Source: Myxococcales bacterium (lineage in GTDB: Bacteria > Myxococcota_A > Polyangia > Nannocystales > Nannocystaceae). Taken from it: DNA of 64,000 bases. Of the stretch, positions 1-64,000 are shown piece after piece. Location of the stretch: contig JACKDW010000001.1 in the NCBI GenBank assembly GCA_020633295.1, positions 1,213,828 to 1,277,827 of the forward strand, written 5' to 3'. Below the pieces are notes generated by a model, which saw only the letters and a program-made list of their open reading frames with translations, was not told the DNA's origin and searched no databases. Within the stretch, counting starts at the first letter, position 1, and every line of letters starts with the position of its first letter. The position numbers and the translations under genes were made by a program.

Positions 1-580
1 CCAGCCGACGACCAGCGGCCAGGCTGGTCAGCCGACGCAGCAACAGCCGCCGCAGGCCGACGCGAACGGCGTCGTGCCGGGCAGCAAGGACGACCCGCGG
101 TATCACAGCCCCGAGGTGTCCAAAGATCCCGGTCAGGCCGGCGGGGTCGTCGTCCTCTGGCCGCGCATCATCCCCAGCGCCATCGCCGACCAGAACGCCG
201 CCACGGCCTCGTCGATCCAGCAGCACATGCAGCAGATCGCCGGTCGCGCGCTGCCGGGTCGACCGATCAACGTGCGCCCGAACCCCGAGCGCGTGTGCCC
301 CAAGGGCGGCTGCGCGGCGCCCTCGCTCAACGTGTTCTTCACGCGCCAGGCCAACGCCTGCGTCGCGGTCGCGCTGGTCGCCGGCGCCGGCGAGGTGAAC
401 ACGCGGCTCGTGCCCTGGGCGGGCGAGGTCGTGTTCAAGGGCGGCGACTCCGTGCCCTTCCGCCAGCCGCCGGAGAACCAGGTCACGATCAAGGACTACG
501 TGCCCTGCGACGCGCTCATGACCGAGATGGCGAAGCAGGACGCGGCGGTCGAGGCGGCCCTGCGCGCCGTCGGCGGCTGA
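1..580 (+). CDS. 3' part of a hypothetical protein (5' end lies outside the window); Pro/Gly-rich segment followed by a Cys-containing C-terminal domain
   Basis: Open frame runs from the window edge in the frame of ORF 74..580. The translation has balanced amino-acid composition, unlike the Arg-rich antisense frames. No recognisable motif. Confidence 0.5.
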   Translation, partial: QPTTSGQAGQPTQQQPPQADANGVVPGSKDDPRYHSPEVSKDPGQAGGVVVLWPRIIPSAIADQNAATASSIQQHMQQIAGRALPGRPINVRPNPERVCPKGGCAAPSLNVFFTRQANACVAVALVAGAGEVNTRLVPWAGEVVFKGGDSVPFRQPPENQVTIKDYVPCDALMTEMAKQDAAVEAALRAVGG

Positions 581-856
581 CGCCGCGCGCGTCGAACGAG
601 CGCCGCGTGCGTCGGCGCGGCGCCTCGCCGCGCCGTTCGTCGAGGACGCCGCGTTGTTCGCGACCTCCACCGAGAGGACGCCCCGCGTCCATCGACGCTG
701 ACGCGGACTACACGGGACGACACGTCGCGCGACGTCGCGTACGTCGGTGTGTGGGTCAACCGGGTCCGCGGCGTCGTTGCAGGTCGCCGAGTCGATCCCG
801 CGGACCCGCGCGGGTGAACTCGTCGCGCGCGATCTTCCAGGGCCGCGCGTCCTGCA

Positions 857-3800
857 GTGCGCGATTCGAGGTACCCTCACACGGTGCGTGATCCGCTGTC
901 CGGCGATGCGCCCGCGCCGCCCGAACTCGATCTCGAGGCGGATCGCCTGCGCGCGCTCATGCGCGCCAGCGTGTTCAAGCAGAAGCATCAACCCGTGACG
1001 ATCGGGCGCTTCGAGATCGTCCGCCTGCTCGGCTCAGGCGCGATGGGGATGGTCTACGAGGCGGTCGATCCCCGCGACGACGAGACGGTCGCGATCAAGG
1101 TCCTGCGCAGCCAGAACCCCCGCGCGCTCGCGCTGTTCAAGAAAGAGTTCCGCGCGCTCTCTCGCCTCAGCCACCCCAACCTCGTCACGCTCTACGAGCT
1201 CGGCCGGGCCGGTCAGCGCTACTTCTTCTCGATGGAGCTCGTGCGCGGCATCCCGCTGCAGCGCTACCTCTGGGGCCTCGAGCTGCCGGACACGAGCGAC
1301 CTCGCGGCCCAGACCCCCGAGGCCTCCCAGAGCCTCACGGCGCTCTCGATCTCGCCGGTCACCGACTTCGCGCGCCTGCGCGACGTCTTCGGGCAGCTGT
1401 GCGCCGGCGTCTCGGCGCTCCACCAGGCCGGCAAGCTGCACCGCGACATCAAGCCCTCCAACGCGCTCGTCACCGGCAGCGGGCGCGTCGTGCTCATGGA
1501 CTTCGGCTTCGTCAGCGAGCAGGGCCAGGGCGCGCTCGAGTCGACCCACGGGAACATGGTCGTAGGGACACCCGCGTTCATGTCGCCCGAGCAGGCCCGC
1601 GCCGCGCCGCCCTCGCCGACGAGCGACTGGTACAGCGTCGGCGCGGCGCTCTACATGGTGCTGACCGGCCAGCCGCCGTTCTTCGGCCTCAACCTCGCCG
1701 ACATGATGCAGGCCAAGCAGACGCGCCTGCCGATCGCGCCGCGCCTGCTCGTCAACGGCATCCCCGAGGACATCGCCGCGCTGTGCGTCGGCCTGCTCGC
1801 GCCGGACCCAAAGAACAGGCCAGACGAGCGCGCGGTGTTCCGCGTGTTCAGCAAGGACGGCGAGCGCGCCCCCGGCATGTCGCTGCGCGCGCGGGCTCGC
1901 GACGCCGCGGCCGCGATGCCGCTCGTCGGCGGCGGCGGGGTCGACCTCCGCGCCGGGCTCGTCGGCCGCGACGCCGAGCTCGCGGCGCTGCGCGAGGCCT
2001 ACGCGCGCGTCGAGGGCACCTCGGGACAGGTTCAACCAACCGCGGTGTTCGTCACGAGCCGCGCCGGCCTGGGCAAGACGACGCTGCTGCGCCGGTTCAC
2101 GAGCGAGCTGCGCGACGCCGGCGAGGCCGTGGTGCTGAAGACGCGCTGCTACGAGCGCGACACCATGCAGCTCAAGGCGCTCGACGGCCTCGTCGACGCG
2201 CTCGCCCGACACCTCAAGCAGCTCCCCGAGCCCGAGCTGCGCGCGCTGCTCTCGGCCGACGTGAACGCGCTCGTCGCCCAGTTCCCCGCGCTGCTGCAGG
2301 TCCGCGCGCTCGCGGGTCGCGAGCCCGCCGCGCTCGACCGACGCGAGCTGCAGCCGCGCGCGCTCGCGGCCCTGCGCGAGATCCTGCAGCGGCTCGGCGA
2401 GCGCGCCCCGCTGGTCGTCTGGGTCGACGATCTGCAGTGGGGTGACGTCGACAGCGTCGCGCTGCTCGTCGAGCTGCTCGACCCGCGCGAGCGCGCGACG
2501 CCGCGCGTGCTCCTGCTCGCCAGCTACCGCAGCGAGGACGCCGCGCGCAGCCCCGCGCTCGAGCCGCTGCAGCGGCTCGCCGAGGACCCCGCGCGCGCGG
2601 CCCACGTCACGCGCCTCGAGCTCACGCCGCTCGACGAGGACGCGTGCATGGCGATCGCCGAGCGCCTGCTCGCCGTGCGGGCGCCCGACGCCGCCGACGA
2701 CACCGCCCAGGCCATCGCCCGCGAGGCCCAGGGCAGCCCGCTGTTCGTGCACGAGCTCGTGCGCTTCGTCGAGCGCGAGGTCGCGGTCGCGCAGGCTGAC
2801 GGCCGGCGCCCGCACGTCTCGCTCGAGGCGCTGCTGCACGTGCGCGTCGCCCAGCTGCCGAGGCGGATGCGGCGGCTGCTCGCGCTCGTCGCGGTCGCCG
2901 GCCGCCCGATCGAGCTCTCGCTCGCGCTCGCGGCCGCCGAGATCCGCGAGGACGCGCGCGCGGTCGTCCGTCGCCTCGACAACGAGAACCTCGTGATCGC
3001 GCGCGAGCGCGACGGCGTCACGATCCTCGACACCCAGGAGCGCGTGCGCGCGGCCGCGGTCGCGCAGCTCGACGGCGTCACGCTGCGCGCCCACCACGAG
3101 CGCCTCGCCGAGATCTACGCGGCCGCCGACGCGCCCGATCACGTCATCCTCGCCGAGCACCTGCGCGCCGCCGGGCAGCTCACGCAGGCGCGCGCGCACA
3201 TCATCGCCGCCGCGCGCCAGGCCGCCGCCGCCGGCGATCACGATCAGGCCGCCGAGCACTATCACTTCGCGATCGAGCTGTCCGCGGACGACCCGGACGA
3301 GACCGAGCGCCTGCGCCTGCAGCTCGCGGACGTGCTCGCCCGCTGCGGCCGCTGGACGCTCGCCGCCGACACCTACGTCGACCTCTCGCGCGGGCAGCCC
3401 GGCGCCGACCCGCGCCTGTACGCGCGCGCGGCCGCGCTCATGCTCGCGCAGGGCATCACCAACATCGGCCGCGTCATGCTGATCACGGGCATGCGCGAGG
3501 CCAACCTGCGCCCGCCCGGCGCGGCTCGTGTCGTCCGCTGGCTGCGCCGCGGCAGCGCCAAGCTGCGCGGCTACGAATTCGAAGCGCGCCTGCCGTCGAC
3601 GCTCGCGCCCGAGGCCGCGGCCCGCGTCGACGTGCTCGAGGCCGGCGCCGTCGGGCTCGCGCCCACCGACCTCGACGCCGCCGAGGATCTCCAGGCTCGT
3701 CACCTGCGGAGCGCGCTCGACCTCGGGGACCCGCGCCGGGTCGCCCGCGCGCTCGCCCTCGAGGCGCTGACCGAGGCGCGTCGCGGCGTCGACGGGCGCG

Positions 3801-5101
3801 CGCGCGTGCGCGCCCTCCTCACCCGCGCCGATGAGCTGCTCGTCGCGGCCGGCGCGTCGGCGGCCGTGGCCGCGTCGCCCTCCGACGCTTCCTCCCACGC
3901 TTCCTCCCACGCTTCCTCCCACGCTTCCTCCGACTCGTCGCTCCGACCTCGAGCTCCGACGCGCACGACGACCTCCCTGTCGTCGACGGACGACGAGGCC
4001 GTCGGCGCGTCGGCGGCGACGCGCGAGGTGACCGCCGCGCGCCTGCGGCTGCGGACGATCGAGACGCTTACGCACGCGCTGCAGGGTGATCTCGACGCGG
4101 CGATCGTGGGCTGCGAGGCGTGCGAGTCGGCGCTGCTCGAGTCGTGCCCCGACGACGCGTGGGGGCTGACCGAGCTGCGCCGCGCGCGGCTCGACTGCCT
4201 GCGCCGCGCCGGGCTGTTCACCGAGCTGCGAGCGCAGCGCGACCGCGTCGCCGCGCTCGCGCAGGCGGTCGAGAGCCGCGAGCTCAAGGCCATGAGCCGG
4301 CTCGCGGATGTCTGGCTCGCGCTCGCGGGCGCGGCCGCCGACGAGGCCGCGCGCTGGCTCGACGAGGCGCGCGCGCACTGGACGATCCGCAGCCCGAGCG
4401 TGCCGCTGGCGGAGGTGCTGATCGCCGAGGTCCACGTCGCGCTCGCGCGCCGCGACGTCGACGCGGCCGCGCGCGCGCTCGCCGACGCCTGGTCGCAGCT
4501 CTCCGGCAGCACGCTGTGGCGCGTGCAGCAGCTCCGCGTCGACGCGCTGTTCGCCCGCGCGCTCTGCAGCGTCACCCGCCACGTGAGTGACATGACCTCT
4601 CAGTCACGTCGCGCGGCCGAGCGCGACCTCGCGGCGCTCGCCCAGGAGGACTACCCCGGCGCGGCCGGCCTCGCCGCGCTGCCCTCCGCCTCGCTGCTGG
4701 TCGCGACGGGCGCGCGCGAGCGGGCGGCGGCGGAGCTCGCCGCGGCGATCACCACGCTCGACAACGCGGGCCTGCGCCTGCACGCGCGCGCGTCGCCCAC
4801 GCGCGCGCGCGCGCGTGCTCGCGAGCGGCGAGCGCGACTGCGTCGTCGGCGTGCGCTCGCTCGGCGTGCGCGCCCCGGTCGAGCTCTCGGAGCGGCTCGT
4901 GCCGCTGTCGCGCGCGCTCGCGGGCTGAACCACGTCACGACGCGCGCGGCTCATCGACGTCGGCGTCGGCGGCGGCGGGCTCCGAGCGCACCGACCGACG
5001 CGCACCGATCGACGCGTCCCCGAGCCCCGACGCGCGTCGCCATCTCGCCTCGCGGTCATCAACCCGATTCACGCGCGAGCGCACGCCGGCGCTGGACGTG
5101 A
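857..5101 (+). CDS. Serine/threonine protein kinase fused to a P-loop NTPase (AAA/STAND-like) and a long helical/TPR-like regulatory region
   Basis: GTG 857, with an alternative ATG at 959. Kinase motifs LGSGAMGMVYEA (Gly loop), AIKVL (Lys), HRDIKPSNALV (catalytic loop), DFG, and GTPAFMSPEQ (activation segment). Walker A at SRAGLGKTTLLRRF. The last ~60 codons in this frame are Arg-rich junk. The plausible C-terminus continues in the +1 frame to TGA 4926-4928 after a (GC)n tract at 4801-4815 (see findings). Confidence 0.85.
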   Translation: MRDSRYPHTVRDPLSGDAPAPPELDLEADRLRALMRASVFKQKHQPVTIGRFEIVRLLGSGAMGMVYEAVDPRDDETVAIKVLRSQNPRALALFKKEFRALSRLSHPNLVTLYELGRAGQRYFFSMELVRGIPLQRYLWGLELPDTSDLAAQTPEASQSLTALSISPVTDFARLRDVFGQLCAGVSALHQAGKLHRDIKPSNALVTGSGRVVLMDFGFVSEQGQGALESTHGNMVVGTPAFMSPEQARAAPPSPTSDWYSVGAALYMVLTGQPPFFGLNLADMMQAKQTRLPIAPRLLVNGIPEDIAALCVGLLAPDPKNRPDERAVFRVFSKDGERAPGMSLRARARDAAAAMPLVGGGGVDLRAGLVGRDAELAALREAYARVEGTSGQVQPTAVFVTSRAGLGKTTLLRRFTSELRDAGEAVVLKTRCYERDTMQLKALDGLVDALARHLKQLPEPELRALLSADVNALVAQFPALLQVRALAGREPAALDRRELQPRALAALREILQRLGERAPLVVWVDDLQWGDVDSVALLVELLDPRERATPRVLLLASYRSEDAARSPALEPLQRLAEDPARAAHVTRLELTPLDEDACMAIAERLLAVRAPDAADDTAQAIAREAQGSPLFVHELVRFVEREVAVAQADGRRPHVSLEALLHVRVAQLPRRMRRLLALVAVAGRPIELSLALAAAEIREDARAVVRRLDNENLVIARERDGVTILDTQERVRAAAVAQLDGVTLRAHHERLAEIYAAADAPDHVILAEHLRAAGQLTQARAHIIAAARQAAAAGDHDQAAEHYHFAIELSADDPDETERLRLQLADVLARCGRWTLAADTYVDLSRGQPGADPRLYARAAALMLAQGITNIGRVMLITGMREANLRPPGAARVVRWLRRGSAKLRGYEFEARLPSTLAPEAAARVDVLEAGAVGLAPTDLDAAEDLQARHLRSALDLGDPRRVARALALEALTEARRGVDGRARVRALLTRADELLVAAGASAAVAASPSDASSHASSHASSHASSDSSLRPRAPTRTTTSLSSTDDEAVGASAATREVTAARLRLRTIETLTHALQGDLDAAIVGCEACESALLESCPDDAWGLTELRRARLDCLRRAGLFTELRAQRDRVAALAQAVESRELKAMSRLADVWLALAGAAADEAARWLDEARAHWTIRSPSVPLAEVLIAEVHVALARRDVDAAARALADAWSQLSGSTLWRVQQLRVDALFARALCSVTRHVSDMTSQSRRAAERDLAALAQEDYPGAAGLAALPSASLLVATGARERAAAELAAAITTLDNAGLRLHARASPTRARARARERRARLRRRRALARRARPGRALGAARAAVARARGLNHVTTRAAHRRRRRRRRAPSAPTDAHRSTRPRAPTRVAISPRGHQPDSRASARRRWT
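3887..3934 (+). repeat. 12-bp tandem repeat (gcttcctcccac) x4, last copy imperfect, encoding (SHAS)n inside the kinase gene
   Basis: Direct reading of 3887-3934. The translation shows SHASSHASSHASS. Confidence 0.8.
4801..4815. repeat. (GC)7-8 dinucleotide tract at the point where the kinase reading frame appears to shift
   Basis: gcgcgcgcgcgcgcg read directly. Frame 2 upstream is protein-like and frame 0 downstream is protein-like (VLASGERDCVVGVRSLGVRAPVELSERLVPLSRALAG, then stop). Confidence 0.7.
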
Positions 5102-5410
5102 CGCTCGCGCGCGACGATCGCGAGCACCTCGCGCTCGCGGCGTTCGGGACCGACGACCCCTGTTCGCCGCTGCGCTGGCGGGGGCCACTCGCCGACGCGC
5201 GCCGGGTCGCGAGCGCGGCCATTTCGAGATGTTCCATAGGTCAGCTCCACACGCGCGCCCACACGATCGCCGCGCTCAGGGCGACCGCCCGCGCCAGGGC
5301 CCGCGCCGCCGATCGGGTCAGAACCGCCGTCACGCCCGGCAGCGCGCCGTTCACGCGAACGCCGCGGGAGGCCCGTGACGCGCTGCGCTATCCGGGGTAG
5401 CCTTCGCGCG

Positions 5411-6064
5411 ATGGAGGACGATTTTGCTCTTCTCGACAAGTGGCGCGCGGGCGACCTCGACGCGGGGAGCGACCTGTTTGATCGCCACTTCGAGAGCATT
5501 CACCGGTTCCTGCGCAACAAGGTCGGGGACGACACTGACGAGGTGATGCAGCGCACCCTGCTCGCCTGCGTCGAGAGCCGCGACCGGTTCCGCGGCGCCT
5601 CCAGCTTTCGCACCTTCCTGTTCGGCGTCGCGCGCCTCGAGCTGCTCTCGCACTACCGCCGCAAGCGCAAGCTCGACGCCCACGTCGGCTTCGAATCGCG
5701 CTCCTTCTACGACCTCGACCCGTCCCCCAGCACCATCGTCGCCCGCCACATGGAGCAGCGGCTGCTGCTCGAGGCGCTGCGCAGGCTCCCCGTCGACCTC
5801 CAGATCGCGCTCGAGCTGCACTACTGGGAGGCGATGTCCGCGACCGAGATCGCGACCGTGCTCGAGATCCCCGCCGGCACCGTCAAGAGCCGCCTGCGCC
5901 GCGCCAAGGAGCTGCTGCGCGAGACCATGAGCCACCTCGCGCTCAACAAGGATCAGCTCGAGAGCACCATGGGCGACCTCGGCGGCTGGGCCAAGTCGCT
6001 CGGCGAGGCGCTGCGCGAGGGCGCCGCGTCCCCGCGTCGAGGCGGGCGCAAGCCGAAGCGCTGA
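5411..6064 (+). CDS. ECF-type RNA polymerase sigma factor (sigma-70 regions 2 and 4)
   Basis: ATG 5411 (MEDDFALLDKW...). Region 2-like FRGASSFRTFLFGVARLELLSHYRRKRK and region 4.2-like helix-turn-helix MSATEIATVLEIPAGTVKSRLRRAKELL. An alternative GTG start at 5375 is possible. Confidence 0.8.
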   Translation: MEDDFALLDKWRAGDLDAGSDLFDRHFESIHRFLRNKVGDDTDEVMQRTLLACVESRDRFRGASSFRTFLFGVARLELLSHYRRKRKLDAHVGFESRSFYDLDPSPSTIVARHMEQRLLLEALRRLPVDLQIALELHYWEAMSATEIATVLEIPAGTVKSRLRRAKELLRETMSHLALNKDQLESTMGDLGGWAKSLGEALREGAASPRRGGRKPKR

Positions 6065-6085
6065 TCGACCACCGGAGAGCCGACG

Positions 6086-6472
6086 ATGACGCGCAGGGAG
6101 CTGATCAAGGCCGTGCAGGACTCCGTCCGCGAGGCGCTGCCCGAGCTGACGCAGCACGACATCGCCACGGTCGTCGACGCCGCCTTCGAGCAGATCGCGA
6201 CCGCCATGCGCGATGACGGCCGCTACGCGCACCCCGGCTTCGGCACCTTCTCGGTTCGCCGCCTCGCGCCGCGGCCTGGCTTCAACCCGCGCACCGGCGA
6301 GCGAATCCAGGTGCGCGCCTCGACCTCCGTGCGCTTCTCCGCCTCGCGCTCGCTCGTGGAGCGCCTCGGCGTCGCGCGTGCGCCCAGCGACCACGCGGAC
6401 GCGCGCGACCTCGAGAGCGACCTCGAGAGCGACCTCGAGAGCGACCTCGAGAGCGACCTCGAGAGCGACTAG
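6086..6472 (+). CDS. HU/IHF-family nucleoid DNA-binding protein with an acidic C-terminal (DLES)5 repeat tail
   Basis: ATG 6086 preceded by GGAGAG, Shine-Dalgarno (SD)-like ribosome-binding sequence, 6 nt upstream. HU-fold motifs ELIKAV, GFGTFSVRRLAPRPGFNPRTGERIQVRASTSVRFSAS. Confidence 0.85.
   Translation: MTRRELIKAVQDSVREALPELTQHDIATVVDAAFEQIATAMRDDGRYAHPGFGTFSVRRLAPRPGFNPRTGERIQVRASTSVRFSASRSLVERLGVARAPSDHADARDLESDLESDLESDLESDLESD
6407..6466 (+). repeat. Perfect 12-bp tandem repeat (gacctcgagagc) x5 encoding DLES x5 at the C-terminus of the HU-like protein
   Basis: Direct reading of 6407-6466. Confidence 0.9.
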
Positions 6473-6602
6473 CCCGAGGCCTACACCCCCTGCCCGCAGC
6501 GGGGCGCCGAAGCTCAGGACGCGCGCGCGCTCGCGCGTGGTTCTACGATCGCCCGACCCGACCGCGTCCGCGCGCGCGCGACGTCACGCGCGCCTGCCCA
6601 AT

Positions 6603-6631
6603 TGAGCACACAAGCAGACGCTGATACCATC
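6603..6631 (+). promoter_or_regulatory. Candidate sigma-70-like promoter (TTGAGC, 17-bp spacer, TACCAT) upstream of repeat-element copy 1 and sthA
   Basis: Hexamers at 6603-6608 and 6626-6631 with a 17-nt spacer, in the 515-bp HU-sthA intergenic region. Pattern match only. Confidence 0.25.
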
Positions 6632-6662
6632 GCCGCGTCCGATGCAGGAGGTGCGCCGGTCC

Positions 6663-6890
6663 AGGTCTAGCTCGGTGCCCTGCACCAGGGCGGCGTTGCG
6701 CCGCCCGGGCGTACCTCTCCGCATTCATCACAAGGAAGGCTATTCCAGAATGTCGCTGTCCCGAGAAGAGCCCGTAGACGGCGACGGGCTGGAACAACCT
6801 CGCCACTCGAAGTTCCGTACGCCGTCTACGGGCTCTTCTCGGGGCGAATTCAGTGAGCCTTCCATGTCCCAGGTCATGTCGTAGACGACC
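6663..6890 (+). repeat. Copy 1 of a conserved non-coding element with a long hairpin. Core 6726-6875; the variable stem arms 6761-6781 and 6822-6842 form a 21-bp perfect helix. Candidate structured RNA or a MITE (miniature inverted-repeat transposable element).
   Basis: About 150 nt near-identical to 9663-9812 apart from the central stem (for example catcacaaggaaggctattccagaatgtcgctgtcc ... ggcgacgggctggaacaacNtcgccactcgaagttccgtacgccgt ... ggcgaattcagtgagccttccatgtcccaggtc). The stem is entirely different in the two copies yet perfectly complementary within each. Weaker similarity extends about 60 nt upstream. Confidence 0.75.
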
Positions 6891-6986
6891 GCGCGCCTCC
6901 GGCATCGGACACCTCTTCACAACCAGCCACGGACCCCACCCAGGCGAGCCCCGACCTCGTCCGTCGTCGCCAGCAGGAGACACGCA

Positions 6987-8393
<1,407 letters not shown>

Positions 8394-8622
8394 GACCGCT
8401 GCGGTGACGCCGAGCGCCGCGCGCGAGCGTGGCAGCGCGCGCGCGAGTCCGCACGACGCCGCGCGCGAGCAGCCGCCGCGCGCGACCACGTCCGCACACG
8501 CCGCGCGCCGCAGCGCGCCCGACAGCGCGCGCCTGGCCCGAAGATATTGTCGCGCGCGTCGCCGGCACGCGCCGAAATCACGGCCAGGACGAGTTCCGGA
8601 ACTGTTATGCTGCGTTGAGCCC

Positions 8623-9381
8623 ATGTCCGAGTTCCAACTCGCCACGCGCACCTCGATCACCGCGTACTATTCGCGGAGTCAGCTGTTGATCATCGCCGAG
8701 GGCAAGCTGCCGACGCCGGATTGGGAGATCGACATCAGCCAGGATCACAACCAGGCGGCGGTCCCGACGTTTCGACTCTCACGTCGCCCGCGGCCGACCG
8801 ACACCGGCGACGAGGAGACCCCGTTTCGCTACGGCGAGATCTTCACGATCGGCCGCCCGCCCGATCACATCATCGTCCGCCACGTCGACGGCGACGACCG
8901 CGTCCCGGTCGAGTTCACCAACCAGGAGCTCGTCGACATCGTGCTCAGCCTCAGCCTCGAGGACAGCCAGAGCGACGTCCTCGAGATCCCGATGCTCGAC
9001 GACATGGGCGACGAGCCGTCCTCCTCGGTCTACGACTCCGGCCTCCACCGCGTCGAGGTCAACGCGTCCTCCCTGGGCGGCGGCGGAGACGTCATGGTCG
9101 GCCAGGCCATCCCGGCGATGGGCGGGATCAACCTCGACCCGAGCCAGAGCGGCTCGGGCATGCTCAACGACCTCAGCGTCCGCTACCGCGAGTCGGTCGG
9201 CTACTCGAACAAGCTCTCCTTCGACGAGGCCTTCGCCGACGCGCTCAAGAAGCTCCCCCCGCCCGCGATGAAGTTCCCCGACATGATGGAGACCGTCGAG
9301 GTCGTGCACATCGGCGGGACCTTCGGCGGGATCGCGGGCTTCCACCGCCTCGAGGTCCGCATCCGCGCGTACCCCGACTGA
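8623..9381 (+). CDS. Hypothetical acidic cytoplasmic protein (no recognisable domain)
   Basis: ATG 8623 ([11 protein letters not shown]...). Protein-like composition with slightly lower-GC codon choice than the neighbours (tat, agt, ttg, ttt). No signal peptide. Confidence 0.55.
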
Positions 9382-9597
9382 GCGCGCGACGAGATCTCGC
9401 GCCGCCTCCAGCGCGAGCGGTCGGGCCCGCGACCCGACAAAACATGACTCATAAACCAGGTTTCCGCGCGCGCGCGCCGGGAGAAACTCACCCGCGCGCG
9501 CCGGGAGGCGCGGGAAGCTGCGGGAAGCTGTTGATCCGCGCGCCGGAGGCGTGCTATCCGATCAGCACGCGGACGAACTGCTCACCCGACCAGGAGG

Positions 9598-9825
9598 TAG
9601 GTCTAGCCTGATGCCCTGCATCAAGATCGGCGCTGCGCCGATCCGGCATCTTCCATCGCACACATCACAAGGAAGGCTATTCCAGAATGTCGCTGTCCCT
9701 CATATATGCCTCGTACGGCGACGGGCTGGAACAACGTCGCCACTCGAAGTTCCGTACGCCGTACGAGGCATATATGAGGGGCGAATTCAGTGAGCCTTCC
9801 ATGTCCCAGGTCTTGAAGTAGACAT
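9598..9825 (+). repeat. Copy 2 of the hairpin element. Core 9663-9812; stem arms 9697-9718 and 9759-9780 form a 22-bp perfect helix with a different sequence from copy 1.
   Basis: Direct comparison with 6663-6890. Same orientation. Loop and flanks identical except one c/g difference in the loop. Confidence 0.75.
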
Positions 9826-9855
9826 CTTGGTAGTTGAGCTTTTCCGACGCCGCTT

Positions 9856-9910
9856 GCGGCCAGCGAGCCTTTCCCACCCCCTTGGGGCTTCGCTGGCCGC
9901 ACTTTTTTAA
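9856..9910 (+). terminator. Candidate intrinsic terminator immediately downstream of element copy 2
   Basis: gcggccagcgagcc (9856-9869) pairs with ggcttcgctggccgc (9886-9900) with one bulge and a 16-nt loop, followed by cacttttttaa (T-run 9903-9908). Confidence 0.45.
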
Positions 9911-10129
9911 GCGGCTCAAGCTCTTCCCACGTCCGCCCAGTCCGGCCCCCGGTGGCCCTGGCAACGCCGCGCTCGTAGGCCTCAGCCGCGACCTCGGAGT
10001 GCCCGAGGCGAACGGCGGCGTACAGCGCCGCGTCGAGATCCTGCATCGCGCCGGCGCCGTCGCTCGCCTTCATGCGCGCGCTCCCGCGGCGCAGCGTGCT
10101 CGGCCGACGGTAAGGAACCCGAACCCGAG

Positions 10130-10897
10130 CTAGCCGGTGGAGCCCGTGTCCGTGTCGCCGCCGGTCGTCCCGCCGCCGTCCGGCACCCCGGAGCAGTCGG
10201 TCGGGAAGTCCGTGATCGGCACCGGCAGATCGCCGGGCGCCGAGCTGGCGACGCGGATCGCCGAGAAGGTCGAGCCCTCGAGGCTCGCCATCAGCGGCTC
10301 GATGACGTTACCCTCGATGATCCCGCACACGAAGTCCGCGCTCTGGATCGAGCCGACGTAGCGCAGCTCCGTGACGATGTCGCTGCCCGTGATCGGGTTG
10401 GCAGCGCCCGTGACCATGAAGGTCTGATACACGCCGTCGCCCGCCGGGAACGCGTAGCGCCCGTCCTCGTCGACGACGATGTCGGGGATCACGATCGAGT
10501 CGCCGACCGGCGTGCGCGGCGTGTCGATGCTCTGCGGCTCGAGGGCGAGCGGCTGCAGCGTCAGCGTCAGGCGCCCGCCCAGGCCCTCCGGCGTGAACTC
10601 CTGCGTCGCCAGGAACTGCAGCGGGTGCGTCGGGTCGATCACCGAGGCGACGACCATCAGGAACTCGCCCGAGATGTCCTCGAGCTGCCCGCCGAGGTCC
10701 TCCTTCGGGAGCGGGAGGTCCCGCAGCTCCCGGGTGTCGTCGAGGAAGCCGTCGAGCTTGCCCTGCGGATCCGGGCAGCCCGTGGCGGTGAGCGACGCCA
10801 GCGTGAGCGCGCCCGCCAAGCCGAGACGCGCGCGCGTCCCCGCGCGCCCCTGCTGCCTCTGTCCACGCGTCCGCTCTGGCCAAACTTCCTGTTGCAT
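10130..10897 (-). CDS. Lipoprotein, hypothetical
   Basis: ATG (complement) at 10895-10897. Signal peptide with lipobox ...LTLASLTATGC. The C-terminus is Gly/Thr/Asp-rich. The longer track ORF to 11134 is an Arg-rich upstream extension and was rejected. Confidence 0.65.
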   Translation of the reverse strand: MQQEVWPERTRGQRQQGRAGTRARLGLAGALTLASLTATGCPDPQGKLDGFLDDTRELRDLPLPKEDLGGQLEDISGEFLMVVASVIDPTHPLQFLATQEFTPEGLGGRLTLTLQPLALEPQSIDTPRTPVGDSIVIPDIVVDEDGRYAFPAGDGVYQTFMVTGAANPITGSDIVTELRYVGSIQSADFVCGIIEGNVIEPLMASLEGSTFSAIRVASSAPGDLPVPITDFPTDCSGVPDGGGTTGGDTDTGSTG

Positions 10898-11225
10898 GCG
10901 CTCTGGATCCCGCTCGACGACAGGGCCCCGATCGAACTCAGGAGTCCCTTGGGCATGGTCGCACAGTTCCGGGCGCGCGCGCGAGTTCCTTTTTCCCGCG
11001 CGACCGCTCCCGCCTTCCCGCGCGACCGCTCCCGCGCTGCGGCGAGCGGGCCGGGAGAATCGTTGCGTAGCCAACCACCTCCGCGGACCCGCGACGGCGC
11101 GGCGGCTTTCGTGCCCCGACGCCGCGACTTTCATAGTAGAGTCGCCCCAGGGTCGAGAAGCGGGTCCACGCCCTGGCTGCTCGACGCGCGGCCGTCCGCG
11201 GCCGACTCATGGACGAGGAGACCCG

Positions 11226-12755
11226 ATGCCGACACCGTCGACCTGGCCGACCGCTCCCCGAACCTCGACGTCGCGCGCGCTGACGCGGGGCGCCTTCGCG
11301 CTCAGCTTCGCGCTCGCGCTCGCCGCTGGCCAGCGCGCCGAGGCCTCCGGGCTGGCGACCGCGCGCTTCGGCGGCGAGCACGGGCACCCGACCACCGACA
11401 ACCCGACGGCGACCTACTACAACCCCGCCGGCATCGGGCTGTCGACCGGCACGCACATCTTCATCGACGGCACGCTCGCGCTGCGCTGGGCCAGCTACGA
11501 GCGCCCCGAGTCCGCGATCAACAACCCCGGCACGGGCACGCCGGACGAGGCGATCGACGCCAACGCCGGCAAGGCGACGCTGTTCAACGTCATCGGCGCC
11601 CCCTTCGTCGGCGTCACCTCGGACTTCGGCACGCAGGGGCTGGTCGTCGGCGGCGCGAGCTTCTCGGTCCCCTTCGGCGGCCAGGCGGTCTGGAACGCCA
11701 ACGAGAAGTATCAGGGCAGCGACCGCTACCCGGGCGCGGTCGACGGGGTCCAGCGCTGGTACACGATCGACGGCGCGCTGCGCTCGATGTACATCACCGG
11801 CTCGCTGGCCTTCCACCTCAAGAAGATCGGCCTGGCGATCGGCGTCTCCGGCAGCGCCATCTACAGCGGCGTCAACACCATCCGGGCGCGCAACGCCGAC
11901 GGCACCGACGACCTGGTGCTCAGCCAGGACTTCGACAACCCGGCCAACCTCAAGGAGGGCCGCAGCCTCATCGACGTCTCCGGCTGGCAGGGCGGCTTCG
12001 GCATCGGCGCCGTCTGGCACCTGCGCGACAAGTTCTGGGTCGGCGCCTCCTACACGAGCCAGCCCAACGTCGTCGGCGGCATGAAGCTCAAGGGCACGCT
12101 CGTCAACATCCTCGCGAGCGCGCGTCAGCCCGACGAGACCGAGGTCGAATTCACGCAGACGCTGCCCGACATCATCCGCCTGGGCTTCCGCGTCCGCCCG
12201 CTCGAGAAGCTCGAGCTGCGCCTGTTCGGCGACTTCACGCGCTGGTCGGTGATGGACAAGCAGTGCGTGCTCGACAGCGGCGTCGAGGATCGCAACTGCG
12301 AATTCCCCGGGGCCGACACCGCGCTCGACAACCCCTCGGGCTTCGGCTCCGGTCAGAACGCCAACGGCGACACGGTCGTCAAGGGCGTCACCCAGCACCT
12401 CCCGCGCTTCTGGAAGAACGGCGGCGGCGTGCGCTTCGGCGCGAGCTACTTCTTCACCGAGAAGGTCGAGGGCTACGCCGGCCTCGGCTACGACAGCACC
12501 GCGGTGCCCGTGCAGACCGTCGACGCCGCGCTGCTCGACATGCACAAGATGTCGGTCTCGGTCGGCGGGCGCTTTCAGATCGTCCGCAACTTCGCGCTCG
12601 CGCTCACGCTCACCGACCTGATCTACTTCCCGCTCGACACCAAGGGCCGCAACGTCCTCAACCAGTTCCAGGCGCCCACCCGCCAGGCCGACGCCAACGG
12701 CGTGTACAAGTCGAACATCGCGGTCGCCAACCTGTACCTCGACGTCTCGTTCTGA
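11226..12755 (+). CDS. FadL/OmpP1/TodX-family outer-membrane transporter for hydrophobic substrates
   Basis: ATG 11226. Signal peptide ...FALALAAGQRAEA. FadL-family N-terminal motif ATYYNPAGIGL. Alternating beta-strand pattern and C-terminal ...LYLDVSF (terminal Phe typical of outer-membrane beta-barrels). Confidence 0.8.
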   Translation: MPTPSTWPTAPRTSTSRALTRGAFALSFALALAAGQRAEASGLATARFGGEHGHPTTDNPTATYYNPAGIGLSTGTHIFIDGTLALRWASYERPESAINNPGTGTPDEAIDANAGKATLFNVIGAPFVGVTSDFGTQGLVVGGASFSVPFGGQAVWNANEKYQGSDRYPGAVDGVQRWYTIDGALRSMYITGSLAFHLKKIGLAIGVSGSAIYSGVNTIRARNADGTDDLVLSQDFDNPANLKEGRSLIDVSGWQGGFGIGAVWHLRDKFWVGASYTSQPNVVGGMKLKGTLVNILASARQPDETEVEFTQTLPDIIRLGFRVRPLEKLELRLFGDFTRWSVMDKQCVLDSGVEDRNCEFPGADTALDNPSGFGSGQNANGDTVVKGVTQHLPRFWKNGGGVRFGASYFFTEKVEGYAGLGYDSTAVPVQTVDAALLDMHKMSVSVGGRFQIVRNFALALTLTDLIYFPLDTKGRNVLNQFQAPTRQADANGVYKSNIAVANLYLDVSF

Positions 12756-12774
12756 CCGGCCCGCGCGCGCGGCT

Positions 12775-12803
12775 CGCGGGCGCGACGTCCGGCCGCGCCC
12801 GCG
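12775..12803 (+). terminator. Candidate hairpin terminator after the FadL-family gene
   Basis: 10-bp GC stem 12775-12784 / 12794-12803 with a 9-nt loop, followed by ttgactcctgtctttgtgg (only moderately T-rich). Confidence 0.3.
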
Positions 12804-12890
12804 TTGACTCCTGTCTTTGTGGCCATCAGCGGGTGACGCGGCCGCGGGCCTCGGATATAACGCCTGCGGCCCACCGCCAGAGCGCTCGTC

Positions 12891-14174
12891 ATGTCCGATT
12901 CAGGCTCGCGCAAGATCCCGGGGAGCCGGCTGGGGCGGCTCGCGCGGCTCGCCCGCGTCGGCGCGCGCACGGGCGCGAACATGCTGCTGAATCGCGAGGC
13001 CGCCGCCGACGAGGTCGCGCGCCGGGCCGCCGAGGCGCTCGGCACCCTGCGGGGCGTCGCCGCCAAGGTCGGGCAGATGGCCGGCTACGTCGACGGCGTC
13101 ATCCCCGAGGGCCAGCGCGACGCCTACGAGAAGTGGATGCAGACGCTGCTCGCGGCCGCGCCGGCGTCGTCGCCCGCCGCCGTGCGCCAGCTCGTCGAGG
13201 AGGAGCTCGGCGCGCCGCTCGACCGGCTGTTCGCCGAGTGGGACGAGCGCCCGATCGCCAGCGCGTCGATCGGCCAGGTCCACCGCGCGCGCCTGCCCGA
13301 GGGCGACGAGGTCGCCGTCAAGGTCCAGCACCCCGGCGTCGCCAGGGCGGTCGAGAGCGACCTTCAGAACGCCGGGCTGCTCGAGCGCACGGTCGCGGTC
13401 GTCGGCGGCAGCAAGCTCGAGTCCCGGCGCATCCTCGAGGAGGTCCGCACGCGCTTCCGCGAGGAGCTCAACTACGAGACCGAGGCCGCGCGCCAGCGCG
13501 AGTTCGCGGCGTTCTTCCAAGACGACCCGCAGGTCGTGATCCCGCGCGTCTACGACGCGCGCAGCAGCCGGCGCGTGCTGACCTCGCAGTTCATCCGCGG
13601 CCGCGGCTTCCAGGAGGCCTGCGCCGCGCCCGAGGAGGAGCGCGCCGCCTGGGCCCGCGCGCAGTGGCGCTTCGTCTACCGGGGCACGCTCGTGGGCGGC
13701 ATGTTCAACGCCGACCCGCACCCCGGGAATTATTTTTTCTTACCCGAGGGACAGGTCGCCTTCATCGACTTCGGCTGCGTGCAGCCGGTCACGCCCGAGC
13801 GCCGTCGGCTCGGCAGCGCGACGCACCTCGCCGCGTCGACCGGCGACCACCACGCCTTCGTCGCGGCCGGCCGCGCGATGCTCGGGCTGCGCGGCGGCGC
13901 CCACGAGCGCCGCGCGCTCGACTACCTGCGCGAGGCGTTCCGCCCGCAGTTCGACTCCCCCTACCGCATGACGCGTGACTACGTCGCGGCGCTCGTCGAG
14001 CAGTTCCGCGAGATCGCGACCGCCTCCCTGCGCGAGCGCGACGGCAGCTTCGTCTCGTTCCCGCCCGGCGTGTTCTTCCTCAACCGCCTGCAGTTCGGCT
14101 TCTACTCGGTGCTCGCGCGGCTCAACGTCGAGGTCGACTACGCCGCGATCGAGCGCGAGTTCTTGCCGCGCTAG
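12891..14174 (+). CDS. ABC1/UbiB-family atypical protein kinase (AarF domain)
   Basis: ATG 12891. Motifs [25 protein letters not shown], and a catalytic region with DPHPGNYFF and FIDFG. Confidence 0.85.
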
Positions 14175-14190
14175 CGACGCCGGCGCCGGC

Positions 14191-14889
14191 TCACGGGCGA
14201 TCGGTGATCAGCCGCGTGACGCCCAGCTCGACCAGCGCCCGCTTGCGCGCGTCGTCGTTGACCGTCCACGCGCCGACCTCGAGGCCCTGGGCGCGGTGGT
14301 GCTCGATGACCCGCGCGGTGCACAGGCGATGATCGAGGTGCACCGAGGCGCAGCCGTAGGCCTTCGCGCCGCCCGCGTGGAGGAACGGCGGGCTCTCGGC
14401 CGCGAGCAGCAGCGCGTGCTCGTACTGCGAGCCGAGCCCGCGCGCGCGCAGCAAGAGCCGCGGGTCGAAGCTGCTGAGGATCACGCGCGGGCGCCCGGAG
14501 AGCTGCGCGAGCGCGCGCTCGACGAGCACGTGACCGTCGGCGACCGGCTTGAGCTCGACGTTGAGCCAGCGATCCGTGGGCCAGCGCTCGAGCAGCTCGG
14601 CGAGCCGCGGGATCCGCCCGCCGCCCCACAGCCGGATCCGCTGCAGCTGTCTCGAGGTTAAGGTCTCTACGCGGTCGTGACGACCCGCGAGGCGCCGCAG
14701 GTCATCGTCGTGGAAGACCATGACCTCGTAGTCGCGGCTCAGCTGCACGTCGAGCTCGACCCCGTCGGCGCCGCGCTCGATCGCGTGCGAGAACGCCTCG
14801 AGCGTGTTCTCGACCCGCGCGTCGCTGGCCCCGCGATGCGCCAGGATCATCGTCTTCGCCGCGCTCATCGCTGCCGCCATCGGTCGCAT
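14191..14889 (-). CDS. Glycerophosphodiester phosphodiesterase (GDPD family)
   Basis: ATG (complement) 14887-14889. ILAHRGAS and EFSHAIERGADGVELDVQLSRDYEVMVFHDDDL are GDPD motifs. The track's 14916 start is a TTG. Confidence 0.8.
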   Translation of the reverse strand: MRPMAAAMSAAKTMILAHRGASDARVENTLEAFSHAIERGADGVELDVQLSRDYEVMVFHDDDLRRLAGRHDRVETLTSRQLQRIRLWGGGRIPRLAELLERWPTDRWLNVELKPVADGHVLVERALAQLSGRPRVILSSFDPRLLLRARGLGSQYEHALLLAAESPPFLHAGGAKAYGCASVHLDHRLCTARVIEHHRAQGLEVGAWTVNDDARKRALVELGVTRLITDRP

Positions 14890-14893
14890 GCTG

Positions 14894-16255
14894 CTACCGC
14901 GGGCCGATCGCGTCAAACCCGGTCCACGAGCGCAGAACCTTCGGCACGACCACGCTGCCGTCGCGCTGCTGGTGATTCTCGAGGATCGCGACCAGCGCCC
15001 GCGAGTTGGCGACCGCCGTGCCGTTGAGCATGAACACGTGGCGCGGCTTCTGCTTCTTGCCGTCGACCGGCGTCGGCCGGTAGCGGATCTTCAGCCGGCG
15101 GGCCTGGTAGTCCGTGCAGTCGCTGGTGCTCGTGATCTCGCCGAAGCAGCCGCGCCCCGGCATCCACGCCTCGAGGTCGAATTTTCGGTACGCCGGCCCG
15201 CCGAGGTCACCGCTGGCGATGTCGATGACGCGGTAGGGGATCTCGAGGCCCTGGAAGATCTCCTCCTCGATCGCCAAGAGGCGCGCGTGCATGGCCGAGC
15301 TCTCCTCGAGCGTGCCGGCCGTGAACGCGAACAGCTCGACCTTCGTGAACTGGTGCACGCGGTAGAGCCCGCGCGACTCCTTGCCGTGGGCGCCGGCCTC
15401 GGTGCGGAAGCAGTGCGACAGCCCCGCGAGCAGCACCGGCAGCTGCTCCTCCTCGAGGATGCTGTCGGCGAGCATGCCCCCGAGCGTGATCTCGGCGGTG
15501 CCGACCAGGCACAGGTCGGAGTTCTCGATCGTGTACACCTGCGTCGACTCGCCGCGCGGGTTGAAGCCGAGCCCCTGCAAGATCGAGTCGCGCGCGAGGT
15601 CGGGGGTCACGTGCAGCGTGAAGCCGTGCCGCTGCGCGACGCCGATGGCGTAGCGCTGCAGCGCGAGGTCGAGCAGCACCGCCTCGTTCTTCAGGTAGTA
15701 GTGCTTCTGCCCGGTGACGCGGGCCCCGGCCGCGAAGTCGACGAGCTCGAGCGCCTCGGCGATGTCGAGGTGGTCCTTGGGCTCGATGCCCTCGGCCGCG
15801 AAGTCGCGGATCGTGCCGACGCGTCGCAATTCGCGGTGGTCCTCGTCGGTGTGGCCGCGCGGCGACTCGGGGTGCGTCAGGTTGGGCACGCGCGACCACG
15901 CGTCGTCGCGGGCGACGAGCGCCTCCTCGGCCTGGGCGTGGACCTCGCGCTCGTGATCACGCAGCGCCCGCCCCGCCTCGATCAACGGCTTGCGCGCCGC
16001 CGCCTGCTCGGCCTTCGGCAGCTTGCCGACGCTCTTCATCGCCGTGGTGTTCTCGTTCTGCTTGCGGCGCGTCTCGTCGCCGTCGTGCAGCAGCTCGAGG
16101 TAGCGCGCGTCGAGGGCCTGCAGGCGCTCGACGGTCCTCGCCGCCCAGTCGGCCCCGCTCTCCGGCGTGAGCTCGGGGAACACGTGCACGTTGCGATCCT
16201 CGAGGTTCTGACGGATCGCGTCGCCCTGGTCGCGCAGCAGCTTGATGTCGAGCAT
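14894..16255 (-). CDS. serS: Seryl-tRNA synthetase
   Basis: N-terminal coiled-coil MLDIKLLRD..., class II aminoacyl-tRNA synthetase core (FRTEAGAHGKESRGLYRVHQFTKVE, GRGCFGEITSTSDCTDYQARRL). Length 453 aa. Confidence 0.95.
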   Translation of the reverse strand: MLDIKLLRDQGDAIRQNLEDRNVHVFPELTPESGADWAARTVERLQALDARYLELLHDGDETRRKQNENTTAMKSVGKLPKAEQAAARKPLIEAGRALRDHEREVHAQAEEALVARDDAWSRVPNLTHPESPRGHTDEDHRELRRVGTIRDFAAEGIEPKDHLDIAEALELVDFAAGARVTGQKHYYLKNEAVLLDLALQRYAIGVAQRHGFTLHVTPDLARDSILQGLGFNPRGESTQVYTIENSDLCLVGTAEITLGGMLADSILEEEQLPVLLAGLSHCFRTEAGAHGKESRGLYRVHQFTKVELFAFTAGTLEESSAMHARLLAIEEEIFQGLEIPYRVIDIASGDLGGPAYRKFDLEAWMPGRGCFGEITSTSDCTDYQARRLKIRYRPTPVDGKKQKPRHVFMLNGTAVANSRALVAILENHQQRDGSVVVPKVLRSWTGFDAIGPR

Positions 16256-16460
16256 GGGAGCGGACCATACCGCCGAGTCGCCGCTCGCGCTTCTGGACAG
16301 TTCTCACGCGCCACGGCGGAAAACGCGCGGCCGCAGCGCGACTTGACCGAACAACGCTCGCGGGCCATTCTCCGCGCCCTACCGGCCCCTCGGTACCGCT
16401 TGTTGGATCGCCCCTGCGCGCGAGCGAGCGAGCGTCTGGACACACAGGAGAACGACACGC

Positions 16461-16598
16461 ATGGGACACCTCGATAATCGCCGCACGCCGAAGATGCGCC
16501 AGCGCAAGCGCCAAGCCAAGCTCAAGGCCCGACTCAAGCGCCGCGCCGAGGAGAAGCGCCAGACGCGAGCCGGCGCCCCCCCCCCCAAGAAGAAGTGA
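16461..16598 (+). CDS. Small, highly basic 45-aa protein (unannotated in the ORF track) containing an 11-C homopolymer
   Basis: ATG 16461 with CAGGAG, SD-like ribosome-binding sequence, 10 nt upstream. Translation MGHLDNRRTPKMRQRKRQAKLKARLKRRAEEKRQTRAGAPPPKKK. GC3-rich codon usage consistent with the host. Ends at TGA 16596-16598. Confidence 0.35.
   Translation: MGHLDNRRTPKMRQRKRQAKLKARLKRRAEEKRQTRAGAPPPKKK
16576..16586. repeat. Poly-C homopolymer (11 nt) inside the small basic ORF (encodes PPP)
   Basis: Direct reading of 16576-16586. Confidence 0.9.
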
Positions 16599-16703
16599 CC
16601 CGCGCCTGGAATCGCGTCGGTCACCCCGGCGTAGACGCACTGGCGTGAATTCGTGCGCTCGCGGGCGAGCCCGCGGGCGCGAGACCCAAGCGAGGGAGCG
16701 CGC

Positions 16704-17774
16704 GTGAGGCGAGAGGACCCGAAGTTCAGGTCGAGGCTGCTGGTCGTGTTCGGCGGCCGCAGCTCGGAGCACGAGGTCTCGCTGCGCAGCGCGACCTCCA
16801 TCCTCGACAACCTCGACCGCGAGCGCCTCGAGCCCGTGCTGCTCGGCGTCCGCCGCGACGGCAGCTGGTGCACCGGCGCGCTCGGGCTCCCGCTCGCCGA
16901 CATCATCGCCCGCGGCGAGCCCGTGCAGGACCTCCGCGCGCTCGCGCCCGACATCGTGCTCCCCGTCCTCCACGGCCCGTTCGGCGAGGACGGCACCTTC
17001 CAGGGCCTGCTCGAGGTCCTCGGCCTGCCTTACGTCGGCTCCGGCGTGCTCGCGTCGGCGATGTGCATGGACAAGGCCGTGATGAAGCGGGCGCTCACCC
17101 AGCAAGAGCCCGCGATCCCCATGGTCCCCTGGGTCGAGCTCGACGGTCGCAACATCGGCGTCGCCGAGCTCGCTGCGGCCATCGACCGCGTCGGCGCCCA
17201 GCTCGGCTACCCCTGCTTCGTCAAGCCCGCCAACCAGGGCAGCTCGATCGGCATCAGCCGCGCAGGCGACGAGCACGAGCTGCGCGTCGCGATCGAGATG
17301 GCGACGCGCTACGACCCCAAGATCGTCGTCGAGCGAGCGGTCGACGCCCGCGAGATCGAGCTCGCCGTGCTCGGCGACGGCGGCCCCGACACCATCGTCA
17401 GCGAGCCCGGCGAGATCGTGCTCCCCGACGGCCTCTGGTACGACTACGAGAACAAGTACCTCAAGGACGTCGCCGGCCTCGAGATCCCCGCCACGCTCCC
17501 CGCCGAGTCCCGCGCGCAGCTCAAGGCGCTCGCGCTGCGGGCCTTCCGCGCCGCCGGCTGCCACGGGCTCGCCCGCGTCGACTTCTTCGTCGACCGCGTG
17601 ACGCTGGCGCCCTACCTCAACGAGGTCAACACGATGCCCGGCTTCACGAGCATCAGCATGTACCCGCGGCTCATGGCCCACGCCGGCGTGCCCTACAGCG
17701 AGCAGCTCACGCGCCTGTGCGCGCTCGCGCTCGCGCGCCACGAGGCCCGCCGCGCGCTCCGGATCACGCGCTAA
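16704..17774 (+). CDS. ddl: D-alanine--D-alanine ligase
   Basis: GTG 16704 with GGGAG 6 nt upstream. RLLVVFGGRSSEHEVSL, YPCFVKPANQGSSIGISRA and the ATP-grasp C-terminus NEVNTMPGFTSISMYPRL. The track's longer ORF starts at 16653. Confidence 0.9.
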   Translation: MRREDPKFRSRLLVVFGGRSSEHEVSLRSATSILDNLDRERLEPVLLGVRRDGSWCTGALGLPLADIIARGEPVQDLRALAPDIVLPVLHGPFGEDGTFQGLLEVLGLPYVGSGVLASAMCMDKAVMKRALTQQEPAIPMVPWVELDGRNIGVAELAAAIDRVGAQLGYPCFVKPANQGSSIGISRAGDEHELRVAIEMATRYDPKIVVERAVDAREIELAVLGDGGPDTIVSEPGEIVLPDGLWYDYENKYLKDVAGLEIPATLPAESRAQLKALALRAFRAAGCHGLARVDFFVDRVTLAPYLNEVNTMPGFTSISMYPRLMAHAGVPYSEQLTRLCALALARHEARRALRITR

Positions 17775-17860
17775 CGATCGGCGCGCGTCGATCTTCGCTC
17801 GCTTCGCAATCATCGCGTTCCTCCGTCGATCGTCGCGGCGGTCGATCGTCTTCGTGGGAG

Positions 17861-18030
17861 ATCGAGCCTCCAGTCGCTCGTCGTGACGGATCGAGCCTCC
17901 GCGTCGCTCGTCGTGACGGTCGATCGCGGGAGCGAGTGATCGAAGCACGAGCGAGCCTCCGCGTCGCTCGTCGTGACGGTCGATCGCGGGAGCGAGTGAT
18001 CGAAGCGCGAGCGAGCCAGCCTCCGTCGAG
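17861..18030. repeat. About 60-bp tandem direct repeat, two full copies (17893-17952, 17953-18012) plus partial diverged copies, in the ddl-trpS intergenic region
   Basis: gagcctccgcgtcgctcgtcgtgacggtcgatcgcgggagcgagtgatcgaagcRcgagc repeated with a single a/g difference. Not CRISPR-like, as there are no spacers. Confidence 0.85.
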
Positions 18031-18252
18031 CACCACGAGCGGAGCGTGGCGAGAGAGAGGGGGCGGGGTCGGAAGAGGACTTAAGACCATGTGAGCGGCC
18101 CCCGGAGGGGGTCGTTCACGTGCGTCCCGCATGGAGCGCCCCCGCCCCCTCGCTCCAAGAGCCACGCGTGTCGCAAAACCGGCGCTCGCAATCCGAACCC
18201 GAGAATCCGAAGGGGGTCGATCACCAGGGATGTCCATGGCATCGTCGCGCCC

Positions 18253-19266
18253 ATGACCGGCGCGACCAAGCGACAGCGCGTGCTCTCGGGCATCCAGCCG
18301 TCCGGGCTCATCCACCTCGGCAACTACTTCGGGGCCATCCAGCAGCACATGGAGCTGCAGCACGAGTTCCCCGGCGAGTGCCTCTACTTCATCGCCGACT
18401 ACCACGCGCTGACCACCGTCCACGACGCCGAGGCCCTGCGCACGCACGTCTTTGACCTCGCCGCCACCTACCTCGCCATGGGCCTCGACCCCGACAAGGC
18501 GCTGCTGTTTCGTCAGTCCGACGTCCCCGAGGTCACCGAGCTGACCTGGCTGCTCGCCACCGTCACCGGCATGGGGCTGCTCGAGCGCGCCGTCAGCTAC
18601 AAGGACAAGGTCACCCAGGGCCTCACCGCGTCGGTCGGGCTGTTCACCTACCCGATCCTCATGGCCGCCGACATCCTCGCCTACGACTCGACCATGGTCC
18701 CCGTCGGCAAGGACCAGGTGCAGCACGTCGAGATGACGCGCGACATGGCGACGCACTTCAACGAGGCCTACGGCAGCAAGCGCAAGCCCGCGCTCACGCT
18801 CCCGCGCTACCGCCTCTCGCACGCGCCCTACGTGCCCGGCATCGACGGCCGCAAGATGAGCAAGAGCTACGGCAACACCATCTGGGTGTTTCGCGCCGGC
18901 AAGGCGCTGCGCAAGCGCGTCGGCCAGATCGTCACCGACTCGACCCCCATGGGCGAGCCGCTCGACCCCGACAACAGCGTCGTCTTCGACCTCTTCAAGC
19001 TGTTCGCCAGCGAGGCCGAGCAAGCCGAGGTCGCCGGCTACTTCCGCGCCGGCGCGCGCGACGGTCAGCCCTTCGGCTACGGGCACGCCAAGCAGCTGCT
19101 CGCCGCCAAGATCGACGCGCACTTCGCCGACGCCCGCGCCCGCTACGCCGAGCTGCAGGCCAACCCCGAACGCGTCGAGGACGTCCTGCGTCAGTCCGCC
19201 GCCAAGGCGCGCGCGCTGGCGCGGGCGACCGTCGACCGCTGCAAGCGCGCGTGCGGGCTGCGGTGA
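18253..19266 (+). CDS. trpS: Tryptophanyl-tRNA synthetase
   Basis: ATG 18253. Class I motifs SGIQPSGLIHLGNY (HIGH-type) and KMSKS. The track's upstream extension to 18091 is not protein-like. Confidence 0.95.
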   Translation: MTGATKRQRVLSGIQPSGLIHLGNYFGAIQQHMELQHEFPGECLYFIADYHALTTVHDAEALRTHVFDLAATYLAMGLDPDKALLFRQSDVPEVTELTWLLATVTGMGLLERAVSYKDKVTQGLTASVGLFTYPILMAADILAYDSTMVPVGKDQVQHVEMTRDMATHFNEAYGSKRKPALTLPRYRLSHAPYVPGIDGRKMSKSYGNTIWVFRAGKALRKRVGQIVTDSTPMGEPLDPDNSVVFDLFKLFASEAEQAEVAGYFRAGARDGQPFGYGHAKQLLAAKIDAHFADARARYAELQANPERVEDVLRQSAAKARALARATVDRCKRACGLR

Positions 19267-20105
19267 ACCTCCCCGCGCACGAGGTCACCACGGTCGCCGC
19301 CGCGCTCGGCGACATCCTGCGGGATCCCGACGCGCGGGCGCGGCTCGAGGCGCTCGCGCTCGAGATCTTCGGCCCGGGTGACCGCGCCAGCGGGTGGTTT
19401 CTGCGCAAGCTGCGTCGCGAGGGCGTCGACGGCTCGCTCTCCTCGGTCCTCCGCGAGCGCGCGACCGGCCGCGTCTGCGGCTACATGCTCGTGGGCCCGT
19501 CGCGGCTTCAATCCAACATGGTCCTTGGAGCAGGCATGGGGCTCTCGCCCGACGCGCGCGGGCGCGGGCTCGGGCGCGCGCTGGTCGCCGCCACCGTCAC
19601 GCGCCTGGGGCGAGCCGGCTTCACGCGGCTCGAGCTGCCCGCCGAAGCGACCGCGCGACCGTTCTACGAGCGGCTCGGCTTTCACGCCCAGGCGCCCCGG
19701 GAGACCTGGCTGACCTACGGCTGCGCGCGCCCCTCGGCCGACGAGCGACGCGCCGCGCCGGCGGGCCCCTGGAAGTGCGCGAGCGCGGCCGTCGAGTTGG
19801 CCGGCTGGCGCGAGGAGGCCTGGATCCGGACGCCGCCGCCAAAGTCGACCGTGCGCGCCGCGTCGGCCTTCGCCCACTTCTCCCGGGAGGGCCGCGCGCT
19901 GCTCGTGCAGCGCCTCTGCGTCCCTGAGCCCGTCGACCCGCACGTCCCGGCCGCGCTCGACATGCTGCGATCCCTTGGCGCGCTCGGGACACCCGTCCTG
20001 CTCTACGGCGTTCGACCGGTGAGTTTCATCACCCAACACCTGCGGGCGCGCTGCTGGTCCATGGCCCAGCGCTCCTTCCCCATGCGCCGCGAATTGCATC
20101 CCTAG
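19251..20105 (+). CDS. GNAT-family N-acetyltransferase
   Basis: Acetyl-CoA-binding motif RGRGLGRALVAATVTRLGRAGFTRLEL...FYERLGF. The start is GTG 19251 or GTG 19263, the latter overlapping the trpS stop as GTGA. Confidence 0.7.
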   Translation: MRAAVNLPAHEVTTVAAALGDILRDPDARARLEALALEIFGPGDRASGWFLRKLRREGVDGSLSSVLRERATGRVCGYMLVGPSRLQSNMVLGAGMGLSPDARGRGLGRALVAATVTRLGRAGFTRLELPAEATARPFYERLGFHAQAPRETWLTYGCARPSADERRAAPAGPWKCASAAVELAGWREEAWIRTPPPKSTVRAASAFAHFSREGRALLVQRLCVPEPVDPHVPAALDMLRSLGALGTPVLLYGVRPVSFITQHLRARCWSMAQRSFPMRRELHP

Positions 20106-20356
20106 GACCGCGTCGGGCCCCCGGCGACACCTGCCCCCCGGACACGCTCGTCGCGCTCGCTACACCGCTGGAGCCATCGACGCGCGCCGCGACGACGCGA
20201 GGCTCCCGGGCCTCCGCAGCGCTGGACAGCCGGGCCCGCGATCCCGCATTCTGGTCACCACTGTGGAACGAGTCCTCGGGTCCCCGCACCACTCGAGACT
20301 GCTTCTACAACAATTGCATCGCTCCGTTTTCGGACCTTCCTGCCAGTGAGTTCATT

Positions 20357-21250
20357 GTGAGCACGATTCGCCTTCGCCTCTTTCACGTCGCCACGGCGGC
20401 GCTCCTGTCCACCACCCTCGCGCTCACCGCCTGCGGCGACAGCAGTGACCCCGGCCGGACGGACTCGAACTCCGAGTCGGACGGCGAGAGCACCGACGGC
20501 AATTCGTCCTCGACCTCCGGGGACACGACCGCGGGCCCGACCTCGGACCCCGGCACCGGCAGCTCGAGCTCGAGCTCGACCACCGACCCCGGCACCAGCG
20601 ACGACTCGGCCGCCTTCCTCACCAACGGCATGCAGACGACGACCGACGCCGGCCCGCTGCCGAACGGCTCGATGTGCAGCGCCGACTCCGACTGCGAGTC
20701 GATGAAGTGCTACGAGATCCCGATGCTCGGCGGCCTGTGCTCCGAGTGCAAGACGTCCTCCGACTGCCCGCCCGAGACGCCCTCGTGCTCGCTCGACGCG
20801 CTGACGATGCAGGCCAAGTGCGTCGAGGCGGCCCCGGGCGTGCAGTGCACGAGCGACGCGGTGTGCGAGGGCGCGGGCCTGGTGTGCACCAGCGTCATCC
20901 CCGGCATCGAGCTGCTGTTCCCCGAGTTCCAGACCTGCGGTGAGTGCACCAAGAACGGCGGCGAGTGCATGGACGGCCAGGTCTGCAACGGCCAGCTCGA
21001 CCTCATGAATTTCGGCGGCTACACGCAGTGCATCGACCCGGGCACCGTGCCCAACGACTCGCTGTGCTTCAGCAACGAGGCCTGCACCTCGGGCATCTGC
21101 AACAAGACGATGATCGACGGCGTGCCGCTGCTGACCATCGACATCTGCGGCGAGTGTGCCAGCGACCAGGACTGCCAGGGCAACAGCACCTGCATGCCCG
21201 GCTCGATCGACATCATGGGCGGCGGCCTCTCCGGCTCGACCTGCGTCTAA
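20357..21250 (+). CDS. Secreted lipoprotein with four cysteine-rich repeat modules
   Basis: GTG 20357. Signal peptide with lipobox LALTAC. Ser/Thr/Gly-rich linker, then four roughly 40-aa modules of the type C.SD.DC....C......C.EC. Confidence 0.7.
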   Translation: MSTIRLRLFHVATAALLSTTLALTACGDSSDPGRTDSNSESDGESTDGNSSSTSGDTTAGPTSDPGTGSSSSSSTTDPGTSDDSAAFLTNGMQTTTDAGPLPNGSMCSADSDCESMKCYEIPMLGGLCSECKTSSDCPPETPSCSLDALTMQAKCVEAAPGVQCTSDAVCEGAGLVCTSVIPGIELLFPEFQTCGECTKNGGECMDGQVCNGQLDLMNFGGYTQCIDPGTVPNDSLCFSNEACTSGICNKTMIDGVPLLTIDICGECASDQDCQGNSTCMPGSIDIMGGGLSGSTCV

Positions 21251-21266
21251 TCCGTCAATGCGCGCG

Positions 21267-21298
21267 GCAGGGGATCGGTCTCCGGATCGATCCCCTGC
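21267..21298. terminator. Candidate bidirectional hairpin between convergent genes
   Basis: gcaggggatcg / cgatcccctgc 11-bp stem with a 10-nt loop. No clear T-run. Confidence 0.3.
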
Positions 21299-21329
21299 GT
21301 CGTTCGAACGGGCCGCGCGGGCGCGCCGA

Positions 21330-22871
21330 TCACCGCGAGAGCTCCGCGCGCCGCAGCAGCGGACCTAGCCCCTCGCAGTGCAGCTCCTCCGGATAGAGGT
21401 AGCCGAAGAACTGCAGCTCCGACGCGCGCGCGTCGACCAGCGCGACCGCGAGCGGCACCGACTCCCGGCGCGTGCGACAGACCGCGCGCGCGAACGCGAA
21501 CTCCCGCATGCCGCGGGCCTGCGAGAGCACCTGATCCGCGAGCGCGTTGGGGCCGCGCGCGACGCTGGCGACCTGGTACACATCGCCGAGCCCGGGCACC
21601 GGGAACGACCCGCCGCCGACTCGCCACGCGCTCGCGATCGTCGCGTCCGGCGGGCGCGACAGCGTCTCGCCGATCCGCGCCAGGCGCCCGTGCAGCGTGT
21701 CGAGATCCGCCTCGCTGAACCTCCGGCGCCGCGGCACGCAGATCTCGGAGACCGCGCCGTGGACCTCCGAGACCGCGCCGAGGCGATCGACGAGCTCGGT
21801 CCAGACCGGGTCGAGCCGCGCCGTCACGACCTTCGCGGACTCCCGCCCCATCCGCCGCAGCTCCTCGCGAACATCGCGGCCGAACACCTCGGGGCACGCG
21901 TCCGCGATCGACCCGAGCGGCTCGACCATGCCGAGCTGGAGCCCGCTCTGCGCGAGGAAGGCCCGCGGCGCGTAGGCGCAGCGCTGGGGCTCAGGCGCGC
22001 CGGGCGTCCCGAGGCAGGCGGCGTAGGCCTCGACGTGCTCCCGGTACGCGGCGCCGCAGCGCGCTCGCGGGGTCGCAGAGCCGTCGACGGCGCCGTAGGT
22101 GCTCAGGTCCTTCTGCAGCTCGGGCACGTAGGCGGCGAGCTGCCCGCGAAACACCTGCCACAGCGACGCGTCGACGTGATCGAGGAACGGGGCCGCGAGC
22201 GCGAGCGAGCGCTCTTGTCCCCCGGCGAGGGCCTCGAGCGCCGCGTCGCAGCTGCCCACGCTGCGGGTCTCGAGCGCGTTCCAGCCAGCCAGCTCGACCG
22301 CCGCGACGTCGACGAGCAGCAGGCGCCCGGACGCGCCCGCGGCCGCGCGCGCGGCGGCGGCGTCGAGCTCCAGCACGTCGCTGCGGTAGCGCGGCCGCTG
22401 CGTCACGGGCCCGGGGATGCGCGCCAGGGGCAGCGGCTGCGCGGCGCCCCCCAGTCCGCGCACCACCGCCCGCAGCGGCGTCGCGGCCGAGGACGCGGTC
22501 CCCTGCAGCTCGTGACCCGTCATCGTCTCGACGATGTCCTCGACGCGCGCGTCCCAGCCCGCGCCGAGCTCCGGACCGACGCGCACCGTCAGCGGCTCGT
22601 CCGCGCGCGCGCGCAGGAGCTCCGCGAGCGCGTCGAGGTGACCGGCGGTCTCCGACGGCGGGACCCAGTCGATCGCCGTGAGCGAGAAGCTCAAGCCCGA
22701 GCGCGGCGGCGGCGGACCAGGAGCAAGCGTCCCGGCGATCGGCGTCGCCGGGCGAGCCGCGCGCCGTGAGGACGCACCGGGCCGACAAGCGCCCGATGCG
22801 CACAGGAGCGCGAGCAACCCGACGACGGACGCCAGCGTGCGCCCCCGCGAGCCTCCTGTCCTTCGTCTCAT
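21330..22871 (-). CDS. Hypothetical lipoprotein
   Basis: ATG (complement) 22869-22871. MRRRTGGSRGRTLASVVGLLALLCASGAC is a signal peptide with a lipobox. Balanced composition, in contrast to the overlapping + strand ORF 21378..22769, which is Arg-rich antisense. Confidence 0.6.
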   Translation of the reverse strand: MRRRTGGSRGRTLASVVGLLALLCASGACRPGASSRRAARPATPIAGTLAPGPPPPRSGLSFSLTAIDWVPPSETAGHLDALAELLRARADEPLTVRVGPELGAGWDARVEDIVETMTGHELQGTASSAATPLRAVVRGLGGAAQPLPLARIPGPVTQRPRYRSDVLELDAAAARAAAGASGRLLLVDVAAVELAGWNALETRSVGSCDAALEALAGGQERSLALAAPFLDHVDASLWQVFRGQLAAYVPELQKDLSTYGAVDGSATPRARCGAAYREHVEAYAACLGTPGAPEPQRCAYAPRAFLAQSGLQLGMVEPLGSIADACPEVFGRDVREELRRMGRESAKVVTARLDPVWTELVDRLGAVSEVHGAVSEICVPRRRRFSEADLDTLHGRLARIGETLSRPPDATIASAWRVGGGSFPVPGLGDVYQVASVARGPNALADQVLSQARGMREFAFARAVCRTRRESVPLAVALVDARASELQFFGYLYPEELHCEGLGPLLRRAELSR

Positions 22872-22965
22872 GTCCTCGTGTCCCCGCCGCACCCCGGTGA
22901 CTTCATGCTATGCGCCCGTCTTCGCCGCTGGGGTGATCCAGGACACCTGCGGGGCTCAGCCGCGA

Positions 22966-24819
22966 ATGTACGCGGGCGCGGAGCCGCTCGCGCCCGCGTG
23001 TATACTCCTACCCGTGGCCGGTGCATTGTTGCAAAAAATCACGGTTCCGGGCCTCCTGACGCTTGGCTTATTGACCTCGACGGCGCTCCTCGGCGCGCTC
23101 CTGCTCGTCCCCTCCGACGCCCGCGCGGCGGACGAAGACGCGCTGCTCGAGTTCCACTACAAACCCGTACCGAAGCTGCAGATCGCGATCTGGGTCGAGG
23201 ACGCCGACGGCAACTTCGTCGAGGACGTCTTCGTCACGCAGGCGACCGGGAAGCTCGGCATCGGGAACCGCTCGGGACGCTGGGACTTCCTCTCGAGCTG
23301 GCGCGCGCCCTACGGCGCGCGCCCGTCGGTGCTCCCGATCTGGTCGTCGCGACGGGGCAAGACCTACCCCAAGGTCGTGTTCTACGACGACGACGCGTCC
23401 GACCAGAACTCGCTCGGCTGGCACGAGAACTCCAGCTCGCCCGAGACCTACTACTGTCGGCCGCTGTCGCCCGAGGAGCACGCGACGATCTCGGTCGACA
23501 CGATGACCTGCCCGTCGCCGGCGACCTTCCAGAGCGACAAGGGGCGCTTCGCGCCCGGCCAGACCAGCCGCTACCCGCCGCGCAACGATCTCATCGACTT
23601 CGAAGAGCAAGACGACTCCGCGGACGCGAAGACCTACGCCGAGATCAACGACCTCGACGCCTACACGGGCGCGACGCCGCTGGGCGACATCCCGGAGTTC
23701 CTGACCGCGACCGTGCCGGCCGCGGCGCTCGCCAAGGGGCCGATCACCGCCTGGATCGAGGTCAGCCTCGAGGACGACCAGAACGAGCAGTGGTCCTTCG
23801 ACCGCGAGGACGACCACTACGTCGATCCCAAGCTGTCGAGCTACGGCATCGGCTACCTCGGGCAGCCCTCGGTCGTCTACAAGGTCGAGCTCGACGCGCG
23901 AGAAGCCGGCTTTAAGGGCACGTCGGAGTTCTTCGGCTACGGCGACTGGGACGGCGCCTCCGGCTCGATCCACCTGCCCGACGGCAGCATCAGCGTCAGC
24001 GGCGGCAGCGGGGCCGACCGCCTGCTGGAGTACACCCTCAACGGCGAGACCTTCCGCTTCGGCGTCTACAGCTACGGCAACGAGCCCGAGCAGCCCGGCA
24101 CCACGGGCGGCGAGACCACCGGCACCGACAGCGACTCGGACACCAGCGGCACCGAGCCCGACCCGACCGACGGCGGCGGCGGCGGCTGGGGACAGTGCCG
24201 ACCCGTCGCGCTCTCGCCGATCTCCGACCTCACCGCCGCGAGCGTCGCCTTCGACAAGGTCGAGCTCTCGTTCACCGTGCCCGAGCCGACCCCGGACCCC
24301 GACGGGCTCGAGACGCTCTCCGAGGTCTCGCGCGTGCGCGTCTACTACATCCCGACGCTCGAGACGCTCACCGAGGAGATGCTCGGCGCCGCGACCGAGA
24401 CCAGCGTCTCGGCCGACATGGTGACCGTCGGCGGGCGCAGCACCGTCACGGTCGAGCAGCTGTGGGGCAACTACACCTATCAGTTCGGCGTGCGCTACGA
24501 GGACAAGTGCGCCAACAAGAGCGAGCTGGCGACCGCCTCCGCCAAGACGCCGGCGCAGGAGTTCCAGCAGGTCGAGGGCTTCTGCTTCCTGGCCACGGCC
24601 GCCTACGGCGCCTCCTGGCAGTCCGAGGTCTCCACCCTGCGGTGGTTCCGCGACCTCGTGCTGCGCAGCAACCCCATGGGCAGCGAGCTCGTGCGCTTCT
24701 ACTACACGTACAGCCCGCCGCTCGCCGACGTCATCGAGGATCAGCCGGTGCTGCGCAGCATGGTCCGCGCGGTCGTCCAGCCCGTCGCCGACGTCTCGCG
24801 GCTCGCGACCACGCGCTGA
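22966..24819 (+). CDS. Secreted hypothetical protein with a C-terminal CFLATAAYGASW-motif domain
   Basis: ATG 22966. An alternative in-frame TTG at 23071 gives the clean signal peptide MTSTALLGALLLVPSDARA|AD. Gly/Thr/Asp-rich linker (TGTDSDSDTSGTEPDPTDGGGGG). C-terminal region FCFLATAAYGASWQSEVSTLRWFRDLVLRSNPMGSELVRFYYTYSPPLA. Confidence 0.7.
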   Translation: MYAGAEPLAPACILLPVAGALLQKITVPGLLTLGLLTSTALLGALLLVPSDARAADEDALLEFHYKPVPKLQIAIWVEDADGNFVEDVFVTQATGKLGIGNRSGRWDFLSSWRAPYGARPSVLPIWSSRRGKTYPKVVFYDDDASDQNSLGWHENSSSPETYYCRPLSPEEHATISVDTMTCPSPATFQSDKGRFAPGQTSRYPPRNDLIDFEEQDDSADAKTYAEINDLDAYTGATPLGDIPEFLTATVPAAALAKGPITAWIEVSLEDDQNEQWSFDREDDHYVDPKLSSYGIGYLGQPSVVYKVELDAREAGFKGTSEFFGYGDWDGASGSIHLPDGSISVSGGSGADRLLEYTLNGETFRFGVYSYGNEPEQPGTTGGETTGTDSDSDTSGTEPDPTDGGGGGWGQCRPVALSPISDLTAASVAFDKVELSFTVPEPTPDPDGLETLSEVSRVRVYYIPTLETLTEEMLGAATETSVSADMVTVGGRSTVTVEQLWGNYTYQFGVRYEDKCANKSELATASAKTPAQEFQQVEGFCFLATAAYGASWQSEVSTLRWFRDLVLRSNPMGSELVRFYYTYSPPLADVIEDQPVLRSMVRAVVQPVADVSRLATTR

Positions 24820-24887
24820 GCGGCGTGACGACGACCGGCGCGTCGACGCTCGCGCGCCCTCGCGGCGCGCGATAGACTCACGCACCC

Positions 24888-25277
24888 ATGGCCCTCGGGA
24901 CACACGCCCTCGCGCTCGGCTTGTCCGTCGCGCTGCTCGCCGACGCGCCGGTCGTCGCCGAGGGGCCCGCGCCCGCGCCCGCCGCCCCGCCGGTCGTGAG
25001 CCCGCCGTCACGACGCGACCGTCAGCTGCTCACGCTCGGCGCGGTCTCGACGACGCTGGGCGGCGCCGCGGTCATCACGGGGGTCGTCCTCGCCACGCGC
25101 CCCGAGGTGCCGCTCGCCTCGGACCCGATGCTCGCGCGCAGCTACAAGCCCGCCGGCGTGACCGCAGCGGTCGTCGGCGCCGCCGTGCTCGCGACCGGCG
25201 TCGTCATGTTGATCGCCGCGCTCTCGGACCGGCGCGCGCATCATCGCCAGGACAAGTCACCCGCCGCGTCGCGGTGA
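24888..25277 (+). CDS. Small membrane protein (signal peptide plus two hydrophobic segments)
   Basis: ATG 24888. Hydrophobic stretches LALGLSVALLADAPVVA and AAVVGAAVLATGVVMLIAAL. No known motif. Confidence 0.4.
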   Translation: MALGTHALALGLSVALLADAPVVAEGPAPAPAAPPVVSPPSRRDRQLLTLGAVSTTLGGAAVITGVVLATRPEVPLASDPMLARSYKPAGVTAAVVGAAVLATGVVMLIAALSDRRAHHRQDKSPAASR

Positions 25278-25324
25278 CGCGCCGCTTCGGCGGTCAACGT
25301 GTCGCTACCGCGAGCGCGCCGCGC

Positions 25325-26284
25325 TCAGTGAAGCGGGCGCGAGACCAGGCGCGCGCCCTCGCTGACGCGGCTCACCCGGCCCTGGCCCGGCACGCCCGCG
25401 TTCGTGAACGACTCCTCGAGGATCTCGAGCAGCACCGCCGCGCGCGCCTCGCTGGCCGCGATCGCAAACGTCGTCGGCCCCGCGCCGCTGATGCTGCACG
25501 CGATCGCGCCGGCCTCGACCGCCGCCGCCTTCGCGTCCGGGTACCCGGGGATCAGGCCGGCGCGCACCGGCTCGACGATGTCGTCGACGATCGCCTCGCC
25601 GAGCAGCGCGAGGTCGCCGACGTGCAGCGCGTGCACGAGGAGGCCGAGGCGCGCGGCGTGGCGCACGGTCTCGTCGAGCCGGACGCGCGCGGGCAGCACC
25701 TCGCGCGCGTGCTTGGTCGAGACCTCGCAGCCCGGGGTGTAGAGCGCGAACCACAGGTCCTTGGGGACAGGTAATGAGATGCAGCGCAGCGGCTCGAGCG
25801 TCGGGATCATGACGATCCCGCCGATGATCCCGGGCGTGACGTTGTCGGGGTGCGCGCTCCCGCAGGCCACGCGCTCCCCCTCGCGCGCCAGGTCGACGAG
25901 CTGGTGCGAGCCGATGTCGAGCCCCAGCGCCGCCTTGGCCGCGATCAGGGCCGCGCACGCGCTCGCGCCGCTCGAGCCGAGGCCGCTGCCCAGCGGCAGC
26001 CCCTTGTGCAGCTCGAGCTCGACGCCGGCCCTGGGCGCGTAGCGCTGCAGCAGCGCCGCGACCGCGACCGCCGCGGTGTTCTTGTCGGTGTCTCGAGACA
26101 GCTTGCCGCCGTCCCCCTCGATCGAGAGCAAGCGAACCCCGGGCGTCTCGACCCTGCGCGCGCGCACGCGGTCGCCCGGCCCCTCGACCGCGATCCCCAG
26201 GCAGTCAAAGCCCGGGCCGATGTTCGACAGCGTCGGCGGCGCGAACGCCTCGCGCCACGGCCCGGCCGCTCCGTGCGTCCCCAT
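25325..26284 (-). CDS. thrB: Homoserine kinase (GHMP kinase family)
   Basis: GHMP motifs NIGPGFDCLGIA and PLGSGLGSSGASACAALIAA. ATG at 26282-26284; the track's start at 26293 is a GTG. Confidence 0.85.
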   Translation of the reverse strand: MGTHGAAGPWREAFAPPTLSNIGPGFDCLGIAVEGPGDRVRARRVETPGVRLLSIEGDGGKLSRDTDKNTAAVAVAALLQRYAPRAGVELELHKGLPLGSGLGSSGASACAALIAAKAALGLDIGSHQLVDLAREGERVACGSAHPDNVTPGIIGGIVMIPTLEPLRCISLPVPKDLWFALYTPGCEVSTKHAREVLPARVRLDETVRHAARLGLLVHALHVGDLALLGEAIVDDIVEPVRAGLIPGYPDAKAAAVEAGAIACSISGAGPTTFAIAASEARAAVLLEILEESFTNAGVPGQGRVSRVSEGARLVSRPLH

Positions 26285-26317
26285 GATCCCCACGATCGTC
26301 CCTGACGTGGTGACGGG

Positions 26318-27280
26318 CTAGCGACGCAGCGCGTCGTCGACCCAGCCGGCGAAGGTCCCGCCGAACAGGAGGTCATTGAAGTAGCGACCGTTGATGAACA
26401 CGGCCGGCGTCCCCGTGATCTCGAGCTTCTCGCCCAGCGCGCGATCGGACTCGACCTGATCGCGCCCGAGCTTGCTCTCGTAGGCCGCGCGGAACTTGCC
26501 CATGTCGAGCCCGATGTCCTGGGCGTAGCGCACGATGTCCTCGTCCTCGAGGGCCGTCTGGTTCTCGAACACGATGTCGTGCATCTCCCAAAACTTGCCC
26601 TGCTGCTTCGCGGCCTCGGTCGCGATCGCCGCCTGCTTGGCCCGCGGGTGGCTGCTGAGCGGGAAGTGCTTGAAGATGAGGCGGGCGCGCCCGCGGAACT
26701 GATCGACGGTCTGCCGCAGCTTCGGCGCCTCGGCGCGGCAGTGCGGGCACTCGAAGTCCGCGAACACGATGATCGTCACCGGCGCGCGCTCGTTGCCGTA
26801 GATCGGCGAGCTCTCGAGTGGAATCTCGCGCACGCGCAGCGAGTCGAGCACCATCTCCATCGCGTCCTTGATGTCGGCGGGCGCGTGCCCGGCCTTGAGC
26901 GCGTCGGCGATAAACTGCGACACGCTCAGGGAGTCGCGGCAGGAGGCGTCATCGCGCACCGACTTGGCCAGGCTCTCCGGCTTCCCGCACGCGCTCGACT
27001 CGCTATTAATGATCTGGAAGAAGCTCGTCTTCTTGTTCTCGTCGAGGCCCGAGAGGTCGACGCCCTTGGCCGTCGTGATCATCTCGCCGTCCGCGGGACC
27101 CGGACCCTGACTCCCACCGTCGTTCCCGCTGGCTGCAGGAGCGCCGGACTCGGCCGCCGAGTCGTCGCCCGAGCGCGGGTTCGCGGCGTCCGGGCTGTCG
27201 GCGGCGGGCGCCGTGCAGGCCGGGTTACAGGCCGCCAGCGCGAATACCAAAAGCGCGAGAGTGCACCTGGATGGGGTCAT
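26318..27280 (-). CDS. DsbA-family thiol:disulfide oxidoreductase lipoprotein
   Basis: ATG (complement) 27278-27280. Lipobox LVFALAAC. Thioredoxin-fold CPHC active site (FADFECPHCRAE). The track's long upstream extension was rejected. Confidence 0.8.
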   Translation of the reverse strand: MTPSRCTLALLVFALAACNPACTAPAADSPDAANPRSGDDSAAESGAPAASGNDGGSQGPGPADGEMITTAKGVDLSGLDENKKTSFFQIINSESSACGKPESLAKSVRDDASCRDSLSVSQFIADALKAGHAPADIKDAMEMVLDSLRVREIPLESSPIYGNERAPVTIIVFADFECPHCRAEAPKLRQTVDQFRGRARLIFKHFPLSSHPRAKQAAIATEAAKQQGKFWEMHDIVFENQTALEDEDIVRYAQDIGLDMGKFRAAYESKLGRDQVESDRALGEKLEITGTPAVFINGRYFNDLLFGGTFAGWVDDALRR

Positions 27281-27589
27281 CGACGTCGATCCTGAGTTTG
27301 CTTCGATTCGCCTGCGGACGCCGCTGGGATCGCCGTCCGAGAACGTCATCTGGGACCGGCAGCGCCGAAACACTGCTCCGCACCCGTCCAGATGCCGGGG
27401 ATCACTCCCCGAGTTGGACCCGAGGGCGCGCAGAACGCTACCCCACGCGCTGCCGGCCCGCAACTGACCGAGGCCTGGCCGGAGCGGGAACAGCGACGCC
27501 CCGCGCACGGCCCAAACGCGCCCGATCACGACACCAGGCGGTCACAATTGCCCTCGCGACCAACGGGCGGCACTGGCGCCAGAACTCCA

Positions 27590-27618
27590 TTGACAACGTT
27601 CTTGGCACGCGCGATACA
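27590..27618 (+). promoter_or_regulatory. Candidate sigma-70-like -35/-10 pair (TTGACA, 17-bp spacer, GATACA) upstream of etfB
   Basis: Perfect -35 hexamer at 27590-27595 but a weak -10. Pattern match only. Confidence 0.2.
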
Positions 27619-27640
27619 CCCGCCCGAGGGAGGAGCCCTT

Positions 27641-28462
27641 TTGAAGATTCTGGTCACAGTCAAGCGGATCCCTGATCCCGACGAGAGTCTCAAGTTCGCC
27701 GGAGGCGGGCTGGACACCTCGTCGAGCAAGTGGGTCCCCAACGCGTTCGATGAATACGCCGTGGAAACCGCGCTTCGCCTGTCCGAAGTCGCCGGCAAAC
27801 GTGGCAAGAAGCTTGCGGAGGTCATCGTGATGAGCGTGTGCCCCGCGAAGCAGCGGCAACACGTCACACAATTCCTGGCAATGGGAGCCGACCGCGGCGT
27901 CGTGGTCGACCACAACCCCGACGAGCTGGACACCATCGCCATCTCCAAGGCCATCGCCGGCGTGTTCAAACAAGAGGCCTGCGACCTGCTGATCATCGGC
28001 AAGCTGTCGCAGGACAACGAGGGCAACCAGGTCGGCCAGCGGGTCGCCGGTCTCCTCGGGCTGCCACAGGCCTCCTTCGCGGCCACGGTCAACTGGGACG
28101 AAGGCGCCAACAACATCTCGGTGGGCCGCGAGGTCGACGACGGCGTCGAGACCAAGCGCGTCCCGCTCCCGGCCGTCGTCACTGTTGACCTCCGCGTCGT
28201 CCTGCCGACGAGCGTCGTCAACAACGTCACGCCCGCGAACCACAAGTATCAAGAAGGTCCCCGTCTGGCCTCGCTGCGCGGCATCACCATGGCCAAGCGC
28301 AAGAAGGTCAAGGTCGTCACGCTCGGCGATCTCAAGGTCGCCGCCACCTCGACCGAGCGCATGGTCAACATCGCGGCGCCGCCCTCGCGCGCTGCGGGTC
28401 AGCGTGTCGGCTCGGTGGAAGAGCTGTTCCAGAAGCTGACGAAGGAGGCCAAGGTTCTATGA
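27641..28462 (+). CDS. etfB: Electron transfer flavoprotein, beta subunit
   Basis: TTG 27641 preceded by GGGAGGAG (27628-27635). LKILVTVKRIPDPDE matches the EtfB N-terminus (MKILVCVKQVPD). Confidence 0.9.
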   Translation: MKILVTVKRIPDPDESLKFAGGGLDTSSSKWVPNAFDEYAVETALRLSEVAGKRGKKLAEVIVMSVCPAKQRQHVTQFLAMGADRGVVVDHNPDELDTIAISKAIAGVFKQEACDLLIIGKLSQDNEGNQVGQRVAGLLGLPQASFAATVNWDEGANNISVGREVDDGVETKRVPLPAVVTVDLRVVLPTSVVNNVTPANHKYQEGPRLASLRGITMAKRKKVKVVTLGDLKVAATSTERMVNIAAPPSRAAGQRVGSVEELFQKLTKEAKVL

Positions 28463-29424
28463 GCCGCGTACTTGTCGTTCTCGAGACCGCCAACGGCGCG
28501 GTCAAGTCGGCCAGCCTGCCCGGCGTCACCTGCGGTCAGCAGATCGCGGCGAAGGACGGCGGCGAGCTGCACCTCCTCGTGCTCGGCGCCGACGTCTCGG
28601 CCGCTGAGGCGGCCCGGGGCTTCGGCGCCGCCGCCGTGCACACGCTCACCGCCGCCGAGCTCGAGCCCTTCACGGCCGAGGCCTGGGGCGACGCGATCGT
28701 CCACGCCGCGCGCTCGATCGGCGCCACCCACGTGGGCGGGACCGCGACCTCGACCCTCCGCGACGCGCTCCCGCGCGCCGCCGCAGTGCTCGACAGCCCG
28801 CTCGTCAGCGAGGTCGTCGCGGTCAAGGCCGTCGACACCTTCACCCGCCCCATCTCGGCCGGCCGCGCGCTCGTTGACATGAAGCTCAGCGGCCCGGTCG
28901 CGTTCTTCACGGCCCGCGCCACCGAGTTCCCGCCCCCGAACCAGGGCGGCAGCTCCCCGGTCAAGGCCCTCGGCGGCACCCAGCTCAACACCCGCGGCGT
29001 GACCGTGGTCGGCGTGCACAAGACCGAGAGCGCGCGCCCGGCCCTCACCGAGGCCCGCGTCGTCGTCTCCGGCGGACGCGGCATGCGTGAAGGCGCCAAC
29101 TTCGGGGTGCTCGAGGAGCTCACCGACCTCCTCGGCGGAGCGCTCGGCGCCAGCCGAGCCGCCACCGACGCGGGCATGGTCCCGGCCGACCTTCAGGTGG
29201 GCCAGACCGGCAAGATCGTCGCGCCGGAGCTGTACATCGCGGTCGCGATCTCGGGCGCCATCCAGCACCTCGCGGGCATGAAGGGCTCGAAGACGATCGT
29301 CGCCATCAACAAGGACGAGGAGGCCCCGATCTTCCAGATCGCCGACTACGGCCTCGTCGCCAAGTGGGAGGACACGATCCCGCAGCTCACCGCGCTCGTT
29401 CGCCAGCACAAAGCGGCCAACTGA
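28459..29424 (+). CDS. etfA: Electron transfer flavoprotein, alpha subunit
   Basis: ATG 28459 overlapping the etfB stop (ATGA). FAD-binding C-terminal region [37 protein letters not shown]. Confidence 0.9.
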
Positions 29425-29449
29425 CGCGGAGCGCCATGACGCCGCGCGC

Positions 29450-29486
29450 GGCCCCAGGGGTTCCCCTCTGGGGCCGTTCGTAATTC
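29450..29486 (+). terminator. Candidate intrinsic terminator after etfA
   Basis: ggccccagggg tt cccctctggggcc hairpin (29450-29475) followed by gttcgtaattct. Confidence 0.35.
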
Positions 29487-29518
29487 TCCCCCTCCCCGTT
29501 CGATGGTATGGCCCACGC

Positions 29519-30775
29519 GTGTTCTCTCGTCGGACGTCGTGGGACTCGACCCCCGGCGCGCTCGCGCAGGCGATCGCGCGCGCGCGCGCGGACGACACGG
29601 GCGCGCCGCTGCTGGACCTCACCTGCTCGAACCCGACCGCGGTCGGCCTCCACCCCGATCCGAACGAGATCCGCGCGGCGCTCGACCGCGCCTACGACCC
29701 CCGCTACACGCCGGACCCGCTCGGCAGCCTGCGCGCGCGCGAGGCCGTGCTCGACTACTACCGGCGCCGGCACGCGCTCACGCCTGACCTGACGCCCGCG
29801 CGCGTCTGCCTGTGCGCCGGCACGAGCGAGGCCTACGCCAACCTCCTGGCCGTCCTGTGTGACCCCGGGGACGTCGTGCTCGTGCCGCGCCCGGGCTACC
29901 CGCTGCTCGCGTACCTCGCCGATCTCCAGGGCGTCACGCTCGCCCCCTACGCGATCGAGCTCGAGCACGGCGCCTGGCGACTCGACCTCGAAAGCGTCCG
30001 CGAGCAGCTCGCGCGCCCGCGCGAGCGCGCCCGCGTCCGCGCCGTCATCGTCGTCGCGCCCAACAACCCGACCGGCAACTACGTCGACGACCTCGAGCTC
30101 GCCGCGCTCGAGCGACTGTGCCACGAGCGCGAGCTGGCGCTGATCATCGACGAGGTGTTCCACGACTACCCGCTCGACCCCATCGCCGCGCGTCGCGGCT
30201 GCGCGCTCGCGGGCGCGCGCCGCTGCCTGTGCTTCACGCTCTCCGGGCTCTCCAAGGTCGCCGCGCTGCCCCAGCTCAAGCTGTCCTGGCTCGTCGCCCA
30301 CGGCCCGCCCGAGCTGGCGACGGCGGCCATGGGCCGCCTCGAGCTGATCGCCGACAGCTTCTTGAGCGTCGCGAGCCCGGTCCAGCGCGCGCTGCCGGAG
30401 CTGCTGGAGCGCGCTCCCGCGACGCAGGCCCGCGTGCTCGCGCGCACGCGAGACAACCACGCGCACCTGCGCACGTGCTGTCGCCTGGCCGAGAGCGCCG
30501 TGACGCCGCTCGCGGTCGAGGGCGGCTGGACCGCGCTCGTCCGCCTGCCGGCGATCGGGGGGCTCGACGACGCGGGCTGGGTGCTCGATCTGCTGGAGCA
30601 CGCCCGCGTCCTCACGCAGCCCGGGTATCTCTACGATCTCGACGATGGCGGCGGCGCGCGCCCCATGCTCGCGCTCTCGCTGCTGAGTGAACCCAGGCAA
30701 TTCCGCGACGGCCTCACGCGCCTGCTCGCGCGCGTCGCCGCACGCGTCGCCGCAGTGGTAGCCTCGGGCCCATGA
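29519..30775 (+). CDS. Pyridoxal-phosphate-dependent aminotransferase (class I/II fold)
   Basis: GTG 29519. VIVVAPNNPTGNYV and the PLP-lysine region FTLSGLSKVAALPQLKLSW. Confidence 0.8.
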   Translation: MFSRRTSWDSTPGALAQAIARARADDTGAPLLDLTCSNPTAVGLHPDPNEIRAALDRAYDPRYTPDPLGSLRAREAVLDYYRRRHALTPDLTPARVCLCAGTSEAYANLLAVLCDPGDVVLVPRPGYPLLAYLADLQGVTLAPYAIELEHGAWRLDLESVREQLARPRERARVRAVIVVAPNNPTGNYVDDLELAALERLCHERELALIIDEVFHDYPLDPIAARRGCALAGARRCLCFTLSGLSKVAALPQLKLSWLVAHGPPELATAAMGRLELIADSFLSVASPVQRALPELLERAPATQARVLARTRDNHAHLRTCCRLAESAVTPLAVEGGWTALVRLPAIGGLDDAGWVLDLLEHARVLTQPGYLYDLDDGGGARPMLALSLLSEPRQFRDGLTRLLARVAARVAAVVASGP

Positions 30776-31440
30776 GCGACACCCGCCCGCGCGGCATGAC
30801 CCTGCTCAACGACGCGCTCACCGACTACATCGAGGCCCACGCGCTGCCCGAGTCCGAGCTGTTCGCGCGCATGCGTGAAGAGACCTATCGCGACCTCGAC
30901 TCGCCGCAGATGCAAGTCGGCCGCGTCGAGGGCTCGCTCCTGCGCCTGCTCGTGCAGATCAGCGGCGCCCGGCGGGTGCTCGAGATCGGCACCTTCAGCG
31001 GCTACTCCGGGCTCTCGATGGCGATGGCGCTCCCCGACGACGGGCGCGTGATCACCTGCGACGTCGACCCGGTCGCCACGTCGGTGGCGCGCCGCTACTT
31101 CGACGAGAGCGGACACGGGCACAAGATCGAGATCAAGCTCGGGCCCGCGCTCGAGACCATCGCCGCGCTCGCCGAGCAGGGGGCGCGCTTTGACCTCGTG
31201 TTCATCGACGCGGACAAGACCAACTACAGCGAGTACTTCGACGCGGTGCTCCCGCTGCTGCCGATCGGCGGCCTGATCCTCGCCGACAACACGCTGTGGA
31301 GCGGCAAGGTCATCGACCCGCAGGCCGACTCCGACCACGCGCTCGTCGCCTACAACAAGAAGGTCCGCGACGACCCGCGCGTCGAGCAGGTGCTGCTCTC
31401 GGTCCGCGACGGCGTCATGCTCGCGCGCAAGATCGCGTGA
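30772..31440 (+). CDS. Class I SAM-dependent O-methyltransferase (caffeoyl-CoA O-methyltransferase-like)
   Basis: ATG 30772 overlapping the upstream stop (ATGA). SAM-binding VLEIGTFSGYSGLSMA and DLVFIDADKTNY. Confidence 0.85.
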   Translation: MSDTRPRGMTLLNDALTDYIEAHALPESELFARMREETYRDLDSPQMQVGRVEGSLLRLLVQISGARRVLEIGTFSGYSGLSMAMALPDDGRVITCDVDPVATSVARRYFDESGHGHKIEIKLGPALETIAALAEQGARFDLVFIDADKTNYSEYFDAVLPLLPIGGLILADNTLWSGKVIDPQADSDHALVAYNKKVRDDPRVEQVLLSVRDGVMLARKIA

Positions 31441-31687
31441 TATGGGGCATCAGCGTCGCCCGCGCGGCTCGCCGGCCCGCGCTGGCGCGTCGTCGCTTCG
31501 GCATCGTCGAGCCGCGCGCGTTGACAATTTGTCACGCGCGCGGGCACGGACGCGCCAGCCTGCGGCGGAGATCATGCGCTACGCCGGTTTCGCCTTTGAG
31601 TTTGTACGCGCCCCTTGTGGCACCCTGGTTGCATTGGGCATAAACCGTACAGACCGGCGCGTGCCTGCGCGCGTGGGATCGAGCAGC

Positions 31688-33733
31688 ATGCGTCGCGCGC
31701 GACAGCCGAACCAAATCCCCCCCTACCTCGTGGCCGCCGCGGTCGCGGGCCTGATCGGGCTCGTGACCCCGGCGGCGCACGCGGATCCAGGTCAGACCTC
31801 GGTCATCCCGACCGCCGACAACTTCACGATCCGCTACCGGCTGATCGACAAGGACGACAACAACGCGCGCATCCGGCAGATGGACAGCCGGGACATGCGT
31901 CAGTTCTTCAACCAGGCGCGCTGCGTGTGCGGCGAGCTGGTCGAGGCCGAGATCCTGCTGCAGAAGAGCCAGGGCGAGGCCTACGACAACGCGCAGATCT
32001 CGTCCTACGTCGGCACCAACTGCGACACCGCCGAGGCCATGCAGTTCGGCCAGTTCCGGGCCTGCGGCAAGTTCAACTCGGCGAACACCTCGACGTGGTT
32101 GACGAGCTACTTCGCCCGCTTCGCGCCCGTCTGGCTCGTCAACGGCGTCGACCCGAGCAGCGGCGACGACCGCAACCCCAGCACCGCGATCCCCTTCGGC
32201 ACCTGCGGCTCGAGCGAGGGTCAGGGCGGCATCTGGATGTGCGCCGAGAGCAACGGCTCGGCCAACTGCCAGTCCGAAGAGTTCATCATCACCGGCGCGA
32301 CCAACATCAACACGCAGAACACCGAGTCGCCGCAGGGCATCAGCTACGACTTTCGCCCGCCGACGACCGCGCCTGACGAGAGCACGTTCCGCTTCGAGGT
32401 CGGAGACGGCGCCGTGCAGATCAGCTGGTCGCTGCTGACGCCGGGCGACATCAACGGCTACCGGATCCTGTGCGCCGAGTCGGACACCGGCGCGCCGGCG
32501 CTCGCCGACAGCCCGGTCAAGACCCGCGACGAGCTGCGCTTCATTCGCCCCGACGGCACCAACTACTACACGCCCGGCAACCTGTGCCCGTCGGACGTGC
32601 CGGTGTGCGGCAACGGGGTGCTCGAGGGCACCGAGGAGTGCGACGACGGCGACGCCAACAACAACAGCGCCGCCTGCACCTCGCTGTGCACCGTCGCCTA
32701 CTGCGGCGACGGCTTCGTCGAGGCGGGCGCCGAGCAGTGTGACGGCGGCTACGACTCGAACAACCCCGACGGCGCCCTGGTCACCGAGACATGTGACGCG
32801 GCCTGCGCGACCATCAACCGCTGCGGGAACGGGATCATCGACGACGGCGAGGCCTGCGACGACGGCGACCTCAACGGCACCAACATGAGCGAGTGCACCG
32901 CGTTCTGCTCCTCGCCGCTGTGCGGCGGCGGCGGGACCACGACGGGCACCGACACGGACACCGGCACGGACACAGACACGGGCACCACCGGCGACACGGA
33001 CACCGGCACCACCGGCAACCCGCTGATGCCGGGCGCGACCACGGGCGGCACCGGCGACGCCATCCCCTACGAGTGCGACCCCGACGTCGACGCCGACTGC
33101 CTGCCGACCTGCCTGCTCAACGTGTGCGGCGACGGCTTCGTCGGCGGCGACGAGGAGTGCGACGACGGCAACACGCTCAGCGACGACGACTGCATCACCA
33201 TCGATCTCGCGGAGACCGACGAGAGCGCGCAGCGCAAGTGCGTCGCCAACGTGTGCGGCGACGGCTTCCTCGGGCCCACCGAGTCGTGTGATGACGGCGC
33301 GGACAACAGCTTCACCGGCGCCTGCACCCCCGAGTGCCGGGCCAACGACGTGCTCTCCCTGCCGAGCGGCGGCATCGAGAGCCTCGACTGGTCCTACGTC
33401 TGCTCCGAGCACCTGGCCAACACGACCACGAGCCACCGCGTCTCCGGGCTCGACAACAGCAAGACCTACGACATCATGGTGGTCGCCTACGACCTGTTCG
33501 GGAACCCGCTGCCGGTCGCCTACCGCAAGGGCATCACGCCGCGCGAGACCCTCGACTGGTGGGAGCTGTGCGAGCAAGACGGCACCTGCGGGGCCTCCGG
33601 CTTCTGTAACATCAGCGACCGCGTGGAGGGTCGCGAGGGGCGCGGGCGCACCGGGCTCGGCCTGCTCGGCCTGCTCGGCCTGTTCAGTCTGCTCGGCGTG
33701 ACCACGCGGATCCGTCGCCGGAGGACCACGTGA
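31688..33733 (+). CDS. Secreted protein with Myxococcus-type cysteine-rich repeats and a MYXO-CTERM-like sorting tail
   Basis: ATG 31688. Signal peptide ...AAHA|DPG. Repeated CGNGxxExxEECDDG / CGDGFV modules. C-terminus GASGFCNIS...GLGLLGLLGLFSLLGVTTRIRRRRTT (Gly/Cys motif, hydrophobic segment, Arg cluster). Also a Gly/Thr/Asp linker (TGTDTDTGTDTDTGTTGDTDTGTTG). Confidence 0.8.
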   Translation: MRRARQPNQIPPYLVAAAVAGLIGLVTPAAHADPGQTSVIPTADNFTIRYRLIDKDDNNARIRQMDSRDMRQFFNQARCVCGELVEAEILLQKSQGEAYDNAQISSYVGTNCDTAEAMQFGQFRACGKFNSANTSTWLTSYFARFAPVWLVNGVDPSSGDDRNPSTAIPFGTCGSSEGQGGIWMCAESNGSANCQSEEFIITGATNINTQNTESPQGISYDFRPPTTAPDESTFRFEVGDGAVQISWSLLTPGDINGYRILCAESDTGAPALADSPVKTRDELRFIRPDGTNYYTPGNLCPSDVPVCGNGVLEGTEECDDGDANNNSAACTSLCTVAYCGDGFVEAGAEQCDGGYDSNNPDGALVTETCDAACATINRCGNGIIDDGEACDDGDLNGTNMSECTAFCSSPLCGGGGTTTGTDTDTGTDTDTGTTGDTDTGTTGNPLMPGATTGGTGDAIPYECDPDVDADCLPTCLLNVCGDGFVGGDEECDDGNTLSDDDCITIDLAETDESAQRKCVANVCGDGFLGPTESCDDGADNSFTGACTPECRANDVLSLPSGGIESLDWSYVCSEHLANTTTSHRVSGLDNSKTYDIMVVAYDLFGNPLPVAYRKGITPRETLDWWELCEQDGTCGASGFCNISDRVEGREGRGRTGLGLLGLLGLFSLLGVTTRIRRRRTT

Positions 33734-34848
33734 TCGTCGGCGCGCTCGTCCACGTCAGCGCGATCGCCCCGCTCGCGCTCACGCTCGCGCAGGAGCCCGC
33801 TCCAGCGGACGCGCCCGCCGAGGACGCGGTCGTCGAGGAGCCGGCCACCGCGCCCGCCACCGTCGACCCGGAGCAGCGCGTGCGCGTCGTGCCGGACGGC
33901 CCGGATCCCTGGGCGCCCGACCCGCCGCCGGACCCCGACGCGCCGCCCGCCGTGCCCACCCAGGAGGCCGCCGAGCGCCAGACCCGTCCGCCCGAGGTCG
34001 GCGAGGTGCTCGCCGACGAGGCGCCCGCCAACAACCGCGAGGCTCGCAAGGACGAGCGCAAGCGCAAGCGCGAGCAGAAGTCGGGCTACGCCAAGTACGA
34101 GTCGCCGCAGCGCTTCGCGGTCGAGCTCAAGTTCGGCCCCTACCTGCCGAACATCGACCGCAACTACACGGGCAACCGGCAGTTCGGCTCGTACGACCTG
34201 ATCTTCGGGAAGACCGACGCGATCGGCAACACCGTCGACTCGCCGAGCAAGGCCTTCATGTTCGGCCTCGGCTTCGAGTGGCAGTTCTTCAACCCCGGCC
34301 GCATCGGCCCGCTCGGCCTCGGCTTCACCTTCAGCTTCTTCCGCGACCGCGCCAACGCCATCTACAAGGATTATCAGGCGATCTACGCGGAGAGCGGCAC
34401 CGTCACCAAGGACGACCTGCTCCCCGGCGACACCTCGATCCGCAGCACCGCCGACTCCATCGTGTTCAACGGCATCCCGCTCGCGCTGCAGCTCGTGTTC
34501 CGCTTCGAGCTGCTCGCCGATCGCCTGCGCGTGCCGATCGTGCCCTACGCCAAGGGCGGCGTCGCCTACGCGTTCTGGTGGTCGAAGGGCTCCGACGGCG
34601 AGATCTCGGTGAACGCGACGGGGCAGCCCGCGCGCGGCGGCTCGTGGGGCTACCAGATCAACGCCGGCGGCATGCTGCGGCTCGACTTCCTCGAGGGCGA
34701 GAGCCACACGCTCGATCGCCAGCTCGGCATCAACCACACGTACCTGTTCGGCGAGTTCCAGTTCTCGCAGATCGACAACTTCGGTCAGGCTGACGCGGTG
34801 TCCATGGGCGACACGACCTTCTTCGTCGGCCTGGCGATGGAGTTCTGA
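33730..34848 (+). CDS. Predicted outer-membrane beta-barrel protein with a Pro/Ala/Glu-rich N-terminal region
   Basis: GTG 33730 overlapping the upstream stop (GTGA). Alternating aromatic/hydrophilic strands and C-terminal ...FFVGLAMEF (terminal Phe). Confidence 0.6.
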   Translation: MIVGALVHVSAIAPLALTLAQEPAPADAPAEDAVVEEPATAPATVDPEQRVRVVPDGPDPWAPDPPPDPDAPPAVPTQEAAERQTRPPEVGEVLADEAPANNREARKDERKRKREQKSGYAKYESPQRFAVELKFGPYLPNIDRNYTGNRQFGSYDLIFGKTDAIGNTVDSPSKAFMFGLGFEWQFFNPGRIGPLGLGFTFSFFRDRANAIYKDYQAIYAESGTVTKDDLLPGDTSIRSTADSIVFNGIPLALQLVFRFELLADRLRVPIVPYAKGGVAYAFWWSKGSDGEISVNATGQPARGGSWGYQINAGGMLRLDFLEGESHTLDRQLGINHTYLFGEFQFSQIDNFGQADAVSMGDTTFFVGLAMEF

Positions 34849-34875
34849 TCGCGCGCCCCGGAGGCGGGGCGCGGG

Positions 34876-35562
34876 TCAAGGACGCCCGCTCGCGCCGCGT
34901 CGCGCGAGCACCACGGACACGCCGAGCATCGCCTCGAGGTGGTGCGCCGGGCCGGCGAGCCCCGGCGCGATCGTGTCGCGCAGCTCAGCGCGCAGCGCCA
35001 GCGACTCGGTGGCGTAGAGCGTGAGCCCGCAGCCGAGGTGCGCGCCGCTGGCGACCGCCGCGCCGACCCCGGGGCCCGAACTCGACAGGAGCGCCACGCC
35101 CGCGAGCAGCACCGGCGACAGGCGCAGCGGGAGCTGGAGCCGCAGCGCCGCGCGGGTCGAGTACGCCATCGTGTGCAGCCGCAGCGCCGCGGTCTGCGTC
35201 GGGATCACGCCCGCGCCGAGCTCGATCGCGACCGCGCGCAGCGGCGCGTACGAGCCCTGAACGCCGATCGTCGCGGACGCGGCGACCAGCGGCGCGGGCG
35301 CGTAGTCGCGGCTGACGAGCGCGTGATCCTGGGGCGGCAGGAACGCGCCGAACCAGACGCCGAGCTCGAGCTGGTGACAGTCGGGCCGGTGACGCGCGAA
35401 CCACCCGCGCACACGACCTGAATCCTCCAGCCAATTGCGACACAGCGTACCGGCTGTTCGTCCGGCGGCGAGCGTCTCGCTCGCGCTCGCGCTCTCGCGC
35501 TCGCGCGACGCGGGCGCAGGCTCGCTCGCGACGAGCGAGAACACCGTCAAGGTCCAGAGCAT
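34876..35562 (-). CDS. Hypothetical protein, possibly a secreted or outer-membrane beta-rich protein
   Basis: ATG (complement) at 35562 (MLWTLTVFSLVASEPAPA...). Balanced composition compared with the overlapping Arg-rich frames. Confidence 0.4.
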   Translation of the reverse strand: MLWTLTVFSLVASEPAPASRERESASASETLAAGRTAGTLCRNWLEDSGRVRGWFARHRPDCHQLELGVWFGAFLPPQDHALVSRDYAPAPLVAASATIGVQGSYAPLRAVAIELGAGVIPTQTAALRLHTMAYSTRAALRLQLPLRLSPVLLAGVALLSSSGPGVGAAVASGAHLGCGLTLYATESLALRAELRDTIAPGLAGPAHHLEAMLGVSVVLARRGASGRP

Positions 35563-35868
35563 GGAGATCACGCGGCGCTCGGCCGCCGCGAGGAACACTG
35601 TCAGCGACGGAGACGACAGCGCCGTCACGGTTTGAAGACATCGCGGAGACGTCGACTCGCGCGACGTCTCTGACTTGTCTCAAAAGACAGCTCGTGTTTG
35701 CGCCCGCGCGCTGTATCACGCGCGCGCGGTTGAAGTCGCGATCCCCGGCGCCGCTCGGGCACTCGCGCGCGCCTCGTGGAGCGGTCGCGACAACCACGCG
35801 AGACGTCGGCGTCGCCCGAGAACGCGCCGCGCCGCGTGCTAGGCTGTTCGCTTACCGTGGGTGACGGG

Positions 35869-37590
35869 ATGCACATGCGCCCCCTCCAATCCGGGAGGCG
35901 GGCGGCGGTCGAGCATGTTCAAGAGCTCGTCGATCCGCGCGTCGAGCCCCACGACGCCAACCAGCTCGAGCTCAAGCTCGGCTACGTCATCAAGCCCGGC
36001 GAGCGCCGCCAGCGCTACCTCATCGAGACCTACATGTTCATCCCCAAGACGCTGGGGATCGATCGACACAGCTACAACGCGAGCCGCTTCTACGCCGACA
36101 CCGCCGCGTTCCTGCGCCTGCGCACGCCCCACGTCTCGCTCGAGGCGCTGGCGACCGTCGGCAGGGCCAACGCGTGGTTCGAACAGCTGCACTCCGGGCT
36201 CGACGCGCGCGCGCGCATGCGTGAGCGCGACATCAGGCGACTCGCGCGGCGCGTGAAGATCCTCGGCTGCGTGTACCGCTCGGCGCTCCGCGACGACGCG
36301 CGCTCGCTCCGGCAGCAGCTCACGAGCGCGCCGGCGCCCGATCCCCTCGCCGAGGGCCGCATGCAGGAGACGACCGCGCGGCGGATCCGTCGCTTCGTCC
36401 GCAACATCGAGCGCGCGCTCCGGCGCCTGCGCGCCGTCGACGGGCGCTGCCTCGCGCGCGGCGACGGCGACCTGCTCTGCGACTCGTGGCGCGCGGTCGA
36501 CGAGTACAGCGCGCTGATCGCCGAGGACGTGTGCAAGGACGTCATCGTCGCGCTCGACGATCGGGCGTCGCGCTCGCCCGTCGTCCACCCCGACCTCCTC
36601 GACGCGCGCGCGCGGCTCGTGCGGGCCGCCGTCGACGCCCACCAGTATCGCCGCAGCCGCGGCTACCGCAGCCAGCTCATCGCCGGCGAGAGCAACGAGG
36701 AGCTGCCCCACTGGCGGCGGACGATCAAGCGCATCGTGTTCAGCGCGCTGTACCTCGACGTGCGCCACGAGGAGGTCGGGCGGCTCGCGTATGACCTCGT
36801 GGGCGCGGTCGCGGCGATGATCGCGATGGCGTTCGCCGTCACCGTCAGCCTGCTCGCGCAGCTCGAGCTCGACATCTTCAGCGGCGCCTTCGTCGCGATC
36901 ATGATCGTCTCCTACATGATCAAGGATCGGCTCAAGGACTGGGGCAAGCGCTACGGCGGCCGGCACCTCGGGCGGCTGCTCCCGGACACGCTCGTGCGCG
37001 TGCACGACAACGAGGGCGACCGCGCGCTCGGGCAGTGCCGCGAGTCCTTCTACATGCTGCAGGTCGACGAGGTCGACGACGAGATCAGGCGCTCACGGCA
37101 GTCGCGTCGCGCGAGCTCGATCGAGCGGCTCGGCAAGCCCGAGGTCGTCATCCGCTACTCCAAGGACGTGACGCTCCACTCGCAGCCGCTGCGCGACGAG
37201 CTCGCCGGCCTCGAGGGGCTGCACGACATCATCCGCTTCAACCTCGGGCACCTGCGCGACCGCATGGACGCGCCGCGCGAGGACCACCCGCTCATCGACC
37301 CGAACACGGGGGAGATCCAGATCATCCCCTGCGCGCGCGTCTATCACATCAACATCATCCTGCGCATGACCGTCGGGCGGGGCAAGCACGCGCGCAGCCG
37401 GGTCGAGCGCGTGCGCGTCGTCATGGACCAGCGCGGGATCAAGCGCGTCGAGTTCCTCGACCGCCACGGCAAGCAGCTGGTCTGCAACCACGAGGGCGGC
37501 GCGCCGTTCCAGGACATTACGAACCTCTCGCTCCCCGCGATCCCGCGCGCGCAGCTCGAGGACTCCGGCGCGGCCTCGGCGGCGCGCTGA
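35869..37590 (+). CDS. Hypothetical protein with two central transmembrane helices
   Basis: ATG 35869 (MHMRP...). Hydrophobic segments VGAVAAMIAMAFAVTVSLLAQL and FSGAFVAIMIVSYMI. No recognisable catalytic motif. Immediately upstream of the ACAD/ACP/PKS operon. Confidence 0.55.
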   Translation: MHMRPLQSGRRAAVEHVQELVDPRVEPHDANQLELKLGYVIKPGERRQRYLIETYMFIPKTLGIDRHSYNASRFYADTAAFLRLRTPHVSLEALATVGRANAWFEQLHSGLDARARMRERDIRRLARRVKILGCVYRSALRDDARSLRQQLTSAPAPDPLAEGRMQETTARRIRRFVRNIERALRRLRAVDGRCLARGDGDLLCDSWRAVDEYSALIAEDVCKDVIVALDDRASRSPVVHPDLLDARARLVRAAVDAHQYRRSRGYRSQLIAGESNEELPHWRRTIKRIVFSALYLDVRHEEVGRLAYDLVGAVAAMIAMAFAVTVSLLAQLELDIFSGAFVAIMIVSYMIKDRLKDWGKRYGGRHLGRLLPDTLVRVHDNEGDRALGQCRESFYMLQVDEVDDEIRRSRQSRRASSIERLGKPEVVIRYSKDVTLHSQPLRDELAGLEGLHDIIRFNLGHLRDRMDAPREDHPLIDPNTGEIQIIPCARVYHINIILRMTVGRGKHARSRVERVRVVMDQRGIKRVEFLDRHGKQLVCNHEGGAPFQDITNLSLPAIPRAQLEDSGAASAAR

Positions 37591-37774
37591 GCGAGCGCGG
37601 CGCTGGGCGCCGCGCCTTCGAGACATGTCCTTATGCGCAGAATCGCGGCGCGCGGCGCATGATCGACCCGTGCAGAAATTCTCCGCCCGCCGCAATTGAT
37701 CCCGGGGACGCGGAAACTGATCGAGTGAACGCGCCCTCGCCCACGCGGCGTGACGCGGCGCGACGAGGCGGATC

Positions 37775-38914
37775 ATGGACTTCAGCTGGACAGACGAGCA
37801 ATCGACGCTCCACGAGCAGGCGCTCGAGTTCGCGCGCGCCCGGCTGCGCGGGCGCGACGACGACGACGACCGCAGCTTCGCGCGCGCGACCTGGCGCGCC
37901 CTCGGCGACTTCGGGGCGCTCGGCGCCTGCCTGCCCCGCGCCCACGGCGGGCTCGGGCTCGACGCGCTGACCACCGCGCGCGTCGTCGAGGGGCTCGGTC
38001 ACGGCGCGCGCGAGCTCGGCCTCGTGTTCTCGGCCTGCGCCCACCTGCTCGCCTGCGCCGTCCCCGTCGCCGAGCACGGGAGCGCCCAGCTGCAGCGCGA
38101 GGTGCTGCCCGCGCTCGCCTCGGGCGAGCAGATCGGCGCCAACGCGATCACCGAGGCCGGCGCCGGCTCTGACGTGTTCTCGCTGCGGACCACGGCCCGC
38201 CGCGACGGCGACGACTACGTGCTCGACGGCGCGAAGAGCTACGTCACCAACGGCCCCGTCGCCGATCAGCTCCTCGTCTACGCCTCCACCAACCCCGCGC
38301 ACGGCTACCTGGGCATCAGCGCGTTCCTCGTCGACGCGCGCCAGGCCGGCGTCACGCGCGGCGAGCCGTTCCACAAGACCGGCCTCGGGAGCTCGCCGAT
38401 CTGCCCTGTGTACCTCCGAGACGTGCGCGTGCCCGGCTACCGCCGGCTCGGCGCCGAGGGCGGCGGCGCGGCGATCTTCCAGCGCTCGATGGCGTGGGAG
38501 CGCGCCTGCCTGTTCGCGGCCTTCGTCGGCGCGATGGCGCGTGACCTCGAGCTCTGCCTCGAGCACGCGCGCGGCCGCCAGCAGTTCCGCAAGCCGATCG
38601 GGCGCCACCAAGCGGTCGCGCACCGCCTCGCGGACATGAAGCTCCGCCTCGAGGGCGCGCGCCTGCTGCTGTACCGCGCGTGCTGGCGGCTCGACCGCGG
38701 CGAGCTCGCGGCGCTCGACATCAGCCTCGCCAAGCTCGCGGTCAGCGAGGCCGCGGTCCAGAGCGGGCTCGACGTCATCCGCCTCCACGGCGGCCTCGGC
38801 TACATGTCCGAGACCGGCCTCGACAACGGCCTGCGCGACGCGCTCGGCAGCCTGATCTTCTCGGGGACCTCCGAGATCCAGCGCGACCTGATCGCGCGCG
38901 GCCTCGGGCTCTAG
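37775..38914 (+). CDS. Acyl-CoA dehydrogenase family protein
   Basis: ATG 37775. ACAD N-terminal region FSWTDEQSTLHEQALEFAR, middle-domain ANAITEAGAGSDVFSLRTTARRDGDDYVLDGAKSYVTNGP, and C-terminal helical domain with QQFRKPIGRHQAVAHRLADM. Confidence 0.9.
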   Translation: MDFSWTDEQSTLHEQALEFARARLRGRDDDDDRSFARATWRALGDFGALGACLPRAHGGLGLDALTTARVVEGLGHGARELGLVFSACAHLLACAVPVAEHGSAQLQREVLPALASGEQIGANAITEAGAGSDVFSLRTTARRDGDDYVLDGAKSYVTNGPVADQLLVYASTNPAHGYLGISAFLVDARQAGVTRGEPFHKTGLGSSPICPVYLRDVRVPGYRRLGAEGGGAAIFQRSMAWERACLFAAFVGAMARDLELCLEHARGRQQFRKPIGRHQAVAHRLADMKLRLEGARLLLYRACWRLDRGELAALDISLAKLAVSEAAVQSGLDVIRLHGGLGYMSETGLDNGLRDALGSLIFSGTSEIQRDLIARGLGL

Positions 38915-38975
38915 CGCCCGCCCGACGCGCGACCCGACGCGCGCCCCCGATCGGCGCGCCGCGAGCTCCCGCGGC

Positions 38976-39000
38976 GCGCCGCGCCGCGCCGCGCCGCGCC
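38976..39000. repeat. (GCGCC)5 pentanucleotide simple-sequence repeat in the ACAD-ACP intergenic region
   Basis: Direct reading of 38976-39000. Confidence 0.85.
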
Positions 39001-39090
39001 GCCGACGGCGCGACGCGACGCGCCACGAATTTTCGTCACCGATCCGCCGCCGGATCGAACACGCACCCCTGACACACCGCTGAGTTCACG

Positions 39091-39399
39091 ATGCAAACCA
39101 TCAACCACACCCCCGCCCTCTCGTCCACGACCGCCGACCGCTTCCTCGAGCCGCTCTCGCGCTTCATCATCCGCGAGTTCCTCCACGGCGACGCGAGCCT
39201 CACGCCCGAGACCCCGCTGCTCGAGTGGGGCGTGATCGACTCGATGACCATCATCGACGTCATCGTGTTCATCTCGGAGCAGCTCGGCGTGCGCGTGCCC
39301 GACGAGGAGATCCGCCCCGACAACTTCGCCACGCTGCGCGCGCTGAGCCGCATGCTCGCCGCGCTCGACGACGCCGCGCGCGTCCGGGGGGCGGCGTGA
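39091..39399 (+). CDS. Acyl carrier protein (discrete)
   Basis: ATG 39091. Phosphopantetheine-attachment motif LEWGVIDSMTIIDVIVFISEQLGV (DS-M/L core). 102 aa. Confidence 0.8.
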   Translation: MQTINHTPALSSTTADRFLEPLSRFIIREFLHGDASLTPETPLLEWGVIDSMTIIDVIVFISEQLGVRVPDEEIRPDNFATLRALSRMLAALDDAARVRGAA

Positions 39400-40472
39400 G
39401 CCGCGTCCACCTCTCGAGCCTCGTGACCGTCGCGGGCGCCCACACGGTGCCGCAGGCGGCGCTCGGCGAGTCCATGCGCCACCAGCTCGCGCGCCTCCCC
39501 GAGGCCGCGGGCGTGGCCCAGATGATCACCTTCGTCTACGCCCGCTCGGACATCCGCGCGCGTCACCTCGAGCTCGCGCCCGACGAGCTCGAGCGGCGCG
39601 ACGACTGGTACGCGCTCACCAACGAGGCGACCTTCCGCCTCGCCTGCCGGGCGCTCGACGCGGTGCTCGCGGCCGGCGAGCGCGCCGAGACGCTCGACGG
39701 CCTCGTCGTCGTCAGCTCCAGCTACGCCGGCTTCCCCGCGCTGAGCCGGCGCCTGCAGGACCGCTACCGGCTCCCGACCGCCGCGCGCTGCCTCGACCTC
39801 ACCGGCCTCGGCTGCGGCGGCTCGACCCAGGGGCTGGAGCTCGCCGACAGCCTCGTGTCCCGTGGGACATGTAAAAAAGTCGCGCTGATCTGCGTCGACG
39901 TCATGGGCACCTTCGGCGCCGCGCGTCGGCACCTGCGCGCGCCGACGATGTCGCAGCTCGTCGCCCACTGCCTCGCGTCGGACGGCGCCGCGGCGCTCGT
40001 CGTCGAGCGCGAGCCCTCGCCGCGCTGCGTCCTCAGCTACGCGCGCGCGCGCCTGCGCACGCGCCTGTGGCCCGGGACGCTCGCGCTCAACGACCTCACC
40101 GCGGACGCCGACAACCAGCCGCTCATCGCGGTCGGCAAGGACATCCGCGCGCGCCTGCTGCCCGAGGTCGCGCCGCTGCTCGAGCAGCTCGAGCCCGGCC
40201 TGCTCGCGATGCACCCCGGCGGCAAGGCGCTCATGCAGCTGCTGCGCGCGCGCTGCCCCGACCACGCCGACGCGGCCGAGCTCGCCATGGCGACGCTGCG
40301 CGAGCACGGCAACCTCGGCGCCCCCTCGGCGCTGTGGGTCCTGCGGCGCGCGCTGAGCTCCGAGCTCGCGGGCGCGCTCGATCGCGGCGGTCGCTGCCAC
40401 CTGTTCGCGCTCGCGCCCGGCATCGTCACGACCCTGTTGACCCTGGAGGGAGCGCGCAGCCATGCCGCGTGA
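39396..40472 (+). CDS. Type III polyketide synthase (chalcone/stilbene synthase family)
   Basis: GTG 39396 overlapping the ACP stop (GTGA). Active-site Cys context LDLTGLGCGGSTQGLELADSL, His region LAMHPGGKALMQ, and Asn region GNLGAPSALWVL (corresponding to GNMSSA). Confidence 0.8.
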   Translation: MSRVHLSSLVTVAGAHTVPQAALGESMRHQLARLPEAAGVAQMITFVYARSDIRARHLELAPDELERRDDWYALTNEATFRLACRALDAVLAAGERAETLDGLVVVSSSYAGFPALSRRLQDRYRLPTAARCLDLTGLGCGGSTQGLELADSLVSRGTCKKVALICVDVMGTFGAARRHLRAPTMSQLVAHCLASDGAAALVVEREPSPRCVLSYARARLRTRLWPGTLALNDLTADADNQPLIAVGKDIRARLLPEVAPLLEQLEPGLLAMHPGGKALMQLLRARCPDHADAAELAMATLREHGNLGAPSALWVLRRALSSELAGALDRGGRCHLFALAPGIVTTLLTLEGARSHAA

Positions 40473-42668
40473 TCACCACGTCGTCCCCGTCCCCGCCCCC
40501 GCCCCCGCCCCCATCCCCGAGCTCGACGCGCGGGTCCAGGCCGCGCGCGCGGCCCAGCGAGCCTGGGCGCGCGCCGGCGTCGCGCGCCGGCTCGAGGTCC
40601 TGCAGGCCGCCGGCCGCCGCCTCGCGCGGCGCGGCGCGGCGCGCTCGACGAGGCGCTCGCCGCCGACGGCCTCTCGCGCAAGCTCGCCGGCCCCTACGGC
40701 GACTGGGTGTGCGCGCAGGCGGAGCCCGCCCGGCTCGCGCGCTACGCCGCCCAGCTCGTGCGCGAAGAGCCAGGTCCCCGCGGGCCCGAGCTGCTCGTGC
40801 GCCGCCCCGACGGGCTCGTGCTGCTCGTGCCGCCCGGCAACTCGCCGACCATCAACGCCTCGTGCCTGTTCTCGATCCTGCTGCCCGGCAACGCGGTGAT
40901 CGCCCGGGCGCCCGCCCGCGACCGCGGCGTGCGGCTGCTCGTCGAGGACGTGCTCGGCGGCGCCCTGGAGGAGGCCGGGATGGACCGCGCGCTCGCGCAG
41001 GTCCTGACGATCGGCACGCGCCCCTTCCTCGACGCGCTGCTCGGGCGCCCCGAGCCGCGCACGCTCGTGTTCTTCGGCAACACCCGCGTCGGCGAGGCGG
41101 TCGCCGAGCGCTGCCGCGCCGCCGGCAAGAAGGTGGTGCTCGAGCTCGAGGGCAGCGACCACATGATGATCTGGCGCGACGCGCCGCTCGAGCGCGTCGT
41201 CGACAGCGCGCTGCGGGCCTTCGACTTCTCGACCCAGCCCTGCGCCGTGCCCAAGCACCTGCTCGTCCACGGCGCGCGCTTCGACGAGCTCGTCGCGGCG
41301 CTCGAGCGCCGGCTCCCCGAGGTCTCCGTCACGATCGCGCGCGACCCCGAGCGCGGCGTGCTCGCGCCCGTCGCCCGCCGCGAGGACTACTTCGCGTGCC
41401 TCGACGAGGTCGCGCCCGTCGCCGAGCTGCGCGGCGGCGGCCCGATCGACGCCGACGGAGAGCCTGACCCTGAGGGCATCTTCATCGCGCCGACGCTCGC
41501 GCTGCTCGACGCGCAGACCGTGCTCACGCGCCCGCTCCGGCTGTTCGAGGACGAGATCAGCTTCCCGCTGCTCCCGATCGTCCGCTGCGACGGCGCGCGC
41601 GACGAGGACGCGCTCGCGGCCATGCTGAAGATCGTCGGCGGCAGCCCCTTCGGCCTGCGCGCGTCGCTCTGGAGCGAAGACGCGGAGGTCATCGAGCGCT
41701 GCGTCGAGGAGCTCGCGGAGGTCGGGCTGCTCGTCGTCAACGGCGATCACTGCGAGGTGCCCGGCTACGCCTCGCCGTGGGGCGGCCCCGGACGCAGCGG
41801 CGGCCCCGGGGGCGAGAGTCACCTGTTCTGGGAGAAGACCAGCCGCCTGCAGGCGATCACGCTCGACCCCGCGTCGCGTCGCGCCGCGCTCGCGGCCCTC
41901 GGCGTACCAGACCCATCAGACATGTCCCGATCGCCCGCGACGCCCGCGCCGGACGCCGGCGAGCCGCTCACGCTCACGCTGGAGGACGGCGTCGCCACGC
42001 TCACGCTGCGTCGCCCCGCGCGTCACAACGCGGTCAACCCGGCCATGCAGCGCGCGCTGCTCGCGGCCGCGCGCGAGCTGCAGCGACGTCAGCACGAGCT
42101 GCGCTGCGTCGTCATCCGCGGCGCCGGTCGCTCGTTCTGCAGCGGCGCCGATCTGCACGCGCTGCGCGAGCTGGACCCGGACGCCGCGCGCCGCTTCATG
42201 CTCGACGCGACCTGGGCGTTCCGAGCGCTCGAGCGCCTGCCCGCGCCCGTGATCGCGGCGGTCCACGGCTACTGCCTCGGCGGCGGCTTCGAGCTGCTGC
42301 TGCACTGCGACGAGGTCATCGCGGCCGAGAGCGCGCGCCTCGGGCTGCCCGAGGCCAACCTCGGGCTCGTGCCGACCACCGGCGCGATCGCGCGGCTCAT
42401 CGCCAGCGTCGGAGAGCTGCGCGCGCGCGAGCTCGTGATGTCCGCCCGCGCGCTGACGGCCGCCGAGGCCCAGCAGTTCGGGCTCCTCACCCTCGTGGTC
42501 CCGGACGCGGCGCTCGACGACGCCGTGGCCGAGCGCGTGCGCGCGCGCCTCGCCCAGCCCCGCGAGGGGCTCGCCGCGGTCAAGCGCCTGTTCGCCAGCG
42601 GCCGCCGCCACGCGGGCGCGTGGATCCACGAGCTCGAGACCTTTGATGCCCTCACCCGCGGATCGTGA
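40462..42668 (+). CDS. Aldehyde dehydrogenase-like domain fused to an enoyl-CoA hydratase/isomerase (crotonase) domain, interrupted by an apparent frameshift at 40625-40644
   Basis: ATG 40462, with GGAGGGA 9 nt upstream. The ALDH-like N-terminus (ELDARVQAARAAQRAWARAGVARRLEVLQAAGRRLARRG) is in frame 1. The remainder, from about 40640, is in frame 0: ALDEALAADG..., PPGNSPTINASC, catalytic Cys FDFSTQPCAVPKHLLV, then crotonase VVIRGAGRSFCSGADL...AAVHGYCLGGGFELLLHCD. Deleting one CGCGG unit joins the two frames cleanly. Confidence 0.6.
40625..40639. repeat. (CGCGG)3 pentanucleotide tract at the ALDH-ECH frameshift site
   Basis: Direct reading: cgcgg cgcgg cgcgg cgcgc. Confidence 0.8.
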
Positions 42669-43501
42669 TCATGACCTCCGAAACCTCCTCCCCGACCTCC
42701 TCCCCGACCTCCTCCGCAACGCCCTCCTCGACCTCCGACGACGCGGGCGCCCCGACCCGCCTCGCCGGCGAGGTCGCGCTCATCACCGGGGGCTCCCGCG
42801 GGATCGGGCGGGCCATCGCCGTCGAGCTCGGGCGGCTCGGCATGCGCGTCGCGATCAACTACCGCGCCGACGAGGCCGCCGCCGCCGAGGCCGCCGCGCG
42901 CACGCGGGCCGCCGGCGCCCCCGAGGTCCTGCTGCTGCAGGGTGACGTCGCGCGCCCCGAGGTCAACCGCGCGCTCGTCGAGGCCGCGCGCGCGCGGCTC
43001 GGGCCGGTCGACGTGCTCATCAACAACGCCGGCATCCAGCGCGCCCAGCTCGCGCACAAGATGTCCGACGACGACTGGCGCGACGTCATGGCCGTCAACC
43101 TCGACAGCCTGTTCTACTCGGCGCGCGCCGTGCTCCCGGAGATGCTCGAGCGGCGCCGCGGACAGATCCTGCACGTCGCGAGCGCCTCCGCGTTCATGGG
43201 CCAGCGCGGCGCCTGCAGCTACGTCGCCTCCAAGCACGCGGTGATCGGCCTGACGCGCGCGCTCGCGGTCGAGACCGCCGGGCGCGGGATCCGGGTCAAC
43301 GCGATCGCGCCCGGGCTCACGCGCACCGACCTGCTCGCCGACCTCCGCGCGCCGCAGCTCGAGGCGCTGCGCGGCATGGTACCCATGCGTCGGCTCGCGG
43401 CGCCCGAGGAGGTCGCGCGCGCCGCTCGCTTCGTCCTGACCGAAGCGACATACAGCACCGGGAGCGTGCTCCACGTCGGCGGCGGGGTCGTGATGGCGTG
43501 A
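42665..43501 (+). CDS. SDR-family oxidoreductase (3-oxoacyl-ACP reductase FabG-like)
   Basis: GTG 42665 (GTGA overlap with the upstream stop) or ATG 42671. Ser/Thr/Pro-rich N-terminus, then the glycine-rich NAD(P)-binding site VALITGGSRGIGRAIA and a catalytic YxxxK (SYVASKHAV). Confidence 0.85.
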   Translation: MIMTSETSSPTSSPTSSATPSSTSDDAGAPTRLAGEVALITGGSRGIGRAIAVELGRLGMRVAINYRADEAAAAEAAARTRAAGAPEVLLLQGDVARPEVNRALVEAARARLGPVDVLINNAGIQRAQLAHKMSDDDWRDVMAVNLDSLFYSARAVLPEMLERRRGQILHVASASAFMGQRGACSYVASKHAVIGLTRALAVETAGRGIRVNAIAPGLTRTDLLADLRAPQLEALRGMVPMRRLAAPEEVARAARFVLTEATYSTGSVLHVGGGVVMA

Positions 43502-43515
43502 CCCCCGTGCCGCGC

Positions 43516-43881
43516 TCAGCGATCGCGCAGCTCGAGCGCGGACAGCACCGCGAGCACGGCGTGCACCGCCACCGTGATCCAGACGACCGGGGACGTGGTC
43601 CCCGCGAGGCCCGCGCTCGTCTGCACCACCGTCTCGGCCGCGTTGAACGCCGCCGAGGCGACGAGCAGCGCGCGCACCACCTCGGGGGTGTCGAAGTCGC
43701 GCAGCATCAGGTACACCGCGCCGTAGCCGAGCAGCGTCGAGGCGTAGCCGCGCGCGGCGAGCTGACCGCCGACGTCGAGCTCGATCCCGAACAACAGGAA
43801 CACCCACGCGGGCGCGATCAGCCCGAGCACGGCGAAGGGGAGCGTCAGCGCGGCGTTGGCGATGAAGACGGTGCGGGCCAT
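43516..43881 (-). CDS. Small membrane protein
   Basis: ATG (complement) 43879-43881. About four hydrophobic segments (FIANAALTLPFAVLGLIAPAWVFLLF, AVYLML, LLVASAAF, VVWITVAVHAVLAVL). Confidence 0.45.
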   Translation of the reverse strand: MARTVFIANAALTLPFAVLGLIAPAWVFLLFGIELDVGGQLAARGYASTLLGYGAVYLMLRDFDTPEVVRALLVASAAFNAAETVVQTSAGLAGTTSPVVWITVAVHAVLAVLSALELRDR

Positions 43882-44004
43882 GGCGAACTCCAGGAGCGTG
43901 TTGACCGACCCGCAGTCTGCCCGTTCGCGGCGCGCTCCAAAAGCGCCTCGACCGCGCGCGATCACGACGAGCGCGACCTCGTCACCGCGCGCCCGCGTGC
44001 GCGT

Positions 44005-47211
<3,207 letters not shown>

Positions 47212-47218
47212 GCGTGGG

Positions 47219-48169
47219 TTACAGCCCCGCGACGAGCGCCTCGGTGCGCGCCCACAGCTCGGCGGCGAGCTGGCGATCCCGCCCCAGCGCTGACGACTCC
47301 TGGACGTTGCAGTCGTACCAGTACTCGCCCGTCACGCCCGCCGCGTCGGGGTGCGCGGCGACGTAGCACTGCGTCGCCGCCCCCTGCGCCACGCTCTTGA
47401 GCCCGATCGGCCCGGCGAGCGCGAGCGCGAGTCCTGTCCCGATGGGCATGTGCCTCGACAGCCGCGTGTTGATGACGCCCGGGTGCACCGCGTTCGCGGT
47501 CTGCCCCGGGCGCAGGCGCGTCGCCAGCTCCCGCGCGAACAGCAGGTTCGCCAGCTTCGACTGCCCGTAGAAGCGCCACCGGTGGTAGTCGCGACCGCCG
47601 TCGAGGTTGTCGAGCTGCACGCCGCCCGGCGGCGTCTGTGCGTGCGCCGAGCTGCTCACCATGACGACCCGCGCGCGCGCCGTGAGCCGCCCGAGCAGCC
47701 CGGTCACGAGCATGAAGTGGCCGACGTGGTTGGTGAGGAACTGCAGCTCGAGCCCGTGCCGCGTGACCGCGCGCGGCAGCGCCATGATCCCCGCGTTGCC
47801 GAGCACGATGTCGATCGGCAGCTCGAGCCGCAGGAGCCGCTCCAGGCAGGCGCGCACGGACGCCGGCTCGCCGAGGTCGCAGGCGATCGGCGTGAGCGTC
47901 GGGCCGTCGCCGAGCGCCGCGCGCAGCGTCGCGATCGCAGCGCGCGCGCGCGCCTCGTCACGCGCGAGCATCAACACGCGCGCGCCTCGCAGCGCGAGCG
48001 CGCGCGCGCTCTCACGGCCGAGGCCCGAGGTGCTGCCGGTCACGAGCGCGACGCGGCCGCGCAGGTCGACGCCCGCGGTCACCTCCTCGGCCGTCGACGC
48101 GAAGCCGAAGCCGCTCGGCCCGTTGCGCCGGAGCAGCGCGAGCAGGCTGACGCCGCTCAGCCGCCCCAT
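47219..48169 (-). CDS. SDR-family oxidoreductase (retinol-dehydrogenase-like)
   Basis: ATG (complement) at 48169. VALVTGSTSGLGRESA (NAD(P) binding), NAGIMA, and YGQSK (catalytic YxxxK). Confidence 0.8.
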   Translation of the reverse strand: MGRLSGVSLLALLRRNGPSGFGFASTAEEVTAGVDLRGRVALVTGSTSGLGRESARALALRGARVLMLARDEARARAAIATLRAALGDGPTLTPIACDLGEPASVRACLERLLRLELPIDIVLGNAGIMALPRAVTRHGLELQFLTNHVGHFMLVTGLLGRLTARARVVMVSSSAHAQTPPGGVQLDNLDGGRDYHRWRFYGQSKLANLLFARELATRLRPGQTANAVHPGVINTRLSRHMPIGTGLALALAGPIGLKSVAQGAATQCYVAAHPDAAGVTGEYWYDCNVQESSALGRDRQLAAELWARTEALVAGL

Positions 48170-48328
48170 CGCACCAGCTCCTTCCAACATGTCGTTAAAT
48201 GCGCGTACGCGCGCTGCTGATCACGTCGCATGACAGGCGTCCTCCAGCCCGCGCTCGCTCGGCGCGGCTCGCTTTCTTAGGTGCCGCCCGCGGCGTTTCA
48301 ATTGCGACGTGATGTCGAACGAGCGCGC

Positions 48329-50335
48329 TCAGCTCGACAGGCGCGAGATCAGCGCGAACTCGACCTTGCGCCGCTGCATGCTCGCCTCGATCGCCTCGAC
48401 GATCACGCGATCGCCGAGCGTCAGCGTCCGCCCGCTGCGGTCGCCGACCATGCGCACGCCCGACTCGTCGAGCGCGTAGCGCTCGCGCTCGTCCTTCTCG
48501 ATCGAGCCCAGGCGCACGAGCCCGTCGACCGCCGGGTGCTCGATCGCCACGAACACGCCCGCGCTCGACAGCCCCGTGATCACGGCCTCGAAGCGGTCGC
48601 CCAGGCGCTCGCGCATATACGCCGCCGCGTACAGCCGCCGGCTCTCGCGCTCGGCCTGCATCGAGATCCGCTCGCGCTCGCTGCAGCGCGCGGCGTGGGC
48701 CGTGCTGTCGCGCTTGCGCGGCATCGCCGGCACCGGCTCCGGCCCGGCCTCGACGCCCGCGCGCCGCAGGTGCGCCTTGAGCACGCGGTGCACGAGCACG
48801 TCCGGGTAGCGGCGGATCGGCGAGGTGAAGTGCGCGTAGCCGGTGCTCGCGAGCGCGAAGTGACCGAGGTTCTCGGTCCGGTACTCCGCCTGCGCCATCG
48901 CCCGCAGCAAGAGCATGTTGAGCGCGCCGGCGCGCTCCGGGTGCTGCGTCTCGACCGTGTTCAGGAACTTCTGCATCCCCCGCGGCTTGCGCAGACGCTC
49001 CGGGTCCACGCGCACGCCGAGCACCGCGGCCGCGACCGCGAGCTCGCCCAGCTTGTTCTCGTCGGGCCGGTCGTGGACGCGGAACACGAGCGGGAGCTTG
49101 GCCCGCAGGGCGATGCGCGCGACGGCCTCGTTGGCCGCGAGCATGAACTCCTCGATCAGGTTGTAGGCGCGCACGAGCGCCTTCGAGGCGCGCGACGGGA
49201 TGATGTCGCGGATGCGCTCCGGGTCATCCTCGTCGAGCACGATCCGGTTCTCGGGGAGGTTGAGCTCGATCGCGCCGCGCCGCAGCCGGCTCGCGCGCAG
49301 CCGATCAGCCACGCGCCGGAGCACGCGCACGCGCGCCTGCACCTCGTCCGGGAGCTTCGAACGCTGCTCCTCGTCGAGCACGTCCGCGACGAGCCCGTAG
49401 GTCAGGCGCCGGCGGCTGTGGATCACCGCCGCGCGCACGCGCTCCTCGGTCACCGCGCCCGCCGGATCGACGCGCATCGTCGCGACCATCGCCAGGCGGT
49501 CCGCCTCCGGCACCAGCGAGCACATGTGCGAGCTCAGGGCCTCGGGCAGCATCGGGATCGCGCGGTTCGGCAGGTAGGTCGAGAACCCGCGCAGCGACGC
49601 CTCCTTGTCGATCTCGGAGCCGGCGCGCACGTAGTGCGAGACGTCGGCGACGGCGATGTGGATGCGCGCGTCGGCGGTCACCGGGTCGTCGCCGAGCAGC
49701 TCGACGCACACCGCGTCGTCAAAGTCGCGCGCGTCGTCCGGGTCGATCGTCATGAACTCGAGCCCGCGCAGATCGACGCGCCCCTCGAGGTCGCCCGGCA
49801 GCACCTCGCGCGGCACGTCCTGGGCCTCCGCGAGCACCTCGTCGGGGAACTCCGGGTTGATGTCGTTCTCGATCAGGATGCGCTCCTGCTCGGTCGCGAT
49901 CGTGTCGGGCGGCCCGAGCACGCGCTCGACCCGAACGACCATCTGCGGCTGCGCCGGCGTCGGGTAGTCGAGGATGCGCGCGACCACGACCTGGCCGAGC
50001 TCGACGATCCCCGGCTTGCGCGCGTGCAGGACCACGGGATGCAGGATCCGCGGGTCATCGGCCTCGAGCACCCACGCGCGCCCGGCCTGCCGGATCATCC
50101 CGGTCAGCCGCGTGCGGCGGCGCTCGAGCACGGCGACCACCGCCCCCTCAAACCCGCGCTCGACCTCGTAACAATCGACCTCCACGTCGTCGCCGTCGAT
50201 CGCCGTACCCACGGCCTTCGGCGGGATAAACACAGTGCCCTCGCCGTCGTGGCGCTTGGCGAAGGCGTACCCACCCGGGTTCACCTGCAGCCGCGCGACG
50301 ACGGGCCCCTGGGCCTTCGTCTTACTTTCTCTCAC
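48329..50335 (-). CDS. rnr: Ribonuclease R (RNB family 3'-5' exoribonuclease with C-terminal S1 domain)
   Basis: GTG (complement) 50333-50335 with AAGGA 6 nt upstream. RNB motifs FMTIDPDDARDFDDAVCVE and S1-like AVITGLSSAGVFVAIEHP. The antisense 1284-aa + strand ORF was rejected. Confidence 0.9.
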   Translation of the reverse strand: MRESKTKAQGPVVARLQVNPGGYAFAKRHDGEGTVFIPPKAVGTAIDGDDVEVDCYEVERGFEGAVVAVLERRRTRLTGMIRQAGRAWVLEADDPRILHPVVLHARKPGIVELGQVVVARILDYPTPAQPQMVVRVERVLGPPDTIATEQERILIENDINPEFPDEVLAEAQDVPREVLPGDLEGRVDLRGLEFMTIDPDDARDFDDAVCVELLGDDPVTADARIHIAVADVSHYVRAGSEIDKEASLRGFSTYLPNRAIPMLPEALSSHMCSLVPEADRLAMVATMRVDPAGAVTEERVRAAVIHSRRRLTYGLVADVLDEEQRSKLPDEVQARVRVLRRVADRLRASRLRRGAIELNLPENRIVLDEDDPERIRDIIPSRASKALVRAYNLIEEFMLAANEAVARIALRAKLPLVFRVHDRPDENKLGELAVAAAVLGVRVDPERLRKPRGMQKFLNTVETQHPERAGALNMLLLRAMAQAEYRTENLGHFALASTGYAHFTSPIRRYPDVLVHRVLKAHLRRAGVEAGPEPVPAMPRKRDSTAHAARCSERERISMQAERESRRLYAAAYMRERLGDRFEAVITGLSSAGVFVAIEHPAVDGLVRLGSIEKDERERYALDESGVRMVGDRSGRTLTLGDRVIVEAIEASMQRRKVEFALISRLSS

Positions 50336-50413
50336 GATAATCCTTCGAATGTTTCTGCTTCGCGGCGCCGGCGGCCTGGTGGAGCGAGCTTCGGGCGTGA
50401 CGCCTGCGAGAGC

Positions 50414-52099
50414 TCATCGGTCCACCGGCGCGGTCGGGTCCGCGACTGCGCGAAGCATGCCATCATCCGCGCCGAACACAAGCCGCCCGCCTGGAGAAAT
50501 TGCCACGGAGCTGTCGACGTCGGCCGGCAGCTCAATGCGCCAGCGCACGTCGCCCTCGCGCGTGACCGCGTACAGCCGCTCGTCCTGGGCCCCGAAGAAC
50601 AGCGTGCCCTCGGCGTCCAGGACCGGCGTCGACTGAATCGGCGCGCCGAGCTCGAGCGTCCACAACAGCTCACCCGCGCGCGTGAAGGCGTACACGTTGC
50701 CCGCCAGCGTGCTCACGTACACTCGCTCGGTCGGCGCGCGCCGACGCCCAGCCGGGATCCGCGGGTCGATCGCCACGGCCGCGCGCACGGGCGCGCCGAG
50801 CAGCGCCGTCCAGCGGAGCTGCCCGTTCGCGCCCACGGCCACCAGGCGCCCCCCGTCATCGCCGACGTACAGCGTGCCGTCGCCCCCGACCGCCGGCGCG
50901 CTGTCGACGTCGCCGACGAGCTCGACGCGCCAGCGCTCGCGGCCCTCCGGGTCCACGGCGATGAGCCCGGCGCCCTGGGTCCCCACGACGATGTCGCCGC
51001 GCGGCGTGATCACGGGCGCCGCGTAGACGTGCTCGATCTTCGTCGGCGGGAGGTCCTCGGCGGCCTCCTGGTCCTTCGATCCTGTTTTCTTGTTCTTCGT
51101 CGACGTCTTCTTCGTCGACTTCTTCTTCGTCGACTTCTTCTTCGTCGACTTCTTCTTCGTCGACTTCTTCTTCGTCGACTTCTTCTTCGTCGACTTCTTC
51201 GCCGACTTGTTCGATGTCGTCGCCGCCTCCGTCGACTCGTCTCCGTCCGTGGCTCCGTCGGCTCCGTCCTCGGCTCCGCCCTCTGCGACAGCTCCGTCGG
51301 CTCCGTCCTCGGCGCTCGCGTCCGCGGGCGCGCCGTCGAAGCGCCACGCGATCGCGCCGTCTCGCTCGACGCGATAGACCCCGTCCGCGCCCACCACGAG
51401 CGCGCCGTCCACCGCGACCGTCGGGCCGCCGTCGACATCACACCGCACGCCCATCGGGCCGAGCGCGCGCGGGGGATCACAGCGCCCGAGCCGCGTCGAC
51501 CACACGACCGCGCCCGTCCCCACGTCGATCGCGTGGAGCGTGTCCGCGTCGGTGCCGACGTACAGCCGCGCCTCGTCCCCTGGACCCGGGCCGACCGCCG
51601 CCGTGCCCCAGACGACGCCGTCGAGCTGGAGCTCGAGCGCGACGGTCCCGGCGCGCGGGCCCTCGACGACCGCGCACACAAACCGCCCCTGGTGGGCTCC
51701 GACGCACGCGAGCACCTCCTCCTCGACGGTCACGAGCCGCGGCGACGCCGAGATCGCCGCGCCGAGCGAGAGCTCCCATGCGACCGTCGGGGCCGTGCGG
51801 GGACCGCTCGCGGTCGCCGGGTGCGGCAACCCCGGGCCGCCGCGTCGCCAGGCGGGGCCGGGGGACGCGTCGGCGAAGGCCGCCGCGGCTCGCGTCGCGC
51901 CCGGGGACTCGACGACGGCTTCGTCGGCCGGGTTCACGCACGCGCCGCCCTGGCACACCTGCCCCTGCCGACAGTCGGCGTCACGTCGACAGCGCGCCTC
52001 GGGCTCCGTCGTCGTCGCGCTGTCGCGGCACCCGGGGAGCGCGACCAGCAGCAGCCCCGCGCGCAGCCAGGCCCTCGGGGAAATTCCGCGCGTCAGCAC
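50414..52099 (-). CDS. PQQ-like beta-propeller repeat lipoprotein (BamB-like fold) with an internal (KKKST)n low-complexity insert
   Basis: GTG (complement) 52097-52099 preceded by AAGGAG. Signal peptide MLTRGISPRAWLRAGLLLVALPGC. Cys-rich segment CRRDADCRQGQVCQGGAC. Repeated ...LYVGTDADTLHAIDVGTGAVVWS..., ...TLYVGDDGGRLVAVGANGQLRW... blades. The longer ATG 52237 start would leave a 2-bp gap from the divergent gene. Confidence 0.8.
   Translation of the reverse strand: MLTRGISPRAWLRAGLLLVALPGCRDSATTTEPEARCRRDADCRQGQVCQGGACVNPADEAVVESPGATRAAAAFADASPGPAWRRGGPGLPHPATASGPRTAPTVAWELSLGAAISASPRLVTVEEEVLACVGAHQGRFVCAVVEGPRAGTVALELQLDGVVWGTAAVGPGPGDEARLYVGTDADTLHAIDVGTGAVVWSTRLGRCDPPRALGPMGVRCDVDGGPTVAVDGALVVGADGVYRVERDGAIAWRFDGAPADASAEDGADGAVAEGGAEDGADGATDGDESTEAATTSNKSAKKSTKKKSTKKKSTKKKSTKKKSTKKKSTKKTSTKNKKTGSKDQEAAEDLPPTKIEHVYAAPVITPRGDIVVGTQGAGLIAVDPEGRERWRVELVGDVDSAPAVGGDGTLYVGDDGGRLVAVGANGQLRWTALLGAPVRAAVAIDPRIPAGRRRAPTERVYVSTLAGNVYAFTRAGELLWTLELGAPIQSTPVLDAEGTLFFGAQDERLYAVTREGDVRWRIELPADVDSSVAISPGGRLVFGADDGMLRAVADPTAPVDR
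51091..51207. repeat. Perfect 15-bp tandem repeat (tcttcttcgtcgact) x6 (51106-51195) with imperfect flanking copies; encodes (KKKST)n on the minus strand
   Basis: Direct reading. Locally low GC inside a high-GC gene. Confidence 0.9.
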
Positions 52100-52124
52100 C
52101 GTGCGCCAGCTCCTTCCAAGCGCT

Positions 52125-52153
52125 TTGACAGGTAAAACCGGAATTGGTACTCG
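52125..52153 (+). promoter_or_regulatory. Candidate promoter in the divergent intergenic region (perfect TTGACA -35; weak -10)
   Basis: TTGACA at 52125-52130 in a lower-GC stretch between the divergent start codons 52099 (-) and 52240 (+). The -10 is unconvincing. Confidence 0.2.
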
Positions 52154-52239
52154 TTTTCGGGCCCTCGCGGTACAGCGCACAGTCCGCTCGCTTCCCCTTC
52201 GGGAAGCGTTTTTGTCTTTTTGTGCGCGCAGGAGCATGC

Positions 52240-53127
52240 ATGTCCAGTCAACCCGCCGAACCGGCTCAGGACGAGGCGCCCCCGTCCGTCGAAGAGATTT
52301 ACTACCGCAAAGGTGATATCGACTTCTGCTTCTTGCTCAACCGGCGTCACCAGAACCTGCGCGTGTTCGATTATCGCGTCGGAAACTACCAGCAGAAGCG
52401 CGACTTCTTCGATCGTATCGCCCGCGCCGAGGGCCTGCGCAAGGTCTTCACCGTCGTCGAGAAGCAGGACTCCAAGAGCTGGCGCAGCGTCGGCTTCTCG
52501 CGAGAGGGCGCGATCCCCGGGTACTTCCGGACGGCCGACGCCTACGTCATGAGCCGCGTCTACACCGAGGACGGTGAGCCGATTCAGGGCGGCGCCCCCA
52601 AGCTCAACGCGCCGAGCGTCTCCGCCAAAGAGAAGACCTCGAGCAAGCCGCGCGGCCTCAACACCGAGCTGGTCGAGAGCACCGAGCGCCTCGCCGCGAT
52701 CACGGAGGAGCTGGCCGAGGTCTGCCTCTACGCGCCGTTCCGCCGCGGCATCTTCCACCCGGATGTCGCGCTCCACGCGCGCCACAACAAGAACAGCTAC
52801 TGGGTCGGCGCCGAGACCGACAGCTCCTTCGGCCACGCCAAGCTCGACTACCTGACGCCGCCCAAGACCGAGGCCCAGCTGCCGGCGCTCGAATTCATGA
52901 TGAGCTCCCTGCTCGACGAGCTCGCCCGACGCGAGACCGCGAGCGTGTTCTCGCTCGTCCCCGCCGACTGGACCCTGACGGCCCAGCTCTACAACGCGCT
53001 CGGCTTCAAGGTCTCCGCGCGCCTCACCGACCACGTAGTCCGCGACGACGGCTTCGTCGGCGCGCAGCTGTGGCACCGTCGCCTGTCCACGGCCGCCGCC
53101 CCGCGGCTCTCGAGCATCCTCGGCTAG
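52240..53127 (+). CDS. Hypothetical protein (possibly an acyltransferase-like fold)
   Basis: ATG 52240 with GGAG 5 nt upstream. Protein-like composition (MSSQPAEPAQDEAPPSVEEIYYRKGDIDF...). Confidence 0.55.
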   Translation: MSSQPAEPAQDEAPPSVEEIYYRKGDIDFCFLLNRRHQNLRVFDYRVGNYQQKRDFFDRIARAEGLRKVFTVVEKQDSKSWRSVGFSREGAIPGYFRTADAYVMSRVYTEDGEPIQGGAPKLNAPSVSAKEKTSSKPRGLNTELVESTERLAAITEELAEVCLYAPFRRGIFHPDVALHARHNKNSYWVGAETDSSFGHAKLDYLTPPKTEAQLPALEFMMSSLLDELARRETASVFSLVPADWTLTAQLYNALGFKVSARLTDHVVRDDGFVGAQLWHRRLSTAAAPRLSSILG

Positions 53128-53380
53128 CGCGGAGGGACCCACGGCGCCGCGAGCTCCGCTCGCGGCGTTGTGCAATTCCTCAATCTGTTTTCTCACGCGA
53201 TCACGCGCGAGCGCGCCGGAACCTCGCCCCTTGACGCACACCGGGGCCTCCTTAAGTTCCGAACGCGAGTCCGCGCTGATTCGGTCGCCCCGCGCGATCG
53301 CGCTGCGGCTCGCGCCCACAACAACTGAATTTCGCGGCCAGGCGCCGCACGATCACGACATCCAACGACGGAGCTTTCTC

Positions 53381-55312
<1,932 letters not shown>

Positions 55313-55454
55313 TCCCGATCGCGCGCCGCGTCGCGCCGGGGGCTCGGACAGCACCGAGTCTCCGGCGTCTCGCTTGGAGCGCGGCCCGGCGCGCGCGCGC
55401 GCGCGTCGACCTCGGGTGGACGAGCCCTCGATCGGCGCGGTAGGACAGCCCGAC

Positions 55455-56600
55455 ATGAGCGTCGGGATCCTGACCAGCGGAGGAGATGCGCCAGGCATGA
55501 ACGCGGCGGTGCGCGCCGTGTTCCGCTCGATCAAGATGCGCGAGCCGGCGCGCGAGATCGTGTTCTTCCGCGGCGGCTTCCGCGGGCTCGCGCGCAAGCT
55601 CGACTCGTCGACCGAGCGCAACGTCCAGCGTCAGGAGACCCGCGGGATCATCCACCGCGGCGGCACCTTCCTCGGCACCGGGCGCGTGCCCGAACTCAAG
55701 GTCACGCGCGAGGACGCGCCTGACCGCGTCGCCCGGCTCGCGGCGCAGGAGTCGTTCTTGCGGGTCGCGGCCGTCAACCTGTTCCAGATGGAGGTGAGCG
55801 ACCTGGTCGTCATCGGCGGCGACGGCTCGTTCGCCGGCGCGCGGCTGATCGCCCGACACTTCCGCGAGATGTTCCCCGATCGCCCGTTCCGCGTGCTCGG
55901 GCTCCCCGGCACGATCGACAACGACATCTGGGGCACGGACTACTCGATCGGCTTCGACACCGCGCTCAACAACGTGGTCGACGCGATCCGCAAGATCCGC
56001 GACACGGTCGAGTCGCACAAGCGCGTCATCATCCTCGAGGTCATGGGCAACACCTCGGGCTGGCTCGCGCTGCAGTCGGCGATCGCGGGCGGCGCCTCGG
56101 TCGTGGCGATCCCCGAGGTGCCCGCGAGCCACGACCACGAGCACATCGTGCGCAGGCTGATCAGCGGCTTCGAACGCGACTACCGCTACTTCATCATCGT
56201 CTACGCGGAGGGCGTGGCCAAGCAGCACGGCGAGGGCTGGGCCCAGCAGCTCCGGCGGCGCATCGAGTCGAACGCCACGCTCGTGCGCCTGCACGGCGGC
56301 ACGCCGATGGAGGTCCGGCTCAACTCGATCGGGCACCTCGCCCGCGGCGGCAGCCCGAGCGCGCTCGACAACACGCTCGCGGGCCTGCTCGGCACCGCCG
56401 CCGCCGACGTGATCTTGGACGGCCGGCTGCCGGACGACGCGCCGGTCGACGGCGACGTCATGGTCGGCTGCGCCGGCCCGCGCCCGGTGGTGCACTCGCT
56501 CGACGAGGTCATCGCTCGCTCGCCGCGCCTCGTGACCGAGGACAGCCCGCTGTACCGGATCGCGCAGAACCTCATGCTCAGCGCGGATCAGCCGTTCTGA
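55455..56600 (+). CDS. pfkA: 6-phosphofructokinase
   Basis: ATG 55455. MSVGILTSGGDAPGMNAAVRAV, GGDGSF, and LPGTIDNDI motifs. Confidence 0.9.
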   Translation: MSVGILTSGGDAPGMNAAVRAVFRSIKMREPAREIVFFRGGFRGLARKLDSSTERNVQRQETRGIIHRGGTFLGTGRVPELKVTREDAPDRVARLAAQESFLRVAAVNLFQMEVSDLVVIGGDGSFAGARLIARHFREMFPDRPFRVLGLPGTIDNDIWGTDYSIGFDTALNNVVDAIRKIRDTVESHKRVIILEVMGNTSGWLALQSAIAGGASVVAIPEVPASHDHEHIVRRLISGFERDYRYFIIVYAEGVAKQHGEGWAQQLRRRIESNATLVRLHGGTPMEVRLNSIGHLARGGSPSALDNTLAGLLGTAAADVILDGRLPDDAPVDGDVMVGCAGPRPVVHSLDEVIARSPRLVTEDSPLYRIAQNLMLSADQPF

Positions 56601-56651
56601 CGCGGCGCGCCGACGAGCGACGCCCGCGTCGGCGCGCTACACTGCGGATCG

Positions 56652-57542
56652 ATGCAATTCGCCTCCGCCGCCGGGATCGACCTCTGCTACGAGACCTTCG
56701 GGGACCGGTCGAACCCGCCGCTGCTGCTGATCATGGGCCTCGGCTGCCAGCTCGTGCACTGGCCCGAGCCGCTCTGTCAGCGGCTCGCTGAACATGGCTT
56801 TTGGGTCATTCGATTCGACAACCGCGACGTCGGCCTGAGCAGCAAGCTCGACCACCTCGGGGTGCCCAACGTGCCGCGCCTCGTGCTGCGCAAGCGCCTC
56901 GGCCTCTCGCTCTCGGTGCCCTACCAGCTGCGCGACCTCGCCGACGACGCGTTCCACCTGCTCGACGCGCTCGGGATCCGGCGCGCGCACATCGTCGGCG
57001 TGTCGATGGGCGGCATGATCGCGCAGCTGATGACGCTGCGGCGGCCCGAGCGCGTGCTCAGCCTGTGCTCGTGGATGTCGACGACCGGCGACCCGCGGGT
57101 CGGGCGGCCGTCGACGAGGGCGATGCGCGCGCTGCTGCAGAAGCCGCCGCGCGTGCGCGCGGCGCTGCCGGATCACGCGGTCGCGGTCTTTCGCGTGATC
57201 GGCAGCCGCGGCGCGCTGCTCGACGAGCAGCGCGTGCGCGAGACGTCCCTCGTCGCCTTCGATCGCTCGCCCTATCGCCTCGGCTTCGCGCGCCAGCTCG
57301 CGGCCGCCCTCGCGGCGCCGCCGCGCGACGCGGCGCTCGCCCGCGTGCGCGCGCCGACGCTCGTGCTGCACGGACGCGCCGACGCGCTCATCAACTCCTC
57401 CGGCGGCGTGGCCACGGCGTCGGCGATCCCGGGCGCCGAGCTGCGCCTGTTCGACGACGTCGGTCACGACATCCCGCGGCCGCTGTGGCCCGAGTTCGCC
57501 GCGGCGATCGCGGGCAACTCGCGCAGGGCCGCCGCCGACTGA
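56652..57542 (+). CDS. Alpha/beta-hydrolase fold protein
   Basis: ATG 56652. Nucleophile elbow HIVGVSMGGMIAQ and C-terminal His region FDDVGHD. Confidence 0.8.
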   Translation: MQFASAAGIDLCYETFGDRSNPPLLLIMGLGCQLVHWPEPLCQRLAEHGFWVIRFDNRDVGLSSKLDHLGVPNVPRLVLRKRLGLSLSVPYQLRDLADDAFHLLDALGIRRAHIVGVSMGGMIAQLMTLRRPERVLSLCSWMSTTGDPRVGRPSTRAMRALLQKPPRVRAALPDHAVAVFRVIGSRGALLDEQRVRETSLVAFDRSPYRLGFARQLAAALAAPPRDAALARVRAPTLVLHGRADALINSSGGVATASAIPGAELRLFDDVGHDIPRPLWPEFAAAIAGNSRRAAAD

Positions 57543-57591
57543 GTTTCCCGCCGCGCAAGCGCGTCCACGCGGGTGCTGCTACGGTGGGGCC

Positions 57592-60045
57592 ATGCGCCGG
57601 GCCCCCGCAGGCGCGGCCGGCGGACCCGCCCGCCGGCGCGGCGAAGACGAGGTTGTCGCCGGTGAGCCGCTCGCGTCATCGCTGCTGGCGCACCTCGGGC
57701 CGACGAACACGGGCAAGACGCACCGCGCGATCACGCGCATGCTCGAGCACCCCACGGGGATGATCGGGCTGCCGCTGCGGCTGCTCGCGCGCGAGGTCTA
57801 CGACCGGGTCACGGCGCAGGTCGGCGAGGCGCTCGTCGCCCTCGTCACGGGCGAGGAGAAGCGCGTCCCGGCGCGCCCGCGCTACTGGGTGTGCACCGTC
57901 GAGTCGATGCCGACGGACCGCGTGGTCGACTTCCTCGCGGTCGACGAGATCCAGCTCGCGGCCCACCGCCAGCGCGGCCACACCTTCACCGAGCGCCTGC
58001 TGCACGCGCGCGGCCGCGTCGAGACCTGGTTCCTCGGCGCCGACACGATGCGCCCGCTGATCGAGCAGCTCACGCCGACCGCGACGCTCGAGCGCCACCC
58101 GCGGCTGTCGCGGCTGCGCTACGCGGGCGCGAGCTCGCTCAGCGGGCTGCCCCCGCGCTCGGCCGTGATCGCGTTCTCGCTCCCCGAGGTGTACGAGCTG
58201 GCGGAGCGCGTGCGCTCGCGCCACGGCGGCGCTGCGGTCGTCCTCGGCGCCCTGTCTCCCAGGACACGTAACGCCCAGGTCGCGATGTACCAGTCCGGCG
58301 AGGTGCAGTACATGGTCGCGACCGACGCGATCGGCATGGGCCTCAACATGGACATCGATCGCGTGGCGCTCGCGTCGCTGCACAAGTATGACGGTCGCGA
58401 GCGGCGCCCGCTCGAGCTGGCCGAGCTCGCGCAGGTCGTCGGGCGCGCGGGTCGCTACACCCGCGACGGGAGCTTCGGCACGCTGACCGAGGTCGGCGGG
58501 CTGCCGCCGCGCGTCGTCACGGCGCTCGAGCGGCACCGCTTCGCGCCCGAGCGCCGGCTCGTGTGGCGCAACCACGCGCTCGACTTCTCCTCCGTCGACG
58601 CGCTCATCGCCAGCCTCAGCGCCCGACCGCGCGACCGCTCGCTGCGCCGAGTCGAGCACGCGGACGACTTCGAGGCGCTCGTGCAGCTGGCCAAGCGACC
58701 CGAGGTCCGCGCGCGCGCGCGCGGACCCGAACGCGTCGCGCTGCTGTGGGACGTGTGCCGGATCCCCGACTTCCGCAAGCTGCTCGAGGGCAGCCACGTC
58801 GGGCTGCTCGCCGCGATCTACGAGCAGCTCTCGGGGCCGCGGCGCGCCCTCGAGACCGACTGGATCGCCGAGCGGATCGCCCGGCTCGACACGATCGAGG
58901 GCGACCTCGACGCGCTGATGAATCGCATCGCGTTCACGCGCACGTGGACGTACGTCTCCAACCACGCGCGCTGGCTCGCGGACGCGCGGCACTGGCAGGA
59001 GCTCACGCGCGCGCTCGAGGATCGCCTGAGCGACGCGCTGCACGAGCGCCTGACGCAGCGCTTCGTCGAGCCCGGCGCGGGCGCGCGTAGGGGACGACGC
59101 GCGCGCCCGCGCTCGCGCGCGCCGCAGACCGACGACACGCACGCGCGCGCGCTCGAGGACGGGCCCGACGACGGCCCGTTCGCGGCCCTGCGCGCGCTCG
59201 GGAGCCTGCTGCCCGACGCGACCGGCGACGGCGACACGACCGACGGCCACGCGCTCCGCGAGCACGAGCTGCACGCGCTCGTCGACGCGGGCCACGAGGC
59301 GTTCACGCTCGACGCGGCGGGGCTCGTGCGCCGCCGCGACGACGATCGCCCGCTCGCCTGGCTCACCGCCGGCGCCCACCTGCTGCGCCCGGAGCTGCGC
59401 GTGCGCGACGAGCTCGCCAGCGCGGGGGGCCGCGCCCGCCTGCACCGGCGCCTGCACGCCTGGACCATCGACGCGATCGGCGAGCTGCTCGAGCCGCTGC
59501 GACGTCCCGCGCCCGACGACGCCAGCCCCGCGCTGCGCGGGCTGCTGTACCAGCTCGAGCAGGGGCTGGGCTGCGTCGGCCGAGCGTCCGCCCGGGCCCA
59601 GCTCGAGCACCTCACCCCGCGCGATCACGACGAGCTGCGCGCCCGCGGCGTGCAGCTCGGCCTGGGCTGGGTCTACCTCCCACGCCTGCTGCGTCCGACC
59701 TGGGTGCGGCGGCGCTTCGCGCTCGCGCTCGCCCACGCCGGGCTGACCTCACCGAGTCGGCCGCGGCTGACCCCGCCTGGACCCGGCGCCGTGTCGCTGG
59801 TGCTCCCGGCCGGCGCCGACGGCCGCGTGTACGAGCGGGCCGGCTTCCCGGTCGTCGGTCCGCGCGCGATTCGAGTCGATCAACTCGAGCGCGCGCGCGC
59901 GGCCCTGGAGACGCGCGCGCAGGAGCCCGACGCGCTGCGGCGCGCGATCTCGGGCTGGCTCGGCACGCCCGGCGCCGAGCTCGACCCGATCCTCGCCGCG
60001 CTCACGGCGAACGGGCGTCGGCGTCGACGTCGGCGGCGCGCGTGA
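57592..60045 (+). CDS. Superfamily-2 ATP-dependent helicase, Suv3-like
   Basis: ATG 57592. Walker A GPTNTGKTH, DEIQ box (AVDEIQLA), and helicase C-terminal motifs (VATDAIGMGLNM, QVVGRAGR). Long Arg/Ala-rich C-terminal extension. Confidence 0.8.
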   Translation: MRRAPAGAAGGPARRRGEDEVVAGEPLASSLLAHLGPTNTGKTHRAITRMLEHPTGMIGLPLRLLAREVYDRVTAQVGEALVALVTGEEKRVPARPRYWVCTVESMPTDRVVDFLAVDEIQLAAHRQRGHTFTERLLHARGRVETWFLGADTMRPLIEQLTPTATLERHPRLSRLRYAGASSLSGLPPRSAVIAFSLPEVYELAERVRSRHGGAAVVLGALSPRTRNAQVAMYQSGEVQYMVATDAIGMGLNMDIDRVALASLHKYDGRERRPLELAELAQVVGRAGRYTRDGSFGTLTEVGGLPPRVVTALERHRFAPERRLVWRNHALDFSSVDALIASLSARPRDRSLRRVEHADDFEALVQLAKRPEVRARARGPERVALLWDVCRIPDFRKLLEGSHVGLLAAIYEQLSGPRRALETDWIAERIARLDTIEGDLDALMNRIAFTRTWTYVSNHARWLADARHWQELTRALEDRLSDALHERLTQRFVEPGAGARRGRRARPRSRAPQTDDTHARALEDGPDDGPFAALRALGSLLPDATGDGDTTDGHALREHELHALVDAGHEAFTLDAAGLVRRRDDDRPLAWLTAGAHLLRPELRVRDELASAGGRARLHRRLHAWTIDAIGELLEPLRRPAPDDASPALRGLLYQLEQGLGCVGRASARAQLEHLTPRDHDELRARGVQLGLGWVYLPRLLRPTWVRRRFALALAHAGLTSPSRPRLTPPGPGAVSLVLPAGADGRVYERAGFPVVGPRAIRVDQLERARAALETRAQEPDALRRAISGWLGTPGAELDPILAALTANGRRRRRRRRA

Positions 60046-60098
60046 CCCGGGCGCGCCTGGCCAACGACCGCGATGACTTCAACCACCTGCTCGATCGC

Positions 60099-60380
60099 TC
60101 ACGCGTGGGCGAAGCCCGGGAACACGGACGCCGTCGGCGTCCGCGGCAGCACCGTCGGAGCCCGCGGCGTCTGCAACACGGCGAGATGTTCACGCAGCGT
60201 GTCGACATCGGGGCGCAGGAGCGTGGCGACCAGCGTGTAGCCGTACACCTCGAGCTCGTCGTCGGGCTCCGCGTGGCACAGCCGCCCGTTGAGCGTCAAC
60301 CAGATCGAGCGATAGCCGTGGAACTGCGCCAGTCCCTCGGCCAGATCCTCAAGCTCGCGCTCCATGTTCACGCCGATCAT
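60099..60380 (-). CDS. Small hypothetical protein (93 aa)
   Basis: ATG (complement) 60378-60380 (MIGVNMERELEDLAEGLAQFHGYRSIWLTLNGRL...). Protein-like, whereas the overlapping + strand ORF 60042..60491 is Arg-rich. Confidence 0.35.
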   Translation of the reverse strand: MIGVNMERELEDLAEGLAQFHGYRSIWLTLNGRLCHAEPDDELEVYGYTLVATLLRPDVDTLREHLAVLQTPRAPTVLPRTPTASVFPGFAHA

Positions 60381-60450
60381 GTCGGCACGGTGGCACGCGG
60401 CCGATCGCCCGCCAAAAAACCGGACGATTTTGCTCGGCGGCGCGCCGACG

Positions 60451-61614
60451 TCATCGACGATCAGCGAGCGCCGCGATCGCGTCGGCCATGATCCGGGCGG
60501 CTTCGAGCATGCGCGGCCCGGGTCGCCCCGAGAACCGCTCGTCCAGGCGATACACACGCCCCTGCCGGGCCGCGTGCAGGGTCTCGAGCCCCGCGCGCGT
60601 GATCAAATTGTTCGGATCGAGCTTGTCCTCGGCCACGCCGCACCACGACACGAAGCAGACGTCGGGCCGCGCCGCGACGAGCTCCGCCGGCGTGACCTGG
60701 ACGCTCGAGCCCTCGCGCCCGCGAAACACGTTGACACCCCCCGCGAGCTCGATGAGCTCATTGCTGTAGCAGTCGGCGCCGGGCGAGAACATCGGGCGTG
60801 GCCACCACTCGAGGTACACGCGGGCCGCCGCCGCGGGCCGCCGCTGCGCGAGCGCCTCGCGTTCGCGCGAAAACGCGGCCCGAGCCGCGTCCGCCGCCCC
60901 GCGCACGCCCAGGCGCACGCCCAGCTCGGCGAGGTTCGCCAGCACATCATCCACGCTGCGGGGCGCGAGCACGACCTGGGGCACACCGCGGCGGCGCAGA
61001 CCGGTGACGACGCGCTCCATCCCGGGGACGCTCAGGGAGGAAACCGCCAGGTCCGGGGCCAATTCTCGGACGCGATCGAGGTTGGGGCCGAGGTCGGGCC
61101 CCAGACGCTCACGCGACCGGATCTCATCCGGCCAATCCGAGGAGTCCTCGCAGGCGATGACCCGATCAAAGCAGCCCAGGCTCGCTACCAGCTCGGCGTT
61201 GGACGGGCACAGCGTGACCAGCCGCCTGGGCGCCGCGTCGTCGGCCGGCGTCGACAGGGCCGACACCTCGAACGCCCCCCGGGCCGTCCATTCGCCACGC
61301 TCGTCCCGCAGGTGCAGCGTCCGGGCGCCGCGGGCCGCGAGCCAGGCCATGGCGGCGAAGCGCACGTCCTCCCCGTCGCGATCGAGCACCGCGCGATCGA
61401 CCACCTGCTCGCCCAGCGAGAACCACGCGCTCGGCGCGGATCTACCTGCGGTTTCGCCCCCGTGCTGGTGAAGATCGAAGACCTCGGCGCGCGGTCGACC
61501 GGCCCAGGACTCCGGGAGCTGCGCCCTTCGCACCGCGCGAAAGTTGCTCGTCTCCCACTGGTGCTCGGGCTTCCGCATGGTCGTCAGGATACTGGAGTGG
61601 ACCACCACGCACAT
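60451..61614 (-). CDS. Class III periplasmic-binding-protein fold (BtuF/FecB-like ABC substrate-binding protein) with an N-terminal extension and no signal peptide
   Basis: PBP-like core LVTLCPSNAELVASLGCFDRVIACEDSSDWPDEI...LAPDLAVSSLSVPGMERVV. ATG candidates at 61614 and 61578; the track start at 61683 is a TTG. Confidence 0.65.
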   Translation of the reverse strand: MCVVVHSSILTTMRKPEHQWETSNFRAVRRAQLPESWAGRPRAEVFDLHQHGGETAGRSAPSAWFSLGEQVVDRAVLDRDGEDVRFAAMAWLAARGARTLHLRDERGEWTARGAFEVSALSTPADDAAPRRLVTLCPSNAELVASLGCFDRVIACEDSSDWPDEIRSRERLGPDLGPNLDRVRELAPDLAVSSLSVPGMERVVTGLRRRGVPQVVLAPRSVDDVLANLAELGVRLGVRGAADAARAAFSREREALAQRRPAAAARVYLEWWPRPMFSPGADCYSNELIELAGGVNVFRGREGSSVQVTPAELVAARPDVCFVSWCGVAEDKLDPNNLITRAGLETLHAARQGRVYRLDERFSGRPGPRMLEAARIMADAIAALADRR

Positions 61615-61772
61615 TGTGCGGCCACCGCGCACACGCAACGCAAGTCCATCGCCGAAACCGGCATCCTGATCCGCTTGCGGCAAATCGCGCGGCGCTTTTC
61701 CGCGACTGGCATGCCCGTTTCGGTTACGATGCGCGCGAAGCCACGCAGCGGCGCGGTCGCTGCCCGGGAGAA

Positions 61773-62618
61773 ATGAAGTTCATGGACATCTCGATCAAGG
61801 AAGCTGCTGACCTCCTCGAAAAAAGCCAACGGACCGTTCGCCACATGGCCCAGACAGGTCGAATTCCGGCCCGCCGGATCGGCTCGCGTTGGCTCATCAA
61901 ACAGGCCGACGCGGAGGCAATCAAGGTGGGCAAGCCGCCGCCCTCGACGCTCGAGTCCGACCCCGAGCCGCCGAGCGAATCCGCCGATCCGAATCCGGCG
62001 GTCGCGGCGGAGGCCCCCCAGCCGCGGCCGCAGCCGCGCCCCGTGGCCGCGCCGCGGGCGAGCTTCACGGTCTCCTTCGACTCCTCGCTGCACCACTCAC
62101 GGCGCAAGCCCAACCACACCGCCGAGACCGTGCGCGACCTCGACAGTTTTACAATCACGGCTGGGATCCTCGCGGAGGTCGCGTTCCTGCGCCACCAGGG
62201 GCCGTGCGACGTGCTGCTCATCGGCGAGATCGAGCGAGCCCTGCGCGGCATCCTCGAGGTCCTCGCAGACGGCCTTCAGCAGAGCCACCCCGGCGCCAAG
62301 ATCGAGCGCTTCCGCCTGGCGCAGACGCGTGCCTGCGGCGCGCTCACGGGCCTCCTCCACTACAACATGGTCTACGCCGAGCCGGACCTCGACCCGATCT
62401 CGGATCGCATCGAGAAGGACCTCCTGCCCGCCCTGCGCGAGCTCATCGACGCCATCGAGAAGCGCGCGCGCTGGCGTGGTCGCGCGATCACGGCCGCCGA
62501 GCAGGCCATCAATCGCATGTTCTCGCAGGTGCGCACCATGGCCGGTGACGGCCGCCTTGGCGACGGACTCTCGACGATTCACAAGAGCCTCAACCGCGCG
62601 CTCGAGGCGGCGCTCTAA
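61773..62618 (+). CDS. Excisionase/Xis-type helix-turn-helix DNA-binding protein with a long C-terminal helical domain
   Basis: ATG 61773, with GGGAG close upstream. HTH ISIKEAADLLEKSQRTVRHMAQTGRIPARRIGSRWLI. Pro-rich linker, then a roughly 170-aa C-terminal domain. Confidence 0.7.
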   Translation: MKFMDISIKEAADLLEKSQRTVRHMAQTGRIPARRIGSRWLIKQADAEAIKVGKPPPSTLESDPEPPSESADPNPAVAAEAPQPRPQPRPVAAPRASFTVSFDSSLHHSRRKPNHTAETVRDLDSFTITAGILAEVAFLRHQGPCDVLLIGEIERALRGILEVLADGLQQSHPGAKIERFRLAQTRACGALTGLLHYNMVYAEPDLDPISDRIEKDLLPALRELIDAIEKRARWRGRAITAAEQAINRMFSQVRTMAGDGRLGDGLSTIHKSLNRALEAAL

Positions 62619-62662
62619 GCACGCCCCCTCGACGTAGACGCAGATTGAATCACCACAATTAC

Positions 62663-62694
62663 AAAACGGCGCGACCTCGGGTCGCGCCGTTTTG
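62663..62694. terminator. Strong bidirectional rho-independent terminator between convergent genes
   Basis: aaaacggcgcgacc tcg ggtcgcgccgtttt: a 10-bp perfect GC stem with a 3-nt loop, flanked by an A-run and a T-run. Confidence 0.7.
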
Positions 62695-62718
62695 CGTTGG
62701 GAGTCTCGGCATCGATGG

Positions 62719-64000
62719 TTACGTGATGCGCTCTCCGGGCCGCGCGCGCGGATCGAGCTCGACCACCGTCACCGCGTCATCGCTGGCCCCCGCCGCCAGG
62801 ATCATCCCCTCGCTGACCCCGAACTTCATGGTCCGCGGCTTGAGGTTGGCGAACACGGCCACGCGCTTGCCAACGAGGGCCGCGGGATCCGGGTAGCTCT
62901 TGGCGATCCCGCTGAAGATGGTTCGTTTGCCCAGCGGCCCGAGGTCGACCGTCAGCTGCAGCAGCTTGCGAGCCCCTTTCACGCCCGTGCACTCGAGCAC
63001 GCTGCCCACGCGCAGATCGACCGGGCCGAAGGCCTCGATCCCAACCTCGTCCGACAGCGCCTCGACCTCGTAGTCGTGGCTGGTCGCGGCCGGGTCCTCG
63101 GCCGACTCGGCCGCCGCCTGCTGCCGACCGGCCTCGATGATCGCGTCGAGCGTCTTCGTCTGCACCCGCTCGGCCAGGGTCTCGTAGGCGCCGAGCACCG
63201 TCTCGGGCGGGATCGGATCGGCCGCGTTGGCGAAGGTCATCGGCGCCTCGAGCTTGAGCATGCGCTCCATCTTCTCGGCCCAGCTGGGGATGACGGGCTT
63301 GAGGATCGCCGCGATCAGCTTGCTGGCGTAGACCGCCGCCGCGTTGACCGCACGGGCCCGCTCCGGGTCCGACTTGGTCAGCTTCCAGGGCGCCGCCTCG
63401 GTCATGTAGACGTTGAGGTCGTCGGCGATCTCCATGGCCACGCGCAGCGCCTTGCCCGACTCGAACTCGGCGTACAGCGCCGGCGCCTCGGCGAAGCGCT
63501 CGCGGGCCCGCTCGAGCAGCGGCGCGGCGTCCTCGGCCGGCGCGCCCAGGCGACCGCCGAGCCGCCCGACGATGAACTTGATCGAGCGGCTCGCGAGGTT
63601 CGCAAGCTTGTTGACCAGGTCGGCGTTCACCCGGTTGGCGAAGTCCTCCATGTTGAGGTCGAGGTCATTCTGGTCGGCGCCGAGCTTGGCCGCGAGGTAG
63701 TAGCGCAGGTAGTCCGGGCTCAGGTGGTCGAGGTAGGTGCGGGCCAGGATGAAGGTCCCGCGCGACTTCGACATCTTGGTGCCGTTGACCATCAGCCAGC
63801 CGTGCACCTGCACGCGCGACGGCGGCGTGTAGCCGGCGCCGTGCAGCATGGCCGGCCAGAACACGCAGTGGAAGTACTGGATGTCCTTGCCGATCACGTG
63901 GACGATCTCGGTGTCGCCGCCCTCGTTCTTCCAGTAGCTGTCGAAGTCGCGGCCGTTGTCCCGACACCACTTCTCGGTCGCGCCGATGTAGCCGATCGGC
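62719..64000 (-). CDS. metG: Methionyl-tRNA synthetase, C-terminal two-thirds (5' end beyond the window)
   Basis: The frame stays open to the window edge. ...EIVHVIGKDIQYFHCVFWPAMLHGAGY, KMSKSRGTF, and the C-terminal tRNA-binding (EMAP/Trbp111-like) domain VDLRVGSVLECTGVKGARKLLQLTVDLGPLGKRTIFSGIAKSYPDPAALVGKRVAVFANLKPRTMKFGVSEGMILAA closely parallel E. coli MetG. Confidence 0.95.
   Translation of the reverse strand, partial: PIGYIGATEKWCRDNGRDFDSYWKNEGGDTEIVHVIGKDIQYFHCVFWPAMLHGAGYTPPSRVQVHGWLMVNGTKMSKSRGTFILARTYLDHLSPDYLRYYLAAKLGADQNDLDLNMEDFANRVNADLVNKLANLASRSIKFIVGRLGGRLGAPAEDAAPLLERARERFAEAPALYAEFESGKALRVAMEIADDLNVYMTEAAPWKLTKSDPERARAVNAAAVYASKLIAAILKPVIPSWAEKMERMLKLEAPMTFANAADPIPPETVLGAYETLAERVQTKTLDAIIEAGRQQAAAESAEDPAATSHDYEVEALSDEVGIEAFGPVDLRVGSVLECTGVKGARKLLQLTVDLGPLGKRTIFSGIAKSYPDPAALVGKRVAVFANLKPRTMKFGVSEGMILAAGASDDAVTVVELDPRARPGERIT

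Follow-up and report, generated by a model that had tools for sequence, protein, structure and literature searches.

Which pathway is encoded by an operon that combines an acyl-CoA dehydrogenase-like protein, a small carrier protein, a type III polyketide synthase (PKS), an aldehyde dehydrogenase (ALDH) with a crotonase domain and a short-chain dehydrogenase/reductase (SDR)? Five co-directional genes of this kind are located on the plus strand at positions 37775 to 43501 of the window, the 64-kb stretch of a myxobacterial genome that was analyzed here, and their neighbors are housekeeping genes. The first-pass annotation had listed the five genes with their domains, and the open reading frames together with a Pfam search bore out all five assignments; the HMM searches it had proposed gave matches to Acyl-CoA_dh, PP-binding, Chal_sti_synt_N, Aldedh, ECH_1 and adh_short. 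Open reading frames were confirmed at 37775-38914, 39091-39399, 39396-40472 and 42665-43501. The last four genes had each been thought to overlap the stop codon of the gene before. Indeed, start/stop overlaps join the genes of the peptidyl carrier protein (PCP), the PKS, the ALDH-crotonase and the SDR, with GTGA at 39396-39399 (PCP/PKS), an 11-nt ATG...TGA overlap at 40462-40472 (PKS/ALDH), which reads ATG-N5-TGA and not ATGN7TGA, and GTGA at 42665-42668 (ALDH-crotonase/SDR), but the dehydrogenase and carrier genes are 176 nt apart. A 573-aa membrane protein encoded immediately upstream (35869-37590) had been noted as well; it matched no Pfam or NCBIfam family, had no counterpart at any related locus and is not part of the operon's system.

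The dehydrogenase and the carrier protein

The first gene (37775-38914, plus strand) encodes a protein of 379 aa with an acyl-CoA dehydrogenase fold (Pfam Acyl-CoA_dh N, M and C). In NCBIfam it scored 463 bits with PigA (cutoff, 500 bits) and 430 bits with RedW, and the next family reached 220 bits. In the PDB it matched Bmp3 (6cxt_B) with 409 bits, an L-prolyl-PCP dehydrogenase (5zw0) with 348 bits and AnaB (4irn) with 326 bits, whereas ordinary acyl-CoA dehydrogenases gave at most 223 bits; 6CXT was checked and is the Bmp3:Bmp1 complex. These scores place the "acyl-CoA dehydrogenase" in the prolyl-carrier-protein dehydrogenase clade (Bmp3/PigA/RedW/AnaB), as a predicted prolyl-S-carrier-protein dehydrogenase of the Bmp3/PigA/RedW/PltE type. 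It is 70% identical to its counterpart in locus L003, the nearest relative.

The second gene (39091-39399, plus strand) encodes a stand-alone, type II PCP of 102 aa with the attachment serine in GVIDSM (Pfam PP-binding, 32.7 bits). Its best PDB matches were the carrier domain of Bmp1 (6cxt_A), PltL and PigG, which make it a pyrrole-type PCP closest to these three; it shares 46 to 47% identity with its L003 and L005 counterparts.

The type III PKS and the cassette at related loci

The start codon of the next gene (39396-40472, plus strand) lies in the GTGA overlap with the PCP stop, and its product of 358 aa is a divergent type III PKS with Cys140, His273 and Asn306. The Pfam profiles FAE1_CUT1_RppA, Chal_sti_synt_N and ACP_syn_III matched weakly (28 to 38 bits). 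The Cys-His-Asn triad, read correctly in the first-pass annotation, was invariant in all 41 aligned sequences of the family and aligned with the triads of Pks11 and Gcs. Run against solved structures, a profile of the family matched nothing but type III PKSs among the best 60 chains listed. Of the solved structures, Gcs (3V7I) was the closest by sequence to the window protein with 43 bits, Pks11 giving 38 bits, and the best NCBIfam match was DpgA, with a weak 40 bits versus a cutoff of 425. The clade is distinct and almost wholly myxobacterial; it comprises about 78 clusters at 44 to 59% identity, after which identity falls to the 27 to 30% of ordinary type III PKSs. The coupled, dedicated carrier had been taken as a sign of a carrier-dependent type III PKS, a view supported by the triad, by the match to Gcs and by gene adjacency: at most related loci the PCP and PKS genes are adjacent or split only by a halogenase gene.

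Genes of these families recur in a seven-gene cassette encoding a prolyl-PCP dehydrogenase, a PltF-like proline adenylase, a PCP, a Bmp2-like pyrrole halogenase, a type III PKS, an ALDH-crotonase and an SDR. About 15 of 19 genome loci have this cassette, with the gene order kept or changed, and it is almost confined to Myxococcota. Family identities, orthology and gene order, like the conserved catalytic residues, are direct observations at these loci. Of the enzymes encoded at related loci, the AMP-binding one has its best match in PltF (467 bits) and the halogenase in Bmp2 (389 bits versus 154 for PltA). These relatives, together with the prolyl-PCP type of the dehydrogenase and the pyrrole type of the carrier, speak against the lipid or alkylresorcinol-like pathway proposed at first. 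In one complete genome of 6.87 Mb the seven genes stand without other flanking biosynthetic genes. With the thioesterase domain of L003 as the probe, no thioesterase was detectable at most loci; L003 itself has a Bmp1-like PCP-thioesterase fusion, and at L023 a thioesterase gene adjoins that of the PCP. An ABBA prenyltransferase adjoins, or is fused to, the ALDH in some relatives. The complete genome of Nannocystaceae ST9 (L005) has PCP, halogenase and PKS genes with no dehydrogenase or adenylase gene within 10 kb, and by this layout supply in trans seems to occur. In the literature, we found no named product and no biochemical datum for any member of the cassette family.

The window copy

Compared with this cassette, the window operon is a reduced and possibly decaying member, with no adenylase or halogenase gene anywhere in the 64 kb and no thioesterase gene in the window. 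The 176-nt, GC-rich spacer between the dehydrogenase and carrier genes (38915-39090, assigned to no strand) occupies the position of the 1.5-kb proline adenylase gene of most related loci, but no remnant of an adenylase gene was detectable in it. It does carry the (GCGCC)5 tract at 38976-39000 that had been noted upstream of the carrier gene, for which 0.01 matches are expected by chance. The four intact genes have GC3 values of 0.94 to 0.98 and have kept all catalytic motifs, and the window proteins, except for the carrier, are 59 to 70% identical to those of L003.

The ALDH-crotonase gene had been described as coding for a single polypeptide, but the reading frame from ATG 40462 stops at 40899. 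It encodes the N-terminal ~57 codons of the ALDH domain (40462-40643, plus strand), which aligned in tblastn with residues 4 to 42 of the L006 ALDH and 9 to 48 of the L003 fusion and matched positions 30 to 67 of the Pfam Aldedh profile. The rest of the ALDH domain (to ~41900) resumes in another frame and is fused to a crotonase/enoyl-CoA hydratase domain (~41960-42668); the product of this part (40626-42668, plus strand; Aldedh, 122 bits; ECH_1, 151 bits) shares 62% identity with the L003 fusion of 719 aa. Three-frame translation, tblastn and TRF placed the break in a (GCGCG)4 tract at 40624-40643 (no strand; period 5, 4.0 copies, 100% match), the frame switching between 40632 and 40626 in tblastn with a net change of -1 nt relative to homologues. 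Independent short-read contigs end shortly ahead of the tract, at 40615 and 40564, so the break may have arisen in assembly. In the public annotation, this sequence has a 653-aa product only, from GTG 40707 (identical to P0087); full-length homologues mostly have ~700 to 760 aa. Among 30 fusions, E146, E283, GGGxE529 and PE549 were invariant, both crotonase catalytic glutamates and the equivalents of ALDH Glu268 and Glu399 were kept throughout, and the ALDH catalytic cysteine (C179) was present in at least 90%. The ALDH might release the product reductively, as suggested in the first-pass annotation, but the nearest relatives of this domain are hydrolytic, aldehyde-oxidizing semialdehyde dehydrogenases, and the hydrolytic general-base glutamate is kept. 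The crotonase domain scored 134 bits with NCBIfam DpgD, far below the family cutoff.

The last gene (42665-43501, plus strand) encodes a FabG-like SDR of 278 aa with TGGSRGIG and YxxxK motifs (Pfam adh_short, 202 bits; NCBIfam 3-oxoacyl-ACP reductase, 229 bits) that is 67% identical to the SDR of L003. Its N-terminal extension is of low complexity (TSSP), and a 12-nt repeat lies within the gene at 42683-42736.

A proposed pathway and its alternatives

Taken together, the operon is an orthologue, minus the adenylase and halogenase genes, of an orphan cassette in which pyrrole-2-carboxyl-S-PCP probably primes a type III PKS. The PCP would be loaded with proline, and the flavoenzyme would oxidize the prolyl group to pyrrole-2-carboxyl-S-PCP, which would be halogenated where a halogenase is present. 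The acyl group would then pass to the active-site cysteine of the PKS and be extended by decarboxylative condensation with malonyl-CoA. Since no thioesterase is detectable at most loci, the PKS is the sole candidate for removing the acyl group from the PCP. The SDR would reduce the CoA-bound beta-keto product, the crotonase domain would dehydrate it, and the fused ALDH domain would catalyze a final aldehyde/acid step, the weakest of all because it is not evident where on this route an aldehyde would arise. We infer the hand-off from PCP to PKS, how many extensions occur, what SDR, crotonase and ALDH do and in which order, and what is made. Against this pathway stand the lack of an adenylase and a halogenase in the window, the frameshifted ALDH gene and a match to Gcs of just 43 bits; moreover, the ABBA prenyltransferases hint at an aromatic (phenolic) product, which would need several extensions and not one.

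Formally, the five domains add up to a cycle of condensation (KAS III or type III PKS on an ACP), ketoreduction, dehydration and enoyl reduction plus an aldehyde step, and in source databases relatives of the PKS carry the name "alkylresorcinol/alkylpyrone synthase." A fatty-acid-like route with reductive release to an alkylresorcinol, alkylpyrone or lipid aldehyde is nevertheless largely refuted by the family assignments and very unlikely: the dehydrogenase prefers prolyl-carrier-protein dehydrogenases (326 to 409 bits) to acyl-CoA dehydrogenases (at most 223 bits), the carrier does not match fatty-acid ACPs, the PKS is only distantly related to ordinary type III PKSs, and the orthologous loci have a proline adenylase and a pyrrole halogenase with no fatty-acyl-AMP ligase or FAS-like gene. 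If instead the PKS used malonyl-CoA only, as the DpgA and DpgD matches might suggest, the crotonase could aid dehydration and aromatization to a phenolic acyl-CoA, much as DpgA is assisted by DpgB/D and in line with the prenyltransferases, and (halo)pyrrolyl-S-PCP would be made in parallel, to be joined to it or, as the Bmp pathway does, released on its own. The thioesterases of two loci could release halopyrroles, but at most loci pyrrolyl-S-PCP would have no exit, the conserved genes of the cassette include none for a coupling enzyme such as a P450, DpgA is matched with a score far under its cutoff, and the PCP and PKS genes are coupled in the window and kept close elsewhere; we regard such a pathway as unlikely. 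The divergence of the family from characterized type III PKSs would also fit an acyltransferase that takes the pyrrolyl group off the PCP and places it on a nucleophile, or on CoA as a substrate for the remaining enzymes, without condensation. To this we give the least credence, since a plain transferase would not need the invariant histidine and asparagine of malonyl decarboxylation.

The last alternative is about what the operon does now rather than where it came from, and it can stand alongside the family assignment: the window operon may be a decaying remnant that makes nothing now, its adenylase and halogenase genes deleted and its ALDH gene frameshifted. The repeat-bearing spacer exactly at the adenylase position and the isolation among housekeeping genes would agree with this, and a second eroded cassette is known (L016, whose internal deletion starts at residue 97 of the adenylase and extends to the thioesterase C terminus). 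However, four intact genes at only 59 to 70% identity to the nearest relative argue against long-term decay, which should leave more lesions, the sole frame break may not be real, and ST9 seems to be supplied in trans. We consider decay possible but doubtful; the window copy either uses a proline adenylase encoded elsewhere, giving a non-halogenated product, or is decaying. The pathway family is of interest, but with two genes missing and a frameshift this locus is a poor representative.

Several known systems share parts of the cassette. Bmp1-4 of Pseudoalteromonas (tetrabromopyrrole/pentabromopseudilin) supply the closest relatives of dehydrogenase, carrier and related-locus halogenase, and the thioesterases of L003 and L023 are Bmp1-like, but the window lacks adenylase, halogenase and thioesterase, the cassette lacks a P450 coupling enzyme, and, to our knowledge, the bmp cluster has no type III PKS, ALDH-crotonase fusion or SDR, which the cassette adds. 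Like DpgA-D (3,5-dihydroxyphenylglycine), the cassette pairs a type III PKS with a crotonase-fold partner on CoA-bound intermediates, but the Dpg system has no carrier protein, pyrrole module or ALDH fusion. Gcs of Streptomyces coelicolor, an acyl-ACP-using type III PKS, receives its starter from a carrier protein and not from CoA, as the cassette PKS would, although the window clade is separate. ArsB/ArsC and FtpA of Myxococcus are carrier-protein-dependent type III PKSs as well; these enzymes and Gcs use fatty acyl-ACP starters, whereas the cassette would start from a heteroaromatic acyl-PCP derived from an amino acid. In the MBC branch of prodigiosin synthesis (PigI/PigG/PigA to PigJ/PigH), whose PigA and PigG match the window proteins, pyrrolyl-S-PCP is passed to a ketosynthase and condensed with a malonyl unit; the cassette has a type III PKS in place of the PigJ-type ketosynthase, with no coupled PigH-like ACP/aminotransferase. 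In pyoluteorin synthesis (PltF/PltL/PltE/PltA to the type I PKSs PltB/PltC), proline on a stand-alone PCP likewise becomes pyrrolyl-S-PCP, is halogenated and serves as a polyketide starter for malonyl extension, and PltF and PltL are matched by the relatives' adenylase and the carrier. In the cassette, however, a free-standing type III PKS and not modular type I PKSs would carry out extension, on CoA-bound intermediates, and ketoreduction and dehydration would come from discrete SDR and crotonase proteins.

The window operon and its enzymes

The window has a G+C content of about 72%, and five co-directional open reading frames (ORFs), whose third-position G+C is as high as in real genes, were found at 37775-38914, 39091-39399, 39396-40472, 40473/40707-42668 and 42665-43501. 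Every domain named in that annotation was confirmed by Pfam: the N, M and C domains of Acyl-CoA_dh, PP-binding, a weak CHS-like match, Aldedh and ECH_1 in one frame, and adh_short. Three of the four gene overlaps described previously are real, namely a GTGA at 39396-39399 between the carrier protein (PCP) and type III polyketide synthase (PKS) genes, an ATG-N5-TGA at 40462-40472 between the PKS and ALDH genes and another GTGA at 42665-42668 between the ALDH-crotonase and SDR genes; the dehydrogenase and PCP genes, however, are separated by a GC-rich, repeat-bearing gap of 176 nt. The (GCGCC)5 tract noted upstream of the carrier gene is present at 38976-39000, inside this spacer, against a chance expectation of 0.01 matches. 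A promoter and terminator scan of the operon was uninformative.

The product of the first gene matched the NCBIfam families PigA with 463 bits and RedW (L-prolyl-PCP dehydrogenase) with 430 bits; the next family scored 220 bits. Against solved structures, it reached 409 bits with 6CXT chain B (Bmp3), 348 bits with 5ZW0 (L-prolyl-PCP dehydrogenase) and 326 bits with AnaB (prolyl-ACP dehydrogenase), and ordinary acyl-CoA dehydrogenase structures scored at most 223 bits. 6CXT was confirmed to be the Bmp3:Bmp1 dehydrogenase-carrier complex. As judged by these scores, the enzyme is predicted to be a prolyl-S-carrier-protein flavin dehydrogenase with the acyl-CoA-dehydrogenase fold and not a generic acyl-CoA dehydrogenase. 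The carrier is a stand-alone protein (PP-binding, 32.7 bits) with its phosphopantetheinyl Ser in GVIDSM, and its best solved matches, the Bmp1 carrier domain, PltL and PigG, are all prolyl or pyrrolyl carriers. The window thus has two of the three defining features of a thiotemplated pyrrole module, the dehydrogenase and the carrier, and is devoid of the adenylase.

The ALDH domain scored no more than 109 bits with any curated ALDH family, the nearest being semialdehyde dehydrogenases. It carries the motifs STQPC179, LE146LEG and FFGNxxxG; across 30 fusions the equivalents of the general-base Glu (E146) and of Glu399 (E283) never vary, and at least 90% of the fusions keep the catalytic Cys (C179). 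All 30 sequences compared keep the glutamates of GGGxE529 and PE549 in the crotonase domain (ECH_1, 151 bits), and this retention of both apparent catalytic glutamates is as expected of a true hydratase/dehydratase. The SDR has the motifs TGGSRGIG and YVASK and matched adh_short with 202 bits; it is FabG-like and scored 229 bits with 3-oxoacyl-ACP reductase in NCBIfam, where the cutoff is 298. At 42683-42736, 4.5 copies of a 12-nt tandem repeat give the SDR an N-terminal extension that is rich in TSSP and of low complexity; the closest homologue, at locus L003, aligns from 42761 onward and lacks it.

The type III PKS clade and its gene cassette

The PKS scored 37.8 bits with FAE1_CUT1_RppA and 28.4 bits with Chal_sti_synt_N, both just above the Pfam cutoff of 27, 27.6 bits with ACP_syn_III, and 20.1 bits with Chal_sti_synt_C, which is below the cutoff of that family. 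About 78 sequence clusters are related to it at 44 to 59% identity, and these are followed by ordinary type III PKSs at only 27 to 30% identity and at most 72 bits; this drop argues for a clade that is probably separate from ordinary type III PKSs. Its named members come from Enhygromyxa, Pseudenhygromyxa, Nannocystaceae, Polyangiaceae and Kofleriaceae, with one Bdellovibrionales MAG and one Cellvibrionaceae MAG as exceptions. All 41 aligned members have Cys140, His273 and Asn306, a triad that lines up with the motifs LGCVAG, HPGG and GNLSSAS in Pks11. When a profile of the clade was compared with solved structures, only type III PKSs were found among the best 60 chains listed, at about 84 bits, and not the ordinary FabH that the protein might have been. 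The best single-sequence structure match of the window PKS was Gcs (3V7I) with 43 bits, followed by a small margin by Pks11 with 38 bits. On this evidence the protein is classed as a divergent type III PKS, not as FabH.

Type III PKSs are textbook CoA-dependent enzymes. To our knowledge, few of them accept a starter from a carrier, and in those cases it is always a fatty acyl group; Gcs uses acyl-ACP starters. The gene context predicts a carrier-bound starter for the window enzyme as well, which departs from the rule that type III PKSs have no dedicated ACP. The idea of a carrier-dependent type III PKS, put forward from the sequence alone, is supported by the start/stop overlap of the PCP and PKS genes and by the pyrrole-carrier context in relatives.

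For this context, the contigs of five clade members were looked up, one genome per species was scanned with the clade profile, and seven reference proteins were mapped onto the loci. A cassette of dehydrogenase, AMP-binding enzyme, PCP, halogenase, type III PKS, ALDH-crotonase and SDR recurs at about 15 of 19 loci. For its AMP-binding enzyme the best match is PltF, a proline adenylase (467 bits), and for its halogenase it is Bmp2, a pyrrole brominase (389 bits versus 154 bits for PltA). A gene for the Bmp2-like halogenase is found at most related loci, where it usually directly precedes the PKS gene. A complete 6.87-Mb Myxococcota genome has all seven in a single operon of overlapping genes, next to which there is no further biosynthetic gene. 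Compared with L003, the nearest related locus, the identities of the window proteins are 70% for the dehydrogenase, 46% for the carrier, 59% for the PKS, 62% for the ALDH-crotonase and 67% for the SDR, and the window operon is therefore a cassette orthologue. Variation is seen in the PCP, which is fused to or adjoins a thioesterase at two loci, and in the ALDH-crotonase, which is split at two Polyangiaceae loci. In Nannocystaceae ST9, a PCP-halogenase-PKS arrangement has no dehydrogenase or adenylase gene within 10 kb, so supply in trans is possible. At locus L016, from a Polyangiaceae MAG, an internal deletion reaches from residue 97 of the adenylase to the thioesterase end (8185-8830). There, the adenylase frame ends after about 97 residues, the last 50 or so thioesterase residues are in another frame and the PCP is absent; L016 is either a second eroded copy of the cassette or a misassembly.

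Some relatives encode an ABBA aromatic prenyltransferase (PTase_Orf2) that is fused to or overlaps the ALDH gene (the 779-aa relative protein P0133; L013, 14919-15851; L015, 13167-15407), and in these relatives ALDH and crotonase are separate proteins. This link hints that the substrate of the ALDH might be an aromatic compound that also undergoes prenylation. In Enhygromyxa and one other locus the PKS or SDR gene is followed by a second flavin halogenase-like gene (L009, 11066-12283; L010, 11053-12291; L017, 13280-14488); it is more distant, its product being 30 to 33% identical to the first halogenase, and may act on a different ring.

Genes missing from the window and a broken reading frame

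The window is the only one of the loci examined that has dehydrogenase, PCP and PKS genes with neither an adenylase nor a halogenase gene. With two family adenylases as queries, tblastn found no proline adenylase in the 64 kb, and Pfam found no AMP-binding domain in the larger window ORFs, which made up most of those that passed a codon-composition filter. No adenylase on the source contig was among the best 120 matches listed for this huge family. In most relatives the adenylase gene occupies the position of the 176-nt spacer, and the search of the spacer for a relic of it gave low-complexity noise only. A halogenase search of the window gave no significant match; two weak matches at about 7000-7100 were traced to the FAD-binding motif of a pyridine-nucleotide disulfide oxidoreductase.

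According to Pfam, the other large window ORFs encode only housekeeping proteins, among them seryl-, tryptophanyl/tyrosyl- and methionyl-tRNA synthetases, D-Ala-D-Ala ligase, HtpG and RNase R, as well as Ser/Thr kinases and hypothetical proteins. The 573-aa protein encoded directly upstream (35869-37590) matched nothing in Pfam or NCBIfam and was rejected as a system member, having no counterpart at any related locus. A downstream membrane protein and kinase were likewise rejected; they are not kept at related loci, and the kinase matches are generic. The apparent plus-strand ORF at 43498-47211 has an artefactual 5' end, where the minus strand carries a membrane-like ORF of 149 aa (43516-43965), and the real downstream gene, from about 44029 to 47211 (+), encodes a Ser/Thr kinase with TPR repeats. 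Kinase or sensor genes also stand beside the cassette at other loci (Pkinase-AAA_16-GAF-PAS-HisKA proteins of 1845 to 1903 aa in L005 and L026; SpoIIE and Pkinase genes in L027), which could be chance in kinase-rich myxobacteria. An aminotransferase of fold class I/II (29282-30775) whose gene overlaps that of an O-methyltransferase (Methyltransf_3; 30691-31440) was dismissed as a PigH/PigF-like pair: the two genes lie about 7 kb upstream, with unrelated genes between them and the operon, and are missing from related loci. The region at 31277-33733 encodes a large protein of secreted type, in which cysteine-rich DUF4215 repeats and a weak match to fibronectin-III were seen.

The ALDH-crotonase had been presented as a single polypeptide, but three-frame translations and tblastn showed that its reading frame is broken. 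The frame opened by ATG 40462 encodes a plausible ALDH N-terminus (…LDARVQAARAAQRAWARAGVARRLEVLQAAGRRLARR), then nonsense up to a stop at 40899, and the remaining ALDH (…ALDEALAADGLSRKLAGPYGDWV…) is read in a different frame. With three homologues as tblastn queries, residues up to about 42-48 matched 40498-40632 in one frame, and residues from about 39-52 on matched from 40626-40644 in a second frame. The break coincides with a perfect (GCGCG)4 repeat at 40624-40643, and one added base restores the 20-residue spacing of all three homologues. As it stands, the N-terminal 60 or so residues of the window ALDH are out of frame with the rest. The public protein identical to the window product (P0087, annotated "MAG: Myxococcales bacterium") is called as 653 aa from GTG 40707; full-length fusions mostly have about 700 to 760 aa.

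Two independent Logan short-read contigs from the same population (SRR12358675 and SRR12358676) matched the window at 99.9% with one mismatch each. One spans 38969, beside (GCGCC)5, to 40615, just short of (GCGCG)4, and the other ends at 40564, before the frame-break site. Since the short-read contigs end beside repeat tracts, the region is evidently hard to sequence. Look-ups of the exact dehydrogenase and ALDH-crotonase products as independent evidence on the frameshift gave no match, and the break may be either a real lesion or an assembly error. Tracts of GC-only pentanucleotides (40624-40643 and 38969-39024) seem to break Illumina assemblies. Such tracts may be hot spots for indels, for example the frame break, and for deletions, for example that of the missing adenylase gene.

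A proposed route, its alternatives and known systems

Family identities, orthology, gene order and catalytic residues are directly established, and the most likely route built on them is as follows. Proline would be adenylated and loaded on the PCP, and the Bmp3/PigA-type flavoenzyme would convert prolyl-S-PCP to pyrrole-2-carboxyl-S-PCP, which the Bmp2-type enzyme, where encoded, would halogenate. Cys140 of the type III PKS would then take the acyl group from the PCP and extend it with malonyl-CoA; the PKS is seen as the unloader of the PCP because at most loci no other protein could do it. Intermediates of type III PKSs are CoA thioesters, which would allow a released beta-ketoacyl-CoA to be reduced by the FabG-like SDR and dehydrated by the crotonase domain, as is proposed here. 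The fused ALDH would carry out the last aldehyde/acid conversion. This step is the weakest of the route, for the domain resembles an aldehyde oxidiser and the route offers no obvious aldehyde. The ABBA prenyltransferase fused to or adjoining the ALDH in some relatives suggests an aromatic intermediate and possibly several extensions. Taken together, a PCP-borne (halo)pyrrole-2-carboxyl group would prime the type III PKS directly, and the ALDH-crotonase and SDR would tailor the CoA-bound product, giving small halopyrrole polyketides widespread in marine and soil Myxococcota, with the window as a halogenase-less variant whose adenylase acts in trans. We put this forward tentatively, rating it somewhat short of an even chance as a whole. 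The window product, if any, would be non-halogenated and would depend on an adenylase encoded elsewhere.

That the window copy is a reduced member of the cassette family is independent of whether it still works. The missing adenylase and halogenase genes and the frame break in the ALDH gene would fit a decayed operon, a dead remnant in status rather than a system of another identity, but the other genes are intact and well conserved and the sequence quality is doubtful at the very site of the break; we consider decay unlikely, though a serious prospect. Identity is at issue in the fatty-acid/alkylresorcinol model of the first-pass annotation, which the prolyl/pyrrolyl type of the dehydrogenase and carrier contradicts, as does the proline/halogenase context in relatives, whose AMP-binding enzyme is a PltF-like amino-acid adenylase. 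Moreover, a fatty-acyl starter supply, either a FAS-like ArsA or a fatty acyl-AMP ligase with an ACP, was found neither in the window nor at related loci, and we regard this model as highly improbable. The earlier interpretation is thus partly supported: its idea of a carrier-dependent PKS holds and its lipid part fails.

Alternatively, the PKS could use malonyl-CoA only, as in a Dpg-like system, with the pyrrole made in parallel. Weak DpgA and DpgD matches and the prenyltransferases in relatives fit such a scheme, but it leaves pyrrolyl-S-PCP without an exit at most loci and lacks a coupling enzyme, which makes it improbable in our view. Hardly credible is a role of the PKS-like protein as a pure acyltransferase, in light of the His and Asn that are invariant in the clade along with the Cys.

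If the direct priming of the PKS by a pyrrolyl carrier is correct, the clade joins type II NRPS pyrrole modules with type III PKSs in a new way and points to small and often halogenated metabolites of myxobacteria as an unexplored class. The pyrrole half of the cassette works like Bmp1-4, PltF/L/E/A and PigI/G/A. Pyoluteorin has the same pyrrolyl-S-PCP starter and malonyl extension, but by type I modules instead of a type III PKS; with Gcs and ArsB the cassette would share the carrier-bound starter, which there is fatty acyl and here would be an amino-acid-derived heteroaromatic acyl group. The priming logic of the clade was not found described. The ALDH-crotonase fusion is an unstudied enzyme pair. 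Full-text literature searches for an equivalent system or its product, which would include an already characterised orthologous cluster, returned no paper describing either. The window copy is of lower value for experiments, with two core genes missing and a frame break, and intact relatives such as the seven-gene operon of the 6.87-Mb Myxococcota genome or the Enhygromyxa salina loci are better starting points. According to reviews of marine myxobacteria, E. salina SWB007 has a "PKS III cluster adjacent to a halogenase", which is unpublished and has tentatively been tied to salimabromide; orphan PKS III clusters that are shared are also mentioned there. One locus of the clade, L020/L026, belongs to E. 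salina SWB007 and may be the cluster next to a halogenase.

Follow-up and report, generated by a model that had tools for sequence, protein, structure and literature searches.

Results

The ALDH-crotonase gene is read in two frames

The window (the whole 64-kb stretch of DNA that we analyzed) contains an operon read from the + strand. A gene of the acyl-CoA-dehydrogenase fold (37775–38914; Pfam, NCBIfam) has the prolyl-carrier-protein dehydrogenases PigA and RedW as its nearest relatives; it scored 463 bits against the NCBIfam model of PigA (cut-off 500) and 430 bits against that of RedW (cut-off 650). It is followed by a gene for a 102-aa carrier protein (PP-binding in Pfam, 39091–39399) and by a gene for a 358-aa condensing enzyme that resembles KASIII and type III PKS (39396–40472, MCB9749357.1). 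Next come the ALDH-crotonase gene and a gene for a FabG-like short-chain dehydrogenase (SDR, 42665–43501), whose start overlaps the ALDH-crotonase stop. The genes adjoining the ALDH-crotonase gene are intact.

The dehydrogenase scores and the adjacent small carrier protein recall the pyrrolyl-carrier-protein cassettes (PigA/PigG/PigI of prodigiosin, RedW/RedO/RedM, and the halopyrrole cassettes Plt and Bmp). However, the scores are below the NCBIfam equivalog cut-offs, and the KASIII-like, ALDH-crotonase, and SDR genes are foreign to those cassettes. We compared the operon with 18 orthologous loci. The SDR gene lies directly downstream of the ALDH-crotonase gene in 14 of the 18; the KASIII-like gene lies directly upstream in L001–L006, L017, and L018, and most of the other loci have it at another position. 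Orthologous clusters also encode an amino-acid adenylation enzyme, a carrier-hydrolase fusion, and a FADH2-halogenase-like enzyme. L001 and most other orthologous clusters have the adenylating enzyme, the halogenase, and the hydrolase domain, none of which occurs anywhere in the 64 kb. Some natural clusters (L015 and L016) are similarly reduced, being without those genes at the same positions, and thus a reduced architecture is not decay in itself.

The ALDH-crotonase gene begins at an ATG (40462) that overlaps the upstream KASIII-like gene by 11 nt. A similar overlap with the upstream gene, of 14 nt, is seen in the closest orthologue (L001). A Shine-Dalgarno-like GGAGGGAG was read directly at 40445–40452, 9 nt 5' of this ATG. 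Sequence inspection revealed no comparable motif ahead of the annotated GTG at 40707–40709, the start of the deposited 653-aa protein (MCB9749358.1), which is probably not the real start.

Reading of the open frames agreed with the initial annotation, which had placed the N-terminus in the frame of ATG 40462 and the rest of the protein in the frame of the ORF at 40707. The ATG frame stops at a TGA at 40897–40899, which closes an out-of-frame reading. No Pfam match was found to the 145-aa product of this frame. The second frame is open from the TGA at 40470–40472, and its earliest start codon is GTG 40707. We assigned codons 1–54 of the gene (40462–40623) to the first frame from their invariant residues, a gain in HMM score, and a GC3 of 0.94. 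The remainder (40644–42668, ending with the TGA at 42666–42668) belongs to the second frame according to Pfam, an alignment with 21 homologues over its whole length, and a GC3 of 0.96–0.99. In this second part, the ALDH domain extends to about 41822, and the crotonase domain (ECH_1) occupies about 41982–42599.

Both domains named in the initial annotation were recovered by Pfam when the two parts were joined: the repaired protein matched Aldedh (PF00171) at residues 20–452 with 142.4 bits (cut-off 23) and ECH_1 (PF00378) at residues 506–711 with 150.5 bits (cut-off 27). In the deposited 653-aa product, the match to the Aldedh profile does not begin until position 99 of 461; adding the first-frame codons raised the family-HMM score from 171.9 to 248–255 bits. 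MCB9749358.1 is probably N-terminally truncated, the protein actually made probably being a fusion enzyme of ∼734 aa. Alignment of the family, the ALDH-crotonase fusion proteins of Myxococcota, revealed 68 invariant columns, all of which are kept in the window (for example E226, P262-K263-H264, and W438-G439-G440); the nearly invariant C259 is also present. Invariant columns are kept on both sides of the break, with a GC3 of 0.94–0.99 and with neither a stop nor a second shift. The ALDH-crotonase gene shows no sign of decay beyond the frame break.

The frame break lies in a GC-only pentanucleotide tract

Homologue alignment located the frame break. The first frame carries the invariant residues A31, W35, R43, L47, and G51 and the nearly invariant L54, and the second frame carries L60, L64, and D67-G68-L69-S70. 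Since the frame changes between L54 and L60, the break must occur between codon 40621–40623 and codon 40644–40646. This interval is a tandem repeat, which the homologue residues bracket exactly, so the gene is indeed split within a repeat, as had first been proposed. Codon-position GC gave the same answer. The ATG frame gave a GC3 of 0.94 upstream of the tract, and the second frame gave a GC3 of 0.96 and a GC2 of 0.54 downstream of it. The GC3 phase is different in the second frame, and the switch by GC3 coincides with the tract.

On inspection, the sequence at 40621–40649 reads CTC GCGCG GCGCG GCGCG GCGCG CTCGAC. Tandem Repeats Finder reported the tract at 40624–40643 (+ strand), with a period of 5, 4.0 copies, a 100 % match, and the unit GCGCG. 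The repeat first described, (CGCGG)3 followed by CGCGC at 40625–40644, is this same (GCGCG)4 tract in another register. Its 5-nt unit is not divisible by three and lies within the ORF at codons 55–61, so that the reading frame depends on the number of copies. Chance does not explain the tract: Markov simulations predicted 0.005–0.025 perfect tracts of period 5 and at least 20 nt per 64 kb, and two were observed. With one mismatch allowed, the exact 20-mer of the tract was expected 0.05 times and was found at 4 overlapping places in the two tracts.

The only pentanucleotide repeat elsewhere in the window is a (CGCGC)5.6 tract (38975–39002, + strand), which is the reverse complement of the genic tract and lies between the dehydrogenase and carrier-protein genes. 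The two tracts form an inverted pair (I8) of 20 nt, 100 % complementary and 1624 nt apart. Past the repeat proper, the pair extends to 84 % over 37 nt in GC-only sequence, which is an unconvincing extension. The DNA around the tract folds no better than shuffled sequence (z = +1.07) and showed no unusual structure; thus, a special hairpin is not needed as an explanation.

Homologues point to an excess of two nucleotides

The initial annotation had raised the question of whether the gene is one ORF elsewhere. It is, in ∼37 homologues and in the 18 orthologous loci. The 37 proteins (P0002–P0038, 642–760 aa) carry both Pfam domains and cover 88–99 % of the repaired query. The alignments of all 18 orthologous loci pass through the junction in a single frame, and none of these loci is split there. 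The tract itself is absent from 18/18 loci, the maximum being two units in L015.

Across the junction, the window exceeds all 18 orthologous loci by exactly 2 nt. Removal of one 5-nt unit had been proposed to give a clean junction. This removal does restore the frame, but the repair is not clean: the resulting protein lacks one residue relative to every homologue. The spacing between G51 and D67 becomes 15 aa versus 16 aa in 56/56 homologues, and the codon stretch from V46 to L69 becomes 72 nt versus 75 nt in 18/18 orthologous loci. On the contrary, removal of 2 nt gave the exact family length, and the family HMM scored this repair 4.6–7.1 bits above the 5-nt repair. Because the 2-nt repair both fits the family length and scores higher, the lesion is better described as a net gain of 2 nt (one CG) in the tract than as an extra pentanucleotide unit.

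Probable short-read contigs end before the tract

The window derives from the MAG HK-STAS-MYXO-17, a Nannocystaceae genome with a GC content of 0.72003 and a ctg_max of 1,438,650 bp that was highlighted in its paper for 27 gene clusters (Liu et al. 2021, PMC8518188). The GC content of the window (0.7206) agrees with this value. The relative abundance of the MAG was 0.0398 % (PMC8518188). The authors assembled Nanopore reads (mean accuracy, 86.7 %) with Flye and then took each bin twice through Unicycler hybrid assembly with Illumina and Nanopore reads to close gaps (Liu et al. 2021, PMC8518188). From 514 Gb of Illumina data, 267 Gb of ONT data, the abundance of 0.0398 %, and a size of 11.04 Mb, we estimated a coverage of the MAG of ∼18x for Illumina and ∼10x for ONT (own arithmetic). 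Unicycler bridges short-read dead ends using the long-read consensus (Wick et al. 2017, PMC5481147). ONT errors cluster in short tandem repeats, and indels are the majority of errors in 2-bp repeats (PMC11912559).

We found the locus in two Logan k-mer assemblies of public runs, with one mismatch each; these contigs were reached only via the KASIII-like protein. We infer the sequencing platform of the runs and take SRR12358675 and SRR12358676 to be the two Illumina libraries of Liu et al. One Logan contig stops at 40615, 9 nt short of the tract, and the other at 40564, 60 nt short of it. Local GC at these ends is 0.87–0.88, and the surrounding stretch of ∼180 nt is 86–88 % GC. Exact look-up with the deposited protein, two SDR start variants, and the dehydrogenase gave no contig from the far side of the tract. 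From these independent Logan contigs, rather than from the Unicycler graph, we infer that the stretch containing the tract is a long-read bridge.

Searches for further copies of the locus covered genome and metagenome contigs. Genome contigs contained no other copy (best match, 61 % identity) and did not include the species itself. Metagenome contigs gave no match with flanking anchors separated by a variable gap, nor with a degenerate codon pattern downstream of the tract. No length variant of the tract was seen among the homologues, genome contigs, and metagenome contigs scanned.

A second frame break lies in another CG tract

A second frame break was detected in a (CG)8 tract at 4800–4815, in an unrelated kinase gene. 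There, GC3 passes from one frame (0.96) to another (1.00), and the periodicity ceases at the stop codon of the new frame. The tail of the kinase in the new frame matched the family tail in an exhaustive search of representatives; a word-indexed homology search with the repaired tail returned no match. No further frame breaks were found within the 64-kb window besides those at 40624–40643 and 4800–4815. A wrong count of CG units could account for both breaks. A rate of two errors in 64 kb would surpass the indel rate of the mock benchmark of Liu et al. 2021 and in this respect counts against an assembly error, although that benchmark, with about 1–1.8 indels per 100 kb, had a coverage of about 100x (PMC8518188). 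Another repeat in the window, with a 12-nt unit (6405–6464), has 5 copies here versus 2 in another sample.

Discussion

Taken together, these results make it likely that the organism carries an intact ALDH-crotonase gene of ∼734 codons and that the frame break is an error of the deposited assembly. A sequencing or assembly error at a GC-rich repeat was one of three options in the initial annotation, and it is the one best supported by the provenance of the MAG, the ends of the probable short-read contigs, and the second break. Short reads of this low-abundance organism would have failed to assemble across the GC-rich stretch of ∼180 nt. Unicycler would then have spanned the dead end with consensus sequence from Nanopore reads of low accuracy, in which the alternating CG run would have come out 2 nt too long. 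In the organism itself, the sequence probably reads CTC GCG GCG CGG CGC GGC GCG CTC (L-AARRGA-L) or something close to it; a tract of 18 nt, such as GCG(GCGCG)3, would be in frame and give ...GRRLAARRGALDEAL...

The break shares traits with Unicycler long-read-bridge indels, being a single break in an otherwise conserved gene and lying in a low-complexity tandem repeat (PMC5481147, PMC11912559, Kastor PMC12007338). It also resembles gene-fragmenting hybrid-assembly indels in its setting: that assembler, reads of ∼87 % accuracy, low coverage, and a similar break nearby. Unlike the classic ONT error, which affects homopolymers, both breaks lie in alternating CG tracts.

A real and recent insertion of 2 or 5 nt in the GC tract, carried by this strain or by a fraction of the population and inactivating the ALDH-crotonase as a young pseudogene or a segregating null allele, is a considerably less probable reading, though one with some weight. 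The 653-aa product from GTG 40707 would then lack ∼70 matched positions at the start of the ALDH profile and would probably be inactive. Indels do concentrate in tandem repeats, and the tract far exceeds chance length. The cluster is a reduced version of a conserved one, so selection on the pathway may be relaxed; the three missing operon components would fit a decaying cluster and to that extent count against an assembly error. So does the 12-nt repeat at 6405–6464, which differs in copy number across samples of the organism, so that tandem repeats do vary in the population. However, the gene has no further lesion, its family-invariant residues and strong codon bias persist before and after the break, and the neighbours are intact. 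The natural reduction of L015 and L016 means that missing genes are not decay per se. The excess is 2 nt rather than one repeat unit, and replication slippage in a tract of period 5 would be less expected to produce it. A technical cause is indicated by the assembly history and the similar break in an unrelated gene. Homopolymer frameshifts in glpK of Mycobacterium tuberculosis are an example of slippage pseudogenes or reversible null alleles. As in slippage frameshifts of simple repeats, the indel here is confined to a short coding tandem repeat in a gene that is otherwise intact; unlike the glpK type, it is an excess of 2 nt in a tract of period 5, and no second allele was found in the sequences scanned.

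The initial annotation had also considered a slippage-prone switch. The tract would then be a contingency locus, in which slippage by 5-nt units would turn the last enzymes of the pathway on and off. In favor of this reading, the tract has a unit length that is not divisible by three and sits early in the coding sequence, the loss of one unit restores the frame, and a second, longer copy of the unit is present in the operon (38975–39002). The arrangement is in this respect like that of Neisseria opa, where the length of a pentanucleotide repeat near the 5' end of the ORF sets the frame. Phase-variable tetra- and pentanucleotide loci, such as the (CTCTT)n of opa, usually carry more units than the four found here. 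Unlike opa, the tract is not conserved in orthologues (0/18 loci), it lies in a gene for a biosynthetic enzyme and not for a surface antigen, and no length polymorphism was found in assembled sequences. Moreover, the in-frame allele of three units would be one residue shorter than 56/56 homologues, and the other frame break affects a housekeeping-type kinase, not a typical contingency gene. The switch thus found no support, and we consider phase variation very unlikely. We give slightly less credence still to the proposal that the 20-nt tract is real and length-variable, a GC pentanucleotide repeat that would switch a secondary-metabolite tailoring enzyme, possibly with its inverted copy 1.6 kb upstream. 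Least probable of all, to the point of being barely credible, is programmed recoding, by which a –1 ribosomal frameshift or transcriptional slippage would yield the full-length protein from the deposited sequence. A –1 shift would join the two frames, because the second is offset from the first by –1. However, neither a slippery heptamer of the form X XXY YYZ nor a run of A/T occurs in 40600–40650, the flanking DNA shows no better folding than shuffled sequence, all orthologues are single-frame without a frameshift, and a –1 shift would give 17 residues where the family has 16.

If the frameshift were real, it would merely represent one strain's loss of a tailoring step in an uncharacterised pathway. 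Under the assembly error that we favor, the main import of the finding is the data quality of the deposited record. HK-STAS-MYXO-17 and similarly built MAGs likely have such breaks where GC-only repeats meet short-read gaps, and these breaks affect pseudogene counts and the prediction of biosynthetic gene clusters.

The ALDH-crotonase gene is broken within a GCGCG tract

The window has a GC content of 72.1 %, and its stretch 40621–40649 reads CTC GCGCG GCGCG GCGCG GCGCG CTC GAC. Tandem Repeats Finder reported 4.0 perfect copies of GCGCG at 40624–40643; the (CGCGG)3 repeat that the initial annotation had placed at 40625–40639 is the same stretch with the register shifted. The frame of ATG 40462 is open until TGA 40897–40899 and encodes 145 aa. 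A second frame is open from 40473 on, and its earliest ATG, GTG or TTG is GTG 40707; the ORF ends at 42668 and its 653-aa product is the one deposited, as MCB9749358.1 ([quoted passage not shown]).

When the frames were rejoined by removing 5 nt, Pfam recognized an aldehyde dehydrogenase domain (Aldedh) at residues 20–452 (profile 30–449 of 461) and a crotonase domain (ECH_1) at 506–711. The Aldedh match of the deposited product begins only at profile position 99, and the 145-aa product has no Pfam match. A search of 5.8 billion proteins returned the deposited protein and 37 two-domain proteins of 642–760 aa, with 45–61 % identity over 88–99 % of the repaired query. All 37 homologues are from Myxococcota, including Enhygromyxa, Pseudenhygromyxa, Nannocystaceae and Polyangiaceae. 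In the alignment, the ATG frame reads the invariant A31, W35, R43, L47 and G51 and the nearly invariant L54, and the second frame reads L60, L64, D67, G68, L69 and S70, all nearly invariant. The conserved residues thus change frame between L54 and L60, which puts the switch between codons 40621–40623 and 40644–40646, that is, in the 20-nt tract. Codon-position GC agrees: GC3 is 0.94 in the ATG frame 5' of the tract, and 3' of it GC3 is 0.96 and GC2 0.54 in the second frame. Both lines of evidence bear out the earlier proposal that a frameshift in the repeat splits the gene. A split at residue 55 was found in no orthologue. A few loci of Polyangia (L013, L015, L016) have separate ALDH and crotonase genes, divided at the linker (∼residue 470–500) and not at 55, so the fusion is not universal in the family. 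Such separate genes occur in some Polyangia and Polyangiaceae genomes, in two on opposite strands.

ATG 40462 is supported as the true start by an GGAGGGAG motif 9 nt upstream, by an 11-nt overlap with the upstream gene (the closest orthologous locus has a similar 14-nt overlap) and by a gain of ∼80 bits on the family HMM (65 homologues) once the first 54 codons are added. The corrected gene model would encode about 734 aa from ATG 40462. The gene opens with an in-frame (CCCCGC)4.7 repeat (40485–40519) coding PVPAPAPAPAP, and the SDR gene with a 12-nt unit, also in frame, repeated 4.5 times (42683–42736) and coding TSSPTSSPTSS. These low-complexity N-terminal extensions are missing from most homologues.

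A lesion best described as two extra bases

The frame is recovered by any of three minimal changes, −5, −2 or +1 nt. The codon stretch from V46 to L69 measures 75 nt in all 18 orthologous loci versus 77 nt in the window, and the −5-repaired query showed a one-residue gap at the junction in each of the 18 tblastn alignments. The spacing between G51 and D67 is 16 residues in 56 of the 56 homologues in which both anchors could be located; it becomes 15 after the −5 repair, 16 after −2 and 17 after +1. On the family HMM, removal of 2 nt scored 255.0 bits on the 5' side (junction AARRGAL) and 252.5 bits on the 3' side (ARRGAAL), removal of 5 nt 247.9 bits (ARRGAL) and addition of 1 nt 247.5 bits (ARRGAARL). 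Although the −5 repair first suggested is in frame, it agrees less closely with the family, being one residue short and lower in score than either −2 variant. From these comparisons, the lesion is best described as two extra bases (one CG) within the tract. The GCGCG repeat is present in none of the 18 orthologous loci and is thus specific to this lineage.

A probable second break and other repeats in the window

We scanned the whole window for frame breaks with a seven-state model on codon-position GC, checking the coding segments against start and stop codons. Window-end segments and a few small start/stop offsets at ordinary gene boundaries aside, two anomalies were found, at 40625 and at ∼4802 in the large kinase/ATPase ORF 857–5101. 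The latter coincides with a (CG)8 tract (4800–4815) near the 3' end of the Ser/Thr-kinase/ATPase gene. On the 5' side of (CG)8, GC3 is 0.96 in the frame of the ORF; on the 3' side, GC3 is 1.00 and GC2 0.51 in another frame until its stop at 4926–4928, past which there is no codon periodicity. The original frame runs on for ∼100 more codons, which are arginine-rich. An exhaustive search gave 150 homologues, whose C-terminal consensus, aqgirnPermaamlaPg, is similar to the new-frame tail (...SLGVRAPVELSERLVP...), and repair raised the kinase tail-HMM score from 28.2 to 36.6–39.6 bits. A second frame break at (CG)8 is probable on this reading of the sequence. It requires +2, −1 or −4 nt and is thus also compatible with a miscounted CG unit. 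Both breaks lie within GC-only repeats of at least 16 nt, of which the window has about six; no breaks were seen elsewhere, so the breaks are due to the repeats, in the cell or in sequencing.

The 176 nt that separate the dehydrogenase gene from the carrier-protein gene contain the only other pentanucleotide repeat in the 64 kb, (CGCGC)5.6 at 38975–39002. The genic tract, 1.6 kb further downstream, is exactly its reverse complement, and the spacer repeat occupies the place of the adenylation-enzyme gene of most orthologous clusters. A 12-nt repeat, GACCTCGAGAGC (6405–6464), codes (DLES)n at the C-terminus of an HU-like DNA-binding protein (gene 6086–6472). It has five copies in the window and in an ENA contig from another dataset (L053, WANG18-1_SAMN08389192) and two in a second ENA contig (L054, ERZ27309141); its copy number thus differs between samples, in frame. 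These contigs and a Logan contig (L055, SRR6747757) match the window at 97.6–99.8 % from 5073 on. Before that position the sequences of L053 and L054 are unrelated to the window, and 3 nt at 5151–5153 are absent from L053 and L055. The discrepancies at 5037–5153 resemble strain-level variation or additional consensus errors.

The operon is a reduced version of a conserved cluster

Myxococcota share a conserved gene cluster to which the operon (37775–43501) belongs (L001, the closest orthologue, 2270–11229, and other loci). The cluster comprises a prolyl-carrier-protein dehydrogenase similar to PigA/RedW, a carrier protein, a KASIII-like enzyme, an SDR and the ALDH-crotonase fusion; most orthologous clusters add an enzyme for amino-acid adenylation, a fusion of carrier and hydrolase, and an FADH2-halogenase-like enzyme, and these three suggest a (halo)pyrrole-derived product. 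L001 encodes the PigA/RedW-like dehydrogenase, an amino-acid adenylation enzyme, a carrier protein-alpha/beta-hydrolase fusion, the FADH2-halogenase-like and KASIII-like enzymes, the ALDH-crotonase and the SDR. In the window, the dehydrogenase, the KASIII-like enzyme, the ALDH-crotonase and the SDR are accompanied only by a stand-alone carrier protein, and no adenylation enzyme, hydrolase function or halogenase-like enzyme was found in all 64 kb. Directly 5' of the operon, a 604-aa ORF (35776–37590) has a strong coding signal; it has no Pfam or NCBIfam match, and none of the 18 orthologous loci has an equivalent.

Independent contigs end just before the tract

The source MAG is HK-STAS-MYXO-17 (Liu et al. 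2021, Microbiome 9:205, PMC8518188), with 64 contigs, 11,043,955 bp, a GC fraction of 0.72003, 8512 CDS and 89.35 % completeness. The longest contig (1,438,650 bp) carries MCB9749358.1; the MAG is assigned to Nannocystaceae in GTDB and has a relative abundance of 0.0398 % (PMC8518188). Its GC agrees with that of the window, and its family with the taxonomy of the homologues. After binning, each bin was hybrid-assembled with Unicycler v0.4.8-beta, re-binned and passed through a second Unicycler round "to bridge the gaps" (PMC8518188). The Illumina data amounted to 514 Gb and the Nanopore data to 267 Gb. By our own arithmetic from these totals, coverage of this genome is estimated at ∼18x Illumina and ∼10x Nanopore. 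Unicycler builds on a short-read graph (PMC5481147). Nanopore errors cluster in short tandem repeats, and those in 2-bp repeats are mostly indels (PMC11912559).

Two Logan contigs also carry the gene of the KASIII-like protein; they derive from the public runs SRR12358676 and SRR12358675, which we infer are the two Illumina libraries of the study (PMC8518188). The contigs correspond to window 38969–40615 and 39040–40564, with one mismatch apiece, and end 9 and 60 nt short of the tract, both within a stretch of GC 0.87–0.88 (40500–40680). The longer one starts 6 nt before the pentanucleotide tract at 38975–39002. No contig from beyond the tract was recovered, and the ALDH-crotonase locus was not found in the other searchable genome and metagenome contig collections.

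Origin of the frame break

Taken together, these results suggest that the frame break is probably an assembly artefact. On this reading, the short-read graph would dead-end before the tract and Unicycler would bridge the gap with long reads, as documented for such dead ends; low coverage with low read accuracy would then lead to a miscounted CG unit. The probable short-read contigs that stop just before the tract, the similar probable break in an unrelated kinase/ATPase gene and the excess of 2 nt, not one repeat unit, all argue for this, as does the lack of further damage: family-invariant residues and strong codon bias are intact on both sides. Sequencing or assembly error at a GC-rich repeat was the first cause listed in the initial annotation and we rate it the most likely. 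A real, recent indel is a less likely alternative: indels arise preferentially at tandem repeats in nature, and the repeat of the HU-like gene does vary between samples. The reduced operon points the same way but is weak evidence of decay because some natural clusters (L015, L016) are also without genes at those positions.

An on/off switch by slippage, also put forward at first, finds no support and is very improbable: the tract has four units only, is not conserved and showed no length variation, and the 3-unit allele that would be in frame falls one residue under the family length. Programmed frameshifting is for practical purposes excluded, as the tract has no slippery site and no unusual structure around it, and the shift is not conserved in orthologues. 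The original observation was accurate and well localized, and its interpretation right in part. The feature is ordinary and probably not biological, and the GC-only repeats of HK-STAS-MYXO-17 are a warning for users of this MAG.
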